Part shown: one piece after another, positions 1-53,564 of the stretch | Layout: each line of letters begins with the position of its first letter | How positions within the stretch are numbered: the first letter of the stretch is position 1 | Source of the DNA: a virus | Taxonomy: Duplodnaviria > Caudoviricetes | IMG/VR virus record: IMGVR_UViG_3300042542_001939 | Coordinates: 1 to 53,564 of that record | DNA length: 53,564 bases | Strand: one strand, 5' to 3' | Program-made: the position numbers and the translations under genes | The notes under the pieces: model-generated | What the model saw: only the letters and a program-made list of their open reading frames with translations | What the model was told of the DNA's origin: nothing | Database searches by the model: none

Positions 1-67
1 TAGCGGAAAGGTCGGCACCTGCAACGAGGGTGACCTTTACCGAGTAATTGGAGATTTCGTATGCCAT
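1..67 (-). CDS. 5' end of a probable capsid decoration/cement protein (runs off the window)
   Basis: Manual translation MAYEISNYSVKVTLVAGADLSA... It starts 3 nt after the scaffold stop; the position and the AGADLS motif fit small head proteins. Confidence 0.55.
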   Translation of the reverse strand, partial: MAYEISNYSVKVTLVAGADLSA

Positions 68-70
68 GTT

Positions 71-868
71 TTAGGCACCTTTCTCGGATAGGTATTGGCT
101 GTAAAGGTCAGGGTTTTTTGTTGCAACATCAGCCAACGCCTGTGCGAATGACTTTGCTACACCCTCATCAACGGCAGACTTAGCAAGCGTAGTCATACGC
201 TCATAAGCATTGCCTGATTTGAAGTCCGCAGATTTGCCGATTTCTGCAAAAATATGTGCTGACTCTGCCTGTGCATTTACTGAAGAGAGAACCTCTTCGA
301 ATGACTTGGCTAGGTCGGCGTCTGCAAGAGCCAAACGACGGAGCGCTGGTCCTACGATGTTTGCATCGAGATTGAGGTTTTCCCAACCCTTTGCTTTTTC
401 AATTGCTTCTGCGTCAGCCTTGGCTTCGCGCTCTTTGCGAAGTTCCTCAGTTGCGTCAGCGGCTTGCTTGCGCAAGTCCTCTATCATCTTGACTACTGGA
501 GCAGGAGCAGACTTCATAAAGTCCTCATCCTCGGTCTTTTCTGACTTTGGTTCTTTTTCCCCGTACATTTTGTCCATCTCAGACAATTTTGCTTCAAGGT
601 CAGCAATCTTTTTCATTGCTTGTTCCATTGTCATCTCAGCCTTATCGACCTCGACCTCTTCTGTAGCCAAAGGTTTTACTTCATCCTGAGTATTTTCAGG
701 CATGGATTCCTCCTTGGTGAGCGTTTCGTCCAAGACTCTCTGAACTTCAGATTCATCGGCTGATTTCATAACCAGCCAACCTTCATGTAGGTGTGCAGGG
801 TGGTCTACTCCGCTGGTTTCTTCGATAGCAAGATTCACCATCTTACGAGTACGGTTTGCCAAAGTCAC
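71..868 (-). CDS. Capsid scaffold protein with a short protease-like N-terminus
   Basis: N-terminal EETSGVDHPAH motif, then an acidic coiled coil with many hydrophobic-x-K-[AS] sites. Lies downstream of the prohead protease. Confidence 0.65.
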   Translation of the reverse strand: MTLANRTRKMVNLAIEETSGVDHPAHLHEGWLVMKSADESEVQRVLDETLTKEESMPENTQDEVKPLATEEVEVDKAEMTMEQAMKKIADLEAKLSEMDKMYGEKEPKSEKTEDEDFMKSAPAPVVKMIEDLRKQAADATEELRKEREAKADAEAIEKAKGWENLNLDANIVGPALRRLALADADLAKSFEEVLSSVNAQAESAHIFAEIGKSADFKSGNAYERMTTLAKSAVDEGVAKSFAQALADVATKNPDLYSQYLSEKGA

Positions 869-965
869 TCCTAACGAACAGAGGACGCATTTTAAGCATA
901 TGGCTTAAAAAACTATCCTCGGGTCTTGACGATAGAAGAATACCATAAGCCTAAATTTGACCTTT

Positions 966-1232
966 TTAGAGATTTAATAAAACCCTTGTTTTGGCTAGGG
1001 CATCAGGTAGATTGGTGGAAACAAACATTGCAAAAGGATTCTCATTAGCCCAAAATCGTGCAGTCCTAAAGTGAAAGTCGTTGTCGTCTATTTTTGTCCA
1101 TACAAAAAAAGCCTGTGAGTCATTTGGTAACTCAACTTGTATTCCTGAATACCCTGGTGGGGTAGCAACCTTTTCAGTTTTTAGATTAAGCCCGTGAAGT
1201 ATTTCAACTGTTGTATCAATGATTGTTTTCAT
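966..1232 (-). CDS. Hypothetical protein
   Basis: 88-aa ORF co-oriented within the head operon. Confidence 0.6.
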   Translation of the reverse strand: MKTIIDTTVEILHGLNLKTEKVATPPGYSGIQVELPNDSQAFFVWTKIDDNDFHFRTARFWANENPFAMFVSTNLPDALAKTRVLLNL

Positions 1233-1249
1233 TAGATATTTTTCTAGGC

Positions 1250-1654
1250 TTAATCTTTTTTAAGTGTTGAAACCTTATGCCCGACTTTAGTTTCAGTTGG
1301 CTTACCATCTCGGTACAACTGAATAAGAGCCGCTGGGTCATCTTCTTTTCCTTCGATTGTAAAACTTGAATCAGGAACATTTATTTTTCCGTCTGATACA
1401 ACTCGAATTACTTTACCGCTTGCTCGACCACCTGATGAATTCCAAGAAACCATGTCGCCTGATGAGACAGAAAGAGCCTTTTTCATTGCATATGCCATAT
1501 CGCGCATACCCTTTTCAATCATTCTTTTTGCATAACCATTAAGACCTTTAATTCCCTTTTGTTCTACCTGCTCTTTGAGCATCGCATACTCATCGTCTTT
1601 CATAGACTTGAGAGAACCTTTGCGTAATTCTTCGAGAATTTTAATATCTTTCAT
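1250..1654 (-). CDS. Protein with a C-terminal Tudor-like (HVA1/DUF2945-type) domain
   Basis: GDMVSWNSSGG...GKVIRV...DDPA...VGHKVSTL pattern; ATGA overlap with the upstream gene. Confidence 0.65.
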   Translation of the reverse strand: MKDIKILEELRKGSLKSMKDDEYAMLKEQVEQKGIKGLNGYAKRMIEKGMRDMAYAMKKALSVSSGDMVSWNSSGGRASGKVIRVVSDGKINVPDSSFTIEGKEDDPAALIQLYRDGKPTETKVGHKVSTLKKD

Positions 1655-3615
1655 TTGGTTTCCTTTGGCTTCTTTTTCTTTGGATTCATAATTGTATCAA
1701 CATGAACATCTGTAACAGTCGGGTCGCTCTTTTCCATGTCCACAAATAGGCGCTCGGCTCGTCCACCAATCGAATAACCAAGAATCTCTCCTGCTTGTAC
1801 TTTCTCCCATGCCCATTCCTCCCAAATTACTCCTAGAAAAACTGTGTTTGCTGGATAGGTATGAGTGGTTTCCATTCCATCAACTGTTGTAATTGGAACT
1901 GTTAATTCATATGGGAATGACATAACTTCAACCCATTCACCTGCAACAACATCACGGTTATGTTGTAAGCGAATTCTACGGTCATCTGTTCGAACATAGT
2001 CCCACACGGCTCGCTGTAACTCTTCTGAATCTGTCCACTCTCCATGAGCATCAAGTTGGTCAGGAATGTACATGGCTCCAAGTGTGTAGCGTTTATCGTG
2101 TTCAGCCTTTGAAACTTTGTAAGCACCGCGAGTTGATTGTTCATCGCTTCCGTTTTTAGTAAAGGCTTGCCATTGTAAAGACTTCTTTGCTGGGGCATCT
2201 ATGGCTTGACCCTCAAAACCGTTTTCCTTCGACCACTTACTAGAAATGGCTAAGGCTTCATCAGCATTAACCGATAGACGATAAACAGGCAACTCAGCGC
2301 CAGGGTTATCAAAAGCAAAAGCAACTGAAGCGCCCCATGTGTGGTGACCGTCTACCACAAAGCCATCCTTCGAAATAAGGATTCTCTCGCCCTTTGGAAT
2401 CTCGCCCTTTTCTCTAAACTTTTCAAAGATTGCTCCTGAACGAGCAGAGGAGATTTCTTTCTGAATAGGCTTGAGAGTGGTTGGGTCTACCTTTTCCTTC
2501 TCGGATGTAATTCCATCGCTTTTCTCAATCTCTGCCAAGAAACGGTCACGCTCTTTACCAGGAATCTGTGGCATATCTTTGCGAGCAATACCCATACCTT
2601 CATCGCCAAACAACAGTGTGCCTTCAACGCTTAACTCTGTAAGGTCGGGATGGTCTGTGCGCTTTGCCGCTTTCATTAAGAAAGCAGAAACATTTTCCTT
2701 CTCAACCATCGGATGCTCGCCACGATTGATTGCGTCTGCGATTCCATCAGCCCAAGAGCCGTGAGTTTTTTGGTCATGCTGCCCTTGATTATGTTTAGAA
2801 ACTTCTTCTTCTTTCTCAGCGCGAGCAACGAGTGACTCAGACCAAGCAAACCCAGCATCTCCGCCCCAAGCATCCCAAGCAACCCGCCCTGGTGAAGGAA
2901 AACCTTTTTCCCCTTGAGAAAATCCAACAGCGTTTTTATCTACTTCATGGCGAGAAAAGAAAGATTTCATTCGCTTCAAAGTTTCAAGAGAAACATTTTC
3001 TCCTGACGCCAATTGCGATGCACGGCGACGACCAACTGCTGTAAAGCCATCTCCTGCTTTACCCTCACCAATCCAATCAAGTGCGCGACGGGCTGCGTCT
3101 CGAACTGACTTTGGCGGCGTGTTATCTGCCTTAGCAAAACGCTCTATCTGAGCAAGGCGCTCGTCGGCTTTTTTCTTGGAAGTGTAGGTTCCGAACTTGC
3201 GCTTTCCTGTTGAATCGTAAACTGTGAACTTGCCATCTTCTTCACGAATTATTTTCTCAAAAGGGTCAAGCGGAATCTGAACTGGCTCAATACGCATCTC
3301 ATAGCCGTTTGAGGTTAAGAAGGTTTGGACATTGCCTATGTTTGTTCCTGCCGACTTAATGACCTCTTGAATCATCTCTTGAGGCAAAGATGAGCCAAAT
3401 GAGGTTAGGTCTACATCATCTATGGAATCGACAAGAATCTCGTAGTTGTCCCATTCATCAACTGGGCGCTCCATCTTGCGTCGAGCCATTTCGTTGAGAA
3501 TTGTGTGGTGAACCTCGATAGTTGCTGGAGAGGTCTCAGACTTGTGGATACGCTCATGTAGCACTGTAAGTTCTTCAGCGCTAAGTGAGATTAACTTAGG
3601 AGCAATATCCGCCAT
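1651..3615 (-). CDS. Prohead protease polyprotein: C-terminal XkdF-like serine protease fused to several domains, including an HDQ-tagged ParB-like domain
   Basis: C-terminal YIPDQLDAHGEW...LQH...WEKVQAGEILGYSIGG; internal ILISKDGFVVDGHHTW; internal PPKSVRDAARRAL...AWDAWGGDAG domain. Confidence 0.8.
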   Translation of the reverse strand: MADIAPKLISLSAEELTVLHERIHKSETSPATIEVHHTILNEMARRKMERPVDEWDNYEILVDSIDDVDLTSFGSSLPQEMIQEVIKSAGTNIGNVQTFLTSNGYEMRIEPVQIPLDPFEKIIREEDGKFTVYDSTGKRKFGTYTSKKKADERLAQIERFAKADNTPPKSVRDAARRALDWIGEGKAGDGFTAVGRRRASQLASGENVSLETLKRMKSFFSRHEVDKNAVGFSQGEKGFPSPGRVAWDAWGGDAGFAWSESLVARAEKEEEVSKHNQGQHDQKTHGSWADGIADAINRGEHPMVEKENVSAFLMKAAKRTDHPDLTELSVEGTLLFGDEGMGIARKDMPQIPGKERDRFLAEIEKSDGITSEKEKVDPTTLKPIQKEISSARSGAIFEKFREKGEIPKGERILISKDGFVVDGHHTWGASVAFAFDNPGAELPVYRLSVNADEALAISSKWSKENGFEGQAIDAPAKKSLQWQAFTKNGSDEQSTRGAYKVSKAEHDKRYTLGAMYIPDQLDAHGEWTDSEELQRAVWDYVRTDDRRIRLQHNRDVVAGEWVEVMSFPYELTVPITTVDGMETTHTYPANTVFLGVIWEEWAWEKVQAGEILGYSIGGRAERLFVDMEKSDPTVTDVHVDTIMNPKKKKPKETK

Positions 3616-3640
3616 GTTCTAAGAGTAGCGGATGGTATTA

Positions 3641-3802
3641 CTACTCGGGTTTAATCTTTTCAAGTGCGGTTTGGGTCATTGCAATCAATTTGAGTTCAGA
3701 CTCTACGGAAGGATTTTCGTCATCCTCCCAATCAGGATTTGATTGAAGCCATTCCCGATAGGTCGCCTGAATGATTTTAAGTTCTTCTGTCCTTTTGCTC
3801 AT
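3641..3802 (-). CDS. Small acidic protein (53 aa), not in the ORF track
   Basis: MSKRTEELKIIQATYREWLQSNPDWEDDENPSVESELKLIAMTQTALEKIKPE; TATAAT lies 5 nt before the ATG (leaderless-type). Confidence 0.65.
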   Translation of the reverse strand: MSKRTEELKIIQATYREWLQSNPDWEDDENPSVESELKLIAMTQTALEKIKPE

Positions 3803-3820
3803 AGTTAATTATACCCTAGT

Positions 3821-6457
3821 TTATTTCTTTCCAACACTTGAGACAGGCTTTTCTCTTGGTGTGCCATCATAAACAAGCCCATCTCCGTCCATATCAATTG
3901 GACCTGATAAAAGATTTTGACCCTCGGCGGTAAGGATTTTCATGTATGGGATGTACTCCCCTCGAAGAAGTTCTTTACCTGACCAAGTAGTGTTTCCCAC
4001 CCCATCTTTGAGTGGTCTGTCTGCGCCTAAAGATGCAAAATCTCTTGGTGTAGGAAAATCATCTTCCCTCATGTCCCTAATATTTCCATTACTGTCTGTC
4101 ATTCGACTAAGAATCTCCCGCCCTTTTACTAAATCTTGAGCATAGAACGCTTTAGATTCTGCGGTGAATTCGGTAAGGTCATTATCAAGGTCATTTTGTC
4201 TTAACTCAAAAGCGCTGTTCAAAGTTTCAACAATGGAAGGTAGTTCATCTCGGTTCCAATCAAAACCACTATTAGCCCAATGTCTTGCTCCATCTTGTAA
4301 GCCAGCATTGAGGGTAATATGAGTCAAACCTTTTGCAATGTAATAATCCTCTGATTGCTGTAAGAATTTACCGCCAAAGCCAAGCCCCCGATATTCTTTA
4401 TCAATTTTTAAGAATTTATGCTCAACGCTCCATGTGCCGTTTTCCTCATCTTTGGAAAAAACGCGAACAATATCTTCCGTACTGACAGCATTACCTTGGT
4501 CATCAATGATTACAGAATTTACTTGTATGTCATTACCTTGAATAAACACTTCACTAACTGATGAAGAAAGAGTAATTGTTTCTCCTTGACGGTCACCGTC
4601 TCTAAACTCAGCGGTTGTTTCGAGACCGTAAACATCTTGAAATGCCTCTTTCAAACTCTCACTTACTTCAGGGTCTTTGAGGGAGCCATAATCATTTTCT
4701 TGCGAAAAGTTTTCTAAAAAGTCGGGTTCTTGGTCAATGTATTCTTCTACTACTTGGTTTCTATAATCATCGTAATTAGCCAACTTGTCCTCTTCAGACA
4801 TTGGCTCACCGTTTTGTTCTTCTAATTGTGTTATTAGATTATTGATTCTATCTTCTACTTCTTCATTGAGATAAGAATCATTGTCAATCATCATCATGGC
4901 TTTATCTCGGTCAATTTCACCGTCGCTACCTTCAAGAGCCTCATCTAATAAGTTGATTGTTGGTCCGCGGTCTTTGAACTCAGAGATGCGTTTTACATCT
5001 TCCTCGCTTCGACCCGTAGCCCATGAGCCATGAGTAGATTGGTCATGCTCTTGGTGCTTAAAAACAGGCTTTAATCCAGCCTGAAAGCGAATAATTTTAA
5101 TCTTTTGAAATGTTGCTGGTACTTGCCAAAACTCAGCAGGAAGCAATGCAACCTTTTGGTCGGCGAACTGTTTGCCTCGATTATTGAAGAAAGAGTTTTG
5201 TCCGCGAGTTTCTGTTGTGAGCGCCGCTCTAGCGTTCTCTGTAAACATTTGAGAGTGATGTACCCAAGCCGCCTCTTCGCCATCTTGACCAAAGCCTCGA
5301 CCAGTGGCAGCGTGTCCAAAGTAATCATGGACTGCACGGAATTTATCGTTTTGTAAATCACTAAAGAGTGGGTGAGCGCCAGTGCTTGCAGTTGCTAATA
5401 CTTTTAGGTTACCTGTGCTTACATCTGCAAACATTTCTTTAGATGTCTTATATGGGTCATCAGCAACGAATTCGACCTTGACCCCAAGGGTCTTAGTCAT
5501 GTAATCAAATTGTTCTTCTACTTCAGATGCTAGGGCTTCATATTCATCGACTGCATCTCTATCCATCTTCGGAAGAGTTTCATAAATATCAGCAATCTTT
5601 GATGCTCGTTCGCGGTTGGCTACGACCTTTGTGTAATCAATTGTGTCGTCAGGTTTTAAGCCTTTTTTGAAAGCATATTCTTTTGCACCATCTCGAGCGC
5701 CTTTGACTGAATCTTCAGGGTATCTATCTCCAGCCCAATTGCCATGAGTAGATTGGTCATGCTCTCCTTCACGATGCTTTTGGACTGTGTAACGCCCTAG
5801 GCAAACATGAGGAAACTTTACAGATTGCCCTCTATTGCCTGAAGGATTTCGTCCACGAAGGCGTCCGTCTCCTCTTCGTTCATCTCCTGAACTGGCTTGG
5901 GAGTCTCCACTAATACGGGCTTTGTTTGTTCGCTCATCGACTTCATCCTCCATGTAGATATACGAGTCATTAACGACATCGTAGATTGCTTTTTGGTCAT
6001 TCTTGAAACCTGCTCGTACACCCTCTGAACGAGAACTGTATCTTCTTGAGACATCTAAGTAAAGTTTTCCTTGGTCTACCCATGCTCCAAAAAAACTGCC
6101 TTTGTTGTCTAACAACTCAGCGTGGTCTTGGACATAATCCTTGATAGCCGTTCTCAAACTCGCCCTAGATGCCTTTAGGGGCTCGAAATCGAGTGTCCTT
6201 TCGGCTCCTGAATCAGATGCCATAAAACCATCTTTAGGCGAGGTTTTAGTTCGCAGGTCGATGGTAAATCCTGGTGTTCTTTTCTCGCTTAACTTGTCAA
6301 TGAGGCTAGTTATAGTTTTGCCTTCAAGTGTTTTAAGGTCATCGCCTACTACTAGGTTAGCCCAACTACCATGAGTTTTTTGGTCATGCGAACCATGTTT
6401 TTCCACAACAAGAGTAAGACCATTGCTTGAATCGTGTTGAAATTTTTCTAGGTTCAT
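3821..6457 (-). CDS. Three-module effector polyprotein: SAM-lyase-like, HDxxGH and GNAT acetyltransferase domains, each preceded by an HDQ tag
   Basis: Start set at ATG 6457 (ATGA overlap). Motifs GFT...GAWVDQGKLYLDVS...QKAIYD; FRAVHDYFGH...GEEAAW...ETRGQNS; KEYRGLGFG...GARHWANSGFDW. Confidence 0.75.
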   Translation of the reverse strand: MNLEKFQHDSSNGLTLVVEKHGSHDQKTHGSWANLVVGDDLKTLEGKTITSLIDKLSEKRTPGFTIDLRTKTSPKDGFMASDSGAERTLDFEPLKASRASLRTAIKDYVQDHAELLDNKGSFFGAWVDQGKLYLDVSRRYSSRSEGVRAGFKNDQKAIYDVVNDSYIYMEDEVDERTNKARISGDSQASSGDERRGDGRLRGRNPSGNRGQSVKFPHVCLGRYTVQKHREGEHDQSTHGNWAGDRYPEDSVKGARDGAKEYAFKKGLKPDDTIDYTKVVANRERASKIADIYETLPKMDRDAVDEYEALASEVEEQFDYMTKTLGVKVEFVADDPYKTSKEMFADVSTGNLKVLATASTGAHPLFSDLQNDKFRAVHDYFGHAATGRGFGQDGEEAAWVHHSQMFTENARAALTTETRGQNSFFNNRGKQFADQKVALLPAEFWQVPATFQKIKIIRFQAGLKPVFKHQEHDQSTHGSWATGRSEEDVKRISEFKDRGPTINLLDEALEGSDGEIDRDKAMMMIDNDSYLNEEVEDRINNLITQLEEQNGEPMSEEDKLANYDDYRNQVVEEYIDQEPDFLENFSQENDYGSLKDPEVSESLKEAFQDVYGLETTAEFRDGDRQGETITLSSSVSEVFIQGNDIQVNSVIIDDQGNAVSTEDIVRVFSKDEENGTWSVEHKFLKIDKEYRGLGFGGKFLQQSEDYYIAKGLTHITLNAGLQDGARHWANSGFDWNRDELPSIVETLNSAFELRQNDLDNDLTEFTAESKAFYAQDLVKGREILSRMTDSNGNIRDMREDDFPTPRDFASLGADRPLKDGVGNTTWSGKELLRGEYIPYMKILTAEGQNLLSGPIDMDGDGLVYDGTPREKPVSSVGKK
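5818..5937 (-). CDS. Overprinted 39-aa acidic peptide nested in the polyprotein linker
   Basis: GGAGGA 8 nt before ATG; MSEQTKPVLVETPKPVQEMNEEETDAFVDEILQAIEGNL. The main frame over the same bases is an R/G/S-rich low-complexity linker. Confidence 0.6.
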   Translation of the reverse strand: MSEQTKPVLVETPKPVQEMNEEETDAFVDEILQAIEGNL

Positions 6458-7179
6458 GACACAAACTCTACATCCCACACCTTGCCGCGCTGACCAACAA
6501 CCTTAAATTTACTATTGCGAGGCATTAAAAATTCAGCCTCAGTAGTGTTTGGAGTCCATCCATACATGGGTTCGTGATAACCCGCAGGAAAGATTCCCTT
6601 AGTACCAGCGGGTAACTTCATGCGAAAGACTAACCCGTCGTAATAAGGTTGAGAGCCACCGAATTGTTGAGCAACTCCAGCATCAATTGTTGTGGATGTA
6701 TAGCCTTTATCCTCATAAGTATCCCCGACTTTAAGATTTTCAAAAAACTTTAATCCGTTGCCTTTAACTCCTCTATACGCAACCAACTCTTCGCTCAATG
6801 CGGGAGCGGTCTCTATTGCTTTATCAAGCGAATTGACTGTTCCCATATATCCGTCATCGCTTATCTGAGGGTCGCGCAAAGCCTCATTCATGTCATAGCC
6901 TCCACGGCTTTCATAAAAACTTATTGCTGTTGAAAACTCAGGATGAGCCAACTCGGTAAATCCCGCGAGGCGTTGGCTAAATAGTTTCTCCATAAAATAA
7001 ACTTCTTTGTCGGTCTCTGACTCAAAAACTTTTACCTCGTCTTTGAACCAATCGGCAAGATTCTCATAGTTACCTGAAGCCCAGTTACCGTGAGTCTTTT
7101 GGTCGTGGCTACCGTGTTTTTCAACATTTTTGGCTCGGGTTATCTCTACATTTTCAAGGATGGTCACGAATCTACTCAT
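6454..7179 (-). CDS. HDQ-tagged ADP-ribosyltransferase (R-S-E clade, VIP2/Alt-like)
   Basis: YDMNEALR, AYRG, DKGYTSTT, EAEFLMPR (R, STT, ExE). Confidence 0.88.
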   Translation of the reverse strand: MSRFVTILENVEITRAKNVEKHGSHDQKTHGNWASGNYENLADWFKDEVKVFESETDKEVYFMEKLFSQRLAGFTELAHPEFSTAISFYESRGGYDMNEALRDPQISDDGYMGTVNSLDKAIETAPALSEELVAYRGVKGNGLKFFENLKVGDTYEDKGYTSTTIDAGVAQQFGGSQPYYDGLVFRMKLPAGTKGIFPAGYHEPMYGWTPNTTEAEFLMPRNSKFKVVGQRGKVWDVEFVS

Positions 7180-8468
7180 TTGTCTAACCTTTGAAAGACT
7201 GCGACATCCATAACATCATCTTTCCCCTCGTTTATTTTTTTATAGCCCATAAATTTTATGGAAGTTTCTCTTGGAAGTAAAACTTCTTTTTCGTTGTCAG
7301 CGGTAGATATATTGTCAAACAAATCTGAAACAGCATTTTTTACATAATCGACTGCTATACCTTTGCCTGTTTTAGATTCACTTGGCAAAATAATTGATGG
7401 TTTGTTGTCCGTTGTTCGAATTATCTGTAAATTTTGTAATACATCTAAACCTTCTTTACTTGTTATATCAACTCTAGTTGTAGACATAAAACCTTTGTCT
7501 GTTAATACATCTCCTTCTTCAAGAGTGTCTAGCACACTTTTATCAAAGACTCGATATAAATTTTTGTCGCCAAAAAGTTCAGGCGCTTCTTCTATAATTT
7601 TATCTATATCAGTGACTCTATTTTCTAGCATTTGACGGAACTGCTGGGCGTTAATGGAATCTTCTTCATTAGGGTTTCTATCAAATCTTCGTAAATAGCC
7701 ATTTATTGCTGCATATCCATCTGCTGTGTAGTCATTCAAACTTCTTACTTCATCGCGAGAAATTCCAACTGGGTCTTTACTTCCATCAGTTTTAATTCCA
7801 TATGTCTCAAAGTATGTGTTTTGGGCGTCCTCACCCTCGGTTTCTTCATTAAAGTTTCCAGTAGCCCAAGAACCATGGGTCTTTTGGTCATGCTGTTGGT
7901 GCTTTTTTACATTGCTCAAACTTTCCCATATTTTTTTTGCCTCATCTTTTGAATTTGGCATTTCGCTTTGTTGTTTCTGCGCACGACTTATTGCCTCCGC
8001 TAAAGTAAATCTTCCAACTTCTTTTAATTTTCCAAATCCTTGAGGACGCACAAAGAATCCTTGATTACCCGACTGGTCGCTGTAAAAATCCGCTTTTGTG
8101 TCCGATAATGGATTTTTAGTCCATGTCAATCCTGTTACATCGTATTCAATAACAGTCTCTCTACCTGTGGCGTAGTCTTGCCAAGTCTCAGGGTCTCCAA
8201 CAAATAATCCTGACTCACTAGATGTACCACCAAGCCTATTTGTTGGTTTGTAATCAGGATTCAACTCAAATTCCTCATCTGCAATATGCCACGCTTTAGG
8301 TCTTAATCCATTTTGTGAAATCGCATTACTAAATTCTTCAAAAGTGTTAAATTGTTTTGCTTGGATTTGTAAGCCTCCAGTAGCCCAACTACCGTGGGAT
8401 GACTGGTCGTGTTCTTGATGTTTGAATACTGGACGAAGCCCAGCCTCAAATTTAATTGTGAGGCTCAT
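7176..8468 (-). CDS. Two-module HDQ-tagged protein: N-terminal ART-like domain plus C-terminal R-S-E ADP-ribosyltransferase
   Basis: C-terminal YAAINGYLR, LYRV, DKGFMSTT, EKEVLLPR; N-terminal module AWH...GLFV...DYA. Confidence 0.82.
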   Translation of the reverse strand: MSLTIKFEAGLRPVFKHQEHDQSSHGSWATGGLQIQAKQFNTFEEFSNAISQNGLRPKAWHIADEEFELNPDYKPTNRLGGTSSESGLFVGDPETWQDYATGRETVIEYDVTGLTWTKNPLSDTKADFYSDQSGNQGFFVRPQGFGKLKEVGRFTLAEAISRAQKQQSEMPNSKDEAKKIWESLSNVKKHQQHDQKTHGSWATGNFNEETEGEDAQNTYFETYGIKTDGSKDPVGISRDEVRSLNDYTADGYAAINGYLRRFDRNPNEEDSINAQQFRQMLENRVTDIDKIIEEAPELFGDKNLYRVFDKSVLDTLEEGDVLTDKGFMSTTRVDITSKEGLDVLQNLQIIRTTDNKPSIILPSESKTGKGIAVDYVKNAVSDLFDNISTADNEKEVLLPRETSIKFMGYKKINEGKDDVMDVAVFQRLDK

Positions 8469-9469
8469 AATTTTCGCTCAGGAGGAAGAATCACCATTGT
8501 GCATCGGCAATTAGGGTGGACGATAGGAGCCTCAAGCCCGATAGAGAACAAACCATTCCAAGGAACGATTTCACCATCAAGGGGTGCGCAAATCTCGCAG
8601 GTGCGCTCATCAAGGGCTGTAACCCACATCTTTAAGGCACTAGGGTCTACAAACCCTGCTTTGTCAGCCTGTTTCCATCCTTCATAGCGTCCTTGATTTT
8701 GTGCAATCTGAATCTCCGTGCGAGCAATCATCACCGCTCTTTTACTTTGCAACTGGTCTGCATAAGCCGATGCACGAGTTTGAGAATTGCGTCGGGCTGT
8801 AGATTCTTTCTGACCTAATTTCATAAGCCGTGCCATCTCACGCTTTTCAAATTTAATGACCGCATCTGCCCACTTTGGATGAAGCCCAACAATATTCTTG
8901 ATGCGCTTTGCTGTTGCTCGCACATCCAACTGCTCATTGAAAGCATCGACAATAATTCTGCGCACTGCGATGCGTGTTAATTCGTCAATGCTTTGAATCA
9001 ACTGTCCAGCACGACTAGCGGCAAAGGCTAAAGAATCAGGGTTTGTCTTGTTAAAAGATAAATTAAATGTTGCCGTTGGAGGTGTAGGTCTTGCCCACGC
9101 TGGGATATTTGTAAAGTCCATGTTTGCCATCGGTGATTTGTTTGTAATCTTCACAGGCTTAGGTAAAAACGCAGGTAAGGCTAACTTTGGTGCAATAGAT
9201 TGAATTTGTTGTACTGCCTCTTTGCCACCGATGTCGATTGACTCTAAGAGTGCGGTTTCAATAGATTTACGATTACCGCCGACTGTAATTGCATTGAGTA
9301 AACGATTAAGTGAATCAGGGTCAAGGCGCGAGATGATACGAGCCAACTCTTCAACTTTGATTGTATTCGTAGCCTTACGAATAGCATCATAGAGAACTCT
9401 TGCGAGCGCTACTTCTTCTGCCGTTAAAGGGTTACGACGGTTACCGTCCCTGCCGAAAAAGATTGGCAT
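8465..9469 (-). CDS. Head morphogenesis protein (MuF / SPP1 gp7 family)
   Basis: IARTE...KMWVTALDERTCEICAPLDG...HPNCRC; directly follows the portal. Confidence 0.92.
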   Translation of the reverse strand: MPIFFGRDGNRRNPLTAEEVALARVLYDAIRKATNTIKVEELARIISRLDPDSLNRLLNAITVGGNRKSIETALLESIDIGGKEAVQQIQSIAPKLALPAFLPKPVKITNKSPMANMDFTNIPAWARPTPPTATFNLSFNKTNPDSLAFAASRAGQLIQSIDELTRIAVRRIIVDAFNEQLDVRATAKRIKNIVGLHPKWADAVIKFEKREMARLMKLGQKESTARRNSQTRASAYADQLQSKRAVMIARTEIQIAQNQGRYEGWKQADKAGFVDPSALKMWVTALDERTCEICAPLDGEIVPWNGLFSIGLEAPIVHPNCRCTMVILPPERKL

Positions 9470-9473
9470 GGTA

Positions 9474-10892
9474 TTAGTCCGTATCGCCGTCTAGCGGTTC
9501 GGCTCCTTCGGGACTTTCTAACTCATCTAAAGTAGAGGTCTCTTCTTCTTCAGGTGTCTCTTGCAAATTACCTTCAGGCATAGGAGGCATACCAAAGTTT
9601 GCTCCATCGTGTTCGGCTGGTGGTAATCCACTCAACTCACGAAGGTAATCTTCAAGGTTAGGGTCAGGCATCAATACACCTGCTCCAGCCAACTTGCTTA
9701 CAAAGTCTGCAATCTCAGTCAAATCAACATGGCTTACTTCACCATATGTTAGGTAGGGAGCGCGTGATGCGTCCATGCCATTTAACTTTAATAAACGAGG
9801 AATCGCGTATTGATTCATTACTTCTGCGATATTTTTTGCAATCGAATCAACTGACATTGACCATAAATCCATCTTGGATGTACCTAGGGCATATGAGCCA
9901 ACTCTGTCTGAACCAAGAAGAATAAAGTCAGAAAGAATCGACATTGCCATTCTTTGGTCGTAGCGTTGAATAATCTTGTCTGTATCGAACTGGCGTGAGC
10001 CACCTGATGACATTAACTGAAGGTCAAATAATTTATGTCCTGCATCATCGTAAATGGCTGGCATAACAATGCCTTCTTGCTCATTACGCTTAATAGATGT
10101 AACAATTTGTTGAATAGATGCAAGAACTGATGCTTGCTCAGGTGTTGCCGCTGAAGATAGGTACTCAGGTGGTACAAAGGCAACTGGCAGACCTGCTAGG
10201 TCGCGCTCGATACCAATGGCTTCAATCTCTTCAATGCGTCGCTTAAAGTAATAAGGGCGGTATGCGTTACGAAGAATGGAGCGACCTTCAGGGTTATTCT
10301 TTTGTGATGATGTTCGAAATAGTAAAGCCTTCTCAATTGGAATCTCATGGAAGCCACCCGTTGCTGGGTCTACTTGCTGGAAACCTTGGATACCGCCTTC
10401 TTCATCAAACATCCACTGGTAATAAGTCTCTTGCGCACGAATAGGCATCTTGCGCCATCCGATTTTGCCATCATCAAACTTAGATTTTGTTTTGTTATCG
10501 CGTGTATCTCCACCGCGTTTTTTGTAAACAATCTCGTGATATGAATAACCAAAGATAAGCATAGAAAGAATCTGAGACAAAGTTGAATCCCATGAATCGG
10601 ACATATCGTGCAAACAAGATTCTACGAACTCTGCTGTTTCTTTATCTTGAGGATTTACTTCACCGTCTGCTGAATTATCTGAATATGGGTCTACACGCCA
10701 TTCAAGACGAGTAATAACTTTCTCAATAGCAAAAAGCATTGAACCGATAGTTGGGTCATTGTCTGACATCTCACGATAAACGCGAGCGCCACGAACTCCA
10801 CGGAGAACGGTAAGGAACTCTTCGTAGACCGTTCCACCTGTACGGCGTAAACCCGTAGAACCTAGTTCTTCGAGGTTAAGTTTTTCTGCCAT
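9474..10892 (-). CDS. Portal protein (Mu gp29/DUF935-like)
   Basis: NPEGRSILR, GIERDLAGLP, GSYALG motifs; 472 aa; upstream of MuF. Confidence 0.9.
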   Translation of the reverse strand: MAEKLNLEELGSTGLRRTGGTVYEEFLTVLRGVRGARVYREMSDNDPTIGSMLFAIEKVITRLEWRVDPYSDNSADGEVNPQDKETAEFVESCLHDMSDSWDSTLSQILSMLIFGYSYHEIVYKKRGGDTRDNKTKSKFDDGKIGWRKMPIRAQETYYQWMFDEEGGIQGFQQVDPATGGFHEIPIEKALLFRTSSQKNNPEGRSILRNAYRPYYFKRRIEEIEAIGIERDLAGLPVAFVPPEYLSSAATPEQASVLASIQQIVTSIKRNEQEGIVMPAIYDDAGHKLFDLQLMSSGGSRQFDTDKIIQRYDQRMAMSILSDFILLGSDRVGSYALGTSKMDLWSMSVDSIAKNIAEVMNQYAIPRLLKLNGMDASRAPYLTYGEVSHVDLTEIADFVSKLAGAGVLMPDPNLEDYLRELSGLPPAEHDGANFGMPPMPEGNLQETPEEEETSTLDELESPEGAEPLDGDTD

Positions 10893-10905
10893 GTCTGCCT
10901 CTCAA

Positions 10906-11061
10906 CTACTCTTTGCTGGCTAATCCAACGACAATTTTTATTGCCTGTTCTTCATCAAACCCAGCCCTTTGCAACTCCATGAATAGTTCATGTGACTGCA
11001 CGGCAAAGACTCCAAGAACAGAAATAACGCCATCGCCACTAGAGGTAAAGTCGTTATACAC
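10906..11061 (-). CDS. Small hypothetical protein (51 aa), not in the ORF track
   Basis: GTG start; ...HELFMELQRAGFDEEQAIKIVVGLASKE; fills the gap before the portal. Confidence 0.6.
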   Translation of the reverse strand: MYNDFTSSGDGVISVLGVFAVQSHELFMELQRAGFDEEQAIKIVVGLASKE

Positions 11062-11093
11062 CTCACGATTATAGCGTGAAGTAAATTTAGCCC

Positions 11094-11393
11094 TTAGTAG
11101 CCGTCGAGGACAATCTCAAAACAATTTAGACGAAATGTTGCAAGGTCCATTGCAAACTTTTGCGCTAAAACTTTTGTGCCAGCCTGTGCGTATTCACGGT
11201 CCTCAAGTAATCCGCCAACTTGGTCAAAACGCTTAAAGATGACCTTGAAAGGCAATTCTTGTTCGCTAGTGGTCATGTGTACTTCTACATATTCCTTTGG
11301 AGCAATCTCCATTGAAACAAACGGGCGACCATCAGGTGAGACAACTGTTTTCGCGTTAGGAAGTTCCTTAACGAAAAAATCTGTCCATGCCAT
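11094..11393 (-). CDS. Hypothetical protein
   Basis: 99-aa ORF with purine-rich RBS (GAAGGGGG) and an upstream promoter motif. Confidence 0.65.
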   Translation of the reverse strand: MAWTDFFVKELPNAKTVVSPDGRPFVSMEIAPKEYVEVHMTTSEQELPFKVIFKRFDQVGGLLEDREYAQAGTKVLAQKFAMDLATFRLNCFEIVLDGY

Positions 11394-11441
11394 TTACTTA
11401 CCCCCTTCAGAGTATTTACAACCCCTAGCATACAACATGGG

Positions 11442-11885
11442 TTAGAAAGGTGGCGCATCCTGAGAAAGTGGGACACTCCATGGGTCGAACTGAGATACCG
11501 CTGGAGGGTTGTAAGAGGCATCTGAGCGCTCTGTGACTGAAACGCTGTAATTGTGGCGCTTGAGGTCAGCACCGACATTCCATGCTGTGACCGTAATTTT
11601 TGAGCGCTTAGCCCCTGTGTTTTTATCTTCCCATGATTCTTGAACTGCTGTTCCTGAGACGATTACTGAAACACCTTTGCGAAGTGAATCGGCAACATTT
11701 TCTGCCGTCTTACCCCATGCCTTGATGTCCCAAAAAGTTGTATCTGTATTTTCCCAAGTTCCATCGGGTTTCTTCGATGACTTTGATGAAACTACTGTAA
11801 AGGTTGCTAGTGCTTTTGCGTTCTGAGTGAACTTTAGTTCAGGGTCAGCAACTAGGTTTCCTGTGATTGTGATTGGTGCGCTCAT
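11442..11885 (-). CDS. ssb: Single-stranded DNA-binding protein
   Basis: ITITGNLVADPELKFT...AENVADSLRKG...DPW...PPF. Start moved to ATG 11885 (ATGA overlap). Confidence 0.95.
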   Translation of the reverse strand: MSAPITITGNLVADPELKFTQNAKALATFTVVSSKSSKKPDGTWENTDTTFWDIKAWGKTAENVADSLRKGVSVIVSGTAVQESWEDKNTGAKRSKITVTAWNVGADLKRHNYSVSVTERSDASYNPPAVSQFDPWSVPLSQDAPPF

Positions 11886-12157
11886 CGTTTGTGCCTCTCG
11901 TTCGTCATTGGTTTGGCTATTATGTTTAGTTTTATTCTCATTCTGCTTCGTTCTTTTGGTGTTGTTCCGCTCCATATGCCTTGAACTTGATAATGTAACG
12001 CATAGGTCAGACAATCTTGTTTGACTATGCACCCGCTACAAATCTTTTTAGCCTGACGATTTTCTTCCGTTAAAATGTTTTTCTCGGGAAAAAAATAATC
12101 AGTATCAATCCCCCAGCAACTCGCTCCCACAAATTCCCACGGCATCTTCAATTTCAT
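11882..12157 (-). CDS. whiB: WhiB-family Fe-S transcription factor
   Basis: C...FFPE...AKKICSGCIVKQDCL..AL...GIWSGTT..ER. Confidence 0.92.
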   Translation of the reverse strand: MKLKMPWEFVGASCWGIDTDYFFPEKNILTEENRQAKKICSGCIVKQDCLTYALHYQVQGIWSGTTPKERSRMRIKLNIIAKPMTNERHKR

Positions 12158-12413
12158 CGTCTCCTACTGTAAGGCTGTTAGGGAAAGCATGGCTTAACTT
12201 AGCCAAAACTCTTCCATTACGCCATATTTTTCCTCCACAAACTCCATCAAAATAGTTTGCTCTTGGCAATACCCATTCATCGCACTCTTTCCAAAATGGA
12301 CAAGACTTACAAATTTCTAGCGCTGGTCGAGCAAGGTCAATTTGATGTTGGTCAAAAAGCCAAGGGTCTAAATTGCGACAAGGCGCTTCATCAAGAAAAG
12401 AGATTAAACTCAT
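12105..12413 (-). CDS. whiB: Second, divergent WhiB-family protein
   Basis: APCRNLDPWLF...ICKSCPFWKEC...GVCGG; four Cys in WhiB spacing. Confidence 0.75.
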   Translation of the reverse strand: MSLISFLDEAPCRNLDPWLFDQHQIDLARPALEICKSCPFWKECDEWVLPRANYFDGVCGGKIWRNGRVLAKLSHAFPNSLTVGDDEIEDAVGICGSELLGD

Positions 12414-12523
12414 GTTGTAATTGTGTCAGAAAACTTGTCTAATCTTGTGATTGAGAGTTTCTGCGTGTCGGTTCCCCAAAACGCTCTTCTAATAATTTTT
12501 TTAGAAGTTCTAATCTTTCTTTT

Positions 12524-12793
12524 TCAATCTTCTGATTCGTCAGAATTGTCTGCGAGTCCGATGTCATCATCACCTTCCCATGTGTCGAGTGCGTGATGTA
12601 CTAAACCTTTAAGTCGCCAATCAGGATTTTCGTCATCGGCAAGTGTTAGCGTCCAATATTCTTTATCGCCTTCGCCCATCCATTCAGATACTAAAACCCA
12701 ACCTGTACAAATTGCAGGGTCCAAAAAGGCGATGCGCCCCAGTTCTGCGAGCGCATCGTCAATTATTGAAGGTCTTTTACTTGCCTCACTCAT
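12524..12793 (-). CDS. Hypothetical protein
   Basis: 89-aa ORF, TGWVLVSEW...PDWRLKGLV. Confidence 0.65.
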   Translation of the reverse strand: MSEASKRPSIIDDALAELGRIAFLDPAICTGWVLVSEWMGEGDKEYWTLTLADDENPDWRLKGLVHHALDTWEGDDDIGLADNSDESED

Positions 12794-12802
12794 AGGGTGA
12801 GG

Positions 12803-13264
12803 TTAATACCAAAAGTTTCTTTCCCAAAAGCGCCACGCCGAGCAAGGTGACCCGTAACGAGATTCGAGATAAATCAATCCTCGTTCAATTTGGCGTTCTA
12901 CTGATGTATCAGGGTCTAGTCCAAGAATCTGCGGGATTCCTCCAGCATGAAGTTTTTCTTTTCCTTGATACACGGGTTGTTTGTTGTAAGCATTGGGACG
13001 CCAATTTGACTCTTTAGTCCACAAATCAATCAAACATTCCCATTGAGCAGGAGATGACCAACCGTATTGAGCGACTTGAGTTTTGGCGTATGCCTTGGCT
13101 GCTTCAGGGGTGCGCTCTACTAATACGGGCGCTTCCACGACTACTTCTTCAACCGCCTGAGCAACTGGGTCAGGTGGAATGTGGAAAGGATTTAATAAGA
13201 TGAATCCAAGTACGAAAATTCCTACTGGAATCGGTTTAGATAGAACTTTTTCATAGAATCGCAT
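12803..13264 (-). CDS. Membrane-anchored lytic transglycosylase (SLT-like)
   Basis: N-terminal TM; CLIDLWTKESNW, AGGIPQ, QIERGLIYLESRYGSPC; GGAGG RBS. Confidence 0.85.
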   Translation of the reverse strand: MRFYEKVLSKPIPVGIFVLGFILLNPFHIPPDPVAQAVEEVVVEAPVLVERTPEAAKAYAKTQVAQYGWSSPAQWECLIDLWTKESNWRPNAYNKQPVYQGKEKLHAGGIPQILGLDPDTSVERQIERGLIYLESRYGSPCSAWRFWERNFWY

Positions 13265-13545
13265 AATCCTCCATAGTTCGGAGCAAACTCTTTGTCGCTA
13301 CTGGATGTAGCGCTTCAATGTTGTCGGTATCTGACCGACCTCGCTTTTGAGGTGTAGGTGTTTTGCGAACCTGCATTAAAGGTATCAGACTCGGCTGAAC
13401 AGATGTCAAGGACATTTATTAACTCATGTTAGGCGTTCGGTGGCGGAGCAGATAAGTCACGCTAGAGAGAGGACGGACGCGCAACAAAGCATCAACGCCA
13501 CCGAACTATGGGTACCCGTAATGAATGGTACCTCATACCTATAGA

Positions 13546-13582
13546 TTCACCCGCCAGCGAAAGGTCAAGACTGGCGGGTGAA
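13546..13582. terminator. 12-bp GC-rich hairpin downstream of gene 13590-14000
   Basis: TTCACCCGCCAG-13 nt loop-CTGGCGGGTGAA; U-tract weak. Confidence 0.55.
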
Positions 13583-13589
13583 CTCTTAT

Positions 13590-14000
13590 TTAGTCTAGGC
13601 GACTTCCAGCGTAAGCAGTGATTCCGTACTTATTTAGTACTTCAGCAAATGCTCCAGCAAACGCGCTCTTTCGGTCTACGCTTTGTCCGAATTCTTGAAC
13701 CCAAATCTCATAACCGCCGTAGTAAGCCTTACTACCGACATCACGGGACTTTAAGTAATTCACGAAAGCACCTCGGGCTGGAGAAATGTTTACCCAAGCG
13801 AATCCGCACAATCCATCAAGGACATAAGTTGGCTTTGAATAATCAATGTCGTTTCCTAGTGGAGTAGTTGGTTCTCCAACTACAAACTTTGGAACTCCGA
13901 CTGAATTGCCAGCCTTGAGACCAGCCTCATATGCTTCAACATAAATGTTGTGGCATTGATTCTTTGTTAAAACCTTTTTCTTTTCTGTCGTTTGAGTCAT
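13590..14000 (-). CDS. Conserved phage hypothetical protein
   Basis: CGFAWV...QSVDRKSAFAGAFA pattern; RBS GAGGGGG. Confidence 0.7.
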   Translation of the reverse strand: MTQTTEKKKVLTKNQCHNIYVEAYEAGLKAGNSVGVPKFVVGEPTTPLGNDIDYSKPTYVLDGLCGFAWVNISPARGAFVNYLKSRDVGSKAYYGGYEIWVQEFGQSVDRKSAFAGAFAEVLNKYGITAYAGSRLD

Positions 14001-14122
14001 TACTTTGCCCCCTCTTGGTTTTTAATTTGTTGTTCTTGGCACTCTCCATAAAGTTTGTGATTTGTCTGACGGTTGATTACATAGGTTCCACACTCTTTGC
14101 AGATTGCTGCGTATCTTTCCAT
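14000..14122 (-). CDS. Small CxxC protein (40 aa), not in the ORF track
   Basis: MERYAAICKECGTYVINRQTNHKLYGEC...; RBS AGAGAGGGG; TAATG coupling to the next gene. Confidence 0.6.
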   Translation of the reverse strand: MERYAAICKECGTYVINRQTNHKLYGECQEQQIKNQEGAK

Positions 14123-14602
14123 TTTGTTCCCCTCTCTAGGTTACAAAGAGAATATACACTACTGGGGTTTAGTAAACAAATCTATTCGAGCCTTGCGCCT
14201 AGCGTGTCTTTTGTCGGACTCTTCCGCTAACACCTTATTGAACTGCGCTCGCCGAATTGCCCTCAAGGAGCCTTCTGAGACCCGTAGAGGCTCTTTCTTG
14301 AGTAGGCGTGATAACAGACTCATTAAAACCACCGCCCAGTCTCTATTGACCCCACAATGCCGAATATAAGCAATAACCCGATGGCTATGAGTGAACCCTC
14401 GAAATTTTCTGCCCAGCGTCGTCCCTTGGCAGATAGACGAATTCCCTTGGTGGCTAATCTCTCTTCTATCATTACGCGCTCCTATCTTTGATTGGTCGAA
14501 CTATTCCGTATTGCTCCATTGAAGCATCAACTTCGCACTTGAAGCAATAGGTTTTTCCTTTAATCATGGTTAGGCGATATTCGCCACCGCATATTAAACA
14601 TT

Positions 14603-15070
14603 TCATGCTGTCCTCTTTTCTGCTTGTTTTTTCATCTTAGTTATTGCGGCGTACTCTTTGTAATCTTTAATTGGGTCTATATCGTCTCGAATCCAGTCAC
14701 CTGAATTAACGGGATTGGCTTGAAAATCTGAAGTTAAATAAATCTCGTAATGCAAAGAATCACCTAACCACTCACAAGCATTTTCTAACCATTCAGGTGC
14801 ATCATCTTCGTATTTAGCAGGTACGCTCTCTACGAATTGTCTAGCAGTTAAATCTATGATTGTTCCTGATGGTGTGTAACTGTAAATAAATCTCTCGCCA
14901 TTTTCTTCGCCAATATCTGTGTAAACAGCCCAATGCTCTCTACCGCTGTACTCATAACCAGTAACTCTGATTAAACCAAGGTTATGTTTTTTGGCATAAG
15001 CACTTGATTGAATGAGGCATTGACCTAGCGCTTTAACTGGGTCTGTAATTCCCTTACTCATCAATTTCAT
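14603..15070 (-). CDS. Putative papain/transglutaminase-fold protein
   Basis: GQC...EHWAVY...IIDLTARQF gives a Cys-His-Asp order. Confidence 0.5.
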   Translation of the reverse strand: MKLMSKGITDPVKALGQCLIQSSAYAKKHNLGLIRVTGYEYSGREHWAVYTDIGEENGERFIYSYTPSGTIIDLTARQFVESVPAKYEDDAPEWLENACEWLGDSLHYEIYLTSDFQANPVNSGDWIRDDIDPIKDYKEYAAITKMKKQAEKRTA

Positions 15071-15855
15071 CGATTCCCCCTCTTCTTGTACTTATTTTCC
15101 AAGATTTTCAACTGCTGGTCAAATGAAACGCCGTACTTCTCTGCAAGATTTTGGCAGATGATTTCATTGACCTGCTTTTTAGATTCCTGTGATTCAGGGT
15201 TATTTGAATTCAAAATCCAGTATTGATTGTTAAGCCATTCGGTAACCGCTGTTCTTTCTGTCTTGATTACCTCTGTGTACTTACCTTTTTTGAAGTAAAG
15301 AAACTCACCGCTCTTTGTTGGAGCGTTGGCTTTTTCCTTAGCGATTCGTGCAGCCTTTTTTGCATCTCTCTCAGCCTTGGCTTGAGCCTTAGCAATTTTG
15401 TCCGCTGTAACAATTCTTGATGGACGATTTAAGACCTCGGCTGGAGCGCTTGGGTAACAGATTGTGCAAGCATCTTGACCAGCATCCTCAACGATTGTGT
15501 TCTCATCGTCATTGCTGTACTGGATTAACCAGTTGTAACGGGTTGTATCAAAACAGGTATTGCAATCCATTGAACTGTGAACATGCCCATTGCTGTTGAT
15601 TACCAAGAAGGCTCTTGTCCAAGGGTCTTGGTCGTAGATTGCATCTAACTTATTTATCTCGGATTGAATCGCCACTCTTTGCTTTTTTAATTCAGCAATC
15701 TTGTTTTGGATTTCTTCAACACGGCTTGGATAATGCTTCTCATAAAATGAGATTGAATCTTCTGCATCCAAAATTTTGCTAGTAACTGCCCAGCGCTTAT
15801 CGTGCCAAGATGACAACTCAGTATCAATCTTGACTGCGAACTCTTTGGTGACCAT
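15067..15855 (-). CDS. Hypothetical protein with a Cys/His metal-binding cluster
   Basis: GHVHSSMDCNTC...ACTICYPSAP; RBS GAGAGGAG. Confidence 0.7.
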   Translation of the reverse strand: MVTKEFAVKIDTELSSWHDKRWAVTSKILDAEDSISFYEKHYPSRVEEIQNKIAELKKQRVAIQSEINKLDAIYDQDPWTRAFLVINSNGHVHSSMDCNTCFDTTRYNWLIQYSNDDENTIVEDAGQDACTICYPSAPAEVLNRPSRIVTADKIAKAQAKAERDAKKAARIAKEKANAPTKSGEFLYFKKGKYTEVIKTERTAVTEWLNNQYWILNSNNPESQESKKQVNEIICQNLAEKYGVSFDQQLKILENKYKKRGNR

Positions 15856-15959
15856 TGCATCTCCTCTCGTATTTACAACCCCAGTTTAGCATAGATTCTC
15901 AAATTGGTACAATACGAGTCTGTCGTGTCCTTTGTGACCTCGGTTCAAAGGGTCGAAAA

Positions 15960-17738
15960 GTGCGCTTATCAAGGATTGTCGTAGTTTGTCTCCTCACCTT
16001 TGGCTGGCTCATGATTCCTTCAGACTCAGCATCGGCGAATGGCACTATTGCAGGGACAGTCGATGAAGGTGGGACTTTAACTCTCACCGCTCCACAGGGC
16101 TACAAAATTGGTGGGGTTCAGTTTGCCTCGTATGGAACGCCAGTTAATTATCAAATCGGTTCATGCCATGCGAGTAATTCAGCCGCCATGGTTGAAGCCG
16201 CTATAAGTAACGAATCATTAACAATTAGTGCAACTAACACAGTTTTTGGCGACCCTTGTTCGGGAACGGGGAAACGATTAAGCGTAATTCTTACAATCGA
16301 GCCACAAGTTGTTCAGCGCTCATTAGCCGCGCCAACAAATCTTCAAGGGCAGATAGACGGCTCAACAGCAACAGTTAATTGGAGCGCACCAGTAGAGGGC
16401 AATACTCCAGTTGAGCGATACGCAATTTTTTGGTCTTACGATAATTGGGCAAGTGGATGGGCTATTGCTTCAACGACCCTTAGTGCATCAATCTCGGGAA
16501 TTCCCGAGGGAGCGCAAGTTCAAATAAAAGTCCGTGCAGATAATGATTCATTAGCGATTTATTCAAGTTGGTCAAACGAAATCAATTTACAAGCAACACC
16601 TACTCCGACTCCAACACCCAGCCCCAGCCCTTCTTCAGAGCCGACTCCTTCGCCGTCTCCGACATCTGAACCTTCTCCTTCTCCGAGCGCTGAGCCAACG
16701 CCGACTCCAACTGTTGAACCTTCACCCTCTCCCACACCAACGCCGACCGTAGAACCTCAGCCTCAGCCGACTCCTGAACCAACATCGGAACCATCGCCTT
16801 CACCGTCTCCAAGCCCTCAACCTTCACCAACTCCATCGCCTCAACTTCCATCGAGCCAGGAACCTGAGCCGACCACACCTGAACCCACACCTTCGCCATC
16901 TCCTACCCCAACTCCAGTTCCGTCACCTGAACCAAGTCTCGAACCAAGCCCTGCTCCGAGTCCAGTCGATACCCCTTCGGAAGAACCGATTCCCGAGCCT
17001 CTCCCTGAACCCATTGATGATTCCGAACAGAATTCAAATCCTGAAGAGTCACCTTTAGACGACCCTGATTCTGAGCCAACGCCTCTGCCTTCTGAAGAAC
17101 CTCAAGAGGAACAGCCTGAAATCCCAGTCGATGAGAACCCGTCAAATCAAACAACTGAACAACTACCACTGGAAACCTCCGAAATCATTGATGAACTACT
17201 AACTGAAATTTTAGAAGATGGCAATGTTACACCCGCTGATTTTCAGGAAATATTAGACGCGCTTAACGAAGATGGAGAAATTACTCAAGATGAAGTAAAC
17301 AATTTATCTGAGGCTCTATCGGCTGATGGAAAATTTACTGAAGCAGAGAAAGAACTTGTTGCCGAAGCACTTATTGAATCAGCCGAGGGTGAAGCCGTAA
17401 CTGTTGAATCAATCGCCGAGGCTGGAATTACACTAGAGGATTTACCTCCCGAGCAACCTGTTGAAGTCCGTCAAGATGAAAATGGCAATGAGGTTGTTAT
17501 TACAGCCGAAGTCGCCGTTGCTTTAGAATTACTTACATCGGCATCAGAGATTTTCTCAGCCATCTTTGAAAGTCCAGCACAATTACTCTTTGCTATCGGA
17601 AACCTTGGAGCAGATATGTCTCCTGAAGAACGCAAAGAAGCAAGTGAGACAATTATTGCCGCGACAATCGTTGGCAATATCGCTACAACTACAATTGCCG
17701 CATCAATAGGTGGCATTGGATATAGGAGACCAAATTGA
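15960..17738 (+). CDS. Exported surface protein: SUEL-type lectin domain, FN3 domain, Pro/Ser/Thr stalk, acidic region, hydrophobic C-terminus
   Basis: GTG 15960 starts a signal peptide ending ASA; FASYG...CHA...VFGDPCSGTGKRL; APTNL...WSAP...YSSWS. Confidence 0.75.
   Translation: MRLSRIVVVCLLTFGWLMIPSDSASANGTIAGTVDEGGTLTLTAPQGYKIGGVQFASYGTPVNYQIGSCHASNSAAMVEAAISNESLTISATNTVFGDPCSGTGKRLSVILTIEPQVVQRSLAAPTNLQGQIDGSTATVNWSAPVEGNTPVERYAIFWSYDNWASGWAIASTTLSASISGIPEGAQVQIKVRADNDSLAIYSSWSNEINLQATPTPTPTPSPSPSSEPTPSPSPTSEPSPSPSAEPTPTPTVEPSPSPTPTPTVEPQPQPTPEPTSEPSPSPSPSPQPSPTPSPQLPSSQEPEPTTPEPTPSPSPTPTPVPSPEPSLEPSPAPSPVDTPSEEPIPEPLPEPIDDSEQNSNPEESPLDDPDSEPTPLPSEEPQEEQPEIPVDENPSNQTTEQLPLETSEIIDELLTEILEDGNVTPADFQEILDALNEDGEITQDEVNNLSEALSADGKFTEAEKELVAEALIESAEGEAVTVESIAEAGITLEDLPPEQPVEVRQDENGNEVVITAEVAVALELLTSASEIFSAIFESPAQLLFAIGNLGADMSPEERKEASETIIAATIVGNIATTTIAASIGGIGYRRPN
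16597..17010 (+). repeat. Coding Pro-Thr/Pro-Ser low-complexity repeats
   Basis: TPTPTPTPSPSPSSEPTPSPSP... in the surface protein. Confidence 0.9.
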
Positions 17739-17902
17739 AAAACTTTTTGAATGACATTATCGGACAAATATGGACGATGCTAGGAATGTTTGTTGCTTGG
17801 ATTCTTGTTGATGGTATTGCTAAAAATATCGTTGGCTATGCAATCCTAATTACTTTTGGCGTTTGGGTTTTGACTTACCCTCTTCGTCGTCAGAAGGATT
17901 AA
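17735..17902 (+). CDS. Small two-TM membrane protein (55 aa), not in the ORF track
   Basis: AGGAG then TTG overlapping the upstream stop; MKNFLNDIIGQIWTMLGMFVAWILVDG... Confidence 0.7.
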   Translation: MKNFLNDIIGQIWTMLGMFVAWILVDGIAKNIVGYAILITFGVWVLTYPLRRQKD

Positions 17903-18140
17903 ACTCCTCCGACTTAGCAAAGGGACTAAATGCTCCGTTGATTTCATCGAGAGTTAGTTTTCCGTCGTCAAGATATTCACGGGCAAGTCGCTCTGCAACT
18001 GAGGCGGCAGCCAATAGCCCTGCCATTGATAGGGCTACCCAAGTCTCAACTCCCATGATTGCTCCAGCACCTAGAGTGCCAAGGGCGCCGACAATAAATA
18101 CCGCAACCATGCGACTCATAATGTTTTGGAACTTTTTCAT
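17850..18140 (-). CDS. Two-TM membrane protein
   Basis: Two hydrophobic segments, then LDDGKLTLDEIN. Confidence 0.7.
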   Translation of the reverse strand: MKKFQNIMSRMVAVFIVGALGTLGAGAIMGVETWVALSMAGLLAAASVAERLAREYLDDGKLTLDEINGAFSPFAKSEEFNPSDDEEGKSKPKRQK

Positions 18141-18658
18141 GCGACAAGTCTAGCGGATACAATTTCCCGCTTTCTTGGCACTCTCGCTTTCTTAGATTTA
18201 GTCATCACCCGAACTCTCTTTTCATTGAAGGCGTTTGCCAATTTATCGGCGTCGGGCTTTCCAAGATACCTCGTAGTAAATTGAAGTAGGACATCGGCGA
18301 ACTCTGCCCCATGGGATTCCCTGCCCCAAGTTATGTGATGGGCAATCTCATGAAGGATGATGAACTTATTTCGACCAGTTTTGTTTAATCGAATCAATCG
18401 AACAACTTCCCAATTTCGGTTTCTCATCGTGGCATGGTTTCCGCTACCAGCCTCGACGATTATCTTTGATGGGTAGACGCTCGCCCAAAATTCGTACTGC
18501 TTATGAAGTTTCTTAGTTTTCTGATGCGACAGAACTTGATTGACGAATTTCTGTGCCTCTTTAATTGTCATGACCTCGCCCTTGTCATAGAAGCCAGCAA
18601 GCCTCTGAGCGTCGTATAGGCGCTGTCTTTGACCGTCCCTAGGTTTTGTACCTGCCAT
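18137..18658 (-). CDS. SprT-like zincin metalloprotease
   Basis: ILHEIAHH...SHGAEF. Confidence 0.75.
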   Translation of the reverse strand: MAGTKPRDGQRQRLYDAQRLAGFYDKGEVMTIKEAQKFVNQVLSHQKTKKLHKQYEFWASVYPSKIIVEAGSGNHATMRNRNWEVVRLIRLNKTGRNKFIILHEIAHHITWGRESHGAEFADVLLQFTTRYLGKPDADKLANAFNEKRVRVMTKSKKARVPRKREIVSARLVA

Positions 18659-18855
18659 GGGTTTTCCTTTCTCTCAAGACCCATTATACCAAATGGGGGT
18701 TTAGAAAGAATCCAAAACTTGAGTGACCTTGGCTCAACTTTTCCCCGACACGCCACGATTAGGTGCCTGAAACTGTCTTTGTTGATTCGATATACAACCC
18801 CAGTTGTGTTAGACTCGGTATGTCAGAAAGAACATCGTCAAAATTGGGAGGCATC

Positions 18856-19218
18856 ATGAGTCTTGATTACAAAGGATTTGAGTGGGGAAACAGAATCACT
18901 TCTGATGAAGATTCAGTCGATAGATTCCTTCACGAAGGTTTAGTTGCTCAAGCACCATCTGTAGGCGATTTACATAGCGCCGCTGAATGGTTGGCAACTT
19001 ATGGCGCTGAAAATGCCGAGGATGCTCAGGGCTGGGCGAATGTCGTCGCCTTCTTGATTCTGACTGCGGAATCCAAAGAAAACCGTTCAGCGCTTGCAAA
19101 GGCAAAAAAGAAGTTTGCCGAGGCTAACGGAATTCCCGTGTCGCAGGTAAGGATTAAAAAAGAGGCTGAGATTATCCGTGAGGGTTTGGCTTTAATTCCT
19201 GACAAGATAGATAACTAA
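18856..19218 (+). CDS. Hypothetical protein
   Basis: Start moved to ATG 18856 after GGAGG. Confidence 0.65.
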   Translation: MSLDYKGFEWGNRITSDEDSVDRFLHEGLVAQAPSVGDLHSAAEWLATYGAENAEDAQGWANVVAFLILTAESKENRSALAKAKKKFAEANGIPVSQVRIKKEAEIIREGLALIPDKIDN

Positions 19219-19266
19219 CCCCAGTTGTGTTATACTGGATATACAACCTAGAGAGAGGTCAAATAA

Positions 19267-19620
19267 ATGAGTCAGGTAAAAGTAACTTGGAAGGCTTTCG
19301 GCGATAAGCCTGAGATTGGTCGCTTCGTAAGTTCTGTGGAATTTGAAACAGAGTTTGCAGTCGAGGACGCAAACAAGTTTTGTGAAGTTATTTTCCATGC
19401 AACAAACACATACTCAGGAAACTTATGGCAGATTATTCAGCCATTACTTTCTGAGACTCGCACTCACACATCAATCTCAATCGGTGACGAAATTGAAATC
19501 AACGGTCAGGTTTACATCTGCGCTGATTTTGGATTCGAGAAGATTGAAGATGTTGAAATCAGAAATTTCCCTGATGGAACAATTTGGTCTGTTATGAACA
19601 AAGAGGCGGTGGCAAAATGA
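19267..19620 (+). CDS. Hypothetical protein
   Basis: RBS AGAGAGAGG, upstream TATACT promoter. Confidence 0.7.
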   Translation: MSQVKVTWKAFGDKPEIGRFVSSVEFETEFAVEDANKFCEVIFHATNTYSGNLWQIIQPLLSETRTHTSISIGDEIEINGQVYICADFGFEKIEDVEIRNFPDGTIWSVMNKEAVAK

Positions 19621-19931
19621 CTCAAGAATCAATTTCATGGGCAGAGTTAGCAGAATTAACTCATGCCACACAGGTAGAGAAGTTTAATTTCTGTATGTGT
19701 GAGGACAACGAAGGCAACGAGAATCCTTATTCAGATTGCCCAACTCAAAAGCCTTATGACCGCCTAGGCGCAATTATCGCTTATGAATCAGGCGAACTGG
19801 ATGGAGAGCAAACTGTTGAATTGTTCCAGCACCTAGTTGATTCAGGGCTTGCATGGCAACTCCAAGGTCACTACGGGCGCACAGCAATGGCACTTATCGA
19901 GCAAGGTCTAGTAGGAAAGAGAGAGAACTAA
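19617..19931 (+). CDS. Conserved phage hypothetical protein
   Basis: ATGA overlap; YESGEL...LFQHLVDSGLAWQLQGHYGR. Confidence 0.7.
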   Translation: MTQESISWAELAELTHATQVEKFNFCMCEDNEGNENPYSDCPTQKPYDRLGAIIAYESGELDGEQTVELFQHLVDSGLAWQLQGHYGRTAMALIEQGLVGKREN

Positions 19932-20512
19932 TGAGCGAAACAATTACAAAGTGTTTTGAGTGTGAGACTGTTATCAATGAAGATGATGGTTTTGCATTTT
20001 CCGATATGAATGAGCAGACATATTGCTATGACTGCGAATCATCAGACCTTGAGTACGCATCAACTCTTCTCAAGGTTCACGGTAATCACGAGGCTGAGAA
20101 GGTTATCTTTGGTGACGCCTTTTCTCGTGGCGATGATGGAGAATCTCCTGACTGGTTTCATGAACTCTTTGGTGAAACTAAAGGTCGCCTATGGGAAAAG
20201 ACTGATGCTTGGCGTGGTCACTACGAAACGGTCAAGAACTTTGAAGGCATGACTGTTTTAGCATCGGGCTGGACAACTGGATGGGCTGATGAATCTCATC
20301 AACGCAAGGCTTTATTCAATGAGTTTGCTGAGCATCTATGCGAGAACTTCTATGGCGCTGTTGCTCCTACATACTTTTTGACAGAGCCAACATCTAATGT
20401 GTTTTCTGCCAGCATCGATTTCTTTTGTGCTACAAAAGATGTTGAAAAGGTAACTGCATGGTTAGAAGAGATTGGCTATCCAGTTGAGAAGTTGAAAGAA
20501 TGGTTATCGTAA
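19931..20512 (+). CDS. Hypothetical protein with N-terminal CxxC-CxxC
   Basis: TAATG coupling; CFEC...CYDC; TDAWRGHY. Confidence 0.7.
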   Translation: MSETITKCFECETVINEDDGFAFSDMNEQTYCYDCESSDLEYASTLLKVHGNHEAEKVIFGDAFSRGDDGESPDWFHELFGETKGRLWEKTDAWRGHYETVKNFEGMTVLASGWTTGWADESHQRKALFNEFAEHLCENFYGAVAPTYFLTEPTSNVFSASIDFFCATKDVEKVTAWLEEIGYPVEKLKEWLS

Positions 20513-20562
20513 CAATAGAAATAGATTATACTGGGGTTTAATATAGAGAGAGAAGGTAAGTC

Positions 20563-21489
20563 ATGGAACACGCAGTAATTGTTCATTCGCCCGAATATGC
20601 GAACTGGATATTCGATAAGTCGCACCCCACACAGGGACGACGATTTCTGCATGGTCGCAATCAGATTATGTTGGAGGCTCAAAAGCGCTTTCTGAATGTA
20701 GACGAGATTGAACCTCAGATGCCACACACCGATGACCTGTTGCTTATGCACGACCCAATCTATGTCCATGATGTAACTATCAAGGGCGAATCAACTGAAT
20801 GGGACGGTCAGCGTCATGACCTTGGAGACCTAGCAAAGTTATTCGTGGGCGGAACTCTCACCGCTCTCGATACATTGCTTAACAAGAAAACAACTCTTGC
20901 TATCCATTTACCCGGAGCAAAGCATCACGCGATGCGTGATTACTCTTCAGGGTTTTGTGTCTTTGCTGACTTTGCAATCGCCGCGACTAAGGCAACTGAG
21001 GTCGGCGAGCGCGTTGCAATCTTTGATGTTGATGCACACCATGGTGACGGTACTGAAGTATTGCTCAAGGCAAACAAAAATGTCATGACATTCTCGGTTC
21101 ATCAATATGGAATTTTTCCCGGCACGGGTCTTGTATCCGATTACAAAAATCGCGCCTATAACTTTCCACTTACTCATGGCTCAGGCGATGATGAATTGAT
21201 GACTGCAACGGAATCATTTCTTGAAGCCTGTGAAGAATTCGAGCCTACGATTATTTTTGTGGCGTGTGGCGCCGATGGTCTAAAAGATGACCCATTGAGC
21301 CAACTCGAATACACCCCAGCGGGTTACTGGAGGTCGCTACGAGCGGTAAGGGAGCAATTCCCTAATATGCCCATGCTCCTAGGTGGAGCAGGTGGCTATC
21401 TGCCCGATACGGGAACTCCCGAGGTGTGGCTCAATGCCATGCTTGCTCTTACGGCGGTTCAAACCGAGGTTGTTATACCCAAGTTGTAG
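20563..21489 (+). CDS. Zn-dependent histone deacetylase family protein (AcuC-like)
   Basis: HHA, SGFC, DVDAHHGDG, SVHQ, FPGTG, GADGLKDDPL, GAGGY. Confidence 0.92.
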   Translation: MEHAVIVHSPEYANWIFDKSHPTQGRRFLHGRNQIMLEAQKRFLNVDEIEPQMPHTDDLLLMHDPIYVHDVTIKGESTEWDGQRHDLGDLAKLFVGGTLTALDTLLNKKTTLAIHLPGAKHHAMRDYSSGFCVFADFAIAATKATEVGERVAIFDVDAHHGDGTEVLLKANKNVMTFSVHQYGIFPGTGLVSDYKNRAYNFPLTHGSGDDELMTATESFLEACEEFEPTIIFVACGADGLKDDPLSQLEYTPAGYWRSLRAVREQFPNMPMLLGGAGGYLPDTGTPEVWLNAMLALTAVQTEVVIPKL

Positions 21490-21498
21490 ACTTCGCAG

Positions 21499-22059
21499 AT
21501 GACCACAATCATCGCTATCCAGCATAAGGACAAAGTAACCTTTGGAGCAGATTCGCAAGTAACGGCTGGAAACGGTCGAACTTCTAATCATCCATCGATG
21601 GTAAAAATTACTCAACGAGGTGACTTTATTATTGCTGGAAGCGGTGAGTGTGCGCCCTGTGACATCGCCCAACATATTTGGAATCCACCTAGACCAACTG
21701 TTAGTGATTACAAAGACCTTTATCACTTCATGATTGCAAAGGTAGTTCCATCATTGAAGGCTTGTTTCAAGGAGCAAGAATATAAATGGAATGAAGATGA
21801 TGATGAAACAAAATTCGCGTTTTTGATTTCTATTGATGGAGAGGTCTTTGAACTCAGCGATGATATGTCAGTCTCGCTTGATTCTAAAGGTTTCTACGGT
21901 GTCGGTTCAGGCTCTAGTTATGCAATAGGCGCACTTCACGCGGGTGTGAATATGGAGAAGGCTCTTGATATTGCCAGTGCTAATGATGCCTACACATCAG
22001 CCCCATTTATCTATTACACACAAACTAAAAGGAAAGTTGCATCACCTAGGAATAAATAG
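21499..22059 (+). CDS. Ntn-hydrolase (proteasome beta/HslV-like) peptidase
   Basis: N-terminal M-T-T, GADSQVT, VGSGSSYAIGAL, DAYTS. Confidence 0.85.
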   Translation: MTTIIAIQHKDKVTFGADSQVTAGNGRTSNHPSMVKITQRGDFIIAGSGECAPCDIAQHIWNPPRPTVSDYKDLYHFMIAKVVPSLKACFKEQEYKWNEDDDETKFAFLISIDGEVFELSDDMSVSLDSKGFYGVGSGSSYAIGALHAGVNMEKALDIASANDAYTSAPFIYYTQTKRKVASPRNK

Positions 22060-22108
22060 TATCCTAACCCTAGTTGTATATGAGGATACAACTATGAGAG
22101 GAAAACCT

Positions 22109-22294
22109 ATGAACGAGCAAGATGTAAACCGCAAGTTCGATGAAATCATTCAGCCAAAAGTTGTCAATCTAAAAGTAGAACGACCACCTGCAAAGTTTCC
22201 TGAATTGCGTTACTTATGGGGAGTTACAGGAATTGTTTGTGTTGTACTCATCGTGTTATCGGCAACTGTTAGTACATTCATCGAAGCGCTATAA
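22109..22294 (+). CDS. Small membrane protein
   Basis: ATG after GAGAGG; C-terminal hydrophobic helix. Confidence 0.55.
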   Translation: MNEQDVNRKFDEIIQPKVVNLKVERPPAKFPELRYLWGVTGIVCVVLIVLSATVSTFIEAL

Positions 22295-22483
22295 CTTAAA
22301 TACTTCGTCAGGGTCAGAAACCTCAAGGGCTTTCAATATGAGAGAGTCCTTGAGGTTTTTTGCATGATGTCCACAAAAATGTAACTCGCCTGATAAAAAT
22401 GTTGCTCGGACTTTAGCCATGGCAGAACAGCGGTCACAGATTTGATTCGGCTGAATAGGCAGTCGAATCACCGTCTCTATCAT
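22289..22483 (-). CDS. Small Zn-binding hypothetical protein
   Basis: CDRC...FCGHH. Confidence 0.65.
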   Translation of the reverse strand: MIETVIRLPIQPNQICDRCSAMAKVRATFLSGELHFCGHHAKNLKDSLILKALEVSDPDEVFKL

Positions 22484-22620
22484 TTTTCTGTCTTTGGTTC
22501 AGGTGGATATTTCTCAATCCACTCTTTAATTCTTCCGTCTTTGTATAAACGAACTATCCAGCCCTCTTTAATTTGTACTGGATTAAAAGGGTGTTTAGTT
22601 TTAGATGTGCCTTTAGACAT
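22480..22620 (-). CDS. Small hypothetical protein (46 aa), not in the ORF track
   Basis: MSKGTSKTKHPFNPVQIKEGWIVRLYKDGRIK...; coupled to neighbours at both ends. Confidence 0.6.
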   Translation of the reverse strand: MSKGTSKTKHPFNPVQIKEGWIVRLYKDGRIKEWIEKYPPEPKTEK

Positions 22621-22778
22621 TAAACCTCTCGCTCCCATTTTGTACCGTCTTGAACTAAACCATCTCCATCGCCGTCCCTAGCGTCTTTCTTAAAACCTTT
22701 GTTAATTCTGTCTTGTTGCACGGCTATAAAAGCAATAGCACCACTCATCATCAATACAACTGCTAGAACCATTCTCAT
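22620..22778 (-). CDS. Small membrane peptide (52 aa) ending in a DGDGDG-DGT motif, not in the ORF track
   Basis: MRMVLAVVLMMSGAIAFIAVQQDRINKGFKKDARDGDGDGLVQDGTKWEREV; ATGA and TAATG couplings. Confidence 0.7.
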   Translation of the reverse strand: MRMVLAVVLMMSGAIAFIAVQQDRINKGFKKDARDGDGDGLVQDGTKWEREV

Positions 22779-23170
22779 ATTCTTTTCCTTAATAACTCTT
22801 CAAAATCTTTTTCTTTAGTTCCACCATCATAAACCCAAGCATAGCCCTTGTTTACTAATTGTAAGTTTAGAGAATCTGTCTCTCTGTTAATAAATATCCA
22901 TCCAAGGATTCTGCCGTACTTTTCTGAACTGTCTGCCTTCTCGGTTCTAATAACAATATCGGTTGCACCGTCTAAAGCCTTCTTCAAATAATCTTTGACT
23001 TCTAGCCCTAGGATTTTTTCTCTTGCATTTTTTGTCCGAGATTCAGGGGTATCAATACCAGCAAGGCGAACTCGGGAGGTAAATGCCACATCAAAACCTA
23101 AATCGATGATGACATCAATTGTGTCGCCATCGACAACTTTTAGAACTTGTTTGACTCGGTACTCATACAT
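22775..23170 (-). CDS. Thermonuclease (SNase) family protein
   Basis: VVDGDTIDV, RVRLAGIDTPE, KYGRILG; start at ATG 23170. Confidence 0.9.
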   Translation of the reverse strand: MYEYRVKQVLKVVDGDTIDVIIDLGFDVAFTSRVRLAGIDTPESRTKNAREKILGLEVKDYLKKALDGATDIVIRTEKADSSEKYGRILGWIFINRETDSLNLQLVNKGYAWVYDGGTKEKDFEELLRKRI

Positions 23171-23598
23171 TACTTCGAGCGTCCTCGGTTTTTGTTCGTA
23201 ATAGGTCCACCTGAAATCCAAGCGCGACAGGTGCGAGCGCTGGCACATTTGAAATCAAAAGCCTCGCAATAGCCCAACTCACCCGCTTCAATTACATCCA
23301 AGGCTTGGCGACCGACGCCACCTGTCTTGAGACCGCCCTCGATGCACTCAAGCATTTCAGAGGTTTGGATAAATGCTGCGCAGTTTCCGCATCTTTGCTT
23401 CTTGGCTTCTTCAACTGGTACATCCCACTCAGAGGCGATTTCAGACCAGTAATCCTCGTTTGGTTCTGCTGGGTTCAGCGGACCGTACATTGCGTCTTTA
23501 ATAGCCTTTGAACGGTTCGAAAGATTGACCCTGACATCCTGTGTCGCTGTTGGGCAAGTAGCCTTCAAAAGTTGTCGGACTGCTGGTGTAAGGGTCAT
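23170..23598 (-). CDS. Cys-rich protein, possible Fe-S (HiPIP-like Cys spacing)
   Basis: RCGNCAAF...GYCEAFDFKCASARTCRAW. Confidence 0.6.
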   Translation of the reverse strand: MTLTPAVRQLLKATCPTATQDVRVNLSNRSKAIKDAMYGPLNPAEPNEDYWSEIASEWDVPVEEAKKQRCGNCAAFIQTSEMLECIEGGLKTGGVGRQALDVIEAGELGYCEAFDFKCASARTCRAWISGGPITNKNRGRSK

Positions 23599-23614
23599 GG
23601 ATTAAGGGTATCAG

Positions 23615-23630
23615 TCGAACATCTGTTCGA
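23615..23630. promoter_or_regulatory. Actinobacterial LexA (SOS) box
   Basis: TCGAAC-ATCT-GTTCGA, a perfect consensus between divergent genes. Confidence 0.7.
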
Positions 23631-23733
23631 ATTGTGTGGCACAAAAATAATTGAGAAATATTGCTGTTTTGGGAATCTTATCAACCCCCGTTGTGTTATA
23701 CTCAGTGCAAGAGGATACGAGAGAGGCAAACTA

Positions 23734-24132
23734 ATGACTAAGCACGAAATTGAATCAAGTGGCAAGACTGTTACAACAGTTCACCACGAAGCAAGCACTT
23801 TCCTTAATTTCTCAACACAGGAAAACCCAGTCAAGGTTTCAATCTTTGACAAGGAGTATTTATTGTCTTGGGTTGCGATTGACACTGTTTGGGAGGAGGG
23901 CGCTTATATCCCTGAGTCATACATGAAGGTGGCTTATGTATCCATCCTAAAGAGCGGTAAGGCTGGAGAAGCATATGACAGAAGAGAATTTGGTATCAAA
24001 GATATTGGAAAATGGATTGTGGGCGAAGAAGATTTATTCAAAAAAATCTTCAAGCAACATGAAGAAACTATCCAAAATATCATCAAAGAAAAAGCGTTAG
24101 CGTATTCACTCGAGGGGGCAACTAATGAGTAA
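23734..24132 (+). CDS. Hypothetical protein
   Basis: Start moved to ATG 23734 after GAGAGAGG and a TATACT promoter. Confidence 0.65.
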   Translation: MTKHEIESSGKTVTTVHHEASTFLNFSTQENPVKVSIFDKEYLLSWVAIDTVWEEGAYIPESYMKVAYVSILKSGKAGEAYDRREFGIKDIGKWIVGEEDLFKKIFKQHEETIQNIIKEKALAYSLEGATNE

Positions 24133-24370
24133 CTGGTCAGACAAAATCATTGTAGTTGGTGTCGGCATCTCAGAGGATGAGGTTGCTGAAATTAAAAAGG
24201 TTATTGTTGAGAAAACACAAAAGTACAAAATTGTTCGTATGTGGCGCGACCATAACAACACCCGTGTTATCAAGCGTGGACTCACACTCGAACAGGCTCA
24301 AGCACATTGCAAAGACCCAAAGACCAGTGTGGCTGGCGTTTGGTTTGACGGATACGAAAAGGAGAATTAA
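24125..24370 (+). CDS. Hypothetical protein
   Basis: GLTLEQAQAHCKDP...WFDGY; RBS GAGGGGG. Confidence 0.65.
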   Translation: MSNWSDKIIVVGVGISEDEVAEIKKVIVEKTQKYKIVRMWRDHNNTRVIKRGLTLEQAQAHCKDPKTSVAGVWFDGYEKEN

Positions 24371-24763
24371 ATGGGATACACACATTACTGGAACATCAAG
24401 GAGCCAATCAGCGCGGATGCGTTTGCCAAACTCCAAGAAGGAATCAAGGCAATTATCCAAACTGCCAATGAAGCAGGAATTTCAATTTCTGATGAATCAA
24501 CCGATGGCACAATCGCTTTCAATGGGGCAGGACGCGATGCTCACGAAACTTTTGTGATTCAGGTAGGCGATACAGGATTCAATTTCTGCAAGACTGCCGA
24601 AAAGCCTTACGACGCCGTTGTTTGTGCATCACTGATTCTGCTCAAAAAAGAACTCGGCGCTGAGGTCGAGGTTTCTTCCGATGGTGGATGGCATCGCTGG
24701 GAGGGTGGGCAAGTGCTTTATGAAACAGTCTTTGACATCCAACCTGAAAGCGTTTTAGCATGA
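24371..24763 (+). CDS. Conserved phage hypothetical protein
   Basis: MGYTHYW...HETF...FCKTAEKPYD...SSDG. Confidence 0.7.
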   Translation: MGYTHYWNIKEPISADAFAKLQEGIKAIIQTANEAGISISDESTDGTIAFNGAGRDAHETFVIQVGDTGFNFCKTAEKPYDAVVCASLILLKKELGAEVEVSSDGGWHRWEGGQVLYETVFDIQPESVLA

Positions 24764-24939
24764 GCGATGAAATACTAGATGACCTAGTGGATGAGTTTGG
24801 CAAGGGGATTCTCTCGTCATCTCATCCACATACAGGTCTAACTTTGAGGCAATGTCAGATAATCCTGAATGAACACGGCTTAGAAAAAGGCATCGAGATT
24901 GTTAAAGAATGGAAGGAAAAGAATCGTGGCGCTAACTGA
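24760..24939 (+). CDS. Small hypothetical protein (59 aa), not in the ORF track
   Basis: ATGA overlap; MSDEILDDLVDEFGKG... Confidence 0.55.
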   Translation: MSDEILDDLVDEFGKGILSSSHPHTGLTLRQCQIILNEHGLEKGIEIVKEWKEKNRGAN

Positions 24940-25093
24940 GCGGGAAAGAATCATCAAAGAGATTCAAGCCTTTGCATCTGAGTACGGTTATCTTATGACC
25001 CGAGATGGCGTTACTCGTGATGTTGTAATCGTGAGGCAACTTATTGATTTCTTAACTCCTATCGACCCCGAGCAACCTCCAGTAAATCTGTAA
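24926..25093 (+). CDS. Small hypothetical protein
   Basis: GTG start after GGAAGGA. Confidence 0.5.
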   Translation: MALTERERIIKEIQAFASEYGYLMTRDGVTRDVVIVRQLIDFLTPIDPEQPPVNL

Positions 25094-25439
25094 CTTTTAT
25101 CAGATAGCCCTTTGAGTAATTGGGTGGAATTGAACACTCAATCTTGCTTCCGTGCCTTTGAACTGCCTCAATCAACTGCGCTGTTGGTACGGTAATGACT
25201 ATCTCCTCCAGCACGAAAGACCAGTGACTTGCCTTGGTAGTTTGTAATCCCGATGGGTACCACTCTTTGTTGTTATCGCTCCAGCACCATACTTCGATGT
25301 AAAGGTTGCCAGTATTTTTCCAGCGCTTATCTCTTTTGACCTCAATGTTTTCCATCTTGAGAAGGTCTGCAACATAGGACTCACCCTCTTGCCCGAATCG
25401 TAAATCAATATCAAAATCCGAGCGCTTTACACCATCCAT
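25059..25439 (-). CDS. PD-(D/E)XK-like nuclease-fold protein
   Basis: DLRFGQEGE...IEVKRD...TGNLYIE...PSGL. Confidence 0.65.
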   Translation of the reverse strand: MDGVKRSDFDIDLRFGQEGESYVADLLKMENIEVKRDKRWKNTGNLYIEVWCWSDNNKEWYPSGLQTTKASHWSFVLEEIVITVPTAQLIEAVQRHGSKIECSIPPNYSKGYLIKVTDLLEVARGR

Positions 25440-27025
25440 GGGTTTGACTGTCCAATCGAAATAGGAGCGAAGGTTGGAATTACATTCTTGTTTTCATACA
25501 CTGCTAAAAGTATCGCTTCAGCACGGTCAGGAGAGGAAACGCCACGCTTTTTCATATCAGCCTTGGCTTCAATTTGTATGCGTCCTGAAGAATCAGATTT
25601 GAAAGTTGGTCCCGCTAACTGGGCTAGGACTTGCCTATCTACATCAAGGCGCAACTCTTGTTTCTCATCTCTTGGTTGCAATAGTTGGCGAGTATTCCAC
25701 CACATCTCGGCTCTTTGATTCTTAAACTTAGTTTGGTCTTTGGGCTTTTCTGCCACATTGACCCCAATAATCAGCGCTCGCATCTGACGCTCTTTGACCC
25801 ATCTATCGAGCAGAGATACAACACCCCATCCAACTCCGATGGTGTCAATCTTGACTCGTACTAAATCAGTGACACCGCGCTCTTTGTGAATTGCTACTGC
25901 CTTTTCAATTTCGGCGATGACTACTCCTGCAACATCAACAGCGTTTGCGTTTGCCTTGCCTGAACTTCGATGAATAATCGATGCCACATAGCCATCAGCC
26001 TTGGCAATAACGAACTCATCGCCACCATCGGATGCAATATCTACACCTAATCGAATAACAGGGCTTTGAACCATGTCCTCGTTTGTTGTAGCCAACTCTG
26101 CCCATGCGTAAGGGATGACCTTGCCCGTTCCTGTTTGGGTAAATCGTGCATGAACACGCGCTTCCACGAATGGAGAATCCTCGCCGAATTCACTGATTAC
26201 ATCATTGACCCAAGTTTCATCAACTAAGTGTGATGCGACTTCGTGGGCTTCTATGTGACTCGGACAAGTGCGACATTGACCTGTTGCTTCCCCAGTAAAG
26301 TTTGGTGTGTCATATGCACTGATAGGCAAAATGTTATAGAGCGGACTCGAACAGATACGCTCAAACCATGTCTGCTCTTGGTCTGTAGGTGGATTACCTA
26401 ATACGAGAAGGCGAGTGTGTCCACCTGTCATGAGCGCTTCAAGTGCGCCACCGATTTTATCTGAGATACCTCCAGCCTCATCAACCACAATTAAAAGATG
26501 AGGTGCGTGAATACCCTGAACCGCCGCCTCATTGTTATCGGCTGGTCTAAATCCGTAAGCAACGACCGTGCCGTCCATCTTCCACTCAGTCGTTAAGATT
26601 TCTCCGGGCAAGTCATGATTCATGTGAACTTTACGAATCTGCGCCCACATGATGTTTCTAACCTGCTTAAATGTTGATGCTGTAGTAATCGCAATTGCTG
26701 TACCAGGCGGATGAACTGCTATCCACCATGCAACCGCTCTTGCCGCAAGGTGCGACTTTCCGGGCGCGTGACAGGCTGGCACTACGGTTCTGCGATTATC
26801 ACGAATGGACTCAAGAATCTCTCTTTGCTTTGACCATAAGGTCTCGCCTATTCCATCTTGAATGAATCCAACTGGGTCGTTCTCCCATTGCGCCCAAGGG
26901 TTTTCAATCTCTGCATCAAGGATTACCGATAGGGCGTACTTCTCATCATCGGTGAGTGAAAGATAAATCTTTGTTCGCTCTTCAGGCGTGGCATTGAGAA
27001 CGAGGTCTACGAGCCGTTCAGCCAT
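25427..27025 (-). CDS. terL: Terminase large subunit
   Basis: Walker A variant CHAPGKS, Walker B IVVDEA, nuclease LGVDIA...SPDRAEA. Confidence 0.95.
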   Translation of the reverse strand: MAERLVDLVLNATPEERTKIYLSLTDDEKYALSVILDAEIENPWAQWENDPVGFIQDGIGETLWSKQREILESIRDNRRTVVPACHAPGKSHLAARAVAWWIAVHPPGTAIAITTASTFKQVRNIMWAQIRKVHMNHDLPGEILTTEWKMDGTVVAYGFRPADNNEAAVQGIHAPHLLIVVDEAGGISDKIGGALEALMTGGHTRLLVLGNPPTDQEQTWFERICSSPLYNILPISAYDTPNFTGEATGQCRTCPSHIEAHEVASHLVDETWVNDVISEFGEDSPFVEARVHARFTQTGTGKVIPYAWAELATTNEDMVQSPVIRLGVDIASDGGDEFVIAKADGYVASIIHRSSGKANANAVDVAGVVIAEIEKAVAIHKERGVTDLVRVKIDTIGVGWGVVSLLDRWVKERQMRALIIGVNVAEKPKDQTKFKNQRAEMWWNTRQLLQPRDEKQELRLDVDRQVLAQLAGPTFKSDSSGRIQIEAKADMKKRGVSSPDRAEAILLAVYENKNVIPTFAPISIGQSNPWMV

Positions 27026-27028
27026 GGT

Positions 27029-27538
27029 TTACTTCTTTCGAATCGCTAAGACTTTGGCAATCTTGTTTTCTAACTCGCCCATTTCAACCTGTATCTTAAT
27101 TGGCTCCCCATTGGTTCCGCCAATCTCGACCCTATCGGTACGCCCGAACTCTTCAGGCATCTGACGCTCAAGCCACCACGCAGCCGCTCTCCAGTCACCC
27201 TCGTTACCGCTCTTAGCAATGACAGCAACCTTTTTAGTGATTGCCTCGGCTTTTGCTTGCTCAACTTGCTCAAGAAATTTAAGAAATACAACTTCGGTAG
27301 GGTTTTCTTTTGCCCCTTTAATTAGTTTTAATCTCTCTCGCTCTGCCATCCCACGGTTAATCCATGAGTAAAAAGTCTGCTCGGATACTCCAGCCGTTGT
27401 CACAGCAATTCGAACAGGTGTTCCAATTCGGATGTAATCAAGCAAAGTTGTCTCCATATGAGGTTGAAGCAAAGCGGTCTTTCGTCCAGCGTTACTTTTA
27501 GGCTTTGCTGGCTCTTTCTTTTGAACTACGGCTGTCAT
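27029..27538 (-). CDS. terS: Terminase small subunit
   Basis: HTH (AGVSEQTFYSW), DWRAAAWWLER; directly upstream of terL. Confidence 0.8.
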   Translation of the reverse strand: MTAVVQKKEPAKPKSNAGRKTALLQPHMETTLLDYIRIGTPVRIAVTTAGVSEQTFYSWINRGMAERERLKLIKGAKENPTEVVFLKFLEQVEQAKAEAITKKVAVIAKSGNEGDWRAAAWWLERQMPEEFGRTDRVEIGGTNGEPIKIQVEMGELENKIAKVLAIRKK

Positions 27539-27666
27539 TAAAAATCCTGTCCTATGTACCAAAATCCAAGGTCAATCGACCATCCAAGTTTATTGAACTC
27601 AAATCCAATTCCGAACCCGCTTTTGCGTCCGTAATAGAACCAAGTCTTGCCTACTCTTTTCTCCAT
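27538..27666 (-). CDS. Small aromatic/Gly-rich peptide (42 aa), not in the ORF track
   Basis: MEKRVGKTWFYYGRKSGFGIGFEFNKLGWSIDLGFWYIGQDF; TAATG coupling. Confidence 0.55.
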   Translation of the reverse strand: MEKRVGKTWFYYGRKSGFGIGFEFNKLGWSIDLGFWYIGQDF

Positions 27667-27670
27667 TTGT

Positions 27671-28858
27671 TTATTCTACCTCAGTTGTACACGCTTCGAT
27701 TGGTAACTGTAATAATAGAGCAACATCTTTCCAGCCATAGATAGTGTTAGCCCATTCATTCAAATCCTCGGTATGAACTCTCATAGAGTGTTCGCCTACT
27801 TTGATGGTCGAGCGTCCTACTGGAATATGCCCTGGCTTCGACTTTCCCCCTGCAAGAATCTCGGCTACCTCTTCAGGGGTAAACCCTGTGCCTTTGAATG
27901 AGGTTGAGGTTAGTAGTTTATTCAACTCAGATGGGTCATAGGTTGCTAGGTCGCTAGTGCGGTTATCAACAATAAGAATCTTAATCTCTTCAACATCATC
28001 AACATCAATCCAGTGAACGGCTATCTTTTCCCACCCTAATTGAACTGAGGCTTGATAGGTATGGTTTCCTGAGAGTATGTGCTTTGTCCTTCTATTGGCA
28101 ACAATAGGTCGGTATTGACCCATATATGTCAGCGAATCAATTATTGCTCCTATGTCACCCTCTCTAGGGTTTAGTGGATGCACCATAACTTCGTTGATAG
28201 GTACGGTTTCAACATCATCTTCGTTTGTATCGTTTCTCTCACCGTTAGGTTCAGGTTCAACTGGCTTACGCTCAGGAAATCCAAGGCGCTCTTTGATTGC
28301 TTTGATGGCTTTCTGTTTTGTCGGTGCCTCGCTGTAGAGTTGTTCTTTCCATGCTTTGTAAGCATCCATCTCGACTGTAAACTTCCAAGCGCTAATCTTT
28401 ACTTCAGGGTCGCTAGGCAAAGGCTTAGAATCCCCGATTGAACTCTTATCGTTTCCATTGGTTAATCTATCTAAAGTCTCAACCTCAGATTGAGTAAATC
28501 CTGTTCCATCCAACTCAGGCAAGGCTTGAAGAAGGCTCTTTAGAAGTGGCTCGTTGTATCCCGCTAAGTCAGTCAAGCGATTATCGGCTAGAACTATTTT
28601 CTTGGCAGTCTGCTCATCCACATCAATGTAGGTAACTTTAATTTTCTTCCAGCCTATTTTTTTTGCCGCTTTGTAAGTGTGATTACCAGCCAGTATGTAA
28701 TTTGTTCCGTACTGCACCACGATAGGGCGATACTGCCCATGAATTTTTAGACTCGTGGCAATAGCATCTATGTCCCCACGCCTCGGATTGGTTGGATAAC
28801 CTTCAAGCGTGTTCAAGGCAACTGTAGCGACCTGACCTACTTTGATGTTGGCTTTCAT
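27671..28858 (-). CDS. Protein with two tandem ParB/Srx N-terminal domains
   Basis: Two copies of NPRxGDIxAI..SL...GQYRPIV...ILxGNHTY...DNR..DLA. Confidence 0.85.
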   Translation of the reverse strand: MKANIKVGQVATVALNTLEGYPTNPRRGDIDAIATSLKIHGQYRPIVVQYGTNYILAGNHTYKAAKKIGWKKIKVTYIDVDEQTAKKIVLADNRLTDLAGYNEPLLKSLLQALPELDGTGFTQSEVETLDRLTNGNDKSSIGDSKPLPSDPEVKISAWKFTVEMDAYKAWKEQLYSEAPTKQKAIKAIKERLGFPERKPVEPEPNGERNDTNEDDVETVPINEVMVHPLNPREGDIGAIIDSLTYMGQYRPIVANRRTKHILSGNHTYQASVQLGWEKIAVHWIDVDDVEEIKILIVDNRTSDLATYDPSELNKLLTSTSFKGTGFTPEEVAEILAGGKSKPGHIPVGRSTIKVGEHSMRVHTEDLNEWANTIYGWKDVALLLQLPIEACTTEVE

Positions 28859-29505
28859 TTAATAAACAACCACGCTTCAAAGTTATAGAACTTCCAAAAA
28901 CAAGCACCCTTATCAAAACCTGCTTCAACTGCCATAGCGATGTTTTCCTCGGCTGTCTTGGTTTTCATCAACGGGCGTAAATCTCGTTCTTTGCTCATTA
29001 TTTCATTCGAAGTAAAGTGCTTATTTTTGAAGTCATAGTAAGCAAAATTAAAAACATTTTCTAACTCACCGTCCTCCTCATGACACTTTTCTGCCCAAAC
29101 GAAACCGCCACCCTCTGCTAACTCTTCATACACTAAATTCAAAATAGTTTGCCTATCTCCCAGTGGGAGGAACTGCAAAGTGAAAATTGAAAGAATTAAA
29201 GATGGCGTCTTGCCAAAGTTATGAATTGAGCGTAAGTCTTTGCGAACGAACTGAACATTGTCATGGCTCTCAGGTAAAAGATTGCTTGAGATGTCAATGC
29301 CTAATTTGTCACCCTCGAAAGGTATGCTTTCAAGGAGCGCCCCTGTTGAGCATCCTAAATCAACAACTGAGTAATCTTCTTTGACAAAGAAAGTTGATAA
29401 GTCACGGATAGAATCGGCTAATAAATGGTAGTTTGGTATTGACTTGGCAATATGGTCATCAAAGTTATCTATCGTGTCAAAAGAAAATGGTTTAGTAGAA
29501 GTCAT
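28855..29505 (-). CDS. cmoA: CmoA-like carboxy-SAM synthase / SAM-dependent enzyme
   Basis: FDDHIAKSIPNY, DLGCSTG, FTLQFL, AEK, AGF, YNF match CmoA hallmarks; start at ATG 29505. Confidence 0.8.
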   Translation of the reverse strand: MTSTKPFSFDTIDNFDDHIAKSIPNYHLLADSIRDLSTFFVKEDYSVVDLGCSTGALLESIPFEGDKLGIDISSNLLPESHDNVQFVRKDLRSIHNFGKTPSLILSIFTLQFLPLGDRQTILNLVYEELAEGGGFVWAEKCHEEDGELENVFNFAYYDFKNKHFTSNEIMSKERDLRPLMKTKTAEENIAMAVEAGFDKGACFWKFYNFEAWLFIK

Positions 29506-30583
29506 GAAGTTTTCTTCCAATTGCTTCCACAACGGGGATACTGATTGTTCGTCCGCACCGCTCATATCGTTCGGCATCTGAAACCTTCTTTCCATCATCG
29601 TAGAACTCTGTCCATCCATCGGGAAAACCTTGCAATCTTTCACACTCAAGCGGTGTTAGTTTTCTTATTGAAACTGATTCTTCATCTCCGATAACAACTC
29701 CATGCCTATCTTGAGCGGTTACTGTGTACATAGGGTCGTTATCGTCTTTAATCATGCGTCCGTTTGGACTCTTATTGAATCGAGCAACATCCATAATAGG
29801 TTTTACAAAAGGAACATTGTGTCCGCCTGTACCCATATTGGCTGTGAGAGTCGGAACTCCTTTTGACTTATATGTACGGAAATAACCTCGACGCCATTGA
29901 GCCACTTCGAACTCAGGTGCATCATCCATCACATAAGGTCGAGATGCTCCCCCTTTGTAATAATGGGCATCGAGCGTTGGAGAAATGTTGGAGAAAAGCC
30001 CCTGCCTTTTTCCTTGTTTACCTTGGTACGGTTCATCATTCTCTCCACCTGTGATTCCGATAGGAAATACTTTTGGTCGGGGTTCTCCTCTAAGATGTCC
30101 GATAAGGAAAATCCTTTCTCGGTGCTGTGGGACTCCGAAATTTTGGCTGTCAAGCAACTCCCATTGACAGTCATACCCCATCCCATCCAAGACTTCCAAG
30201 ATGATTCCGAAGGTTCTTCCTCCGTCGTGATTGAGGAGTCCTTTGACATTTTCAAAGAGAAGGTACGGTATTCCTTTATCCCGAGCGAGTCGAAACATTT
30301 CAAAAGCGAGAGTGCCTCTTGTGTCCTCCAAAGAGAATCCCGTTCGTTTCCCTGCAATGCTAAAAGTGGCACAAGGAAATCCTCCAACAAGGAGGTCTGC
30401 GTTTGGAATGTCTCCAGCGGAAATAGTTCTAATGTCTCTTCCATCGGGTTGTTCTCCGAAATTTCGGGCATATATTTTCCTCGGTCTTTCTAGCCATTCG
30501 TTAGCCCATACGCACTCATGACCAGTGTTTTCAAGTCCTAAGCGAAAGGCGCCGATACCTGCAAAAAGTTCAATAAACTTCAT
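29492..30583 (-). CDS. C5-cytosine DNA methyltransferase family protein, probably a carboxymethyltransferase
   Basis: FAGIG, GFPC, ENVKG, QHRERIF, RLQGFPD; motif X reads CGRT instead of GN[AS]. Confidence 0.9.
   Translation of the reverse strand: MKFIELFAGIGAFRLGLENTGHECVWANEWLERPRKIYARNFGEQPDGRDIRTISAGDIPNADLLVGGFPCATFSIAGKRTGFSLEDTRGTLAFEMFRLARDKGIPYLLFENVKGLLNHDGGRTFGIILEVLDGMGYDCQWELLDSQNFGVPQHRERIFLIGHLRGEPRPKVFPIGITGGENDEPYQGKQGKRQGLFSNISPTLDAHYYKGGASRPYVMDDAPEFEVAQWRRGYFRTYKSKGVPTLTANMGTGGHNVPFVKPIMDVARFNKSPNGRMIKDDNDPMYTVTAQDRHGVVIGDEESVSIRKLTPLECERLQGFPDGWTEFYDDGKKVSDAERYERCGRTISIPVVEAIGRKLHDFY
29929..30471 (-). CDS. Alternative-frame ORF nested in the methyltransferase (M.EcoHK31I beta-like)
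   Basis: 180 codons open; W..WGM...G...SLSDILEENPDQKYFLS. Confidence 0.6.
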   Translation of the reverse strand: MPEISENNPMEETLELFPLETFQTQTSLLEDFLVPLLALQGNERDSLWRTQEALSLLKCFDSLGIKEYRTFSLKMSKDSSITTEEEPSESSWKSWMGWGMTVNGSCLTAKISESHSTEKGFSLSDILEENPDQKYFLSESQVERMMNRTKVNKEKGRGFSPTFLQRSMPIITKGEHLDLM

Positions 30584-30882
30584 TACAAAGTTTGTTTCGC
30601 TGGTCGCCCTCGGTATCGAATAGGTTTTCCGTTTGCATCAAAATGCGGTGTGCGGTCAATGTCATCCTTGATGATTTTGTAAATCAACTGCTCTGACACT
30701 CCCATAGATTCAGCAATCTCACGATAGGTGATGCGTTGTTTACGAAGGCGCAGAATCAACTGCTTACGACGCCTACCTAAATCTTGAATCTGTGCTTGGT
30801 GTGTGCGGATGGCATCTGTAAGGATTTTGACTTCATCAAGACCTTTGCCGTCTAACTCTGTTGCTTCCATTACTGTACTCAT
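30583..30882 (-). CDS. HTH DNA-binding protein
   Basis: ITYREIAESMGVSEQLIYKII; C-terminal GRP. Confidence 0.8.
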   Translation of the reverse strand: MSTVMEATELDGKGLDEVKILTDAIRTHQAQIQDLGRRRKQLILRLRKQRITYREIAESMGVSEQLIYKIIKDDIDRTPHFDANGKPIRYRGRPAKQTL

Positions 30883-31085
30883 TCCGTTACTCCCTCTTCG
30901 AACAGGCGTTCGACTGCTTTATCAAATTGAACTTTTTTATCGAGATTATTCGCTGTCTCTAAAAACTCAAGATGAGTCTTTGTACGCGCTTTATCGACTG
31001 CAATAAACATCGCTAGATAAAATGGGACGATAATAAATCCTGCAAAAGCAAGTGCTATCGCCGTCCAAAAAACTTCTGTGTTCAT
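30879..31085 (-). CDS. Small membrane protein
   Basis: N-terminal TM; ATGA couplings. Confidence 0.65.
   Translation of the reverse strand: MNTEVFWTAIALAFAGFIIVPFYLAMFIAVDKARTKTHLEFLETANNLDKKVQFDKAVERLFEEGVTE
30898..30913. promoter_or_regulatory. Second perfect LexA-box match
   Basis: TCGAAC-AGGC-GTTCGA, 15 nt upstream of the HTH gene start but inside a CDS. Confidence 0.45.
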
Positions 31086-31492
31086 CGTACCTCCCTCTCT
31101 TTTCTTGCTCCTCGTAGATATAAAACCAAAGAATTTTTATCATTAACAGGCGGTAGAAAAATCAACGAGCGAAGAAACTTTGAAGAATCATCAGGAAGAA
31201 CTCCTGCATCAACAAGTCCATCGATTGCCGCTTTTACCGCTGGGTTACACGCCCCTACATCTTGCAAGCGTCCGCCCTTCTGATGAGGCTCAACTGTGAC
31301 ACTGAGCCATTCCATAGTAGGAATCTTCTCACATTTAGCCAGTAGTTGAAAAGCCGTACGCCAAGTCTTTGTAAGTTCTGCTCGCTCCCATCTGTTCCCA
31401 GCGCGTTCTGCGTTGGTCGTCCATGGACGCTGTTCGAACTCAAGGCGATAGATGACCTGTTCGGCATCTTCGGCATAACATAAGCAATACAT
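31082..31492 (-). CDS. RusA-like Holliday junction resolvase
   Basis: D...KAAIDGLVDAGVLPDDS. Confidence 0.75.
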   Translation of the reverse strand: MYCLCYAEDAEQVIYRLEFEQRPWTTNAERAGNRWERAELTKTWRTAFQLLAKCEKIPTMEWLSVTVEPHQKGGRLQDVGACNPAVKAAIDGLVDAGVLPDDSSKFLRSLIFLPPVNDKNSLVLYLRGARKEREVR

Positions 31493-31495
31493 AGG

Positions 31496-31882
31496 TTAAG
31501 CATCAGAGGTGCCTTTATTTGTGTCAAGTCGTGTTTTTGTGCCGTCGTTGTAAATATTCCACCAAAGACCATCATCATCTCGAAATGGAATCAACTCAGC
31601 CGATTCAACCTTTTGAATAAGAAACCCAAGTTCCCTAGATTCTGTCCTATGGGACTCAACCCATCCATGGCATCCAGTAGTTCCTGAGCCACACAATGCA
31701 ATTAAGTTTGCAGATAAATGCAAGGCAGGATTATTTGAACCACCCATCATTCGAGGTCGTCGATGATGGACTGAGACTCCCCAAAGAAAGTCGCTTCCAC
31801 ATTTTTCACATTTGTAAAATGCTCGAGCGAGAACACCGAATCGTGTGTCATCACTAACTTTTGCAGGTCGAGACTTAACCAT
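31496..31882 (-). CDS. HNH endonuclease
   Basis: CEKC...HHRRPR..GG...NLIALC...GCHGWVESH. Confidence 0.85.
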   Translation of the reverse strand: MVKSRPAKVSDDTRFGVLARAFYKCEKCGSDFLWGVSVHHRRPRMMGGSNNPALHLSANLIALCGSGTTGCHGWVESHRTESRELGFLIQKVESAELIPFRDDDGLWWNIYNDGTKTRLDTNKGTSDA

Positions 31883-31981
31883 TGAAGTCGCGCATCCGCG
31901 AGGGTGTCCATGCAAGATTGGCATACTTTTGCGCTCGTTTGCGTCGCCACTTGTACCACCAACCGACAAACAGCCATATCT

Positions 31982-32374
31982 TCATAAGTCAGATGCCACC
32001 TCTCCATTATTAGTTTCCACTGGAGCATCTTTTCCCCTATTCAGACTTTTTCTAATTTCATCCATATATTTCGTAACAATCTCAGGAGGTGCCGCTTTTC
32101 TTTCGGCTTCAATCATCTCTTGAGAAAGGCGTTCACTTCTTTCCCGCTCTTTTGCTGATGCAACTCTAACTCTCCATTGTTTGTTTATGTGACTGGGATT
32201 CACCGCTTGGTCAGAATTAGCATAGTGAAATGACACAATTTTTTTGGCTTCAACTAGGGTCAGGTCAGAATCTAAAGATTCCGCCCATGCACGAACCTTC
32301 AATTCGTCTACTTGAACTCGAAGGTCATAAATACCTATAAAACCCAAGAGTATAGAAATATCAGATAGATTCAT
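31982..32374 (-). CDS. Replication-associated protein (helicase loader/inhibitor-like)
   Basis: D.R...V.AW...L...A...V..HY; directly follows the initiator. Confidence 0.5.
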   Translation of the reverse strand: MNLSDISILLGFIGIYDLRVQVDELKVRAWAESLDSDLTLVEAKKIVSFHYANSDQAVNPSHINKQWRVRVASAKERERSERLSQEMIEAERKAAPPEIVTKYMDEIRKSLNRGKDAPVETNNGEVASDL

Positions 32375-33077
32375 TCCTGAACTTTTCTGCCAATTCGATT
32401 GCTTTGATTGCTCCAGTCTCATGTTTCGTCTTTACTCCTACTCCCCTTAAAACTAAATCCATTTGTCGCATTGTGGGAACTGTCCCAATATAGTCAAGAG
32501 CCAACTCAATCTGCTCTTGAGTGTGACCTCTAGCCTCGGCTGCCTTAGTTATCTGAAGGAGTGAGTGCCAAGCACCTTTGCCCATAGGTTTAACTCTTTG
32601 CTTCTCCCACCATCTTCGAGCAACCTCTTCTGAAGGCGCGATAACTGCGATAGCAGTTTCGTCGCTCTTTGTTGTAGATAGGACGGATGTATAGGACGGA
32701 TGCTGCGGAGTGGAGTTGGGGAGTGAGACCTCTAAAGTTGGGGAGTGGGGGGTATCTGAGTTGGGGAGTTCGTCATCTTCAATGGGTAATGCCTCCCCAA
32801 CAGAGTTGGGTAGTTTTTTCCATAAAAGTTGATAAGTCGTAGCCTTACCTCGAGAGTTACCTTTGCTGATTATCTTGATGTGTCCCTCTTCAACCATCTG
32901 ATTGATGACTTTGCGGACATACTCAATCGAACAGCGTCCCTTCACTGCCAGCATCTTTTGAGATGCAAAAAATCGTCCATCGTCATGCGAAATATCGGCG
33001 AGCGCTAGATGAATTAAAAGTCGAGTCCCATCGTATGGCGAGTCAGACCAAACCTTTGTTATCCATCTAATGCTCAC
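32361..33077 (-). CDS. Replication initiator with N-terminal wHTH
   Basis: LIHLALAD...DG..F.SQKMLA.K.RCS...V; internal iteron repeats. Confidence 0.75.
   Translation of the reverse strand: MSIRWITKVWSDSPYDGTRLLIHLALADISHDDGRFFASQKMLAVKGRCSIEYVRKVINQMVEEGHIKIISKGNSRGKATTYQLLWKKLPNSVGEALPIEDDELPNSDTPHSPTLEVSLPNSTPQHPSYTSVLSTTKSDETAIAVIAPSEEVARRWWEKQRVKPMGKGAWHSLLQITKAAEARGHTQEQIELALDYIGTVPTMRQMDLVLRGVGVKTKHETGAIKAIELAEKFRNESI
32714..32814. repeat. Iteron-like repeats, probable replication origin
   Basis: AGTTGGGGAGT at 32714, 32736 and 32759; inverted CTCCCCAAC at 32793; variant AGTTGGGTAGT at 32804. Confidence 0.7.
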
Positions 33078-33469
33078 AAATTACCTCCGCAATGTGGGCA
33101 ACATTTATTTCGCCCTTGTTTTTCAATGACACGATTTTCTACCCAAGCAACTCCAACATAGACCTTACAGCCTTGTCGGGACTGCTTGAGCCGTGCAATG
33201 CGCCCTGCTTTATGGAGAACGGATAATACACCCGAAGCCGTGCCATGGTGAAGCCCAGTTATGTCACTGAACTCTTTCCATGTCAATCCGCTTCCGCGCA
33301 TTTGATTGATTAACTCAATTGCTTGAGCCTGACGCATTGCAGTCTTTCCTGACCTATCTGCGTCAATGGCTCGAGCCTTTGATGTATCGGTACCGCTATG
33401 CCCTGATGTCTCGTGATAGGGCAACTCAGGCATCAACAGTTGCGACTGGCTCCTCAGTGATTGTGTCAT
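33074..33469 (-). CDS. wHTH DNA-binding protein with C-terminal CxxC
   Basis: GLTWKEFSDITGLHHGTASGVLSVL; CPHCG. Confidence 0.65.
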   Translation of the reverse strand: MTQSLRSQSQLLMPELPYHETSGHSGTDTSKARAIDADRSGKTAMRQAQAIELINQMRGSGLTWKEFSDITGLHHGTASGVLSVLHKAGRIARLKQSRQGCKVYVGVAWVENRVIEKQGRNKCCPHCGGNL

Positions 33470-34121
33470 CGGTGTCCTCTTCCAATGTAAGTGGCTGTAA
33501 TTTTGATTGCTGTGTCTTAAAGGCGACTCGGAATTGCTCTAACAATTCTGCGTTATAGCCGTTTTTGTTTGCGGTGATGTACTGACCAACACTTGCAAGT
33601 GCATCTATCTCAGTTGCTTGAGCAATCTTTGTCAGGATTGCACTTGGCGCTAAAACATCGCTTGCGTTTGAACGCTCGTAACTTTGTGCGTCAGGGTCAA
33701 GTTCATCGGTTGGCAGGGATAAGGCTTGGAGCAATGCAGTTCGAAATGCAACAGACATTGCTTTTGCTGTGGCTTTGTCTCCTGAGTCCATTGCCTCACC
33801 AACAACTGTTGCTTTGATTGCATCACCGTTAGCACCAATAAATGTGTATGTAACTTTTACTTTTACATGACCCATTGCTGTTCGATTGCGACCAACCTCG
33901 ACTGTTGCATATTCGTAATCTTCAACTGAAGGTACGACTATGACGCCATGCTTTTGAAGTGCTGGAGATACTGCATTAACGACTGAATCAATCCCACGGA
34001 AATTAAATCCCTGTGAAGTATTCTTGTCTTTCTTTGCAATGGCTCCTACCTCTGTCATAATTGCGCTCATTGCTTGAGCAATTGGTAGTGCTGTTTTTTC
34101 TGTCATGAGTTCCTCTCTCAA
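33426..34121 (-). CDS. erf: ERF-family single-strand annealing protein
   Basis: FNFRGID...GEAMDSGDKATAKAMS...LPT..DPD. Confidence 0.85.
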   Translation of the reverse strand: MREELMTEKTALPIAQAMSAIMTEVGAIAKKDKNTSQGFNFRGIDSVVNAVSPALQKHGVIVVPSVEDYEYATVEVGRNRTAMGHVKVKVTYTFIGANGDAIKATVVGEAMDSGDKATAKAMSVAFRTALLQALSLPTDELDPDAQSYERSNASDVLAPSAILTKIAQATEIDALASVGQYITANKNGYNAELLEQFRVAFKTQQSKLQPLTLEEDTDDTITEEPVATVDA

Positions 34122-34666
34122 TCTGCGATTACAAATGAAACTGAAGTCTCGGCGGGAATTACTCGAACCGATGGAACAATTTCACCTTGGGTTGATATTA
34201 CATCACCTGAATCGGTGAGTAAACTATTTAGAACCTTTTTATCGATTTCTTTTTTAAGGCGAATCAACTCAGGTTCGCTCTTTTCTGCCCATGCTAAGAA
34301 CTCACTTTCGTTCTCAATTTCAATCTTGGGACGCCCAGCCGTAGTTTTGACTGTGCCATGGGGTAGAACTAGCGATTTGCGCCCGTTGGAGCGCTGTGTA
34401 AGGGCGTAAGGGGTAAGGACTGCCTCAAAATACAGGGCATCTTTGTCAAGGGCTGTATTGACCGCTGAGAGCCATTCCGTGATTCGGATAACCTCTGCGT
34501 CATAGATATTTTTGTTCTCTGCTTGCTTACGACGAATGACTGCTAATTTGCGTAATGCCCAATCAGCCTTTTGGTCGTCATCAACTTTGAAGCCCTCATT
34601 TTCCGCTGATATTGAAGATAAAGCGGGATTGTCGAACTCATTGATTTCGGGTTGTACATTTGACAT
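34118..34666 (-). CDS. Gam-like host-nuclease inhibitor
   Basis: ADWALRKL...KSLVLPHGTV...KKEIDKK; start at ATG 34666 after GAGAGGAG. Confidence 0.75.
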   Translation of the reverse strand: MSNVQPEINEFDNPALSSISAENEGFKVDDDQKADWALRKLAVIRRKQAENKNIYDAEVIRITEWLSAVNTALDKDALYFEAVLTPYALTQRSNGRKSLVLPHGTVKTTAGRPKIEIENESEFLAWAEKSEPELIRLKKEIDKKVLNSLLTDSGDVISTQGEIVPSVRVIPAETSVSFVIAD

Positions 34667-34690
34667 AGTTGTTCTCCTCTCATCCGAGAG

Positions 34691-34718
34691 GGTACACAAC
34701 CCCTGTTGGTTATGTCAA
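34691..34718 (-). promoter_or_regulatory. Sigma70-like promoter of the recombination/replication operon, with an operator-like box in the spacer
   Basis: TTGACA-18 nt-TACCCT with TG extension; the spacer contains AACAGGGGTT. Confidence 0.65.
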
Positions 34719-34721
34719 GTC

Positions 34722-35003
34722 TCAGATGCCTACGATTTGTCCAACATACATTGAGGCACCGACAACTGTACAAATGAAAAGCGCTCCGACGGTACGAATT
34801 ACCCATTCAGAGCGACTTTCCATTTTTTCAAGGCGGTCAGTTATGTGTTCCATTGCTTGAGAAACTCTATCCGAATCTGAATCGTAAACATCTTTTCGAA
34901 GATATGTTTGTCCTACATTGAGATTCATTTGCTTGACTTCCATGGTCAAGTCATCAAGGCGACGCATCACTTCTCCTAAAGTTGGCTGAATCTCTTTTTC
35001 CAT
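34722..35003 (-). CDS. Lysis-cassette membrane protein
   Basis: Coiled coil plus C-terminal TM, after the endolysin. Confidence 0.65.
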   Translation of the reverse strand: MEKEIQPTLGEVMRRLDDLTMEVKQMNLNVGQTYLRKDVYDSDSDRVSQAMEHITDRLEKMESRSEWVIRTVGALFICTVVGASMYVGQIVGI

Positions 35004-35005
35004 AA

Positions 35006-35554
35006 TTACGCTTTTACTCTCGCTTCGTCTGCGGACTTAGCCAAAGCCTCAAATTTTGGGCGACCAAAACCGACAATAGCAACTGCAAGGTTTGGCTTAA
35101 ACTTGTTTCTGTTCTTCTTCTTGTAGGCACGAATCTTGAGGCAAACTTCGCCGCCGTTTCTTTGGTCCCCTTTTTTGTCCGAACTCGTATTTCCTTCAAT
35201 GCAAGTGACCGTGCCATCGTTATTATCTTTAACAACAATTCCGACATGACTAATACGGTCCACCCCATCTGCTGGGAAATCAAAATAAACAATGTCCCCA
35301 GGCAAAGGAACTGCTACTTCTACATCTTCCCAACGCTTCATTTTCTTAAAAGCATCTGCACCCGCTGGGGTGTAAACAGAATTAGGAATGGTTACTCCCG
35401 ATTTTTTTCCGCACCAATTTACGAAGGCTCCGCACCATGGTTGGTTGGCTTTTTGATACTTAGTTTTGTTTTCGGGAACTGATTCCTCGATGTACCCAAT
35501 TTCAGCGGTTGCTACCTCAATAAGCAACTCAGCCGTTCCTTTTGGTGCTGGCAT
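35006..35554 (-). CDS. Endolysin, CHAP-type
   Basis: QPWCGAFV...PGDIVYF...HVGIV...IEGNT. Confidence 0.88.
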   Translation of the reverse strand: MPAPKGTAELLIEVATAEIGYIEESVPENKTKYQKANQPWCGAFVNWCGKKSGVTIPNSVYTPAGADAFKKMKRWEDVEVAVPLPGDIVYFDFPADGVDRISHVGIVVKDNNDGTVTCIEGNTSSDKKGDQRNGGEVCLKIRAYKKKNRNKFKPNLAVAIVGFGRPKFEALAKSADEARVKA

Positions 35555-35856
35555 TATCTTGCCGACTTCTTAGCAACAGCCTTCTTTGCAGACTTTTTTG
35601 CTGGAGATTTTTTTGTAAGTTTTTTTACTACTGCCTCAGTAACTCCATCTCCAATCTTGCCGAAAGCAGGGTCGCTTGGGTTAGCCGCTCTGATTGCAAC
35701 TGGAAGAACGGCTGAAATACCCGCCGCGAGTAAAGCCTTAACTGAGTCACCGTCGAGGGCAAGGATGTCTCCGCCTGTAATCATAAATGCTGTTGAAACA
35801 GCCGCGATAAATGAGCGACCGTATGAGGCGAGCATTGCCTGTAATTTCTTGTCCAT
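35554..35856 (-). CDS. Holin
   Basis: Two TMs, NPSDPAFG, basic tail; adjacent to the endolysin. Confidence 0.75.
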   Translation of the reverse strand: MDKKLQAMLASYGRSFIAAVSTAFMITGGDILALDGDSVKALLAAGISAVLPVAIRAANPSDPAFGKIGDGVTEAVVKKLTKKSPAKKSAKKAVAKKSAR

Positions 35857-35897
35857 TGTTTCTCCTAAACTAGATGGGTAAATAATAACCTATTGGT

Positions 35898-36587
35898 TTA
35901 TGAACCGAGGTAGGTTAAGGATAGAGCATTAAAATAACCTGTGTGGTCTTTGCCCCCAGCCGAGATAAGTAAATCTAAATCAGGGTTATAGTCATGCTGA
36001 ACTCTCATCGTAATAAAATCACCTTTGGTCATTTCAAAAGGGACTGAAGTGACCATACCGTGAAAACCACCGACATCTGTTTTGGTTAAATCGACATCTT
36101 GCCGAGCAATTTCTTGAGTACCTTTGTAAATTGAGACTTCAACTCGGGCGTTTTGAGATTCTATTAAAATTGCAGATGTGGCTTGGTAAACACCTGTAAC
36201 TGGAGCCGTTAATTTTGTTGCATCGGCAACATTCCAACAATTCCAATCATTACGACGAGAGGCTTGGAAAGTAACGGTAGTTAAAACATCTCTAGGAATA
36301 GATACTGAACTCGTCCTATATGCGGTGCAAGCGAGAGTGCGAGTAGCACTTGCAATCATGCCTATACCCAATAAATCAGGTCCGTTGTTTATGAGCCATA
36401 CTTGGTCATCAGGCTTTGGGGCGTAATTACTTAAATATTTGACCGCTGGCAAAGTACTCGGGTCGCCAGCAATTTGTACATCAATCGTGTAGTCGGCATT
36501 GACTGTTACTACTTTGCCTTGACGAAAACGCAAGTTTGGTCCTACTGGAGTATTTTTAATTTGATTAACAAGATAGTTCATATCCAT
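35898..36587 (-). CDS. Minor tail protein
   Basis: N-terminal OB-like segment and C-terminal beta-sandwich; last tail gene. Confidence 0.65.
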   Translation of the reverse strand: MDMNYLVNQIKNTPVGPNLRFRQGKVVTVNADYTIDVQIAGDPSTLPAVKYLSNYAPKPDDQVWLINNGPDLLGIGMIASATRTLACTAYRTSSVSIPRDVLTTVTFQASRRNDWNCWNVADATKLTAPVTGVYQATSAILIESQNARVEVSIYKGTQEIARQDVDLTKTDVGGFHGMVTSVPFEMTKGDFITMRVQHDYNPDLDLLISAGGKDHTGYFNALSLTYLGS

Positions 36588-37708
36588 TAGAATCTCCTAC
36601 TTCTGCCGATAGCGTTCATCGTGCTTTGCGGACTCAAAGGTATCGTTATTGAATCAAGCATCAAAGTTGCATTAACGCCTGAAGGTGTCCGAGTAACCTT
36701 AACTAAGTCATAAACATCATGGGCAGGATTGACAATTTGTTGCCATGAAATTAGTTCAAGTGCGCCAATTACTTTTCTTAATTCAGCGGTAGCGGCTTCT
36801 TGGGCTTCAGCAACAGTTAAAATGTATGGCGAGGACTTAAAGATGGGAACTGACCCGTAGGTTTCAACATAAGTAGGAGATACTGGGTTTTCATCTTTGG
36901 CTTCACCGATTACTCCAATAGAAAGATTTGTTCCCTCACCCGTGTAAATAACATGATTAAAAGAATCATCACTGGACAGTGAACGACTTAAAGAGGTAAG
37001 AACGGACTCGGATGTGTCTGTGTAAGTTACTAAAGGTAAACCTGTGTCAGGGTCGGGGATTGTCCGCATACGAGCAATTCCGTTTTCATCAAAATATAAA
37101 TCCATACCGACGGACTCAGCAATCTTTAACGCCTCTTTCCATGGGTTAGATGACTGGTCAAGGGTTGGATACATTAAGTCTGTTACTTGATTAGTTGCAG
37201 GAAAGATAGTTTGAACATCAGGAAATTTATCAACCAAAATGTTTTTAATTGCATCTTCTTTTTTAGTGCCATCTTCAATATAAAAATCATGGTTAGTCCA
37301 CTTTGCACGAATAACGCGAAGGCTTCTATCAGAGCCTTGCACGACAATTCGAACTCCTTCGGGAGTATCAGTAATTTCTACGGTCGTTAAGATAAAAACA
37401 CCTAAAGGCACTAATTCTTCTGTTCCATCAGCAAACTGGACACCACGAAAGATTTTAATTTCTCTGTTATAGGGCAGTAAGATTGCAGAGGTATTATTTT
37501 TAGGAACTAAAGTGCCGTCACGGTCAATAAACTCAATCGTGCATTGACGACGAATATCTCGCCGAGAATCAATGGTTACCTCGCCCGAAACAGGTTGAGC
37601 CGTACTAATAATTTTATTATTAGCCATATCGTAAATTTCTATTTTTACATGGCTAATATGAGATTTTCGGACTGAGGATAAAAAATCCGCAGAGACGGGA
37701 TACATCAA
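36587..37708 (-). CDS. Minor tail / baseplate hub protein
   Basis: VTIDSRRDIRR...EELVPLGVF...DRS; position after the distal tail genes. Confidence 0.75.
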   Translation of the reverse strand: MMYPVSADFLSSVRKSHISHVKIEIYDMANNKIISTAQPVSGEVTIDSRRDIRRQCTIEFIDRDGTLVPKNNTSAILLPYNREIKIFRGVQFADGTEELVPLGVFILTTVEITDTPEGVRIVVQGSDRSLRVIRAKWTNHDFYIEDGTKKEDAIKNILVDKFPDVQTIFPATNQVTDLMYPTLDQSSNPWKEALKIAESVGMDLYFDENGIARMRTIPDPDTGLPLVTYTDTSESVLTSLSRSLSSDDSFNHVIYTGEGTNLSIGVIGEAKDENPVSPTYVETYGSVPIFKSSPYILTVAEAQEAATAELRKVIGALELISWQQIVNPAHDVYDLVKVTRTPSGVNATLMLDSITIPLSPQSTMNAIGRSRRF

Positions 37709-38130
37709 GGAGCCTCGACCTCGTAATAATTTACCTTGGCGTTGCGAATTAAATTATCAATCGCTCCAACTTCAGTAAATGTTCTATCAACAAAACGCAC
37801 ATATTTTTGACGACCAAGAGGGTCGTGAACATGAAGAATTCCTTGATATGTCAAAATGGGGAATAGTTCATCCCATTCGTCCTCACCTTGCGTAGTGAAC
37901 TCATAAGAGCCATCAATGCCATAAATGCTTGTTGCTACTACTACAGTCTTTGACGCACCTAGGGGTTTGAATATTCCGTAGGATTCAACGATTGTTGAAG
38001 AAAGAGGTTGCTGAACACGCAACTGCTTAACTTGCAAGGTTGGACTTTCCACGGCTGTAAACGACCAAATTTCCGCATTAGCAATAAGAATTGGTGCGGT
38101 GGTTGTATATCCTGATGAAATAATAGGCAT
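37705..38130 (-). CDS. Minor (distal) tail protein
   Basis: Position and translational coupling. Confidence 0.6.
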   Translation of the reverse strand: MPIISSGYTTTAPILIANAEIWSFTAVESPTLQVKQLRVQQPLSSTIVESYGIFKPLGASKTVVVATSIYGIDGSYEFTTQGEDEWDELFPILTYQGILHVHDPLGRQKYVRFVDRTFTEVGAIDNLIRNAKVNYYEVEAP

Positions 38131-39701
38131 TAGATTTCAGCCCTCGCTTTCGCACGGTAAGTTACGGTTGTGTCAATAGGTGGCTCAAAGTCTCGAATAG
38201 TTGCGATTTGTGCAGAAGAAGCCGTTACAGGACTGTTTCGAATTGCCGTAAAATTTGAACTACTATTGTTAGAGCGTTCAACATCAAAAGAAAAATTAGT
38301 AAATCCACCACGAGTCCAAAATGGTTCATCACCTGGGTGAAAACTAATCTTATCTACATAATGAACTTCACTTGTTGATGCTGTAACAATTTTTACAGCA
38401 ACAATGGCGGTTACTGCTAATGGTGGAGCCACGGCTGTAACTGTGCGTTGAGTCCATGCACTTGTTGAGTCGTTTCCCGCTGTTCCAAAAGTAGTAGAAA
38501 TTGTTGTTCCAGCAAGATTTCTATAAATAATGCCAACTGCTGTTGAGCGTACAGTAGCCGCACTTCTAAACTCAGCCGTGGCTGAGAACTCAGTTGAAGG
38601 CGTTACAGCAAAAGCCGTGGCTGTAGTGGTGGTAGCAACCATGTCACCTGATGCTGAAGCGGTCAAAGCAAGAGAAGCACTACCATCCGATGCTTGAGCA
38701 GTTGAGCGAGTAAGAGAGCAGTTAGTAAGTGCTACCCATCCATCGGTGTTTGTTTCAATAGATGCTTGATTAGCATTTAGCAAATTTGTTCGACCAAAAA
38801 TTGTGATTGTCACCGAGCCAGTGTCGGCTTCATAAAAAGCAGAAACCGTTGGAGTTGCAGGGGCATCTACAGCAAGAGAAAATTGAGAAAAGGCGTATTC
38901 ACTAAAAAAGTTGTTGCCATTACTTAGTTGTGCAACTCGAACATAGGCTCTATAGGTAGTTGAGTTTGCAAGGTCAGCCTCAAGAGTTTGACCATTATTA
39001 TTTGATGTAACAATACCCGTTTGGACAACTGGAGTTGATGTATCGGGGCTAAATCCCGCTCCTCCATAAGTAGCGGCATCAAATATCTTTATCTCATATG
39101 CAGATTGTGGGTCACCATCTGTATCTGCATAAGTCCATACAACTGATGGAAATGATGTTGTAGTAATAGTTCCTGTTGGAGCAGTGACCGTTACTGTTGG
39201 TCGAGCAGTAGTAACCACATCAATATACATTTCATAAACAGAAGTTCTATCACCTGATGCAGTTGAGTTATCGGTAAATTTAGCAACCAAGTTGTCAAGA
39301 AGAGTTTGTGTCCACACAGCACCGTTTGGAGCGCTTGTTAAGTTAATAGCAAAATCAACTGTAGACAAAGCCAAGGTGTTAAGTTTAGTAATAGGGACAG
39401 AATAAAAAACTGTGCGTCCGTTTCTATCGGTTACCACACCAAGACTAAACTGAGCGATACCCGCTGTTCCAACCGAGATTCGTGCGCGAAGATTAACGGA
39501 AACAACTTGCTCATTAGCAGAAAGTGTTGTTGTGCCAAACTCAGCCTCATAAGATGCGGGAACTGTTGTGCTAGTACGGGTAATAAAAGTTGAGTCAGAG
39601 TTGTCAGCGAGAGCGGCGTGAACCGAACCTGAGCCACCCGATATAGTAAATAGACTTTCATTGTTCCAGTTTGCGTTTGGACGAAGTGTATAAGTTGCCA
39701 T
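38130..39701 (-). CDS. Minor tail protein with Ig-like and carbohydrate-binding-like domains
   Basis: T/S-rich beta protein right after the TMP; NLL...S.E....GW CBM-like segment. Confidence 0.7.
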   Translation of the reverse strand: MATYTLRPNANWNNESLFTISGGSGSVHAALADNSDSTFITRTSTTVPASYEAEFGTTTLSANEQVVSVNLRARISVGTAGIAQFSLGVVTDRNGRTVFYSVPITKLNTLALSTVDFAINLTSAPNGAVWTQTLLDNLVAKFTDNSTASGDRTSVYEMYIDVVTTARPTVTVTAPTGTITTTSFPSVVWTYADTDGDPQSAYEIKIFDAATYGGAGFSPDTSTPVVQTGIVTSNNNGQTLEADLANSTTYRAYVRVAQLSNGNNFFSEYAFSQFSLAVDAPATPTVSAFYEADTGSVTITIFGRTNLLNANQASIETNTDGWVALTNCSLTRSTAQASDGSASLALTASASGDMVATTTTATAFAVTPSTEFSATAEFRSAATVRSTAVGIIYRNLAGTTISTTFGTAGNDSTSAWTQRTVTAVAPPLAVTAIVAVKIVTASTSEVHYVDKISFHPGDEPFWTRGGFTNFSFDVERSNNSSSNFTAIRNSPVTASSAQIATIRDFEPPIDTTVTYRAKARAEI

Positions 39702-42700
39702 TATTTACTCGCTAACTGACGGGCTAGAACTGCAAAGGTTTTTTCAATCTCTCGTGTAATAATGCTTGCGCGTTCTTCTTCATTTTCAGCACCCGATGTA
39801 TCCACAAAGACTTGGAAGGCACCTTGTTGAATAAATGTGCTGTTTGCATTAGATGTTGGAATCCTTAATTCTGCATTTTGTAAATCGCGCAACTGAGTTG
39901 ATGCGGTTGCAATCTTTTGGTCAAAGCCAACTCTTGCTCCGTACTCACCGATAACAGCACCAGTAAATGCAATTTCTTTTTGTAGACGACTAACTTCATC
40001 AATGGCTGACTGTCCTCCACCAAGAATAGAGGCTGCTAACTGCGCTCCCTTGATAGGTCCTTCTTCAATAATTGACTTGAGTGCATCTGCATCAAGCCCC
40101 ATGCTTTGTAGTTTTGAAATTTGACCAGCAAACTCTTTGCTCTTGTTAAGTCTTTGCTCCATGTTAGTAATTAAAGATTTTGCTTTTGGTATAAAGCCAT
40201 CAGGCAACTCAATGCTCTTTAGACCAGCAAAACCAACGATTGTGTCTTTAAGGCTGTCCGCAAAGTCTTTTGCCGCTTGCTGTAGGTCATCGAGAACACC
40301 CTTGATAGACTCAATACCTTGTTTCATTGCGTCACGAATAGTTTTTAAGCGGTTAGCCATTTTTTCAGCATCTTCAGCCGCTTTTGTTCCGTCATCTAAT
40401 TTAGAAGCCTCGTTGTATTTTTTTTCTTCTTCTTTAAGAATATCTCCAAAACCAAGACCTTCTTTAAGGCTATCTTTAATTTTGTCAATAAAGCCACCAA
40501 TTTTTGTTCCAACAATACTTGCAAAGTCTGTTTCGTTAGCAAACTCCATTATTTGTGCAGACAATCCGAGAACAAACTCACCTGCCTTATCTACCTTTTT
40601 GGCAATGCCATCAATAAATTTACCAACAGTGCGAGCCATGTCAAACTCTTGAACTTTTTCCATACCTTCAATAACTACACCAAGAGCCGAAGAAGCCCCA
40701 GTCGCACCTTTCACTAAAGTGTCAATTATTGCTTTTCCAAAGTTAATTTGTTCTGCATCTTTAATGGAGTCTATGACAGTCCCAAGTGTTTCAGATACTT
40801 TTTTACCACCATCAATAAGTGTGTCTATGGCTTTTCCAGCAAAATCTTTATCACTAAATTCGCTAACTGTTGCGCTAAATTTTCTTAGGGTATCTTCTGT
40901 TACATCTAGGGCTTTTTTAGTTTCAACTCCAACGGTTGCAACACCATTAACTAAATTTGTTGCTCCTTTGATAATACCTTCGAACATTTTTTCGCCAAGA
41001 CCAGTCATGCCAGTTGCAAAACCAGTTACAGCCTTTTTAGTAGTATCCAACCCACTATTGATTGCTTTAGCAACATCATCACCAATTTTAGGAATTTTAC
41101 TGAATAAATTTGCTAAGGCTCGCAACCAAGCAGTCATTTTGTCAAAAACCCAGCCAAGGAATTTACCAATTCCATCAGAAATTGTATTTAATAAACCAAA
41201 AATTCCCACGCCAACATTTTGAATTACATCAAGTAATTTCAAAAATACAGACTTGACTACATTAAATAATCTGTTAAATGTATTTACAAGGGTTCCAACT
41301 CCACCAACAAGTTCAGCAAAAACATTGATAATTGAAGTAATCACAAAACCAATTACTTTAATAATGGCATTGAATACACTCGTCACAACTTTATACAATA
41401 AATTTTGAGAATCAAAAACATTAAGATAAAAGTCAATCCAAGTTTTGAATAAAGTTAAAATAAATCTAACTGCCATTAAAATAGATTTAATGACAAAATT
41501 AAATACATTTTCTACAACTTGTGCAAAAATGCTGTTTGTTTCCATTAAACTAATAAATCCATCAATAACCGATTTTGCTGATTGTAAGAAAATTGACGCA
41601 AAAGTTAAAATTACATCGATTACAAATTCAAAAACCTTAGCGACAACTTCAGCAAAAAACCTAATTACTTTTATTAAATAACTAATTCCTTTGACAAACA
41701 TTCCAATAGCATTTACTATCGACGCAAAAGCACCAACAACTGTTTTAAGAACAAAATTAAACACATTCGCAACAACTTTTGCAAAAGTTTCGTTTGTTTG
41801 CATTAAATAAACAAACGCCGTTATTAAAGTTCCAATTAGAAGAGCAACTTTGAGTATTGGATTTAGGGCTAAAATCATATTAAAGGCTTTCATGGCTGTT
41901 CCTGCTTGCACCATAACAAGTGTCATAACTGCCGTGTATGCTGTAAATATTGCTTGAGCAATGCCAGCGGCAATTAAGTAACCCCTATAAATTAAGAATC
42001 CGCTTGCCACCACAGCAAGGACAACGCCAAGAGTTTTAATTACAGCAATATTTTGTTGAAAAAATCTTAAAATTCCGCGAACAATTGACGCTAATATGTT
42101 AATTGCTTTGGCAAGAACAGCAACTCCAATAGTGCTGGCAGTTGCCATTACCTTACCTATTTGAACTATCACAGGTAATAAAGGCTTAAAAGCACTTAGT
42201 AAATTAGCAAGTGCTTTTCTAACTTGAGTTGAGGTAAGCGCTAAAGTCACCATAACCACAGGAAATACTTTAAGCCCCTGTAGGAAATTGCCAAGAATAG
42301 GCAAGTTGCGTAATAAATCGCGCCCAGCAAAGGTAGCAAAACCAGCACCAGCGGCAGCGATAACAGGCAAAAGTGTTTCAAATGATTCTGCTAATTTTCT
42401 AACAGGAGTTATTGTTTTATTTGTTGTCTCTAAAAAAGCACCTGTGTATTTAGTTGATTTATCAAGTTCGCCAATAAAAAGAGTAATTTTATCAATTAAA
42501 GAAACAAAAGGTGCAGTTAATTTTGTTAAAACCATTTTCATTGCTTCAAAAACTGCTTGAACGGTTTTGCTTTTTTCAGATGCTTTAGCGAGGGCTTTTA
42601 CGAGGTTGTAAGCAGAAAAGATTAAAGGTCCAAAACCTGCAAGTAAAACTTTACCTATTGAAACTGAAATTTCATTTTGTACACGAGCAAAAGACCGAAG

Positions 42701-43378
42701 AACTTTTCCTGGGCTTGTCATAGCGGCTTCGTAAGTTCCCGCGACTTTAGCACCTTCAGCAAGCGCCCCATTGAGAACCGCTGTTTGTTTTTCCGTGTAA
42801 GTTAATTGAGAGGCAGTCTTACCAATACTTTTTGCAAATGACTCATACATTTGACCAGCAGATTTTTGAATACCAACTGATTTCAAAACTTCGCTTCGAC
42901 CTGTAATAACAGCGTGAGTAAGCATATTGAAAGTATCAGAAGAGTTCATACCGCTAATAACGGCTAAATCTTGCGCAACTCGAGCAAGTTCTGAGGCTTG
43001 CGTTAAGTTGATATTATTTTGTGCAAATTTTAACGCCGCTTTTTGTGCAATTTCCATTTCGATACCGTTTGCTTTAATAGCATCGGTTGAATCTCTAATT
43101 GCTTGATAACCAAGTCCAGTTGATTTACCGACTGCGTTCATAGCAATGTCTAACTCATCAACGCGAGCGGCAGCGTTAAAAGATTTCAAACCAAGAGAAA
43201 TAATTGCTACGCCAGCAGCGCCAGCGGCAACACCAATTCCAAGCATAGAACCGCGAAGGCGATTTGCTGTTTTTGAAAAACCCTCAGCGGCTTGCGTGGC
43301 TTGTTGGAATCCGCGTGTAAATTGTGCGGTCTCAGCGGTGAGCCGAGCGCGGACTTCCATTGTTGGGGCTTCAGCCAT
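39701..43378 (-). CDS. Tape measure protein
   Basis: 1225 aa, helical amphipathic repeats; follows the chaperone. Confidence 0.92.
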   Translation of the reverse strand: MAEAPTMEVRARLTAETAQFTRGFQQATQAAEGFSKTANRLRGSMLGIGVAAGAAGVAIISLGLKSFNAAARVDELDIAMNAVGKSTGLGYQAIRDSTDAIKANGIEMEIAQKAALKFAQNNINLTQASELARVAQDLAVISGMNSSDTFNMLTHAVITGRSEVLKSVGIQKSAGQMYESFAKSIGKTASQLTYTEKQTAVLNGALAEGAKVAGTYEAAMTSPGKVLRSFARVQNEISVSIGKVLLAGFGPLIFSAYNLVKALAKASEKSKTVQAVFEAMKMVLTKLTAPFVSLIDKITLFIGELDKSTKYTGAFLETTNKTITPVRKLAESFETLLPVIAAAGAGFATFAGRDLLRNLPILGNFLQGLKVFPVVMVTLALTSTQVRKALANLLSAFKPLLPVIVQIGKVMATASTIGVAVLAKAINILASIVRGILRFFQQNIAVIKTLGVVLAVVASGFLIYRGYLIAAGIAQAIFTAYTAVMTLVMVQAGTAMKAFNMILALNPILKVALLIGTLITAFVYLMQTNETFAKVVANVFNFVLKTVVGAFASIVNAIGMFVKGISYLIKVIRFFAEVVAKVFEFVIDVILTFASIFLQSAKSVIDGFISLMETNSIFAQVVENVFNFVIKSILMAVRFILTLFKTWIDFYLNVFDSQNLLYKVVTSVFNAIIKVIGFVITSIINVFAELVGGVGTLVNTFNRLFNVVKSVFLKLLDVIQNVGVGIFGLLNTISDGIGKFLGWVFDKMTAWLRALANLFSKIPKIGDDVAKAINSGLDTTKKAVTGFATGMTGLGEKMFEGIIKGATNLVNGVATVGVETKKALDVTEDTLRKFSATVSEFSDKDFAGKAIDTLIDGGKKVSETLGTVIDSIKDAEQINFGKAIIDTLVKGATGASSALGVVIEGMEKVQEFDMARTVGKFIDGIAKKVDKAGEFVLGLSAQIMEFANETDFASIVGTKIGGFIDKIKDSLKEGLGFGDILKEEEKKYNEASKLDDGTKAAEDAEKMANRLKTIRDAMKQGIESIKGVLDDLQQAAKDFADSLKDTIVGFAGLKSIELPDGFIPKAKSLITNMEQRLNKSKEFAGQISKLQSMGLDADALKSIIEEGPIKGAQLAASILGGGQSAIDEVSRLQKEIAFTGAVIGEYGARVGFDQKIATASTQLRDLQNAELRIPTSNANSTFIQQGAFQVFVDTSGAENEEERASIITREIEKTFAVLARQLASK

Positions 43379-43572
43379 TATCTTCTTGCCTTAGCCTTTC
43401 TCTCCGCTTTTTCACGCTCTTTTCCTCGAAGGACATAAAGAGCAGACCATTCAGTTAATTCGAGACTAGATAGGGGGCGGTGGGCTGGACTTCCGTGAAG
43501 AAGTTCACCCACCGTCCTACCTAATTCTTCTGCAAGTTCAAAAAGAAACCTATGCTCAGGATTCTTCAGGAA
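43378..43572 (-). CDS. Frameshifted C-terminal extension of the tail assembly chaperone
   Basis: Open +1 frame FLKNPEHRFLFELAEELGRTVGEL...LTEW..LY..., ending TAATG into the TMP. Confidence 0.75.
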   Translation of the reverse strand, partial: FLKNPEHRFLFELAEELGRTVGELLHGSPAHRPLSSLELTEWSALYVLRGKEREKAERKAKARR

Positions 43573-43915
43573 ATCGTGCTTGTGCTTCGTCTACCGCCTT
43601 TTCAGAAAGACCTGAATTGTTCAGTGCCTTTGTAGCAAGACGCTCAATGATTGAACCATTCTTTGAAAGGATGGCTTCTTTATCTTGAGCAGTAAATACT
43701 GGTAGACCTGTTGTTGGGTCGTAAACAGTTGCAATTACAGTCAGTGCGTACATTGCCCCGACATCGGTTTTGTCGCCCTTTGCGGCGCCTTCACCAAGTT
43801 TGGCTCTTTCGTTCGCTGTCATTGAGCGAACTTCTACAGTTACACCCCACTCAGGAATCTCGACGAGTTCCTTCGTGATGTCATCGCTACTAAAAATTGC
43901 TTCTTTTAGACTCAT
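43556..43915 (-). CDS. Tail assembly chaperone
   Basis: VEIPEWGVTVEVRSMT; lies between the tail tube and the TMP. Confidence 0.85.
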   Translation of the reverse strand: MSLKEAIFSSDDITKELVEIPEWGVTVEVRSMTANERAKLGEGAAKGDKTDVGAMYALTVIATVYDPTTGLPVFTAQDKEAILSKNGSIIERLATKALNNSGLSEKAVDEAQARFPEES

Positions 43916-43966
43916 TTATTTCTCCTTGGACACTAGGTTGGTCACGATATATTAAATTGTATTAAA

Positions 43967-44386
43967 TTATGCTGAATAAGTACCGCGTGTAACGGCACCT
44001 GTCACTTGGAACTCTGCTGAGAAAGTTACAACATCGCCAACTGCGCCACTCTTCTCGTAAGAAGTCATGAGGCACTCGCCTGTGTACTTTGAATCTCCAT
44101 TTGCTGAGCCTTCAGGTCCATACTCAAACGACAAAGATGCCGCTTGTCCTAGAACCGCGCTGAGGTGTGTATCAACTGTTGTATCGAAGTTACCTGAGAT
44201 TGAGATAGTTGCATCGCTCAAACCAACAATGTAGGTCTTTGCGTTTGAACCAAAACTTGTAGTTTCGGCTGTTTCGATTGTCTGTGGGAATGAAACATCT
44301 GTCAGCACATCGCTGATAGTAGTTATACTTCCCGCTGCATTGTCCACCTTAAATACGGTGGCTTTACCGTGTGTGAATGTAGGCAT
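43967..44386 (-). CDS. Major tail tube protein
   Basis: MPTFTHGK...ETAETTSFGS.AKTYIVGL.D. Confidence 0.85.
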   Translation of the reverse strand: MPTFTHGKATVFKVDNAAGSITTISDVLTDVSFPQTIETAETTSFGSNAKTYIVGLSDATISISGNFDTTVDTHLSAVLGQAASLSFEYGPEGSANGDSKYTGECLMTSYEKSGAVGDVVTFSAEFQVTGAVTRGTYSA

Positions 44387-45111
44387 TAGTTTCTCCTTGC
44401 GAAAGCCACTACTGGGGTGGCGCTACCTGTGGAACCTGCAACCGTGTAGTTCACGCGCAGGTATCTTGCTACGGCTCCAGCAACTTCAACTCTTTGAGAA
44501 GTTTTCTGTGTACTGGTGACCTCCGTAAAGGTAATCAAATCAGTAAAAGTCGAGTTGTCGGCTGACTGTTGGACTTTCACTGTTATGTTGCCATTACGAG
44601 TATTAGTTGGAACGCTTACGAAGCCTACTCCACCGTTTGTGGATGCGGCTCCATTATCAACAGATGTTCCATTTCCTGTTGTTGTTACTGCTGTGCCTGA
44701 AGAAAGAATTCTTCCATGCTCAACTCCGTCGCTTGACTGGAATTCAGCGCTTGTTTGTACGACATCTGCAACTGCTCCTGAAACTTCATATGATGTGTTA
44801 TCTGCCTCTAGGACGATAGCGGTTGCTCCGACTGAATTTCCTGAAGGTGCAACAACAACCAACTGCTTTGTGGTTGAACCAAGGACTGCTGAAAAAACAA
44901 CATCTGTTCCTGTTGTAGTGCCATCAAACATCCCGCTAAGTGAGACGGTGCCGTCTTGTAGTCCGACAATGTACTCTTTTGCTGATGAGCCAAAGGCTGT
45001 AGTTTCGGCGGTCTCAATAGAACTTGTCGCCGAAACATCATTAAAATATGTTGAAAAATCAAATTCATTTACAAAAATATTAACATTTTTACCATGTGCG
45101 AATGTAGGCAT
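44386..45111 (-). CDS. Tail tube paralog with a C-terminal beta-sandwich extension
   Basis: MPTFAHGK...ETAETTAFGS.AKEYIVGL.D, plus about 100 aa ending RYLRVNYTV. Confidence 0.8.
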   Translation of the reverse strand: MPTFAHGKNVNIFVNEFDFSTYFNDVSATSSIETAETTAFGSSAKEYIVGLQDGTVSLSGMFDGTTTGTDVVFSAVLGSTTKQLVVVAPSGNSVGATAIVLEADNTSYEVSGAVADVVQTSAEFQSSDGVEHGRILSSGTAVTTTGNGTSVDNGAASTNGGVGFVSVPTNTRNGNITVKVQQSADNSTFTDLITFTEVTSTQKTSQRVEVAGAVARYLRVNYTVAGSTGSATPVVAFARRN

Positions 45112-45431
45112 TATTTAGTCTCCTCAACTGGGCGCTGGAATGGTGTGCCGTCTTGGAGGAATCCGTCGCCATCGCCATCTGTTGCGTCAGCATCAAAGCC
45201 ATCAGGCTCGGCTACGACGGCTACAGGGGTCTCTTCGATTGACTCTTCTACAACAGGCTCGACTGCAACAGGCTCTTCAGCCTTAGTTGTTTTTTTATTT
45301 ACATCTTCAATTGCGCCGACTTCAAGAAGCCATTTGACTGAACTTGGTGCTAAATCATTTACAACATCGCCAATTTCAGCGCGTTTGTTTGGTGGGTAAT
45401 CGATACCCTGCAAGACTCGGTACTGAGCCAT
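45111..45431 (-). CDS. Small acidic virion-region protein with a C-terminal DGDGDG-DGT motif
   Basis: Start ATG 45431 after AGGAGG; ends DATDGDGDGFLQDGTPFQRPVEETK. Confidence 0.7.
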   Translation of the reverse strand: MAQYRVLQGIDYPPNKRAEIGDVVNDLAPSSVKWLLEVGAIEDVNKKTTKAEEPVAVEPVVEESIEETPVAVVAEPDGFDADATDGDGDGFLQDGTPFQRPVEETK

Positions 45432-45557
45432 CTTTAACCTCCTATGACGGCGCATGGGTAGCCCAAGTACACCGTCTAAGGTCACACGGACACGGAGGTA
45501 AGACGACTAACTCGGGCGACTAGCGCACAGTAGTCAAAGTGTATCGCATCAACTTTT

Positions 45558-45845
45558 TTACAAATTAGTAGTGCGTCGAAGTCTTTCTTCTTGAATCATA
45601 TTCAAAGTTAAAAAGTAACCGATTCCATCTACCACTGTGTCAGGCTTGGATTGATTGACCTCACGGGCTACCTTCATTCCCACCATGCAAAGGGCTACTT
45701 GCTCGGCAGAAACCTCACAGCCGAGGATTACAGACCATATCTTTGATGCCCTAGTAAAGTTATCTAAAGGATGCCCGTAGGCGTCCTGACGCTCTCCTGA
45801 GACCAACTCAGCGGCATACATGGCGATGTCTCTCGGGTCGTTCAT
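45558..45845 (-). CDS. DUF6378-like all-alpha protein (dNTP pyrophosphatase-related)
   Basis: GERQDAYG...NF...W...VALCM...KVAR...D..VDGIGY; start at ATG 45845. Confidence 0.7.
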   Translation of the reverse strand: MNDPRDIAMYAAELVSGERQDAYGHPLDNFTRASKIWSVILGCEVSAEQVALCMVGMKVAREVNQSKPDTVVDGIGYFLTLNMIQEERLRRTTNL

Positions 45846-47035
45846 AATACTTGGATGTCCGAGACTCCCGTTTGACTCACAACAAAGGTTAGAACCCCCA
45901 CATCGGCAATCTCCCCCGTCGATTGTCTCCACCATACGCTTCCCCCGTCGAGGGCTGGTGCTTGTAGCCATTTGACTCCTCCCCAATCTGCAAGTTTGAA
46001 TGAATGGTAGTGACCAGTTACTAAAATGTCACAATCACCAATTCTTTGACGACCTAGCGTTTGGTCAGCAATCCACCTACGCAACTTAGCCTCAACTCCA
46101 GCACCAGCGCGAGCAAGGTGTCCGTGAGTAATTCCGATAATTTTGCCATGAACTTCTATAGTAAGGCTCAACTCTTCGGTTGGAATTGCAAAACTGATAT
46201 GACCATAGGCTTCAGGATTAGCCTGAAAGATTTCTGCTACTGACTCAACAAGTGCCACATCGTCATTATCGTTAAGGGTTGTAAAGGCTTTACCGTTCTT
46301 TCGGTTTTCTCCGTGGTTTCCGCCAATGGCTGCAACTTTAATCTCAGGGACAATCTTTGACCAACGGATAAGGGCATCTCGTAAGAGGCGTCGAGCAATC
46401 TTTACTTGGTCTCGTCTATCAACTTCAACTGTAAAGGTCTGAATGTCGTAGTGACCATCGCATCCTTCTACTAAGTCACCTAAGCAAAGAACTGTAAGTG
46501 AATCAATAGGACGACCTATCTTTTTTAATTCTTTCAATCTGAACTCAACATCATCAATAGCCTGAAGCCATCGACCAACTAATCCTTTGAGACCGTCACC
46601 ATCTCGTTTACCTACTTGCCAGTCAGAAACACAAACAACTAGGCTTGCTCCTCCGACAATTTCTTTTCGCTCTCTCGGTTTATGTTTTTTAATCTCTGTA
46701 ATTAGGGCTTCAATATCTGCAACTTCTTGCTTGCCTTTGCGAACTACTTTGCCTTTCCATTGACGATTAAGAATACCTAAAGTATCGCCCCACACATTGA
46801 AAAGAACTGGCTCAACAACTGTAAAATGTTCAGGGTCTAATCCCCAAAGTTTAAGAACTCCCGACCAATCAGGATGAGAGTCACCTTCAATTGGCTCAGT
46901 GGTAATTGTTCCTTCATCGCCTTGCCAACTTACACCCGGCAACCATTCGGCTTTTCGTTCTCGAGGCTCGGTTTTTTTAACCGAGTTCATCTCTGTAGTT
47001 TTTAGAAGGTCATTGAGGGCATCATCAAGATTCAC
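45842..47035 (-). CDS. Calcineurin-like metallophosphoesterase
   Basis: SDWQ, GDLVEG, GNHGE, HGH, GHYH. Confidence 0.85.
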   Translation of the reverse strand: MNLDDALNDLLKTTEMNSVKKTEPRERKAEWLPGVSWQGDEGTITTEPIEGDSHPDWSGVLKLWGLDPEHFTVVEPVLFNVWGDTLGILNRQWKGKVVRKGKQEVADIEALITEIKKHKPRERKEIVGGASLVVCVSDWQVGKRDGDGLKGLVGRWLQAIDDVEFRLKELKKIGRPIDSLTVLCLGDLVEGCDGHYDIQTFTVEVDRRDQVKIARRLLRDALIRWSKIVPEIKVAAIGGNHGENRKNGKAFTTLNDNDDVALVESVAEIFQANPEAYGHISFAIPTEELSLTIEVHGKIIGITHGHLARAGAGVEAKLRRWIADQTLGRQRIGDCDILVTGHYHSFKLADWGGVKWLQAPALDGGSVWWRQSTGEIADVGVLTFVVSQTGVSDIQVL

Positions 47036-47408
47036 GAGAACACTTACACCCGTCTTTACCCATAAGGCGTCGTCGATGTCTACGCATAACATCTGAACTA
47101 ATTGTCACGCCATATTTTTCAAGCAACTCAGCAAGTCGAGCAGAATTCACATCAGGATTTGTCATAATCTCGTGAATCTTACTCCTAAGAGGTTCTTCAA
47201 GACTTGAAGTAAATCTTCCTACGGAGCATCCTTCGAGTTGTCGGCTTAATCCGATTATTGAATCAAGAGCATTAAATAAATCAGCCTGATTTATTTTTGG
47301 ACTTACATCTTGGACACCTGATACTCCACGGGCGCGTTGCACTTTCGAAGAGGAGCCTGTCGCATTTCCAGCATCGCTGGAACTCATCGGTTGTTGCGTT
47401 TCTGCCAT
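47025..47408 (-). CDS. Hypothetical protein (start uncertain)
   Basis: GCSVG...RRHRRR...GCKC. Confidence 0.6.
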   Translation of the reverse strand: MAETQQPMSSSDAGNATGSSSKVQRARGVSGVQDVSPKINQADLFNALDSIIGLSRQLEGCSVGRFTSSLEEPLRSKIHEIMTNPDVNSARLAELLEKYGVTISSDVMRRHRRRLMGKDGCKCSRES

Positions 47409-47463
47409 AAGCGTCTGCCAATCTCTCTATTGGTGTGTCTGCGGATGAACTTGTGGAGTCCAT
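47281..47463 (-). CDS. Com-like zinc-ribbon protein
   Basis: RCWKCDRLLF...IRCPRCKSKN matches Mu Com spacing. Confidence 0.6.
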   Translation of the reverse strand: MDSTSSSADTPIERLADAYGRNATTDEFQRCWKCDRLLFESATRPWSIRCPRCKSKNKSG

Positions 47464-47512
47464 CTTAAACTACCTCGAGGCATTTACGAAGATTTGATTC
47501 GGCGTGGCTCAT

Positions 47513-47938
47513 TTACATTCTAACCAAACATCTAAAATTAACAGATACAAGTGGACGGTATTTTGGGTCTACACCTAATAAGTTTACTGAACCCATAGGC
47601 TCAACTCGCATTACATGAACTCCTGAGATTGTCTGCTCAAGAACTGAGGCAAGCAATAATCGAATTGAATCGGCTTTGTCTCGAGCGGTTGGATAATCCT
47701 CGCGTCCTGCTCGGCAGATAATTTGAAGCATCGGATAGTCAATTCTTATTCCACCTGCTCCCATTGTAAAGGTGGGTGAACTGCCTGAGTTTTCATAGAT
47801 GGCTACGCAAGCATCGGGAGTTTCGGGCAAAGTACCTAAAAATAGGTTTGTTCCCAAAGTGCCTTGAGATGTGTGGGCGCCAAAAGCACTCGAGGTGTTT
47901 TGAAGGTAATCACCTATCGATTCAAGAATTGTTGCCAT
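47513..47938 (-). CDS. Tail terminator-like protein
   Basis: LFLG..PETPD...P.LQI..R...LG.D...R...S.NF. Confidence 0.75.
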   Translation of the reverse strand: MATILESIGDYLQNTSSAFGAHTSQGTLGTNLFLGTLPETPDACVAIYENSGSSPTFTMGAGGIRIDYPMLQIICRAGREDYPTARDKADSIRLLLASVLEQTISGVHVMRVEPMGSVNLLGVDPKYRPLVSVNFRCLVRM

Positions 47939-47943
47939 TTGAC

Positions 47944-48345
47944 CTATCTCCCGTTTCTAACAATGTGCATTATTCTACGCGATAGGTTTTTTTGGATTTC
48001 AGGGATTGCTTCCATCAGAGGTTGCTCAAGGTATTTAGCCTGAGTTGGAGGATTATGGTAATTGCCTATGATTTCATGGACATAAAGAGCGTAAGGCGCG
48101 GCGGGACCACCATAGAAAATATCCACAAAGTAACCCGTTGCTCCCATTTGAGGAGCAGAGACTCCTCCTGAGCCACGAAGAACTCCCGTATCAACTGGGA
48201 CTAAAACTTGTGACTTAGCAAAAATAAGGTTGGCTTCTTCATAAATTGCTTTAGCAACTGCTAAAGGCGACTGTTCACGAGCAAGTTTTAGAACGCTTTG
48301 AAGTTGTATGTCACCTTCGAGAGTGAAGGTATAGGTGTTTGCCAT
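47944..48345 (-). CDS. HK97 gp10-like tail completion protein
   Basis: VPVDTGVLRGS, YALYVHE, QAKYLE. Confidence 0.85.
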   Translation of the reverse strand: MANTYTFTLEGDIQLQSVLKLAREQSPLAVAKAIYEEANLIFAKSQVLVPVDTGVLRGSGGVSAPQMGATGYFVDIFYGGPAAPYALYVHEIIGNYHNPPTQAKYLEQPLMEAIPEIQKNLSRRIMHIVRNGR

Positions 48346-48347
48346 GG

Positions 48348-48683
48348 TTATCTACCAAAGCGTACGACGGTGTGATGCGCTCCGTTTTCATCTGATAACT
48401 GGTCTACTGCATTGATTGTAAAAGTGTCCGCCCCGACAACCATTCTGTGACTCACCGTAATTGATGTAAAAGGTCCATTGCTAATAAATCGCCCAATATC
48501 TACAACTTCAACTCCTTGTACATCTTTGGACTTAGTAGTGTCATAAATTAAACGACCAGTTGCAGTTACATTTGTTTGTGACGCACCAAAAGTAGGTTTG
48601 TTATATTTATCAACTGAAGCCTTTGGGGTAAAAACAACCGTATCGGTCATGAACTCCGCGACCTTGGAATAGATGGCTTCCAT
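48348..48683 (-). CDS. Head-to-tail stopper
   Basis: DKYNKP motif; position. Confidence 0.7.
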   Translation of the reverse strand: MEAIYSKVAEFMTDTVVFTPKASVDKYNKPTFGASQTNVTATGRLIYDTTKSKDVQGVEVVDIGRFISNGPFTSITVSHRMVVGADTFTINAVDQLSDENGAHHTVVRFGR

Positions 48684-48693
48684 GCTCTACCCC

Positions 48694-49146
48694 TTAGTTT
48701 GGTCGTGTATCTAAATCATTATGTGAATTTGGGTTTTCCATCATTCCAGCATAGAAGTCTGTGTTGTGATTGATAACTACACGGTCAGCCGTTGATTGAA
48801 GGGATTGAGCGTTAGCAAAAGGTCGTGGTGGAGATTTACGCATTTGACGCGCATAGATGTTGTTAGCCAACTCTTTGTAGTGAGCAATCTTTCCTGCATA
48901 AGACTCTGAGACAGAGATGTCTCCGACGCTCTTTGAGGATGAATCTGCCTCTCTTGCAAAACGAGCAATAAGGATTTCAGCCGCTTCTCTTGCAGCACTG
49001 TAGGCATCCCCACTCCACTCGGTAACAATGTAATTTAACTCTTCATCCGAGAAAAGTTGGTCACTGCTATTTGTGTCGCTAATTAAGAAACGAACATAAT
49101 TACGAGTCGATGTACTTGGGTCTCCTGAATAACTCCATGTCATCAC
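48694..49146 (-). CDS. Head-to-tail adaptor
   Basis: WSYSGDP...VRFLISDT...LFSDEE...SVGDISVS. Confidence 0.8.
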   Translation of the reverse strand: MMTWSYSGDPSTSTRNYVRFLISDTNSSDQLFSDEELNYIVTEWSGDAYSAAREAAEILIARFAREADSSSKSVGDISVSESYAGKIAHYKELANNIYARQMRKSPPRPFANAQSLQSTADRVVINHNTDFYAGMMENPNSHNDLDTRPN

Positions 49147-49355
49147 ATACCACCAAGCATAAAATTGATTGTGCGAACTGAGTCATCTGTAGCCGAGCCA
49201 GTAAGGGTGGCGTAAGTAGACGCCGCTGTAGCGGTAGTCAGGTAGTCATTAAGTTCAGTATCTACATCGGTAGCAAGATTAAAAATGTCGGTATGTACGG
49301 CAGGATTATCACCTGCGGTTGGGTATCGTAAACCTTTGGATGTTGTACCTGGCAT
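49143..49355 (-). CDS. Small virion protein
   Basis: MPGTTSKGLRYP...D...LA.DVD fibre-anchor-like N-terminus. Confidence 0.6.
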   Translation of the reverse strand: MPGTTSKGLRYPTAGDNPAVHTDIFNLATDVDTELNDYLTTATAASTYATLTGSATDDSVRTINFMLGGM

Positions 49356-49356
49356 T

Positions 49357-49716
49357 TTATACTCCTATCTCTATCCAAGATAAAGATTCTTCATTCCACA
49401 ACCAAAGACCTTCTACTGGTTTTGGTGTTGGGGCTTGCCAATCAAAGTTTTCGTCAAGTATCCAAGATGCAAAATTTTGAGGCGTTATGAAAACATTATT
49501 GACACTATCGTAAAAATCACCAACGCCAGCATATTTTTTACGCATTGTGCTGTTGTATGAAGTTTGCGCCCATTTGGTATCTGCACCAAAAAGTGCTTGA
49601 CAGAATTCAATGCCTTTAGCCTCTGACTCAATGCCATCAACTAAGAGTTCATTATTGTGAACAACAATCACATTTGTAACTAAATTGTTGTCGTCGAGTT
49701 GCGCGAAGTGTGCCAT
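49357..49716 (-). CDS. Fibre-associated conserved protein
   Basis: MAHFAQLD...WAQTSYN...YAG.G..YD. Confidence 0.65.
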   Translation of the reverse strand: MAHFAQLDDNNLVTNVIVVHNNELLVDGIESEAKGIEFCQALFGADTKWAQTSYNSTMRKKYAGVGDFYDSVNNVFITPQNFASWILDENFDWQAPTPKPVEGLWLWNEESLSWIEIGV

Positions 49717-50636
49717 TAGAAAGTTATAGTCCCGCTTCCAGTATAAGTATAAGTACGGAATCCACCTGATGTAACAATCGTAGGGGAACCAGTTGTTCCC
49801 GCCGCTAGTGGATATGAATCGGCATATTTAATAACAACCACACCTGAACCACCGTTACCGCCATAACCAAATGCTGAACCGCTTGAAAAACCACCACCAC
49901 CAGCACCGCCACCTGTATTTGCCGTTCCGTCTGCTGCATCATAAGGAGTTGCTCCGCTTGAACCACCTGTAACACCACCTGCACCTGGAGTATTACCAAC
50001 AGAAGTACCGCCACCGCCACCACCACCGTGAGCAACACCTAAAAGTGTAGCCCCAGTTCCACCAGCACCACCCGTTGCGCCACTACCAGCAGAACCATTA
50101 GTAGTCGTGCCTCCACCGCCACCGCCTGCAGTGCCTGGAGCAAGACCACCACTAAATACGCCTGTACCCGCAGAGCGACTTGCTGAACTACCGCCACCTG
50201 CTCCTTGCCCTCCGCCACCTGAGCCAGCAACACCGTTTTGTGGGTTTTGGCTTCCGCCACCTAATCCACCGCCACCACAAACAACAGTTCCAAATGATGA
50301 GTTATTACCATTAGTACCTAGTTGCGCTGAAGTGCCAGTATTTGTTCTTCTATCTTCAAGTCCTCCTGCACCAACTACTATTGTATAAGTGCCTAAAGCA
50401 GAAAAAGATGTAGTTAGTTTGAAACCTCCTGCGCCACCTCCGCCACCACCTACTTCACTACCGTAACTGCTGTCGCGAGATGTACCGCCACCACCTCCAG
50501 CCCCAATAACTAAAAAGTCAATAATTGTTGGAGGAAAAATAAATGGTGTTTGACGCAAAGTAATGGAACCCGTAGTCAGTTCGCTGGCTTGGGATGACGG
50601 AATCATTATCCGTTGTAGTCCTAGATGGGTTGTCAT
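49716..50636 (-). CDS. Glycine-rich fibre/receptor-binding-like protein
   Basis: IGAGGGGG...ANTGGGAGG...GGSGVVVIKY. Confidence 0.75.
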   Translation of the reverse strand: MTTHLGLQRIMIPSSQASELTTGSITLRQTPFIFPPTIIDFLVIGAGGGGGTSRDSSYGSEVGGGGGGAGGFKLTTSFSALGTYTIVVGAGGLEDRRTNTGTSAQLGTNGNNSSFGTVVCGGGGLGGGSQNPQNGVAGSGGGGQGAGGGSSASRSAGTGVFSGGLAPGTAGGGGGGTTTNGSAGSGATGGAGGTGATLLGVAHGGGGGGGTSVGNTPGAGGVTGGSSGATPYDAADGTANTGGGAGGGGFSSGSAFGYGGNGGSGVVVIKYADSYPLAAGTTGSPTIVTSGGFRTYTYTGSGTITF

Positions 50637-50657
50637 TACCGTACCTTTCCTTTAATA

Positions 50658-50894
50658 CTAGATTACGAGCGTGTCTGCTTCTTCTGCTGTTAGTGGTTCG
50701 CCAGCGATAAGTTTAGCCTTCGCACTTGCTTTAAGTGTAGCAAGGGCTTCAGCCTGTGCTGTGCGCTCTGCTTCTTCAATGGCGTAAGCCGCCACAGCAA
50801 CTTCTCGTTGAGCAATCTCTTCTGCTGTCAATGGTAGAACCTCAGTTATACCAGTTGAGCAGTCTACGACTACCTTCGTTAATTCATCGGACAT
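50658..50894 (-). CDS. Small fibre-associated protein
   Basis: VVDCSTG...PLTAEE...KASAKAKL; RBS AGGAG. Confidence 0.65.
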   Translation of the reverse strand: MSDELTKVVVDCSTGITEVLPLTAEEIAQREVAVAAYAIEEAERTAQAEALATLKASAKAKLIAGEPLTAEEADTLVI

Positions 50895-50912
50895 ATTTTT
50901 CTCCTTTCTCCT

Positions 50913-51437
50913 TTATGAGTTCTTTATACCGTATAGATAAAATGATGAACCTGATAACAAACTAGCGCTACCTTCAATCGTTATTGATGTGATTGCAGAG
51001 GAAGAACGATATAAACCAGCAAGAACACTTAATTCATTGTTAGTATCGCTGTTGTTTAATGCAGTATCAAAAGTAGAAAATGGTTTATTTGTTGTTCCTG
51101 TGTAATTTGCCATATATAATTGATTAGATGAAAAAGTATTTGCAGTACCGCTATTTGCAATACCTAAAACGGAAAACCCTGTAGCACTTGAACTTCTACT
51201 AGATTCTGATACACGGGGGTTGCTATTATCTAAACGCAATCTAGTGCGAGAATATAATGCAGAACTATCACCGTTAAATGTAACAAAAACTGACCCTATC
51301 GCACTTGCGCTGTTTTCACGAAAACTGTAACGCAATAATAAATCTGTAAAAGTGCTAGGGATTGCAGAAAAAGTTACAGAAGCCGTTGATGTGCCTAGTA
51401 CATTGGATGAAATAAATGTAAATGTATTGGCTGCCAT
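50913..51437 (-). CDS. Fibre tip paralog 3
   Basis: SVTFSAIPSTFTDL...SFYLYGI. Confidence 0.7.
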   Translation of the reverse strand: MAANTFTFISSNVLGTSTASVTFSAIPSTFTDLLLRYSFRENSASAIGSVFVTFNGDSSALYSRTRLRLDNSNPRVSESSRSSSATGFSVLGIANSGTANTFSSNQLYMANYTGTTNKPFSTFDTALNNSDTNNELSVLAGLYRSSSAITSITIEGSASLLSGSSFYLYGIKNS

Positions 51438-51440
51438 TTA

Positions 51441-51944
51441 TTAAGCCCTCAAAATTCCATAGAGAGTTGCGGTAGAACCTGTTGCAAAGTTATTTGCGCT
51501 ATTTGGAAAAATATCAATTCGGTTAATTGTTGAAGTTGAACGCCATAGCCCAACCATTCTTTCAACGACACCACTACCATTTTTATCGCCTGAACCAGTA
51601 ACTAAACACATTTTTAATCTTGAAGTTGAATACTGAAAAATATCTACTTCGTAGACTGCTGGAATTGTTGTAGTAGAATCTATTTGATTGGCTATATTTA
51701 CCTGTGTAGCGGTTCCTCCGTGTAAAGCACTTGCGCTTGAACCATTACCACTTAATCTTCCCCAAGTGTAATTTGCTCCTGTGTCATTATTGTAAATAAT
51801 ATAAGCGCCGATTGTTGAAGCGCTGGCTAACGCACTTACTACTAACCTTAAATCTGTGTAACTTGCAGAAATGCCTGAAAATGTAATAGACGCCGCGGAA
51901 GTGCCTAAAGTAGTGGTAGCCAGTGGCTCGTATGTTGCTGGCAT
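51441..51944 (-). CDS. Fibre tip paralog 2
   Basis: SITFSGISASYTDL...ATLYGI. Confidence 0.7.
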   Translation of the reverse strand: MPATYEPLATTTLGTSAASITFSGISASYTDLRLVVSALASASTIGAYIIYNNDTGANYTWGRLSGNGSSASALHGGTATQVNIANQIDSTTTIPAVYEVDIFQYSTSRLKMCLVTGSGDKNGSGVVERMVGLWRSTSTINRIDIFPNSANNFATGSTATLYGILRA

Positions 51945-52577
51945 TTACGCCGCCCCCTTAATTCCGTATAATGAAAAGGTTGAACCCGATGCCCAATTAA
52001 AGCCATTATTTTCAATAGAAAATGCAACAGCCGTTACTGCGGATGTACTTCTCCATTGCCCTGAACCTAAAGTTATTGTGCTAGTAGCATCAGTCCAACC
52101 ACCAAAAAATTGAAGTCGTTTGAAAGCAGTCGTAGAGGTGTAATCATGAATATCAACAATTCCTACCGAATATATGTTCGAAGTATTACCATCTTGAAGA
52201 GTGTGACCAACATCCATTCTATTGTTATTTGCCGCTGAGGTAAAATCTACATTGCTTGCACTATGAGAAAAAAGTCTTTGGTTATCATATGGAGTTCCAG
52301 CCTGAACACTATTTAGGAGCATAGAAATTGATGTTCTTGCGGTTCCTGCTTGACTTGAACGACCTATAAAACGCACTTGAAGATGAGTATAAGTTGCAGG
52401 AATACTTAAAAACTCAGCATAGCCTTGAGTACCATTTAATGTAACAGTTGCAATCGATTCATAAGCAGTAGGAAAAACAAAAGCCTGTTTTGCACTCGGG
52501 GTCGTTAAAGTACCCGACAACAAGGTTGATACCTGAATTGACGGGTTCGCACCTAACAAACGGCTTGGTAGCGACAC
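51945..52577 (-). CDS. Fibre tip paralog 1
   Basis: YESIAT...SIPATYTHL...FSLYGI. Confidence 0.7.
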   Translation of the reverse strand: MSLPSRLLGANPSIQVSTLLSGTLTTPSAKQAFVFPTAYESIATVTLNGTQGYAEFLSIPATYTHLQVRFIGRSSQAGTARTSISMLLNSVQAGTPYDNQRLFSHSASNVDFTSAANNNRMDVGHTLQDGNTSNIYSVGIVDIHDYTSTTAFKRLQFFGGWTDATSTITLGSGQWRSTSAVTAVAFSIENNGFNWASGSTFSLYGIKGAA

Positions 52578-52590
52578 TTGTTATTTCCTA

Positions 52591-52950
52591 TCAGGTAGTT
52601 GTTACGCGGTTTACGAATCCTTGAACCATGACAACATTTGTTGTTCCAGCAAAAGCACGGACAACAAGGGAGTTACGGAGTACTAAGTCAGGCAAAATAA
52701 GAGTTAATCCTGATGCCGCTGGGATTGACAACTTAATTAAATCGTCAGGGTCAGAAACTCCACCGTACTCAATAGTTAAGTTTACGGCTGAGGCTGATGA
52801 GTTGTGAGCATAGAGAGTGATTACATCACAATCTGACGCGGAAGATGTCGCTGTGTGAACTAGAGTTCCAGCAGTTGCAGTCGCGCCAATCTTGATTCCG
52901 CGACCGTTTGTTGAACCCGATAAAGGGATTCTTGATACTGTTGTTGGCAT
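52591..52950 (-). CDS. Fibre-associated protein
   Basis: Beta-rich 119-aa ORF in the fibre cluster. Confidence 0.65.
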   Translation of the reverse strand: MPTTVSRIPLSGSTNGRGIKIGATATAGTLVHTATSSASDCDVITLYAHNSSASAVNLTIEYGGVSDPDDLIKLSIPAASGLTLILPDLVLRNSLVVRAFAGTTNVVMVQGFVNRVTTT

Positions 52951-52961
52951 TTATTTTCTCC

Positions 52962-53564
52962 TTATGCGAATACCTGCACCGCGAAGGCGAAGGCTTGGTC
53001 GTTGGCTGTTGTTCCTGCGGCTGGTGTAGTCCATTCAACTATTCCCCCAGCAGAAACAGTTAAAAGTTGTCCTGCTGTTCCTATGCCGAGTCTAGCAGGG
53101 GTGTTAGCACCTGACGCATAGATGATGTCGCCTGTTGTTGTTACGAGAGAATTATTGATTACCCCTGAAGTTAGAGCAACCGTACCTGTTGTATCAGGGA
53201 AAGTAATTGTTCTATCTGCTGTTGGGTCTGTAATTGCTAAAGTTGTTTCAAAATCGTTGGCTGTTGTACCTTCAAAAACAACTGAACCGTCATTAAATAT
53301 GGCTCCAGTAATTACAGGACTTGTAAGGGTTTTATTCGTAAGAGTCTCAGAAACATCTTTCAAAAGAGTTCCGTTTACATAGTAAGCCTTGCCTGTAGCA
53401 AGATTAAAGTTTTCTGAAGATGTCCAAGCATCTGTTGAATCAACCCAGTTAAGTGTCTTGGTAGTTGTACCGTTAAGTGAAATACCGCCACCATCAGCGT
53501 TTACATCGGTTGGGCTTGTAACATCGTTAATAACAATGTTCTTATCCTCGACAACAAGGTTTGT
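52962..53564 (-). CDS. Fibre protein, 3' part (frame open to the window end)
   Basis: TNLVVEDKNI...ADGGGI...TLTNKTLTSP...DPTADRTITFPD. Confidence 0.8.
   Translation of the reverse strand, partial: TNLVVEDKNIVINDVTSPTDVNADGGGISLNGTTTKTLNWVDSTDAWTSSENFNLATGKAYYVNGTLLKDVSETLTNKTLTSPVITGAIFNDGSVVFEGTTANDFETTLAITDPTADRTITFPDTTGTVALTSGVINNSLVTTTGDIIYASGANTPARLGIGTAGQLLTVSAGGIVEWTTPAAGTTANDQAFAFAVQVFA

Follow-up and report, generated by a model that had tools for sequence, protein, structure and literature searches.

A portable histidine-rich peptide tag at the module junctions of a putative capsid-cargo array in a tailed phage

Our study revealed a short peptide tag, V-x-K-H-x(2 or 4)-H-D-Q-[KS]-[TS]-H-G-[SN]-W-A, in seven copies within four genes (A–D) among the head genes of a tailed phage (Caudoviricetes; IMG/VR record IMGVR_UViG_3300042542_001939, whose 53,564 nt, with a GC content of 43 %, are the window analysed here). 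We give about even credence to the reading that the tag belongs to a capsid-cargo system as a junction element of two parts, a putative cut site for the resident protease and a universal His-rich core. Our data show the anatomy and conservation of this element, shuffling at tags, a link to head genes and covariation between the residue before the invariant first His (P1) and the protease family. That P1 is uniform within a protein, lineage-specific and tracks the protease family is new here.

Under the proposed mechanism, genes A–D would encode anti-host enzymes as a phage-type 'polyvalent' array that is produced together with the head proteins. Hydrophobic-x-K, the first part of the tag, would be the site of the XkdF prohead protease, with the predicted cut between K and the invariant His, which would trim a leader of ~14–20 residues off tag-led proteins and split polyproteins into their modules. 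The second part is the core H-x(2,4)-H-D-Q-x-x-H-G-x-W-A, which does not vary with protease family and would stay as the N-terminus of each ~200-residue module, where it may serve a common purpose, for example in prohead docking ahead of cleavage or, once cleaved, as a His/metal handle. The cargo would be loaded into the prohead and later injected.

The gene order of the window is portal, MuF, genes A–D and scaffold, and the stop of MuF overlaps the start of gene A:

9474..10892, minus strand: portal protein (Mu type), upstream end of the head module; PF06074, E 9.6e-43; phrog_113
8465..9469, minus strand: MuF-like head protein, 334 aa, untagged; PF04233, E 2.1e-16
7176..8468, minus strand: gene A, 430 aa; tag, unnamed module A1, tag, ADP-ribosyltransferase (ART; PF03496, residues 236-412, E 1.7e-13)
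6454..7179, minus strand: gene B, 241 aa; tag, ADP-ribosyltransferase (PF03496, residues 83-227, E 3.3e-15)
3821..6478, minus strand: gene C, 885 aa; tag-C1 (unnamed), tag-C2 (HDxxGH; phrog_3170), tag-C3 (weak GNAT)
1651..3615, minus strand: gene D, 654 aa; untagged N-terminal domain, tag, ParB-like region, XkdF protease, basic tail
2806..3615, minus strand: D N-terminal domain (residues 1-270), head-assembly-like, untagged, rich in hydrophobic-x-K-[SA]
1750..2118, minus strand: XkdF-type (Peptidase_S78_2) prohead protease domain; PF14550, D residues 500-622 of 654
1250..1654, minus strand: Hva1_TUDOR-like small protein; PF11160, E 9.9e-9
71..868, minus strand: scaffold-like protein; phrog_13547; homologous to Laroye gp24
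25427-27025: terminase

The first-pass annotation had placed four tagged genes between MuF and the prohead protease. The four ORFs are indeed present, but the protease is a domain within the fourth tagged gene, D, and not a separate gene. Residues 1-501 of D match phrog_2859 (E 5.8e-263). Its N-terminal domain, the C-terminal half of which resembles the N-terminus of Roseobacter phage CRP-821 gp39 (a protease-capsid fusion), opens the final protein of 11 arrays, which are those of 8 related contigs, the window, L215 and L225. In the XkdF domain the Ser of GYSIGG is invariant. The N-terminal boundary of the domain carries a conserved V-S-K|A, and the K at this edge is invariant in 14/14 sequences.

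All seven tag copies claimed by the first-pass annotation were recovered in frame, on the minus strand and where it had placed them, each conforming to the full pattern:

8382..8429, minus strand: tag A-1, VFKHQEHDQSSHGSWA, 13 residues from the N-terminus of the gene A product
7863..7910, minus strand: tag A-2, VKKHQQHDQKTHGSWA
7078..7125, minus strand: tag B, VEKHGSHDQKTHGNWA
6359..6406, minus strand: tag C-1, VEKHGSHDQKTHGSWA
5732..5785, minus strand: tag C-2, VQKHREGEHDQSTHGNWA, long-spacer form
5018..5065, minus strand: tag C-3, VFKHQEHDQSTHGSWA
2749..2802, minus strand: tag D, VSKHNQGQHDQKTHGSWA, long-spacer form

In gene A the HDQ lies at residues 20 and 193, and tags C-3 and A-1 have a longer upstream stretch in common. 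A degenerate DNA pattern for HDQxxHGxWA matched at 2750-2778, 5019-5047, 5733-5761, 6360-6388, 7079-7107, 7864-7892 and 8383-8411, which amounted to seven minus-strand matches, none on the plus strand and none in the reversed control; outside the tags, the six-frame translation of the 53.5-kb window contains just two further HDQ tripeptides. As a chance control, the same DNA pattern was scanned across 596 Gb of prokaryote genomes. This yielded 102 stretches, in which true tags, judged from the in-frame peptides, were present only in L240, L245, L266 and L301 (two tags), the remaining stretches having one match each, mostly out of frame or lacking the upstream K-H. The scan implies ~1e-10 chance matches per base and hence ~1e-5 expected in the window, and seven copies are far above this expectation.

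The earlier claim that the peptide rather than the DNA is conserved was borne out, as the 30-nt core is 67–90 % identical between copies (mean 79 %) and 40 of the 147 pair-by-codon comparisons at invariant residues show a synonymous difference. Were the tag instead a recent duplication or a signal for recombination of the DNA, with nucleotide repeats promoting cassette shuffling, gene fusions and fissions at tags would be accounted for, but this is vanishingly improbable in view of these differences and of a peptide that is conserved over hundreds of protein clusters. A profile search of the kind proposed in the first-pass annotation returned 943 such clusters (50 % identity), nearly all from phage or metagenome contigs. 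The tag had not been recognized as a named domain, and this held: neither Pfam (E up to 10) nor NCBIfam (E up to 1) contained a family for it, with chance-level matches only, PHROG 2859 is a larger unannotated family that merely includes the tag, and no mention of the tag was found in the literature.

Conservation across 842 instances was 0.947 for K, 1.0 for the first H, 0.967 for the second, 0.964 for D, 0.992 for Q, 1.0 for the third H, 1.0 for G, 0.997 for W and 0.971 for A, whereas the flanks were not conserved and the Gly-containing spacer was either 2 or 4 residues long. The tag is always N-terminal to a domain-sized module (median spacing ~220 aa). Among the best 120 word-index matches, the first tag lay within 45 residues of the N-terminus in 108/119 proteins, gaps between tags (n=295) ranged from 99 to 532 residues with a median of 217, and the last tag was followed by at least 97 residues. 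Profile-defined tags in 252 representatives gave gap quartiles of 196, 221 and 260, with the first tag beginning at or before residue 40 in 194 of them; the highest copy number was 19–20 tags in one 7059-aa protein. Leaders were at least 11 residues long in 171/175 N-terminal tags (median 18), and a hydrophobic residue occupied P3 in 89 % of the non-redundant N-terminal tags (n=62) and in 82 % of the internal ones (n=200). These leaders end in hydrophobic-x-K, and scaffold enrichment and covariation suggest a putative protease site there.

Annotated arrays have the order portal, MuF, tagged modules, protease, scaffold and capsid, and even outlying tags adjoin terminase genes. Module sets differ between relatives whose head genes are nearly identical. 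One module family may be a separate gene or fused to others, with splits always at tags, and gene fissions and fusions among relatives coincide with tags; this agrees with the first-pass proposal of a portable tag before swappable enzyme domains. The three-module unit of gene C is kept in 47 homologues, with the C2 HDxxGH module strongly conserved. MuF itself is fused to tagged modules in L034 (625 aa, tag at residue 393) and L019 (1878 aa, five tags), and MuF and a toxin domain share one protein in L034, L019 and P0133. Our results support the tag as a portable element that is under selection as a peptide and is associated with head-gene modules. It was absent from the nearest cultured relatives (the Arthrobacter phage Laroye group), which have the same protease type, and so XkdF heads do not need it.

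By lineage, P1 is K, R, E, F/Y, L or A. Within single proteins (n=250) it was K in every tag in 237, never K in 11 and mixed in two; the 11 non-K proteins had six L, four Y, four E, three E, F, R or A. XkdF was found in the window and in 8/8 K-type records (3/3 and 5/5) versus 0/4 non-K records (G002, F; G007, Y; G006, E; a Streptosporangium prophage, E), a comparison in which two of the four non-K protease assignments lie below Pfam cut-offs, one record has no identified protease and few independent lineages are represented, since the K-type records are mutually related. The protease-scaffold protein of the Streptosporangium prophage is enriched in hydrophobic-x-E, matching its E tags. G002, a complete genome with a Mu-like_Pro match at E 4e-19, is a misfit, as it has F tags but a protease-scaffold protein enriched in hydrophobic-x-E and not in hydrophobic-x-F (3 vs 3.7 expected). 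On this refined reading, V-x-K appears to behave like the cut site of the resident head protease, covarying with the protease family where the His-rich core does not, which indirectly supports processing, and mature cargo probably begins with the core.

Independence of the core from protease family would also suit a metal-dependent or self-processing linker, in which the His/Asp/Gln cluster binds metal, self-cleaves or bridges tags for co-assembly with MuF- or protease-bearing proteins. Invariant H, H, D, Q and H in a short unstructured stretch with a variable Gly-containing spacer fit a chelating loop better than a rigid groove, yet a P1 that differs by lineage suggests a trans-acting protease and we know of no self-cleaving motif that the tag resembles, making this linker very unlikely.

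Scaffold composition is consistent with a lysine-directed protease site. The window scaffold has eight hydrophobic-x-K-[SA] motifs versus a shuffled expectation of 1.39 (0/5000 shuffles reached eight), an enrichment seen also in its homologue Laroye gp24, and gene D has seven versus 2.0; A, B, C, MuF and portal of the window were at shuffled expectation. Relatives were enriched in scaffolds (72 vs 10.4 expected), the D N-terminal domain (27 vs 6.9) and standalone proteases (28 vs 5.4), with no enrichment in portal (4 vs 4.0) or MuF (7 vs 6.9). Hydrophobic-x-K was likewise frequent in scaffolds of tag-less Laroye (11 vs 4.7) and distant L266 (11 vs 4.3), although helix periodicity could be part of the cause of hydrophobic-x-K or -E enrichment in coiled-coil scaffolds. 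Window genes A–C contain one KS versus about 7.7 expected, a depletion that is not general, as cargo modules of relatives were not depleted (motif 98 vs 80.7, KS 162 vs 155.7). K-H was absent from nine scaffolds (0 vs 2.7 expected); as scaffold sites have Ser or Ala after K and never K-H, His at P1' may make a poor substrate or pseudo-substrate.

Scaffolds free of K-H would also suit an uncut loading peptide that binds a conserved site in the prohead interior (scaffold, capsid protein, MuF or portal), with multiple tags providing avidity. The 11-residue core stays near-invariant between lineages whose proteases and portal types differ, each tag comes before its module, and the isolated tag, mostly coil in AlphaFold2 (mean pLDDT 72), has no predicted fold. 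We consider pure loading rather unlikely, as one signal would suffice per polyprotein, yet each module has one, and the leader of at least 11 residues, hydrophobic P3 and lineage-specific P1 would go unexplained. A single conserved receptor is also not evident, because carriers differ in portal (PF06074, PF04860, PF05136) and capsid (Phage_cap_E-like, Phage_capsid_4) families. Returning to the two-part junction, cleavage alone is insufficient to explain the near-invariance of 11 residues after the cut. Cleavage might free an invariant His N-terminus that, with the next His, Asp and His, would form a cleavage-dependent, histidine-brace-like metal-binding handle on each module, holding cargo in the DNA-filled head or escorting it out, a proposal that we regard as distinctly unlikely.

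Domain searches upheld the first-pass cargo labels in part. A2 and B are ADP-ribosyltransferases, and the GNAT label for C3 draws on weak matches (Pfam E 0.037 and 0.21; PDB E 0.5-0.9) and source names of homologues. 'ART-like' A1 and 'ParB-like' D2 were unsupported by Pfam or PDB sequences, the D2 label reflecting tblastn similarity to virion proteins of N4-like phages, and 'SAM-lyase-like' C1 was unsupported by Pfam, PDB sequences or a named-cluster Atlas search. Rhodococcus phage E3 has a C2 homologue, gp205, that carries the annotation 'structural protein'. Elsewhere, families behind tags include ART, ART-PolyVal (PF18760 in some carriers), DRAT, Zeta toxin, NUDIX, GNAT and SprT-like, which match known packaged effectors, together with zincins and many unnamed domains. 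Relatives carry up to eight ART domains per chain, and about 75 of the best 120 word-index matches had no precomputed Pfam domain.

A tag on so many unrelated host-targeting enzyme families could instead act after injection, by binding a host factor, as a stability element or as an activation switch for effectors. Tags, however, also flank non-effector head parts, namely after the L240 protease, where the tag directly abuts the C-terminal end of the domain, before Tudor-like domains and after the D N-terminal domain; in relatives the Tudor-like protein is preceded by a tag (L240) or the tag comes after it. Carriers include phages in Actinomycetota genomes besides the 43 %-GC window, which makes one shared host target unlikely, and we hold a role in the host cell to be highly doubtful.

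The proteins that a phage injects along with its DNA are its first means of attack on host defences and are hard to recognize from sequence. If the tag marks capsid cargo, it would flag injected effectors in 943 clusters, most of them unannotated, while a lineage-specific cut site beside a universal core suggests that prohead-protease specificity may be read from genomes. For engineering, it suggests a portable tag to load chosen proteins into phage capsids. Were the histidine-handle reading true, the 14-residue core would be a universal, protease-independent cargo tag that loads foreign proteins and flags effectors in any metagenome. These proposals can be tested by ordinary phage biochemistry.

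The internal proteins and Alt of phage T4, which include an ART, are loaded into proheads, cut by the prohead protease gp21 and injected, and the T4 capsid-targeting sequence is N-terminal only, ~10 residues long and removed at hydrophobic-x-E. The tag resembles this system in placing a short N-terminal leader on putative head-internal, injected proteins, and the E-type tags of some lineages (V-x-E|H) match hydrophobic-x-E. The T4 signal, however, is not known to leave a conserved peptide on the mature protein or to be repeated inside polyproteins, and there is no gp21-type (S77) protease among Pfam matches in the window, where the only protease identified is of the XkdF type (PF14550). MIX in type VI secretion effectors and the cargo-loading peptides of encapsulins are likewise short portable peptides marking unrelated cargo of one delivery or encapsulation system, although this is analogy only, as their sequence and machinery are unrelated and they are not known to have a protease junction.

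In the giant phages phiKZ and SPN3US, according to the available accounts, the prohead protease cuts many head-internal ejection proteins at the short motif used in scaffold and capsid, but these motifs are three residues long and are not followed by a conserved peptide. In MuF polymorphic toxins (Jamet et al. 2017, PMC5576092), the head module links toxin domains to MuF, and the available text of that paper contained no motif, linker or cleavage wording. Relatives of the window phage similarly fuse MuF to tagged modules, whereas MuF of the window is separate, has PF04233 only and is untagged, and most cargo lacks a MuF domain.

Phage-type polyvalent proteins, as described in the main text of Iyer, Burroughs, Anand, de Souza and Aravind (2017, PMC5512222), combine 2–15 effector domains beside portal and MuF genes, with ART, GNAT, DdrB-like ParB and zincin peptidases among the domains named, and the paper predicts their packaging and injection; proteomics of phi24B virions detected a large polyvalent protein, according to the available text of a preprint (10.64898/2026.04.10.717836). 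The tagged array is alike in that gene A joins an unnamed module to PF03496, gene C holds three modules in one chain, the array sits among portal and packaging-type genes, and the assemblin-like peptidase is C-terminal, as is the XkdF domain in D. No mention of a conserved inter-module peptide was found in the main text of PMC5512222, which proposes processing by zincin metallopeptidases, whereas the junction described here tracks a prohead serine protease.

The first-pass annotation had claimed seven copies of a His-rich peptide tag in the window, and all seven were seen to read V-x-K-H-x(2 or 4)-H-D-Q-[KS]-[TS]-H-G-[SN]-W-A. A degenerate DNA pattern for HDQxxHGxWA matched the minus strand of the window seven times and neither the plus strand nor a reversed control, against a chance expectation of about 1e-5 matches. 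It had also been proposed that the peptide, rather than the DNA, is conserved. This was borne out, as the window copies share 67-90 % DNA identity and 40 of 147 comparisons differ synonymously at invariant residues, which indicates selection on the peptide. The same pattern, run over 596 Gb of prokaryote genomes, returned 102 stretches, among which only those at L240, L245, L266 and L301 (two tags) were judged by eye to be genuine; the remainder gave one match each, mostly out of frame.

The tagged genes, A to D, belong to a minus-strand head module that runs from portal and MuF through A-D to a Tudor-like protein, an 88-residue ORF and a scaffold-like protein:

9474-10892, minus strand: portal, Mu type
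8465-9469, minus strand: MuF
7176-8468, minus strand: gene A
6454-7179, minus strand: gene B
3821-6478, minus strand: gene C
1651-3615, minus strand: gene D, with a C-terminal XkdF-type prohead protease domain (PF14550, residues 500-622)
71-868, minus strand: scaffold-like protein

The window (53,564 bases, a viral record of 88 % estimated completeness with a siphovirus-like gene set) carries its terminase and tail genes in other parts, away from the head module. In relatives a major capsid gene (325 aa) follows the scaffold; it is absent from the window, where it was probably lost at the record ends, within the absent 12 %. A scan of positions 1-11500 for promoters and terminators gave nothing above shuffled sequence. 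A 5'-open ORF (52962-53564, minus strand), with PHROG matches to tail-fibre or virion-structural proteins, runs off the window end. Major tail protein PHROGs (10528 and 9522) were matched by two adjacent minus-strand ORFs at 43967-45111, the second having its N-terminal part in common with the first; the pair may arise by a frameshift or by read-through. The terminase is followed directly downstream by a ParB-like protein (phrog_8071, E 1e-165) and a DNA methyltransferase (27671-30583, minus strand).

Core conservation across 842 tag instances was K 0.947, H 1.0, H 0.967, D 0.964, Q 0.992, H 1.0, G 1.0, W 0.997 and A 0.971, and the flanks were not conserved. AlphaFold2 run on the tag alignment gave mostly coil (mean pLDDT 72), and on this model the tag is a linear motif, not a domain. 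As the first-pass annotation had supposed, it is not a named domain: Pfam and NCBIfam models gave no match. A full-text literature search on the motif, MuF, polyvalent proteins, prohead-protease cleavage and packaging signals found no paper describing the tag, nor was a description found in the accessible portions of the polyvalent-protein (PMC5512222) and MuF-toxin (PMC5576092) papers.

A pattern scan of viral contigs matched at least 240 stretches, from at least 110 contigs among the matches listed (hand count), many of them with 4-12 copies each. The profile search suggested beforehand as a check was run with 113 tags on 1.84 billion representative proteins; 943 of these matched at E ≤1e-3, 23 of them at E ≤1e-30, and almost all tagged proteins were of metagenomic source. 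The most copies in one protein were 19-20, in a protein of 7059 residues, and another of 2201 residues held nine tags and eight ART domains. Among the 120 best word-index matches, PF03496 was present in 24, other domains were SprT-like, GNAT, ATLF-like, ART-PolyVal, DRAT, DUF3626, XkdF and MuF, and nothing known was found in about 75. Searches of cultured phages gave little: megablast of the region had no match, tblastn of a 44-residue tag had none at E ≤10 (a short query, which may limit sensitivity), and tblastn of D and C matched single modules only. P0011, a protein with L-type tags, gave no locus in viral contigs.

Each tag stands, without exception, before a domain-sized module. In the best word-index matches, 108 of 119 proteins have their first tag ≤45 residues from the N-terminus, the gap between tags has a median of 217 residues and is never below 99, and the last tag is followed by 97 residues or more; with profile-defined tags the gap quartiles are 196, 221 and 260. 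An upstream leader of at least 11 residues is kept by 171 of 175 N-terminal tags. Linkage to the head module with variable domains downstream had likewise been proposed as a check, and tags were found in head arrays with varied modules behind them. Relatives and distant carriers share the order portal, MuF, tagged modules, protease, scaffold, capsid, with MuF sometimes fused to tagged modules and the protease either fused behind a tag or standalone; at L240 the last strand of the protease domain runs straight into a tag. Eight related contigs have conserved head genes and different module sets, and one module family can stand as a gene of its own or be fused, depending on the phage, the split always falling at the tag. 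In whole records the tags are grouped in one array, the few outliers adjoining terminase genes. By portal, the closest cultured phages are those of the Arthrobacter phage Laroye group (57 % identity), which have MuF and a LigT-XkdF fusion and lack the tag.

The residue before the first His (P1) is uniform within a protein and differs between lineages: among 250 proteins it is always K in 237, never K in 11 (L, Y, E, F, R or A throughout) and mixed in two. P3, two residues further upstream, is hydrophobic in 82-89 % of non-redundant tags. XkdF was present in the K-type records (the window, 3/3 and 5/5 records), which are related to one another, and Mu-like_Pro in 0/5 of the latter set. No XkdF was found in the four non-K records. 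G002, a complete 101-kb genome with P1 = F, has Mu-like_Pro at E 4e-19; weak Mu-like_Pro matches were seen in G007 (P1 = Y) and in a Streptosporangium prophage (P1 = E); and G006 (P1 = E) has a lambda-type portal and gave no protease on searching. The G002 tags (L346/L347) read x-x-F-H...HDQxxHGN-R-[DG], with R-D or R-G replacing W-A in 5/7. Zeta toxin, NUDIX and DUF4258 are among its cargo, and a GDP-mannose dehydratase and an AAA/CbbQ-like protein of 1319 residues are encoded in its head module too.

The hydrophobic-x-K that opens the tag recurs in head proteins. Hydrophobic-x-K-[S/A] occurs eight times in the window scaffold against 1.39 expected (reached by 0/5000 shuffles) and seven times in gene D against 2.0, and was not enriched in A, B, C, MuF or portal of the window. 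Across relatives, observed and expected counts were 72 vs 10.4 in scaffolds, 27 vs 6.9 in the D N-terminal domain, 28 vs 5.4 in standalone proteases, 4 vs 4.0 in portal and 7 vs 6.9 in MuF. Hydrophobic-x-K is also enriched in the scaffolds of tag-less Laroye and distant L266, and in 14/14 sequences the XkdF domain has an invariant K at its N-terminal edge. Avoidance of the motif by cargo held for A-C of the window, failed in relatives and was dropped. In a redundant set, the stretch 11-30 residues before tags was 2.3-fold enriched in a further hydrophobic-x-K-[SA] site; none of the seven window tags has such a site upstream, and the idea was therefore not used. The scaffold-like protein has S after 8 of its 26 lysines and opens with ETSGVDHPAHLHEGW...KS, nearly exactly matched in Laroye gp24; this start resembles the E-x-S-x-V-x-x-PA strand at the end of HK97-type proteases.

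Several features were noted in individual parts of C and D. The D N-terminal domain is untagged and opens the last array protein in 11 arrays (eight related contigs, the window, L215 and L225). Over its C-terminal half this domain is similar to the N-terminal end of Roseobacter phage CRP-821 gp39 (L345; 975 residues, annotated 'major capsid protein'), which appears to be a fusion of such a domain with an HK97-type protease and a capsid protein, and we take the D domain for an anchor in head assembly, not for cargo. Behind XkdF, D ends in a tail (1654-1740, minus strand) with a conserved DPTVxDVHVDTIM and lysine-rich last residues, NPKKKKPKETK; the protease may use this tail to target itself to the capsid. 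No module is more strongly conserved than C2 (5075-5722, minus strand), which belongs to no named family and has many invariant columns (FRAVHDxFGHAATGRGFGQDGEE...). Homologues occur in cluster C mycobacteriophages and in Rhodococcus phage E3 (gp205, annotated as structural), and a divergent THGSVHTTGG motif precedes the homologue in E3 and in Mycobacterium phage Rizal. A role for C2 (HDxxGH) as a zincin-like processing peptidase found no support among PDB sequences or in the Atlas. The C-terminus of gene C (3821-3880, minus strand) carries GPIDxDGDGLVYDGTxREKP, invariant across 47 homologues, in which DxDGDG is calcium-binding-like.

From these sequence patterns, our reading is that the tag joins two elements. 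The resident prohead protease would cut at the first, and cleavage would leave the second, the universal His-rich core, at the N-terminus of every module released. Such an arrangement would explain the tag at every array junction and every array gene start, the retained leaders and the free fusion and splitting of modules. Against it, the scaffold sites have Ser or Ala after K and never His, the P1 residue F of G002 is not mirrored in its scaffold, and cargo in relatives is not depleted of the motif; nor does cleavage account for the invariance of the core.

T4 capsid-targeting leaders are cut by gp21, and the logic of the array resembles theirs. Neither a conserved, portable junction tag nor its division into a protease-specific and a universal part was found in the literature searched, including the accessible portions of the papers on polyvalent proteins and MuF toxins. 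The window array agrees with the description of phage-type polyvalent proteins (PMC5512222), down to an assemblin-like peptidase at the C-terminus, and a preprint (10.64898/2026.04.10.717836) reports detection of a polyvalent protein in virions of phi24B.

Follow-up and report, generated by a model that had tools for sequence, protein, structure and literature searches.

The closest described system is that of the Synechococcus phage S-B43 (Yang et al., Nat Commun 2025, PMC12783734; PDB 8YF3). There, the phage CmoA makes carboxy-SAM (Cx-SAM), and CmoX uses carboxy-SAM to make 5-carboxymethylcytosine (5cxmC). SpCmoA makes Cx-SAM with a higher kcat than E. coli CmoA, and SpCmoX, which bears the Arg discussed below, does not use SAM (PMC12783734). 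This residue, R350, touches the Cx-SAM carboxymethyl group in the crystal structure. The same text cites the engineered M.MpeI N374K, in which exchange of the motif X Asn for a basic residue shifts cofactor use to carboxy-SAM, and it counts 5,615 CmoX contigs, 2,251 ligases and a ParB-domain neighbour in 1,660 contigs. In E. coli CmoA, R199 is the ligand of the Cx-SAM carboxylate (PMC4482062).

The window analysed here, the whole stretch of 53,564 nucleotides, belongs to an uncultured phage with a siphovirus-like genome of ~54 kb. Judging from homology, it probably harbours a CmoA-CmoX cytosine carboxymethylation module. The preliminary description of this DNA had predicted carboxy-SAM made by a CmoA-like protein and its use by an Asn-to-Arg C5 methyltransferase to form 5-carboxymethylcytosine. 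Homology supports this prediction, which matches the CmoA/CmoX pair of S-B43 (PMC12783734). The M.MpeI N374K precedent on which it relied is confirmed in that paper, where the chemistry is already published for phage CmoA/CmoX. The pair is a further example of the published system, with no new chemistry or mechanism.

Organisation of the locus

The following features were found on the minus strand of the window:

30583..30882, minus strand: small HTH protein (99 aa; Pfam HTH_23, 5e-08)
29492..30583, minus strand: C5 cytosine methyltransferase homologue, CmoX-type (363 aa; Pfam, TIGR00675 and structure matches)
29549..29551, minus strand: Arg345 codon CGA, which reads tcg on the plus strand
28855..29505, minus strand: CmoA homologue, predicted carboxy-SAM synthase (216 aa; ATG start at 29505-29503)
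27671..28858, minus strand: protein with two ParB_N (ParB/Srx-fold) domains (395 aa; Pfam ParB_N, 1.1e-11; phrog_8071)

The HTH gene is the first in a tightly packed HTH-CmoX-CmoA-ParB run. Its stop and the start of CmoX share 1 nt, and the CmoA stop and the ParB gene share 4 nt. The overlap of the CmoA-like and C5 methyltransferase genes, already described, amounts to 14 nt (29492-29505). The HTH/CmoX, CmoX/CmoA and CmoA/ParB genes are probably translationally coupled through these overlaps. In the ORF listing, the CmoA homologue is held in an ORF at 28855..29649 on the minus strand. The ATG at 29505-29503, giving the N-terminus MTSTKPFSF, was chosen as the biologically supported start because it is aligned with the N-termini of SpCmoA and all family members. 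Promoter-like sites in 27300-31300 were at shuffle level (5 versus a shuffle mean of 5.6). In the same region six weak terminator-like sites were found versus 3.1 on average in shuffles (sd 1.8), and transcript ends are defined by neither kind of site. The module is placed between replication/recombination genes and the terminase, a position from which modification would precede packaging.

The window possesses a WhiB gene, and its TerL is 53-55% identical to those of Arthrobacter phages. WhiB and the Arthrobacter-phage-like terminase suggest an actinobacterial host, and the IMG/VR relatives probably infect low-GC actinobacteria. A genome contig scan had pointed to an alphaproteobacterial host through a single 2.2-kb contig in one MAG; this signal was rejected as too weak and in conflict with that of WhiB and the terminase. 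No tRNA genes were found in the window.

The ParB protein matches phrog_8071 (9.9e-166) in two stretches. In Arthrobacter phages without a CmoA match, proteins of 38-40% identity to it lie upstream of the terminase. A role as dedicated CmoX partner was rejected as a specific claim since the same two-domain protein occurs in those phages; the gene with the two ParB domains belongs to the backbone of the phage lineage, upstream of the terminase. The preliminary description had also paired the module with a SAM-lyase-like cargo, which was not recovered. Among ~60 window ORFs, some of them without any match, PHROGs and/or Pfam gave no hit to a family bearing the name SAM lyase or SAM hydrolase, and ten match-less ORFs rerun at E <= 0.05 again gave no such family. 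CmoB was not seen in the ORFs scanned.

The methyltransferase and the CmoA homologue

The methyltransferase matches Pfam DNA_methylase (7.7e-71) and TIGR00675 dcm (2.2e-78). It possesses motifs I (FAGIG), IV (GGFPC71-A72-TFS), VI (ENV) and X (YE341-R342-C-G344-R345), and residues 340-352, the motif X region, read YERCGRTISIPVV. In the phmmer alignment with PDB sequences, from which positions were counted, G344-R345-T346-I347 correspond to G303-N304-S305-V306 of M.HhaI. The Arg codon placed in motif X by the preliminary description is therefore borne out, CGA encoding Arg345 opposite M.HhaI Asn304. Arg345 is also aligned with SpCmoX R350, within ERVGRMV, and its predicted role is to hold the carboxy-SAM carboxylate. 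The catalytic Cys71 in GGFPC is aligned with the PC of SpCmoX. Similar to CmoX, the enzyme combines an Arg at the SpCmoX R350/M.HhaI N304 position, the C5-methyltransferase fold with the motif IV catalytic Cys, and an adjoining CmoA gene, here adjacent and overlapping.

Among PDB sequences, phmmer matched M.HhaI at 9.8e-46 and SpCmoX (8yf3) at 1.5e-11, and Foldseek with the predicted model gave 6.5e-22 for HhaI and 1.1e-14 for 8yf3. The enzyme is much nearer to M.HhaI than to SpCmoX in sequence and fold, which counts against its assignment to a carboxymethylation module, as does GFPC in place of SPPC in motif IV. The catalytic domain of the model has a pLDDT >85, and the target-recognition domain (TRD, approximately residues 178-296) has a pLDDT <50 and no solved relative.

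The best family of the CmoA homologue is TIGR00740 (CmoA; 2.2e-28, positions 22-235 of 239), with 99.6 bits, which is below the NCBIfam equivalog cut-off of 193.3; for NF011995 the score is 71.3 against 285. The protein also matches phrog_4752 (5.3e-63) and E. coli CmoA 4gek (2.5e-18), and shares 39% identity with SpCmoA, whose activity has been validated biochemically. Its model has a pLDDT of 80.3 (<50 for residues 154-171), and the six best PDB fold matches in Foldseek are all CmoA/YecO (E. coli CmoA, H. influenzae YecO; TM 0.72-0.74). The E. coli K198-R199...E203 is replaced by K-E...R, as in SpCmoA. R199 is aligned to Glu173, and an invariant R177 shared with active SpCmoA follows one helical turn later, in a region where the model is of low confidence. 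Glu173 at the R199 position thus points to an active site of phage type, not of E. coli type. This residue and the sub-threshold score also count against the carboxymethylation module. By homology, the protein is a predicted carboxy-SAM synthase.

According to the proposed mechanism, the CmoA homologue would convert SAM and prephenate from the host shikimate pathway to carboxy-SAM, as its homology suggests. The methyltransferase homologue, by homology and its conserved Arg, would flip out the target cytosine, and Cys71, followed by the small Ala72 in place of the usual Gln, would attack C6. The carboxymethyl group of carboxy-SAM would then be transferred to cytosine C5, with Arg345 holding the cofactor carboxylate. 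The outcome would be 5cxmC at a sequence motif in the phage DNA, where it may shield this DNA from host restriction enzymes.

Related loci, end product and alternative readings

We found 130 IMG/VR relatives, of which 80 were examined, giving 81 sequences, that is, the window and 80 loci of 68-98% identity. Arg345 is kept in 81/81, internal stops occur in 0/81, and motif IV is invariantly GGFPCATFS in 81/81 instead of the literal SPPC. SPPC is the bioinformatic filter behind the 5,615 CmoX candidates of the S-B43 paper (PMC12783734), and no mechanistic requirement. A methyltransferase ORF lies directly downstream of the enzyme in 80/80 related loci; it is 48-92% identical to the window CmoA, a clear CmoA homologue, in 79, and 22.6% identical in the other (L084). 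The offset of the overlap with this ORF is the same in 79/80 loci, the remaining locus being not scorable. The HTH gene upstream of CmoX is kept in most related loci, and the ParB gene directly abuts CmoA in 43/80.

The 150 best representatives, drawn from 1.84 billion proteins, have N at the Arg345 position in 117 cases, R in 7 and D/M/L in 3, and 23 are not aligned there. All six R-type representatives with a visible motif IV read PCATFS and YER.GR, and Ala after the catalytic Cys occurs in 0/117 N-type representatives, which read PCQ or, in a few cases, PCP. The motif ER.GR is common to the window enzyme, SpCmoX and the CmoX of S-CRM01, PaBG and TurkishDelight, and all of them adjoin CmoA. 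As to common descent with SpCmoX, the R-type sequences fall into two groups in a quick unconstrained tree. When all 17 R-type rows were constrained to stay together, the tree had a higher likelihood (+40.5 lnL, p-AU 0.94), which was still higher with the signature columns removed (+16.0 lnL, p-AU 0.70), long branches being involved. Convergent origin of the Arg in a HhaI-like lineage, expected as the nearest relatives are N-type, is not claimed since the single-clade tree fits better.

The phage DNA probably carries 5cxmC as its final modification. Neither the SpCmoY protein nor PF00733 found a match in the window, with PF00733 positive in 14/14 genomes as a control, and tblastn with three CmoY-like ligases was negative for the window and for the 80 related loci. 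As no CmoY-type ligase was found in the record, bare 5cxmC is the predicted product. It is unlikely that 5cxmC is an intermediate whose carboxymethyl group is converted further, for instance to an amide, by a non-CmoY-like ligase or another enzyme, encoded by an unannotated ORF, by a gene in the missing ~12% or by the host. The record is estimated to be 88% complete, with ~20 small ORFs outside the scans, and the missing part might encode a ligase. Only the glycine amide and not 5cxmC was detected in S-B43 virions, and several clusters of ligases whose amine substrates are unknown are reported (PMC12783734). Two of the 80 relatives (L073 and L076) carry Amidoligase_2 and GATase genes 1-3.5 kb upstream of CmoX. 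However, the Arthrobacter phage Ottawa has this pair without a CmoA match, so the pair need not belong to a 5cxmC pathway. SpCmoY, PaBG and F1-type ligases and the Ottawa-type amidoligase/GATase were not found in the window or in 78/80 relatives, and the 2,251 ligases for 5,615 CmoX contigs indicate that ligase-less CmoX systems are common (PMC12783734).

The HhaI-like, Dcm-type sequence and fold would also fit an ordinary SAM-dependent 5mC methyltransferase beside a separately acting CmoA, which might drain host SAM against SAM-dependent defences or feed host tRNA cmo5U synthesis. SAM depletion by CmoA is raised as an open question in the Discussion of the S-B43 paper (PMC12783734), and CmoA occurs without a C5 methyltransferase within 5 kb in Erwinia jumbo phages, Alcaligenes Afa-NA1 and MT835562. 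Nevertheless, this reading is quite improbable. The position is N in 117/127 aligned close representatives, yet the Arg is invariant in the family and co-varies with the lost Gln after the catalytic Cys. In 79/80 loci the enzyme gene keeps its overlap with the methyltransferase ORF that follows it, which in 79 loci is a clear CmoA homologue. SpCmoX with the same Arg is reported not to use SAM (PMC12783734), and a CmoB to serve tRNA modification was not seen in the ORFs scanned. The sub-threshold CmoA score and the Glu at the E. coli Arg199 position could instead mean that the CmoA homologue makes a SAM derivative other than carboxy-SAM, whose group the methyltransferase transfers. We consider this very improbable: the same K-E...R pattern occurs in SpCmoA, shown to make Cx-SAM (PMC12783734), and the Arg in the transferase pocket suits an anionic group.

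Returning to carboxymethylation, we tentatively suggest, as a possibility that may well not hold, that the GFPC-A/YER.GR enzymes make up a CmoX subclass of their own, abundant in uncultured actinophages, probably of freshwater, and missed by the published SPPC filter. The suggestion includes bare 5-carboxymethylcytosine (no amide) as final virion modification, and, as a real cofactor-switch code, the co-varying set shared with SpCmoX (a small residue following the catalytic Cys, Glu for Lys, an extra Arg, and Arg for Asn). If true, such a code would account for the inactivation of SpCmoX by the single R350N reversal, and would be a recipe to convert HhaI-like methyltransferases.

The 5cxmC system, described in late 2025, is extended here to a large uncultured phage family, that of the 130 IMG/VR relatives. 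Since CmoX candidates need not carry SPPC, 5cxmC is probably more widespread than present counts suggest. The ligase-less layout predicts virion DNA with free carboxylate groups, which would be a natural substrate to probe restriction enzymes, polymerases and nanopore basecallers on 5cxmC. The PC-A and E-R-x-G-R signature on a HhaI-like scaffold may be practical for engineering carboxymethyltransferases used in methylome sequencing.

Comparison with known systems

M.HhaI is the best sequence and fold match of the catalytic domain, and other GFPCQ-type bacterial and phage Dcm methyltransferases are similar. Motifs I, IV (GFPC), VI (ENV) and VIII (RER) are common to M.HhaI and the window enzyme. 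In the latter, Q82 is replaced by Ala, K300 by Glu, and Q301 and N304 each by Arg. The window enzyme also differs in a TRD that is not alignable and in its link to CmoA. M.MpeI N374K is an engineered, CpG-specific enzyme with a single Lys substitution, whereas the natural enzymes carry further co-varying changes. E. coli CmoA (PDB 4GEK/4IWN) has the same fold as the CmoA homologue and serves tRNA cmo5U via CmoB. Its Arg199 is replaced by Glu in the window protein, with an invariant Arg four residues on (R177), as in SpCmoA.

The preliminary description had seen novelty mainly in the host group. However, Streptomyces phage TurkishDelight, a cultured actinophage, already has a similar module in gp121-125 (MW291017.1), with the genes ParB, ParB, CmoX-type methyltransferase, GATase-ligase and CmoA-like gene, so the host group is not new; no experimental study of it was found in a literature search. 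Its methyltransferase reads SPPCAAFS and WERIGRAVPP, with Ala after the catalytic Cys as in the window, but is of the SPPC type. Identity to the window is 27.5% for the methyltransferase and 25.9% for the CmoA-like protein. TurkishDelight possesses a GATase-domain ligase between these two genes, and the window does not.

Similar to the window, in S-B43 a CmoA homologue adjoins a C5-methyltransferase homologue with Arg at the HhaI-N304 position in an E-R-x-G-R motif and a non-Gln residue after the catalytic Cys, and a ParB-domain neighbour is also common to both. Identities between the two are 39% for CmoA and 33% for CmoX, and motif IV reads GFPC-A in the window versus SPPC-S in SpCmoX. The window TRD is unrelated to that of SpCmoX, so the GC specificity of SpCmoX is not transferable. 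Unlike in S-B43, a 214-kb T4-like cyanophage, the order in the ~54-kb siphovirus-like genome is CmoX then CmoA, with the 14-nt overlap and no CmoY between them, and the predicted end product is 5cxmC instead of the glycine amide of S-B43.

Organisation of the CmoA and methyltransferase genes

The whole IMG/VR virus record is linear, with 53,564 bp, a GC content of 43.3% and a CheckV completeness estimate of 88%. Four genes form a gapless run on the minus strand, with overlaps of 1, 14 and 4 nt in the order listed:

30583-30882, minus strand, HTH protein, first of the four packed genes
29492-30583, minus strand, C5 cytosine methyltransferase homologue (363 aa)
28855-29505, minus strand, CmoA homologue (216 aa), ATG at 29505
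27671-28858, minus strand, protein with two ParB_N domains (395 aa)

The ATG at 29505 was taken as the start of CmoA, matching SpCmoA of Synechococcus phage S-B43 and every family member; the ORF frame reaches back to a TTG at 29649. The preliminary description had reported overlapping genes and a motif X Arg codon, and this was correct in every detail.

The CmoA homologue has CmoA TIGR00740 as top NCBIfam match (2.2e-28, almost full length, under the equivalog cut-off). Among solved structures it is closest to E. coli CmoA and H. influenzae YecO, and these also account for the six top fold matches (TM 0.72-0.74) of its AlphaFold model (pLDDT 80.3). Its identity to SpCmoA, the enzyme shown to convert SAM and prephenate to carboxy-SAM (Cx-SAM) (PMC12783734), is 39%. 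Arg199 of E. coli CmoA is the sole residue touching the Cx-SAM carboxylate (PMC4482062), and in the alignment this position is Glu173 in the window. Four residues further, Arg177 is invariant where E. coli CmoA has Glu203. Unlike E. coli CmoA, SpCmoA carries the same swapped Glu/Arg arrangement, and the homologue therefore follows the validated phage pattern.

Residues 340-352 of the methyltransferase are YERCGRTISIPVV, in which Arg345 is encoded by CGA (29549-29551, minus strand). In the phmmer search against PDB, G344-R345-T-I pairs with G303-N304-S-V of M.HhaI, and in the MAFFT alignment ERCGRTI pairs with ERVGRMV of SpCmoX, the carboxymethyltransferase of S-B43, where the Arg is R350. Arg350 replaces Asn304 of HhaI and touches the Cx-SAM carboxymethyl group in the 1.9 A crystal structure 8YF3; wild-type SpCmoX uses Cx-SAM only, R350N accepts neither cofactor, and the natural swap is discussed as a parallel to the engineered M.MpeI N374K (PMC12783734). 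The structural model is confident in the catalytic domain, and the target-recognition domain (residues 178-296) has no usable model. In Foldseek, HhaI was the top match (6.5e-22, TMq 0.55) and 8YF3 came nineteenth (1.1e-14, TMq 0.50), so that the model confirms a C5 methyltransferase fold, with no bearing on cofactor or target sequence. The proposed pairing of a CmoA with an Asn-to-Arg C5 methyltransferase was correctly interpreted, the function being predicted from homology and conservation.

Conservation, signature and origin of the Arg

The IMG/VR scan with the methyltransferase gave 130 relatives, and the best 80 of the 130 (68-98% identity) were examined. All 81 sequences, the window included, have R345 and motif IV GGFPCATFS, and none has an internal stop. 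A methyltransferase ORF lies directly downstream in 80 of 80 loci and is 48-92% identical to the window CmoA in 79; the exception, relative L084, has an ORF of 22.6% identity with only a generic methyltransferase match in Pfam. The start/stop overlap is identical in 79 of 80 loci. In some loci divergence is far greater for CmoA than for CmoX, as in L011-L016 (CmoX 87%, CmoA 62% identity to the window), a mosaicism within the CmoX-CmoA module that suggests allele exchange; ParB and CmoA of L018-L019 are 90-93% and 66% identical. The sole match among 185,579 species genomes was a fragment with 88% methyltransferase identity on JADGDA010000399.1. This low-coverage contig of 2.2 kb was assigned to an alphaproteobacterial MAG, probably as a stray phage contig picked up during binning.

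Motifs IV and X were also read in the best 150 matches among 1.84 billion cluster representatives. The residue equivalent to N304 was N in 117, R in 7, and D, M and L in one each, with 23 unaligned. R-type representatives with visible motif IV have PCATFS (6/6) and motif X YER.GR (one HKR.GR); N-type representatives have PCQ (few PCP) and Y[KR]..GN. The corresponding motifs are SPPCSAFS and TERVGRMV in SpCmoX, SPPCKSFS and FERLGRSV in PaBG, and SPPCAAFS and WERIGRAV in TurkishDelight gp123. These three and the S-CRM01 enzyme all adjoin CmoA, share E-R-x-G-R and have no Gln after the Cys. Such co-variation suggests that the natural cofactor switch takes more than a single Asn change, which fits the dead R350N mutant of SpCmoX (PMC12783734).

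The tree included 74 sequences, 60 of them picked by rank from the 108 representatives of 300-450 aa, excluding fragments and fusions. In the quick IQ-TREE search, the window family and R-type representatives form a clade (100% support) among N-type Dcm enzymes, and the SpCmoX group lies on a separate long branch. Constraining all 17 R-type rows together gave a higher likelihood (+40.5 lnL, p-AU 0.94), also after removal of ten signature columns (+16.0 lnL, p-AU 0.70), both with long branches and a quick search. A single origin of the R-type enzymes would therefore not be rejected, and may be slightly favoured within the limits set by the long branches and the quick search.

C5 methyltransferases adjoining CmoA are also present in Staphylococcus phage vB-SscS-F1 (L003:5488-6495), additionally beside a SpCmoY-like ligase (35% identity), and in an SPbeta-like phage (L089:5669-6667). 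Both retain PCQ and have Gly at the N304 position (YDVVGGVI), neither Arg nor Asn, which may be a different way to accommodate Cx-SAM. Erwinia phage pEa_SNUABM_17, Alcaligenes phage Afa-NA1 and MT835562 possess CmoA homologues with no C5 methyltransferase found by hmmsearch within 5 kb either side; their Cx-SAM may feed another acceptor.

End product, host and lineage

Searches of the window with SpCmoY, the amide ligase of S-B43, and Pfam Asn_synthase gave no matches, the Pfam control matching 14 of 14 genomes. In tblastn, neither the window nor any of the 80 loci matched SpCmoY or the ligases of PaBG and Staphylococcus phage F1. Bare 5-carboxymethylcytosine is therefore the predicted end product, for a record 88% complete with about 20 small ORFs outside the scan. 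Upstream of CmoX-CmoA, two of the 80 relatives (L076:98-3154 and L073:5-2396) possess an Amidoligase_2 (PF12224, 8.4e-35) and GATase_6 pair, accompanied by WhiB and by ParB_N genes with a single domain. The same ligase/GATase pair (gp65-66) occurs in Arthrobacter phage Ottawa, which had no CmoA match, and is a candidate alternative hypermodification module.

The window also encodes the following protein, whose counterpart in L076 scores 5.9e-16:

12105-12413, minus strand, WhiB-like transcription factor (Pfam 1e-06)

WhiB is described as exclusive to Actinobacteriota and as a marker of actinophages (PMC10202952). The WhiB-like gene and a TerL sharing 53-55% identity with terminases of Arthrobacter phages jointly point to an actinobacterial host. 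We infer a host within 'Ca. Nanopelagicales' from the GC content of 43%, which resembles the 44.8% of their isolated phages (PMC10202952). At the matching place, Arthrobacter phages encode proteins with 38-40% identity to the double-ParB protein; because these phages have no CmoA match, the ParB gene was treated as lineage backbone. ParBc neighbours are listed with no assigned role in PMC12783734. In Arthrobacter phage Laroye (1-9000), the stretch from genome end to terminase contains a methyltransferase and a PAPS-reductase-like gene besides three ParB-like genes, and seems to be a hot spot of DNA-modification genes in the lineage.

Other loci include a plus-strand cargo block (15855-22059) in the otherwise minus-strand genome:

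within 15855-22059, plus strand, SUEL-lectin-domain protein (627 aa; 6.9e-07, below cut-off)
19584-19931, plus strand, DUF7417 protein
20563-21489, plus strand, histone-deacetylase-family protein (1e-55)
21499-22059, plus strand, HslV-like peptidase (phrog_1040, 7e-30)

Two neighbouring minus-strand proteins (6454-8468), immediately downstream of the head-morphogenesis gene, have weak to moderate ADP-ribosyltransferase PHROGs matches (3.7e-13; 1.3e-07) and may be virion-delivered. Two large proteins, of 654 and 885 aa, are encoded at 1651-6478 (minus strand). The former has a match to phrog_2859 (5.8e-263), and its C-terminal ~150 residues additionally match families labelled RNA ligase, DNA methyltransferase and head protease.

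Comparison with known systems

A full-text literature search gave PMC12783734 as the only description of a natural carboxymethylcytosine system; thousands of phage CmoX/CmoA pairs are already predicted there, and its main text makes no mention of actinobacterial hosts. The host group had been put forward as new, a claim that fails since the cultured Streptomyces phage TurkishDelight already harbours ParB, ParB, CmoX-type methyltransferase, GATase-ligase and CmoA-like genes. The suggested pairing with a SAM-lyase-like cargo does not hold as a novelty either, no SAM lyase or SAM hydrolase family having matched among about 60 window ORFs compared with PHROGs and/or Pfam. Modestly new, as judged from sequence, would be the GFPC-A subclass, which a literal SPPC filter (PMC12783734) would miss, the lack of a ligase in an abundant family of uncultured phages, and the wider, multi-site signature. 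By homology, the gene pair is a further member of the known CmoA/CmoX system.
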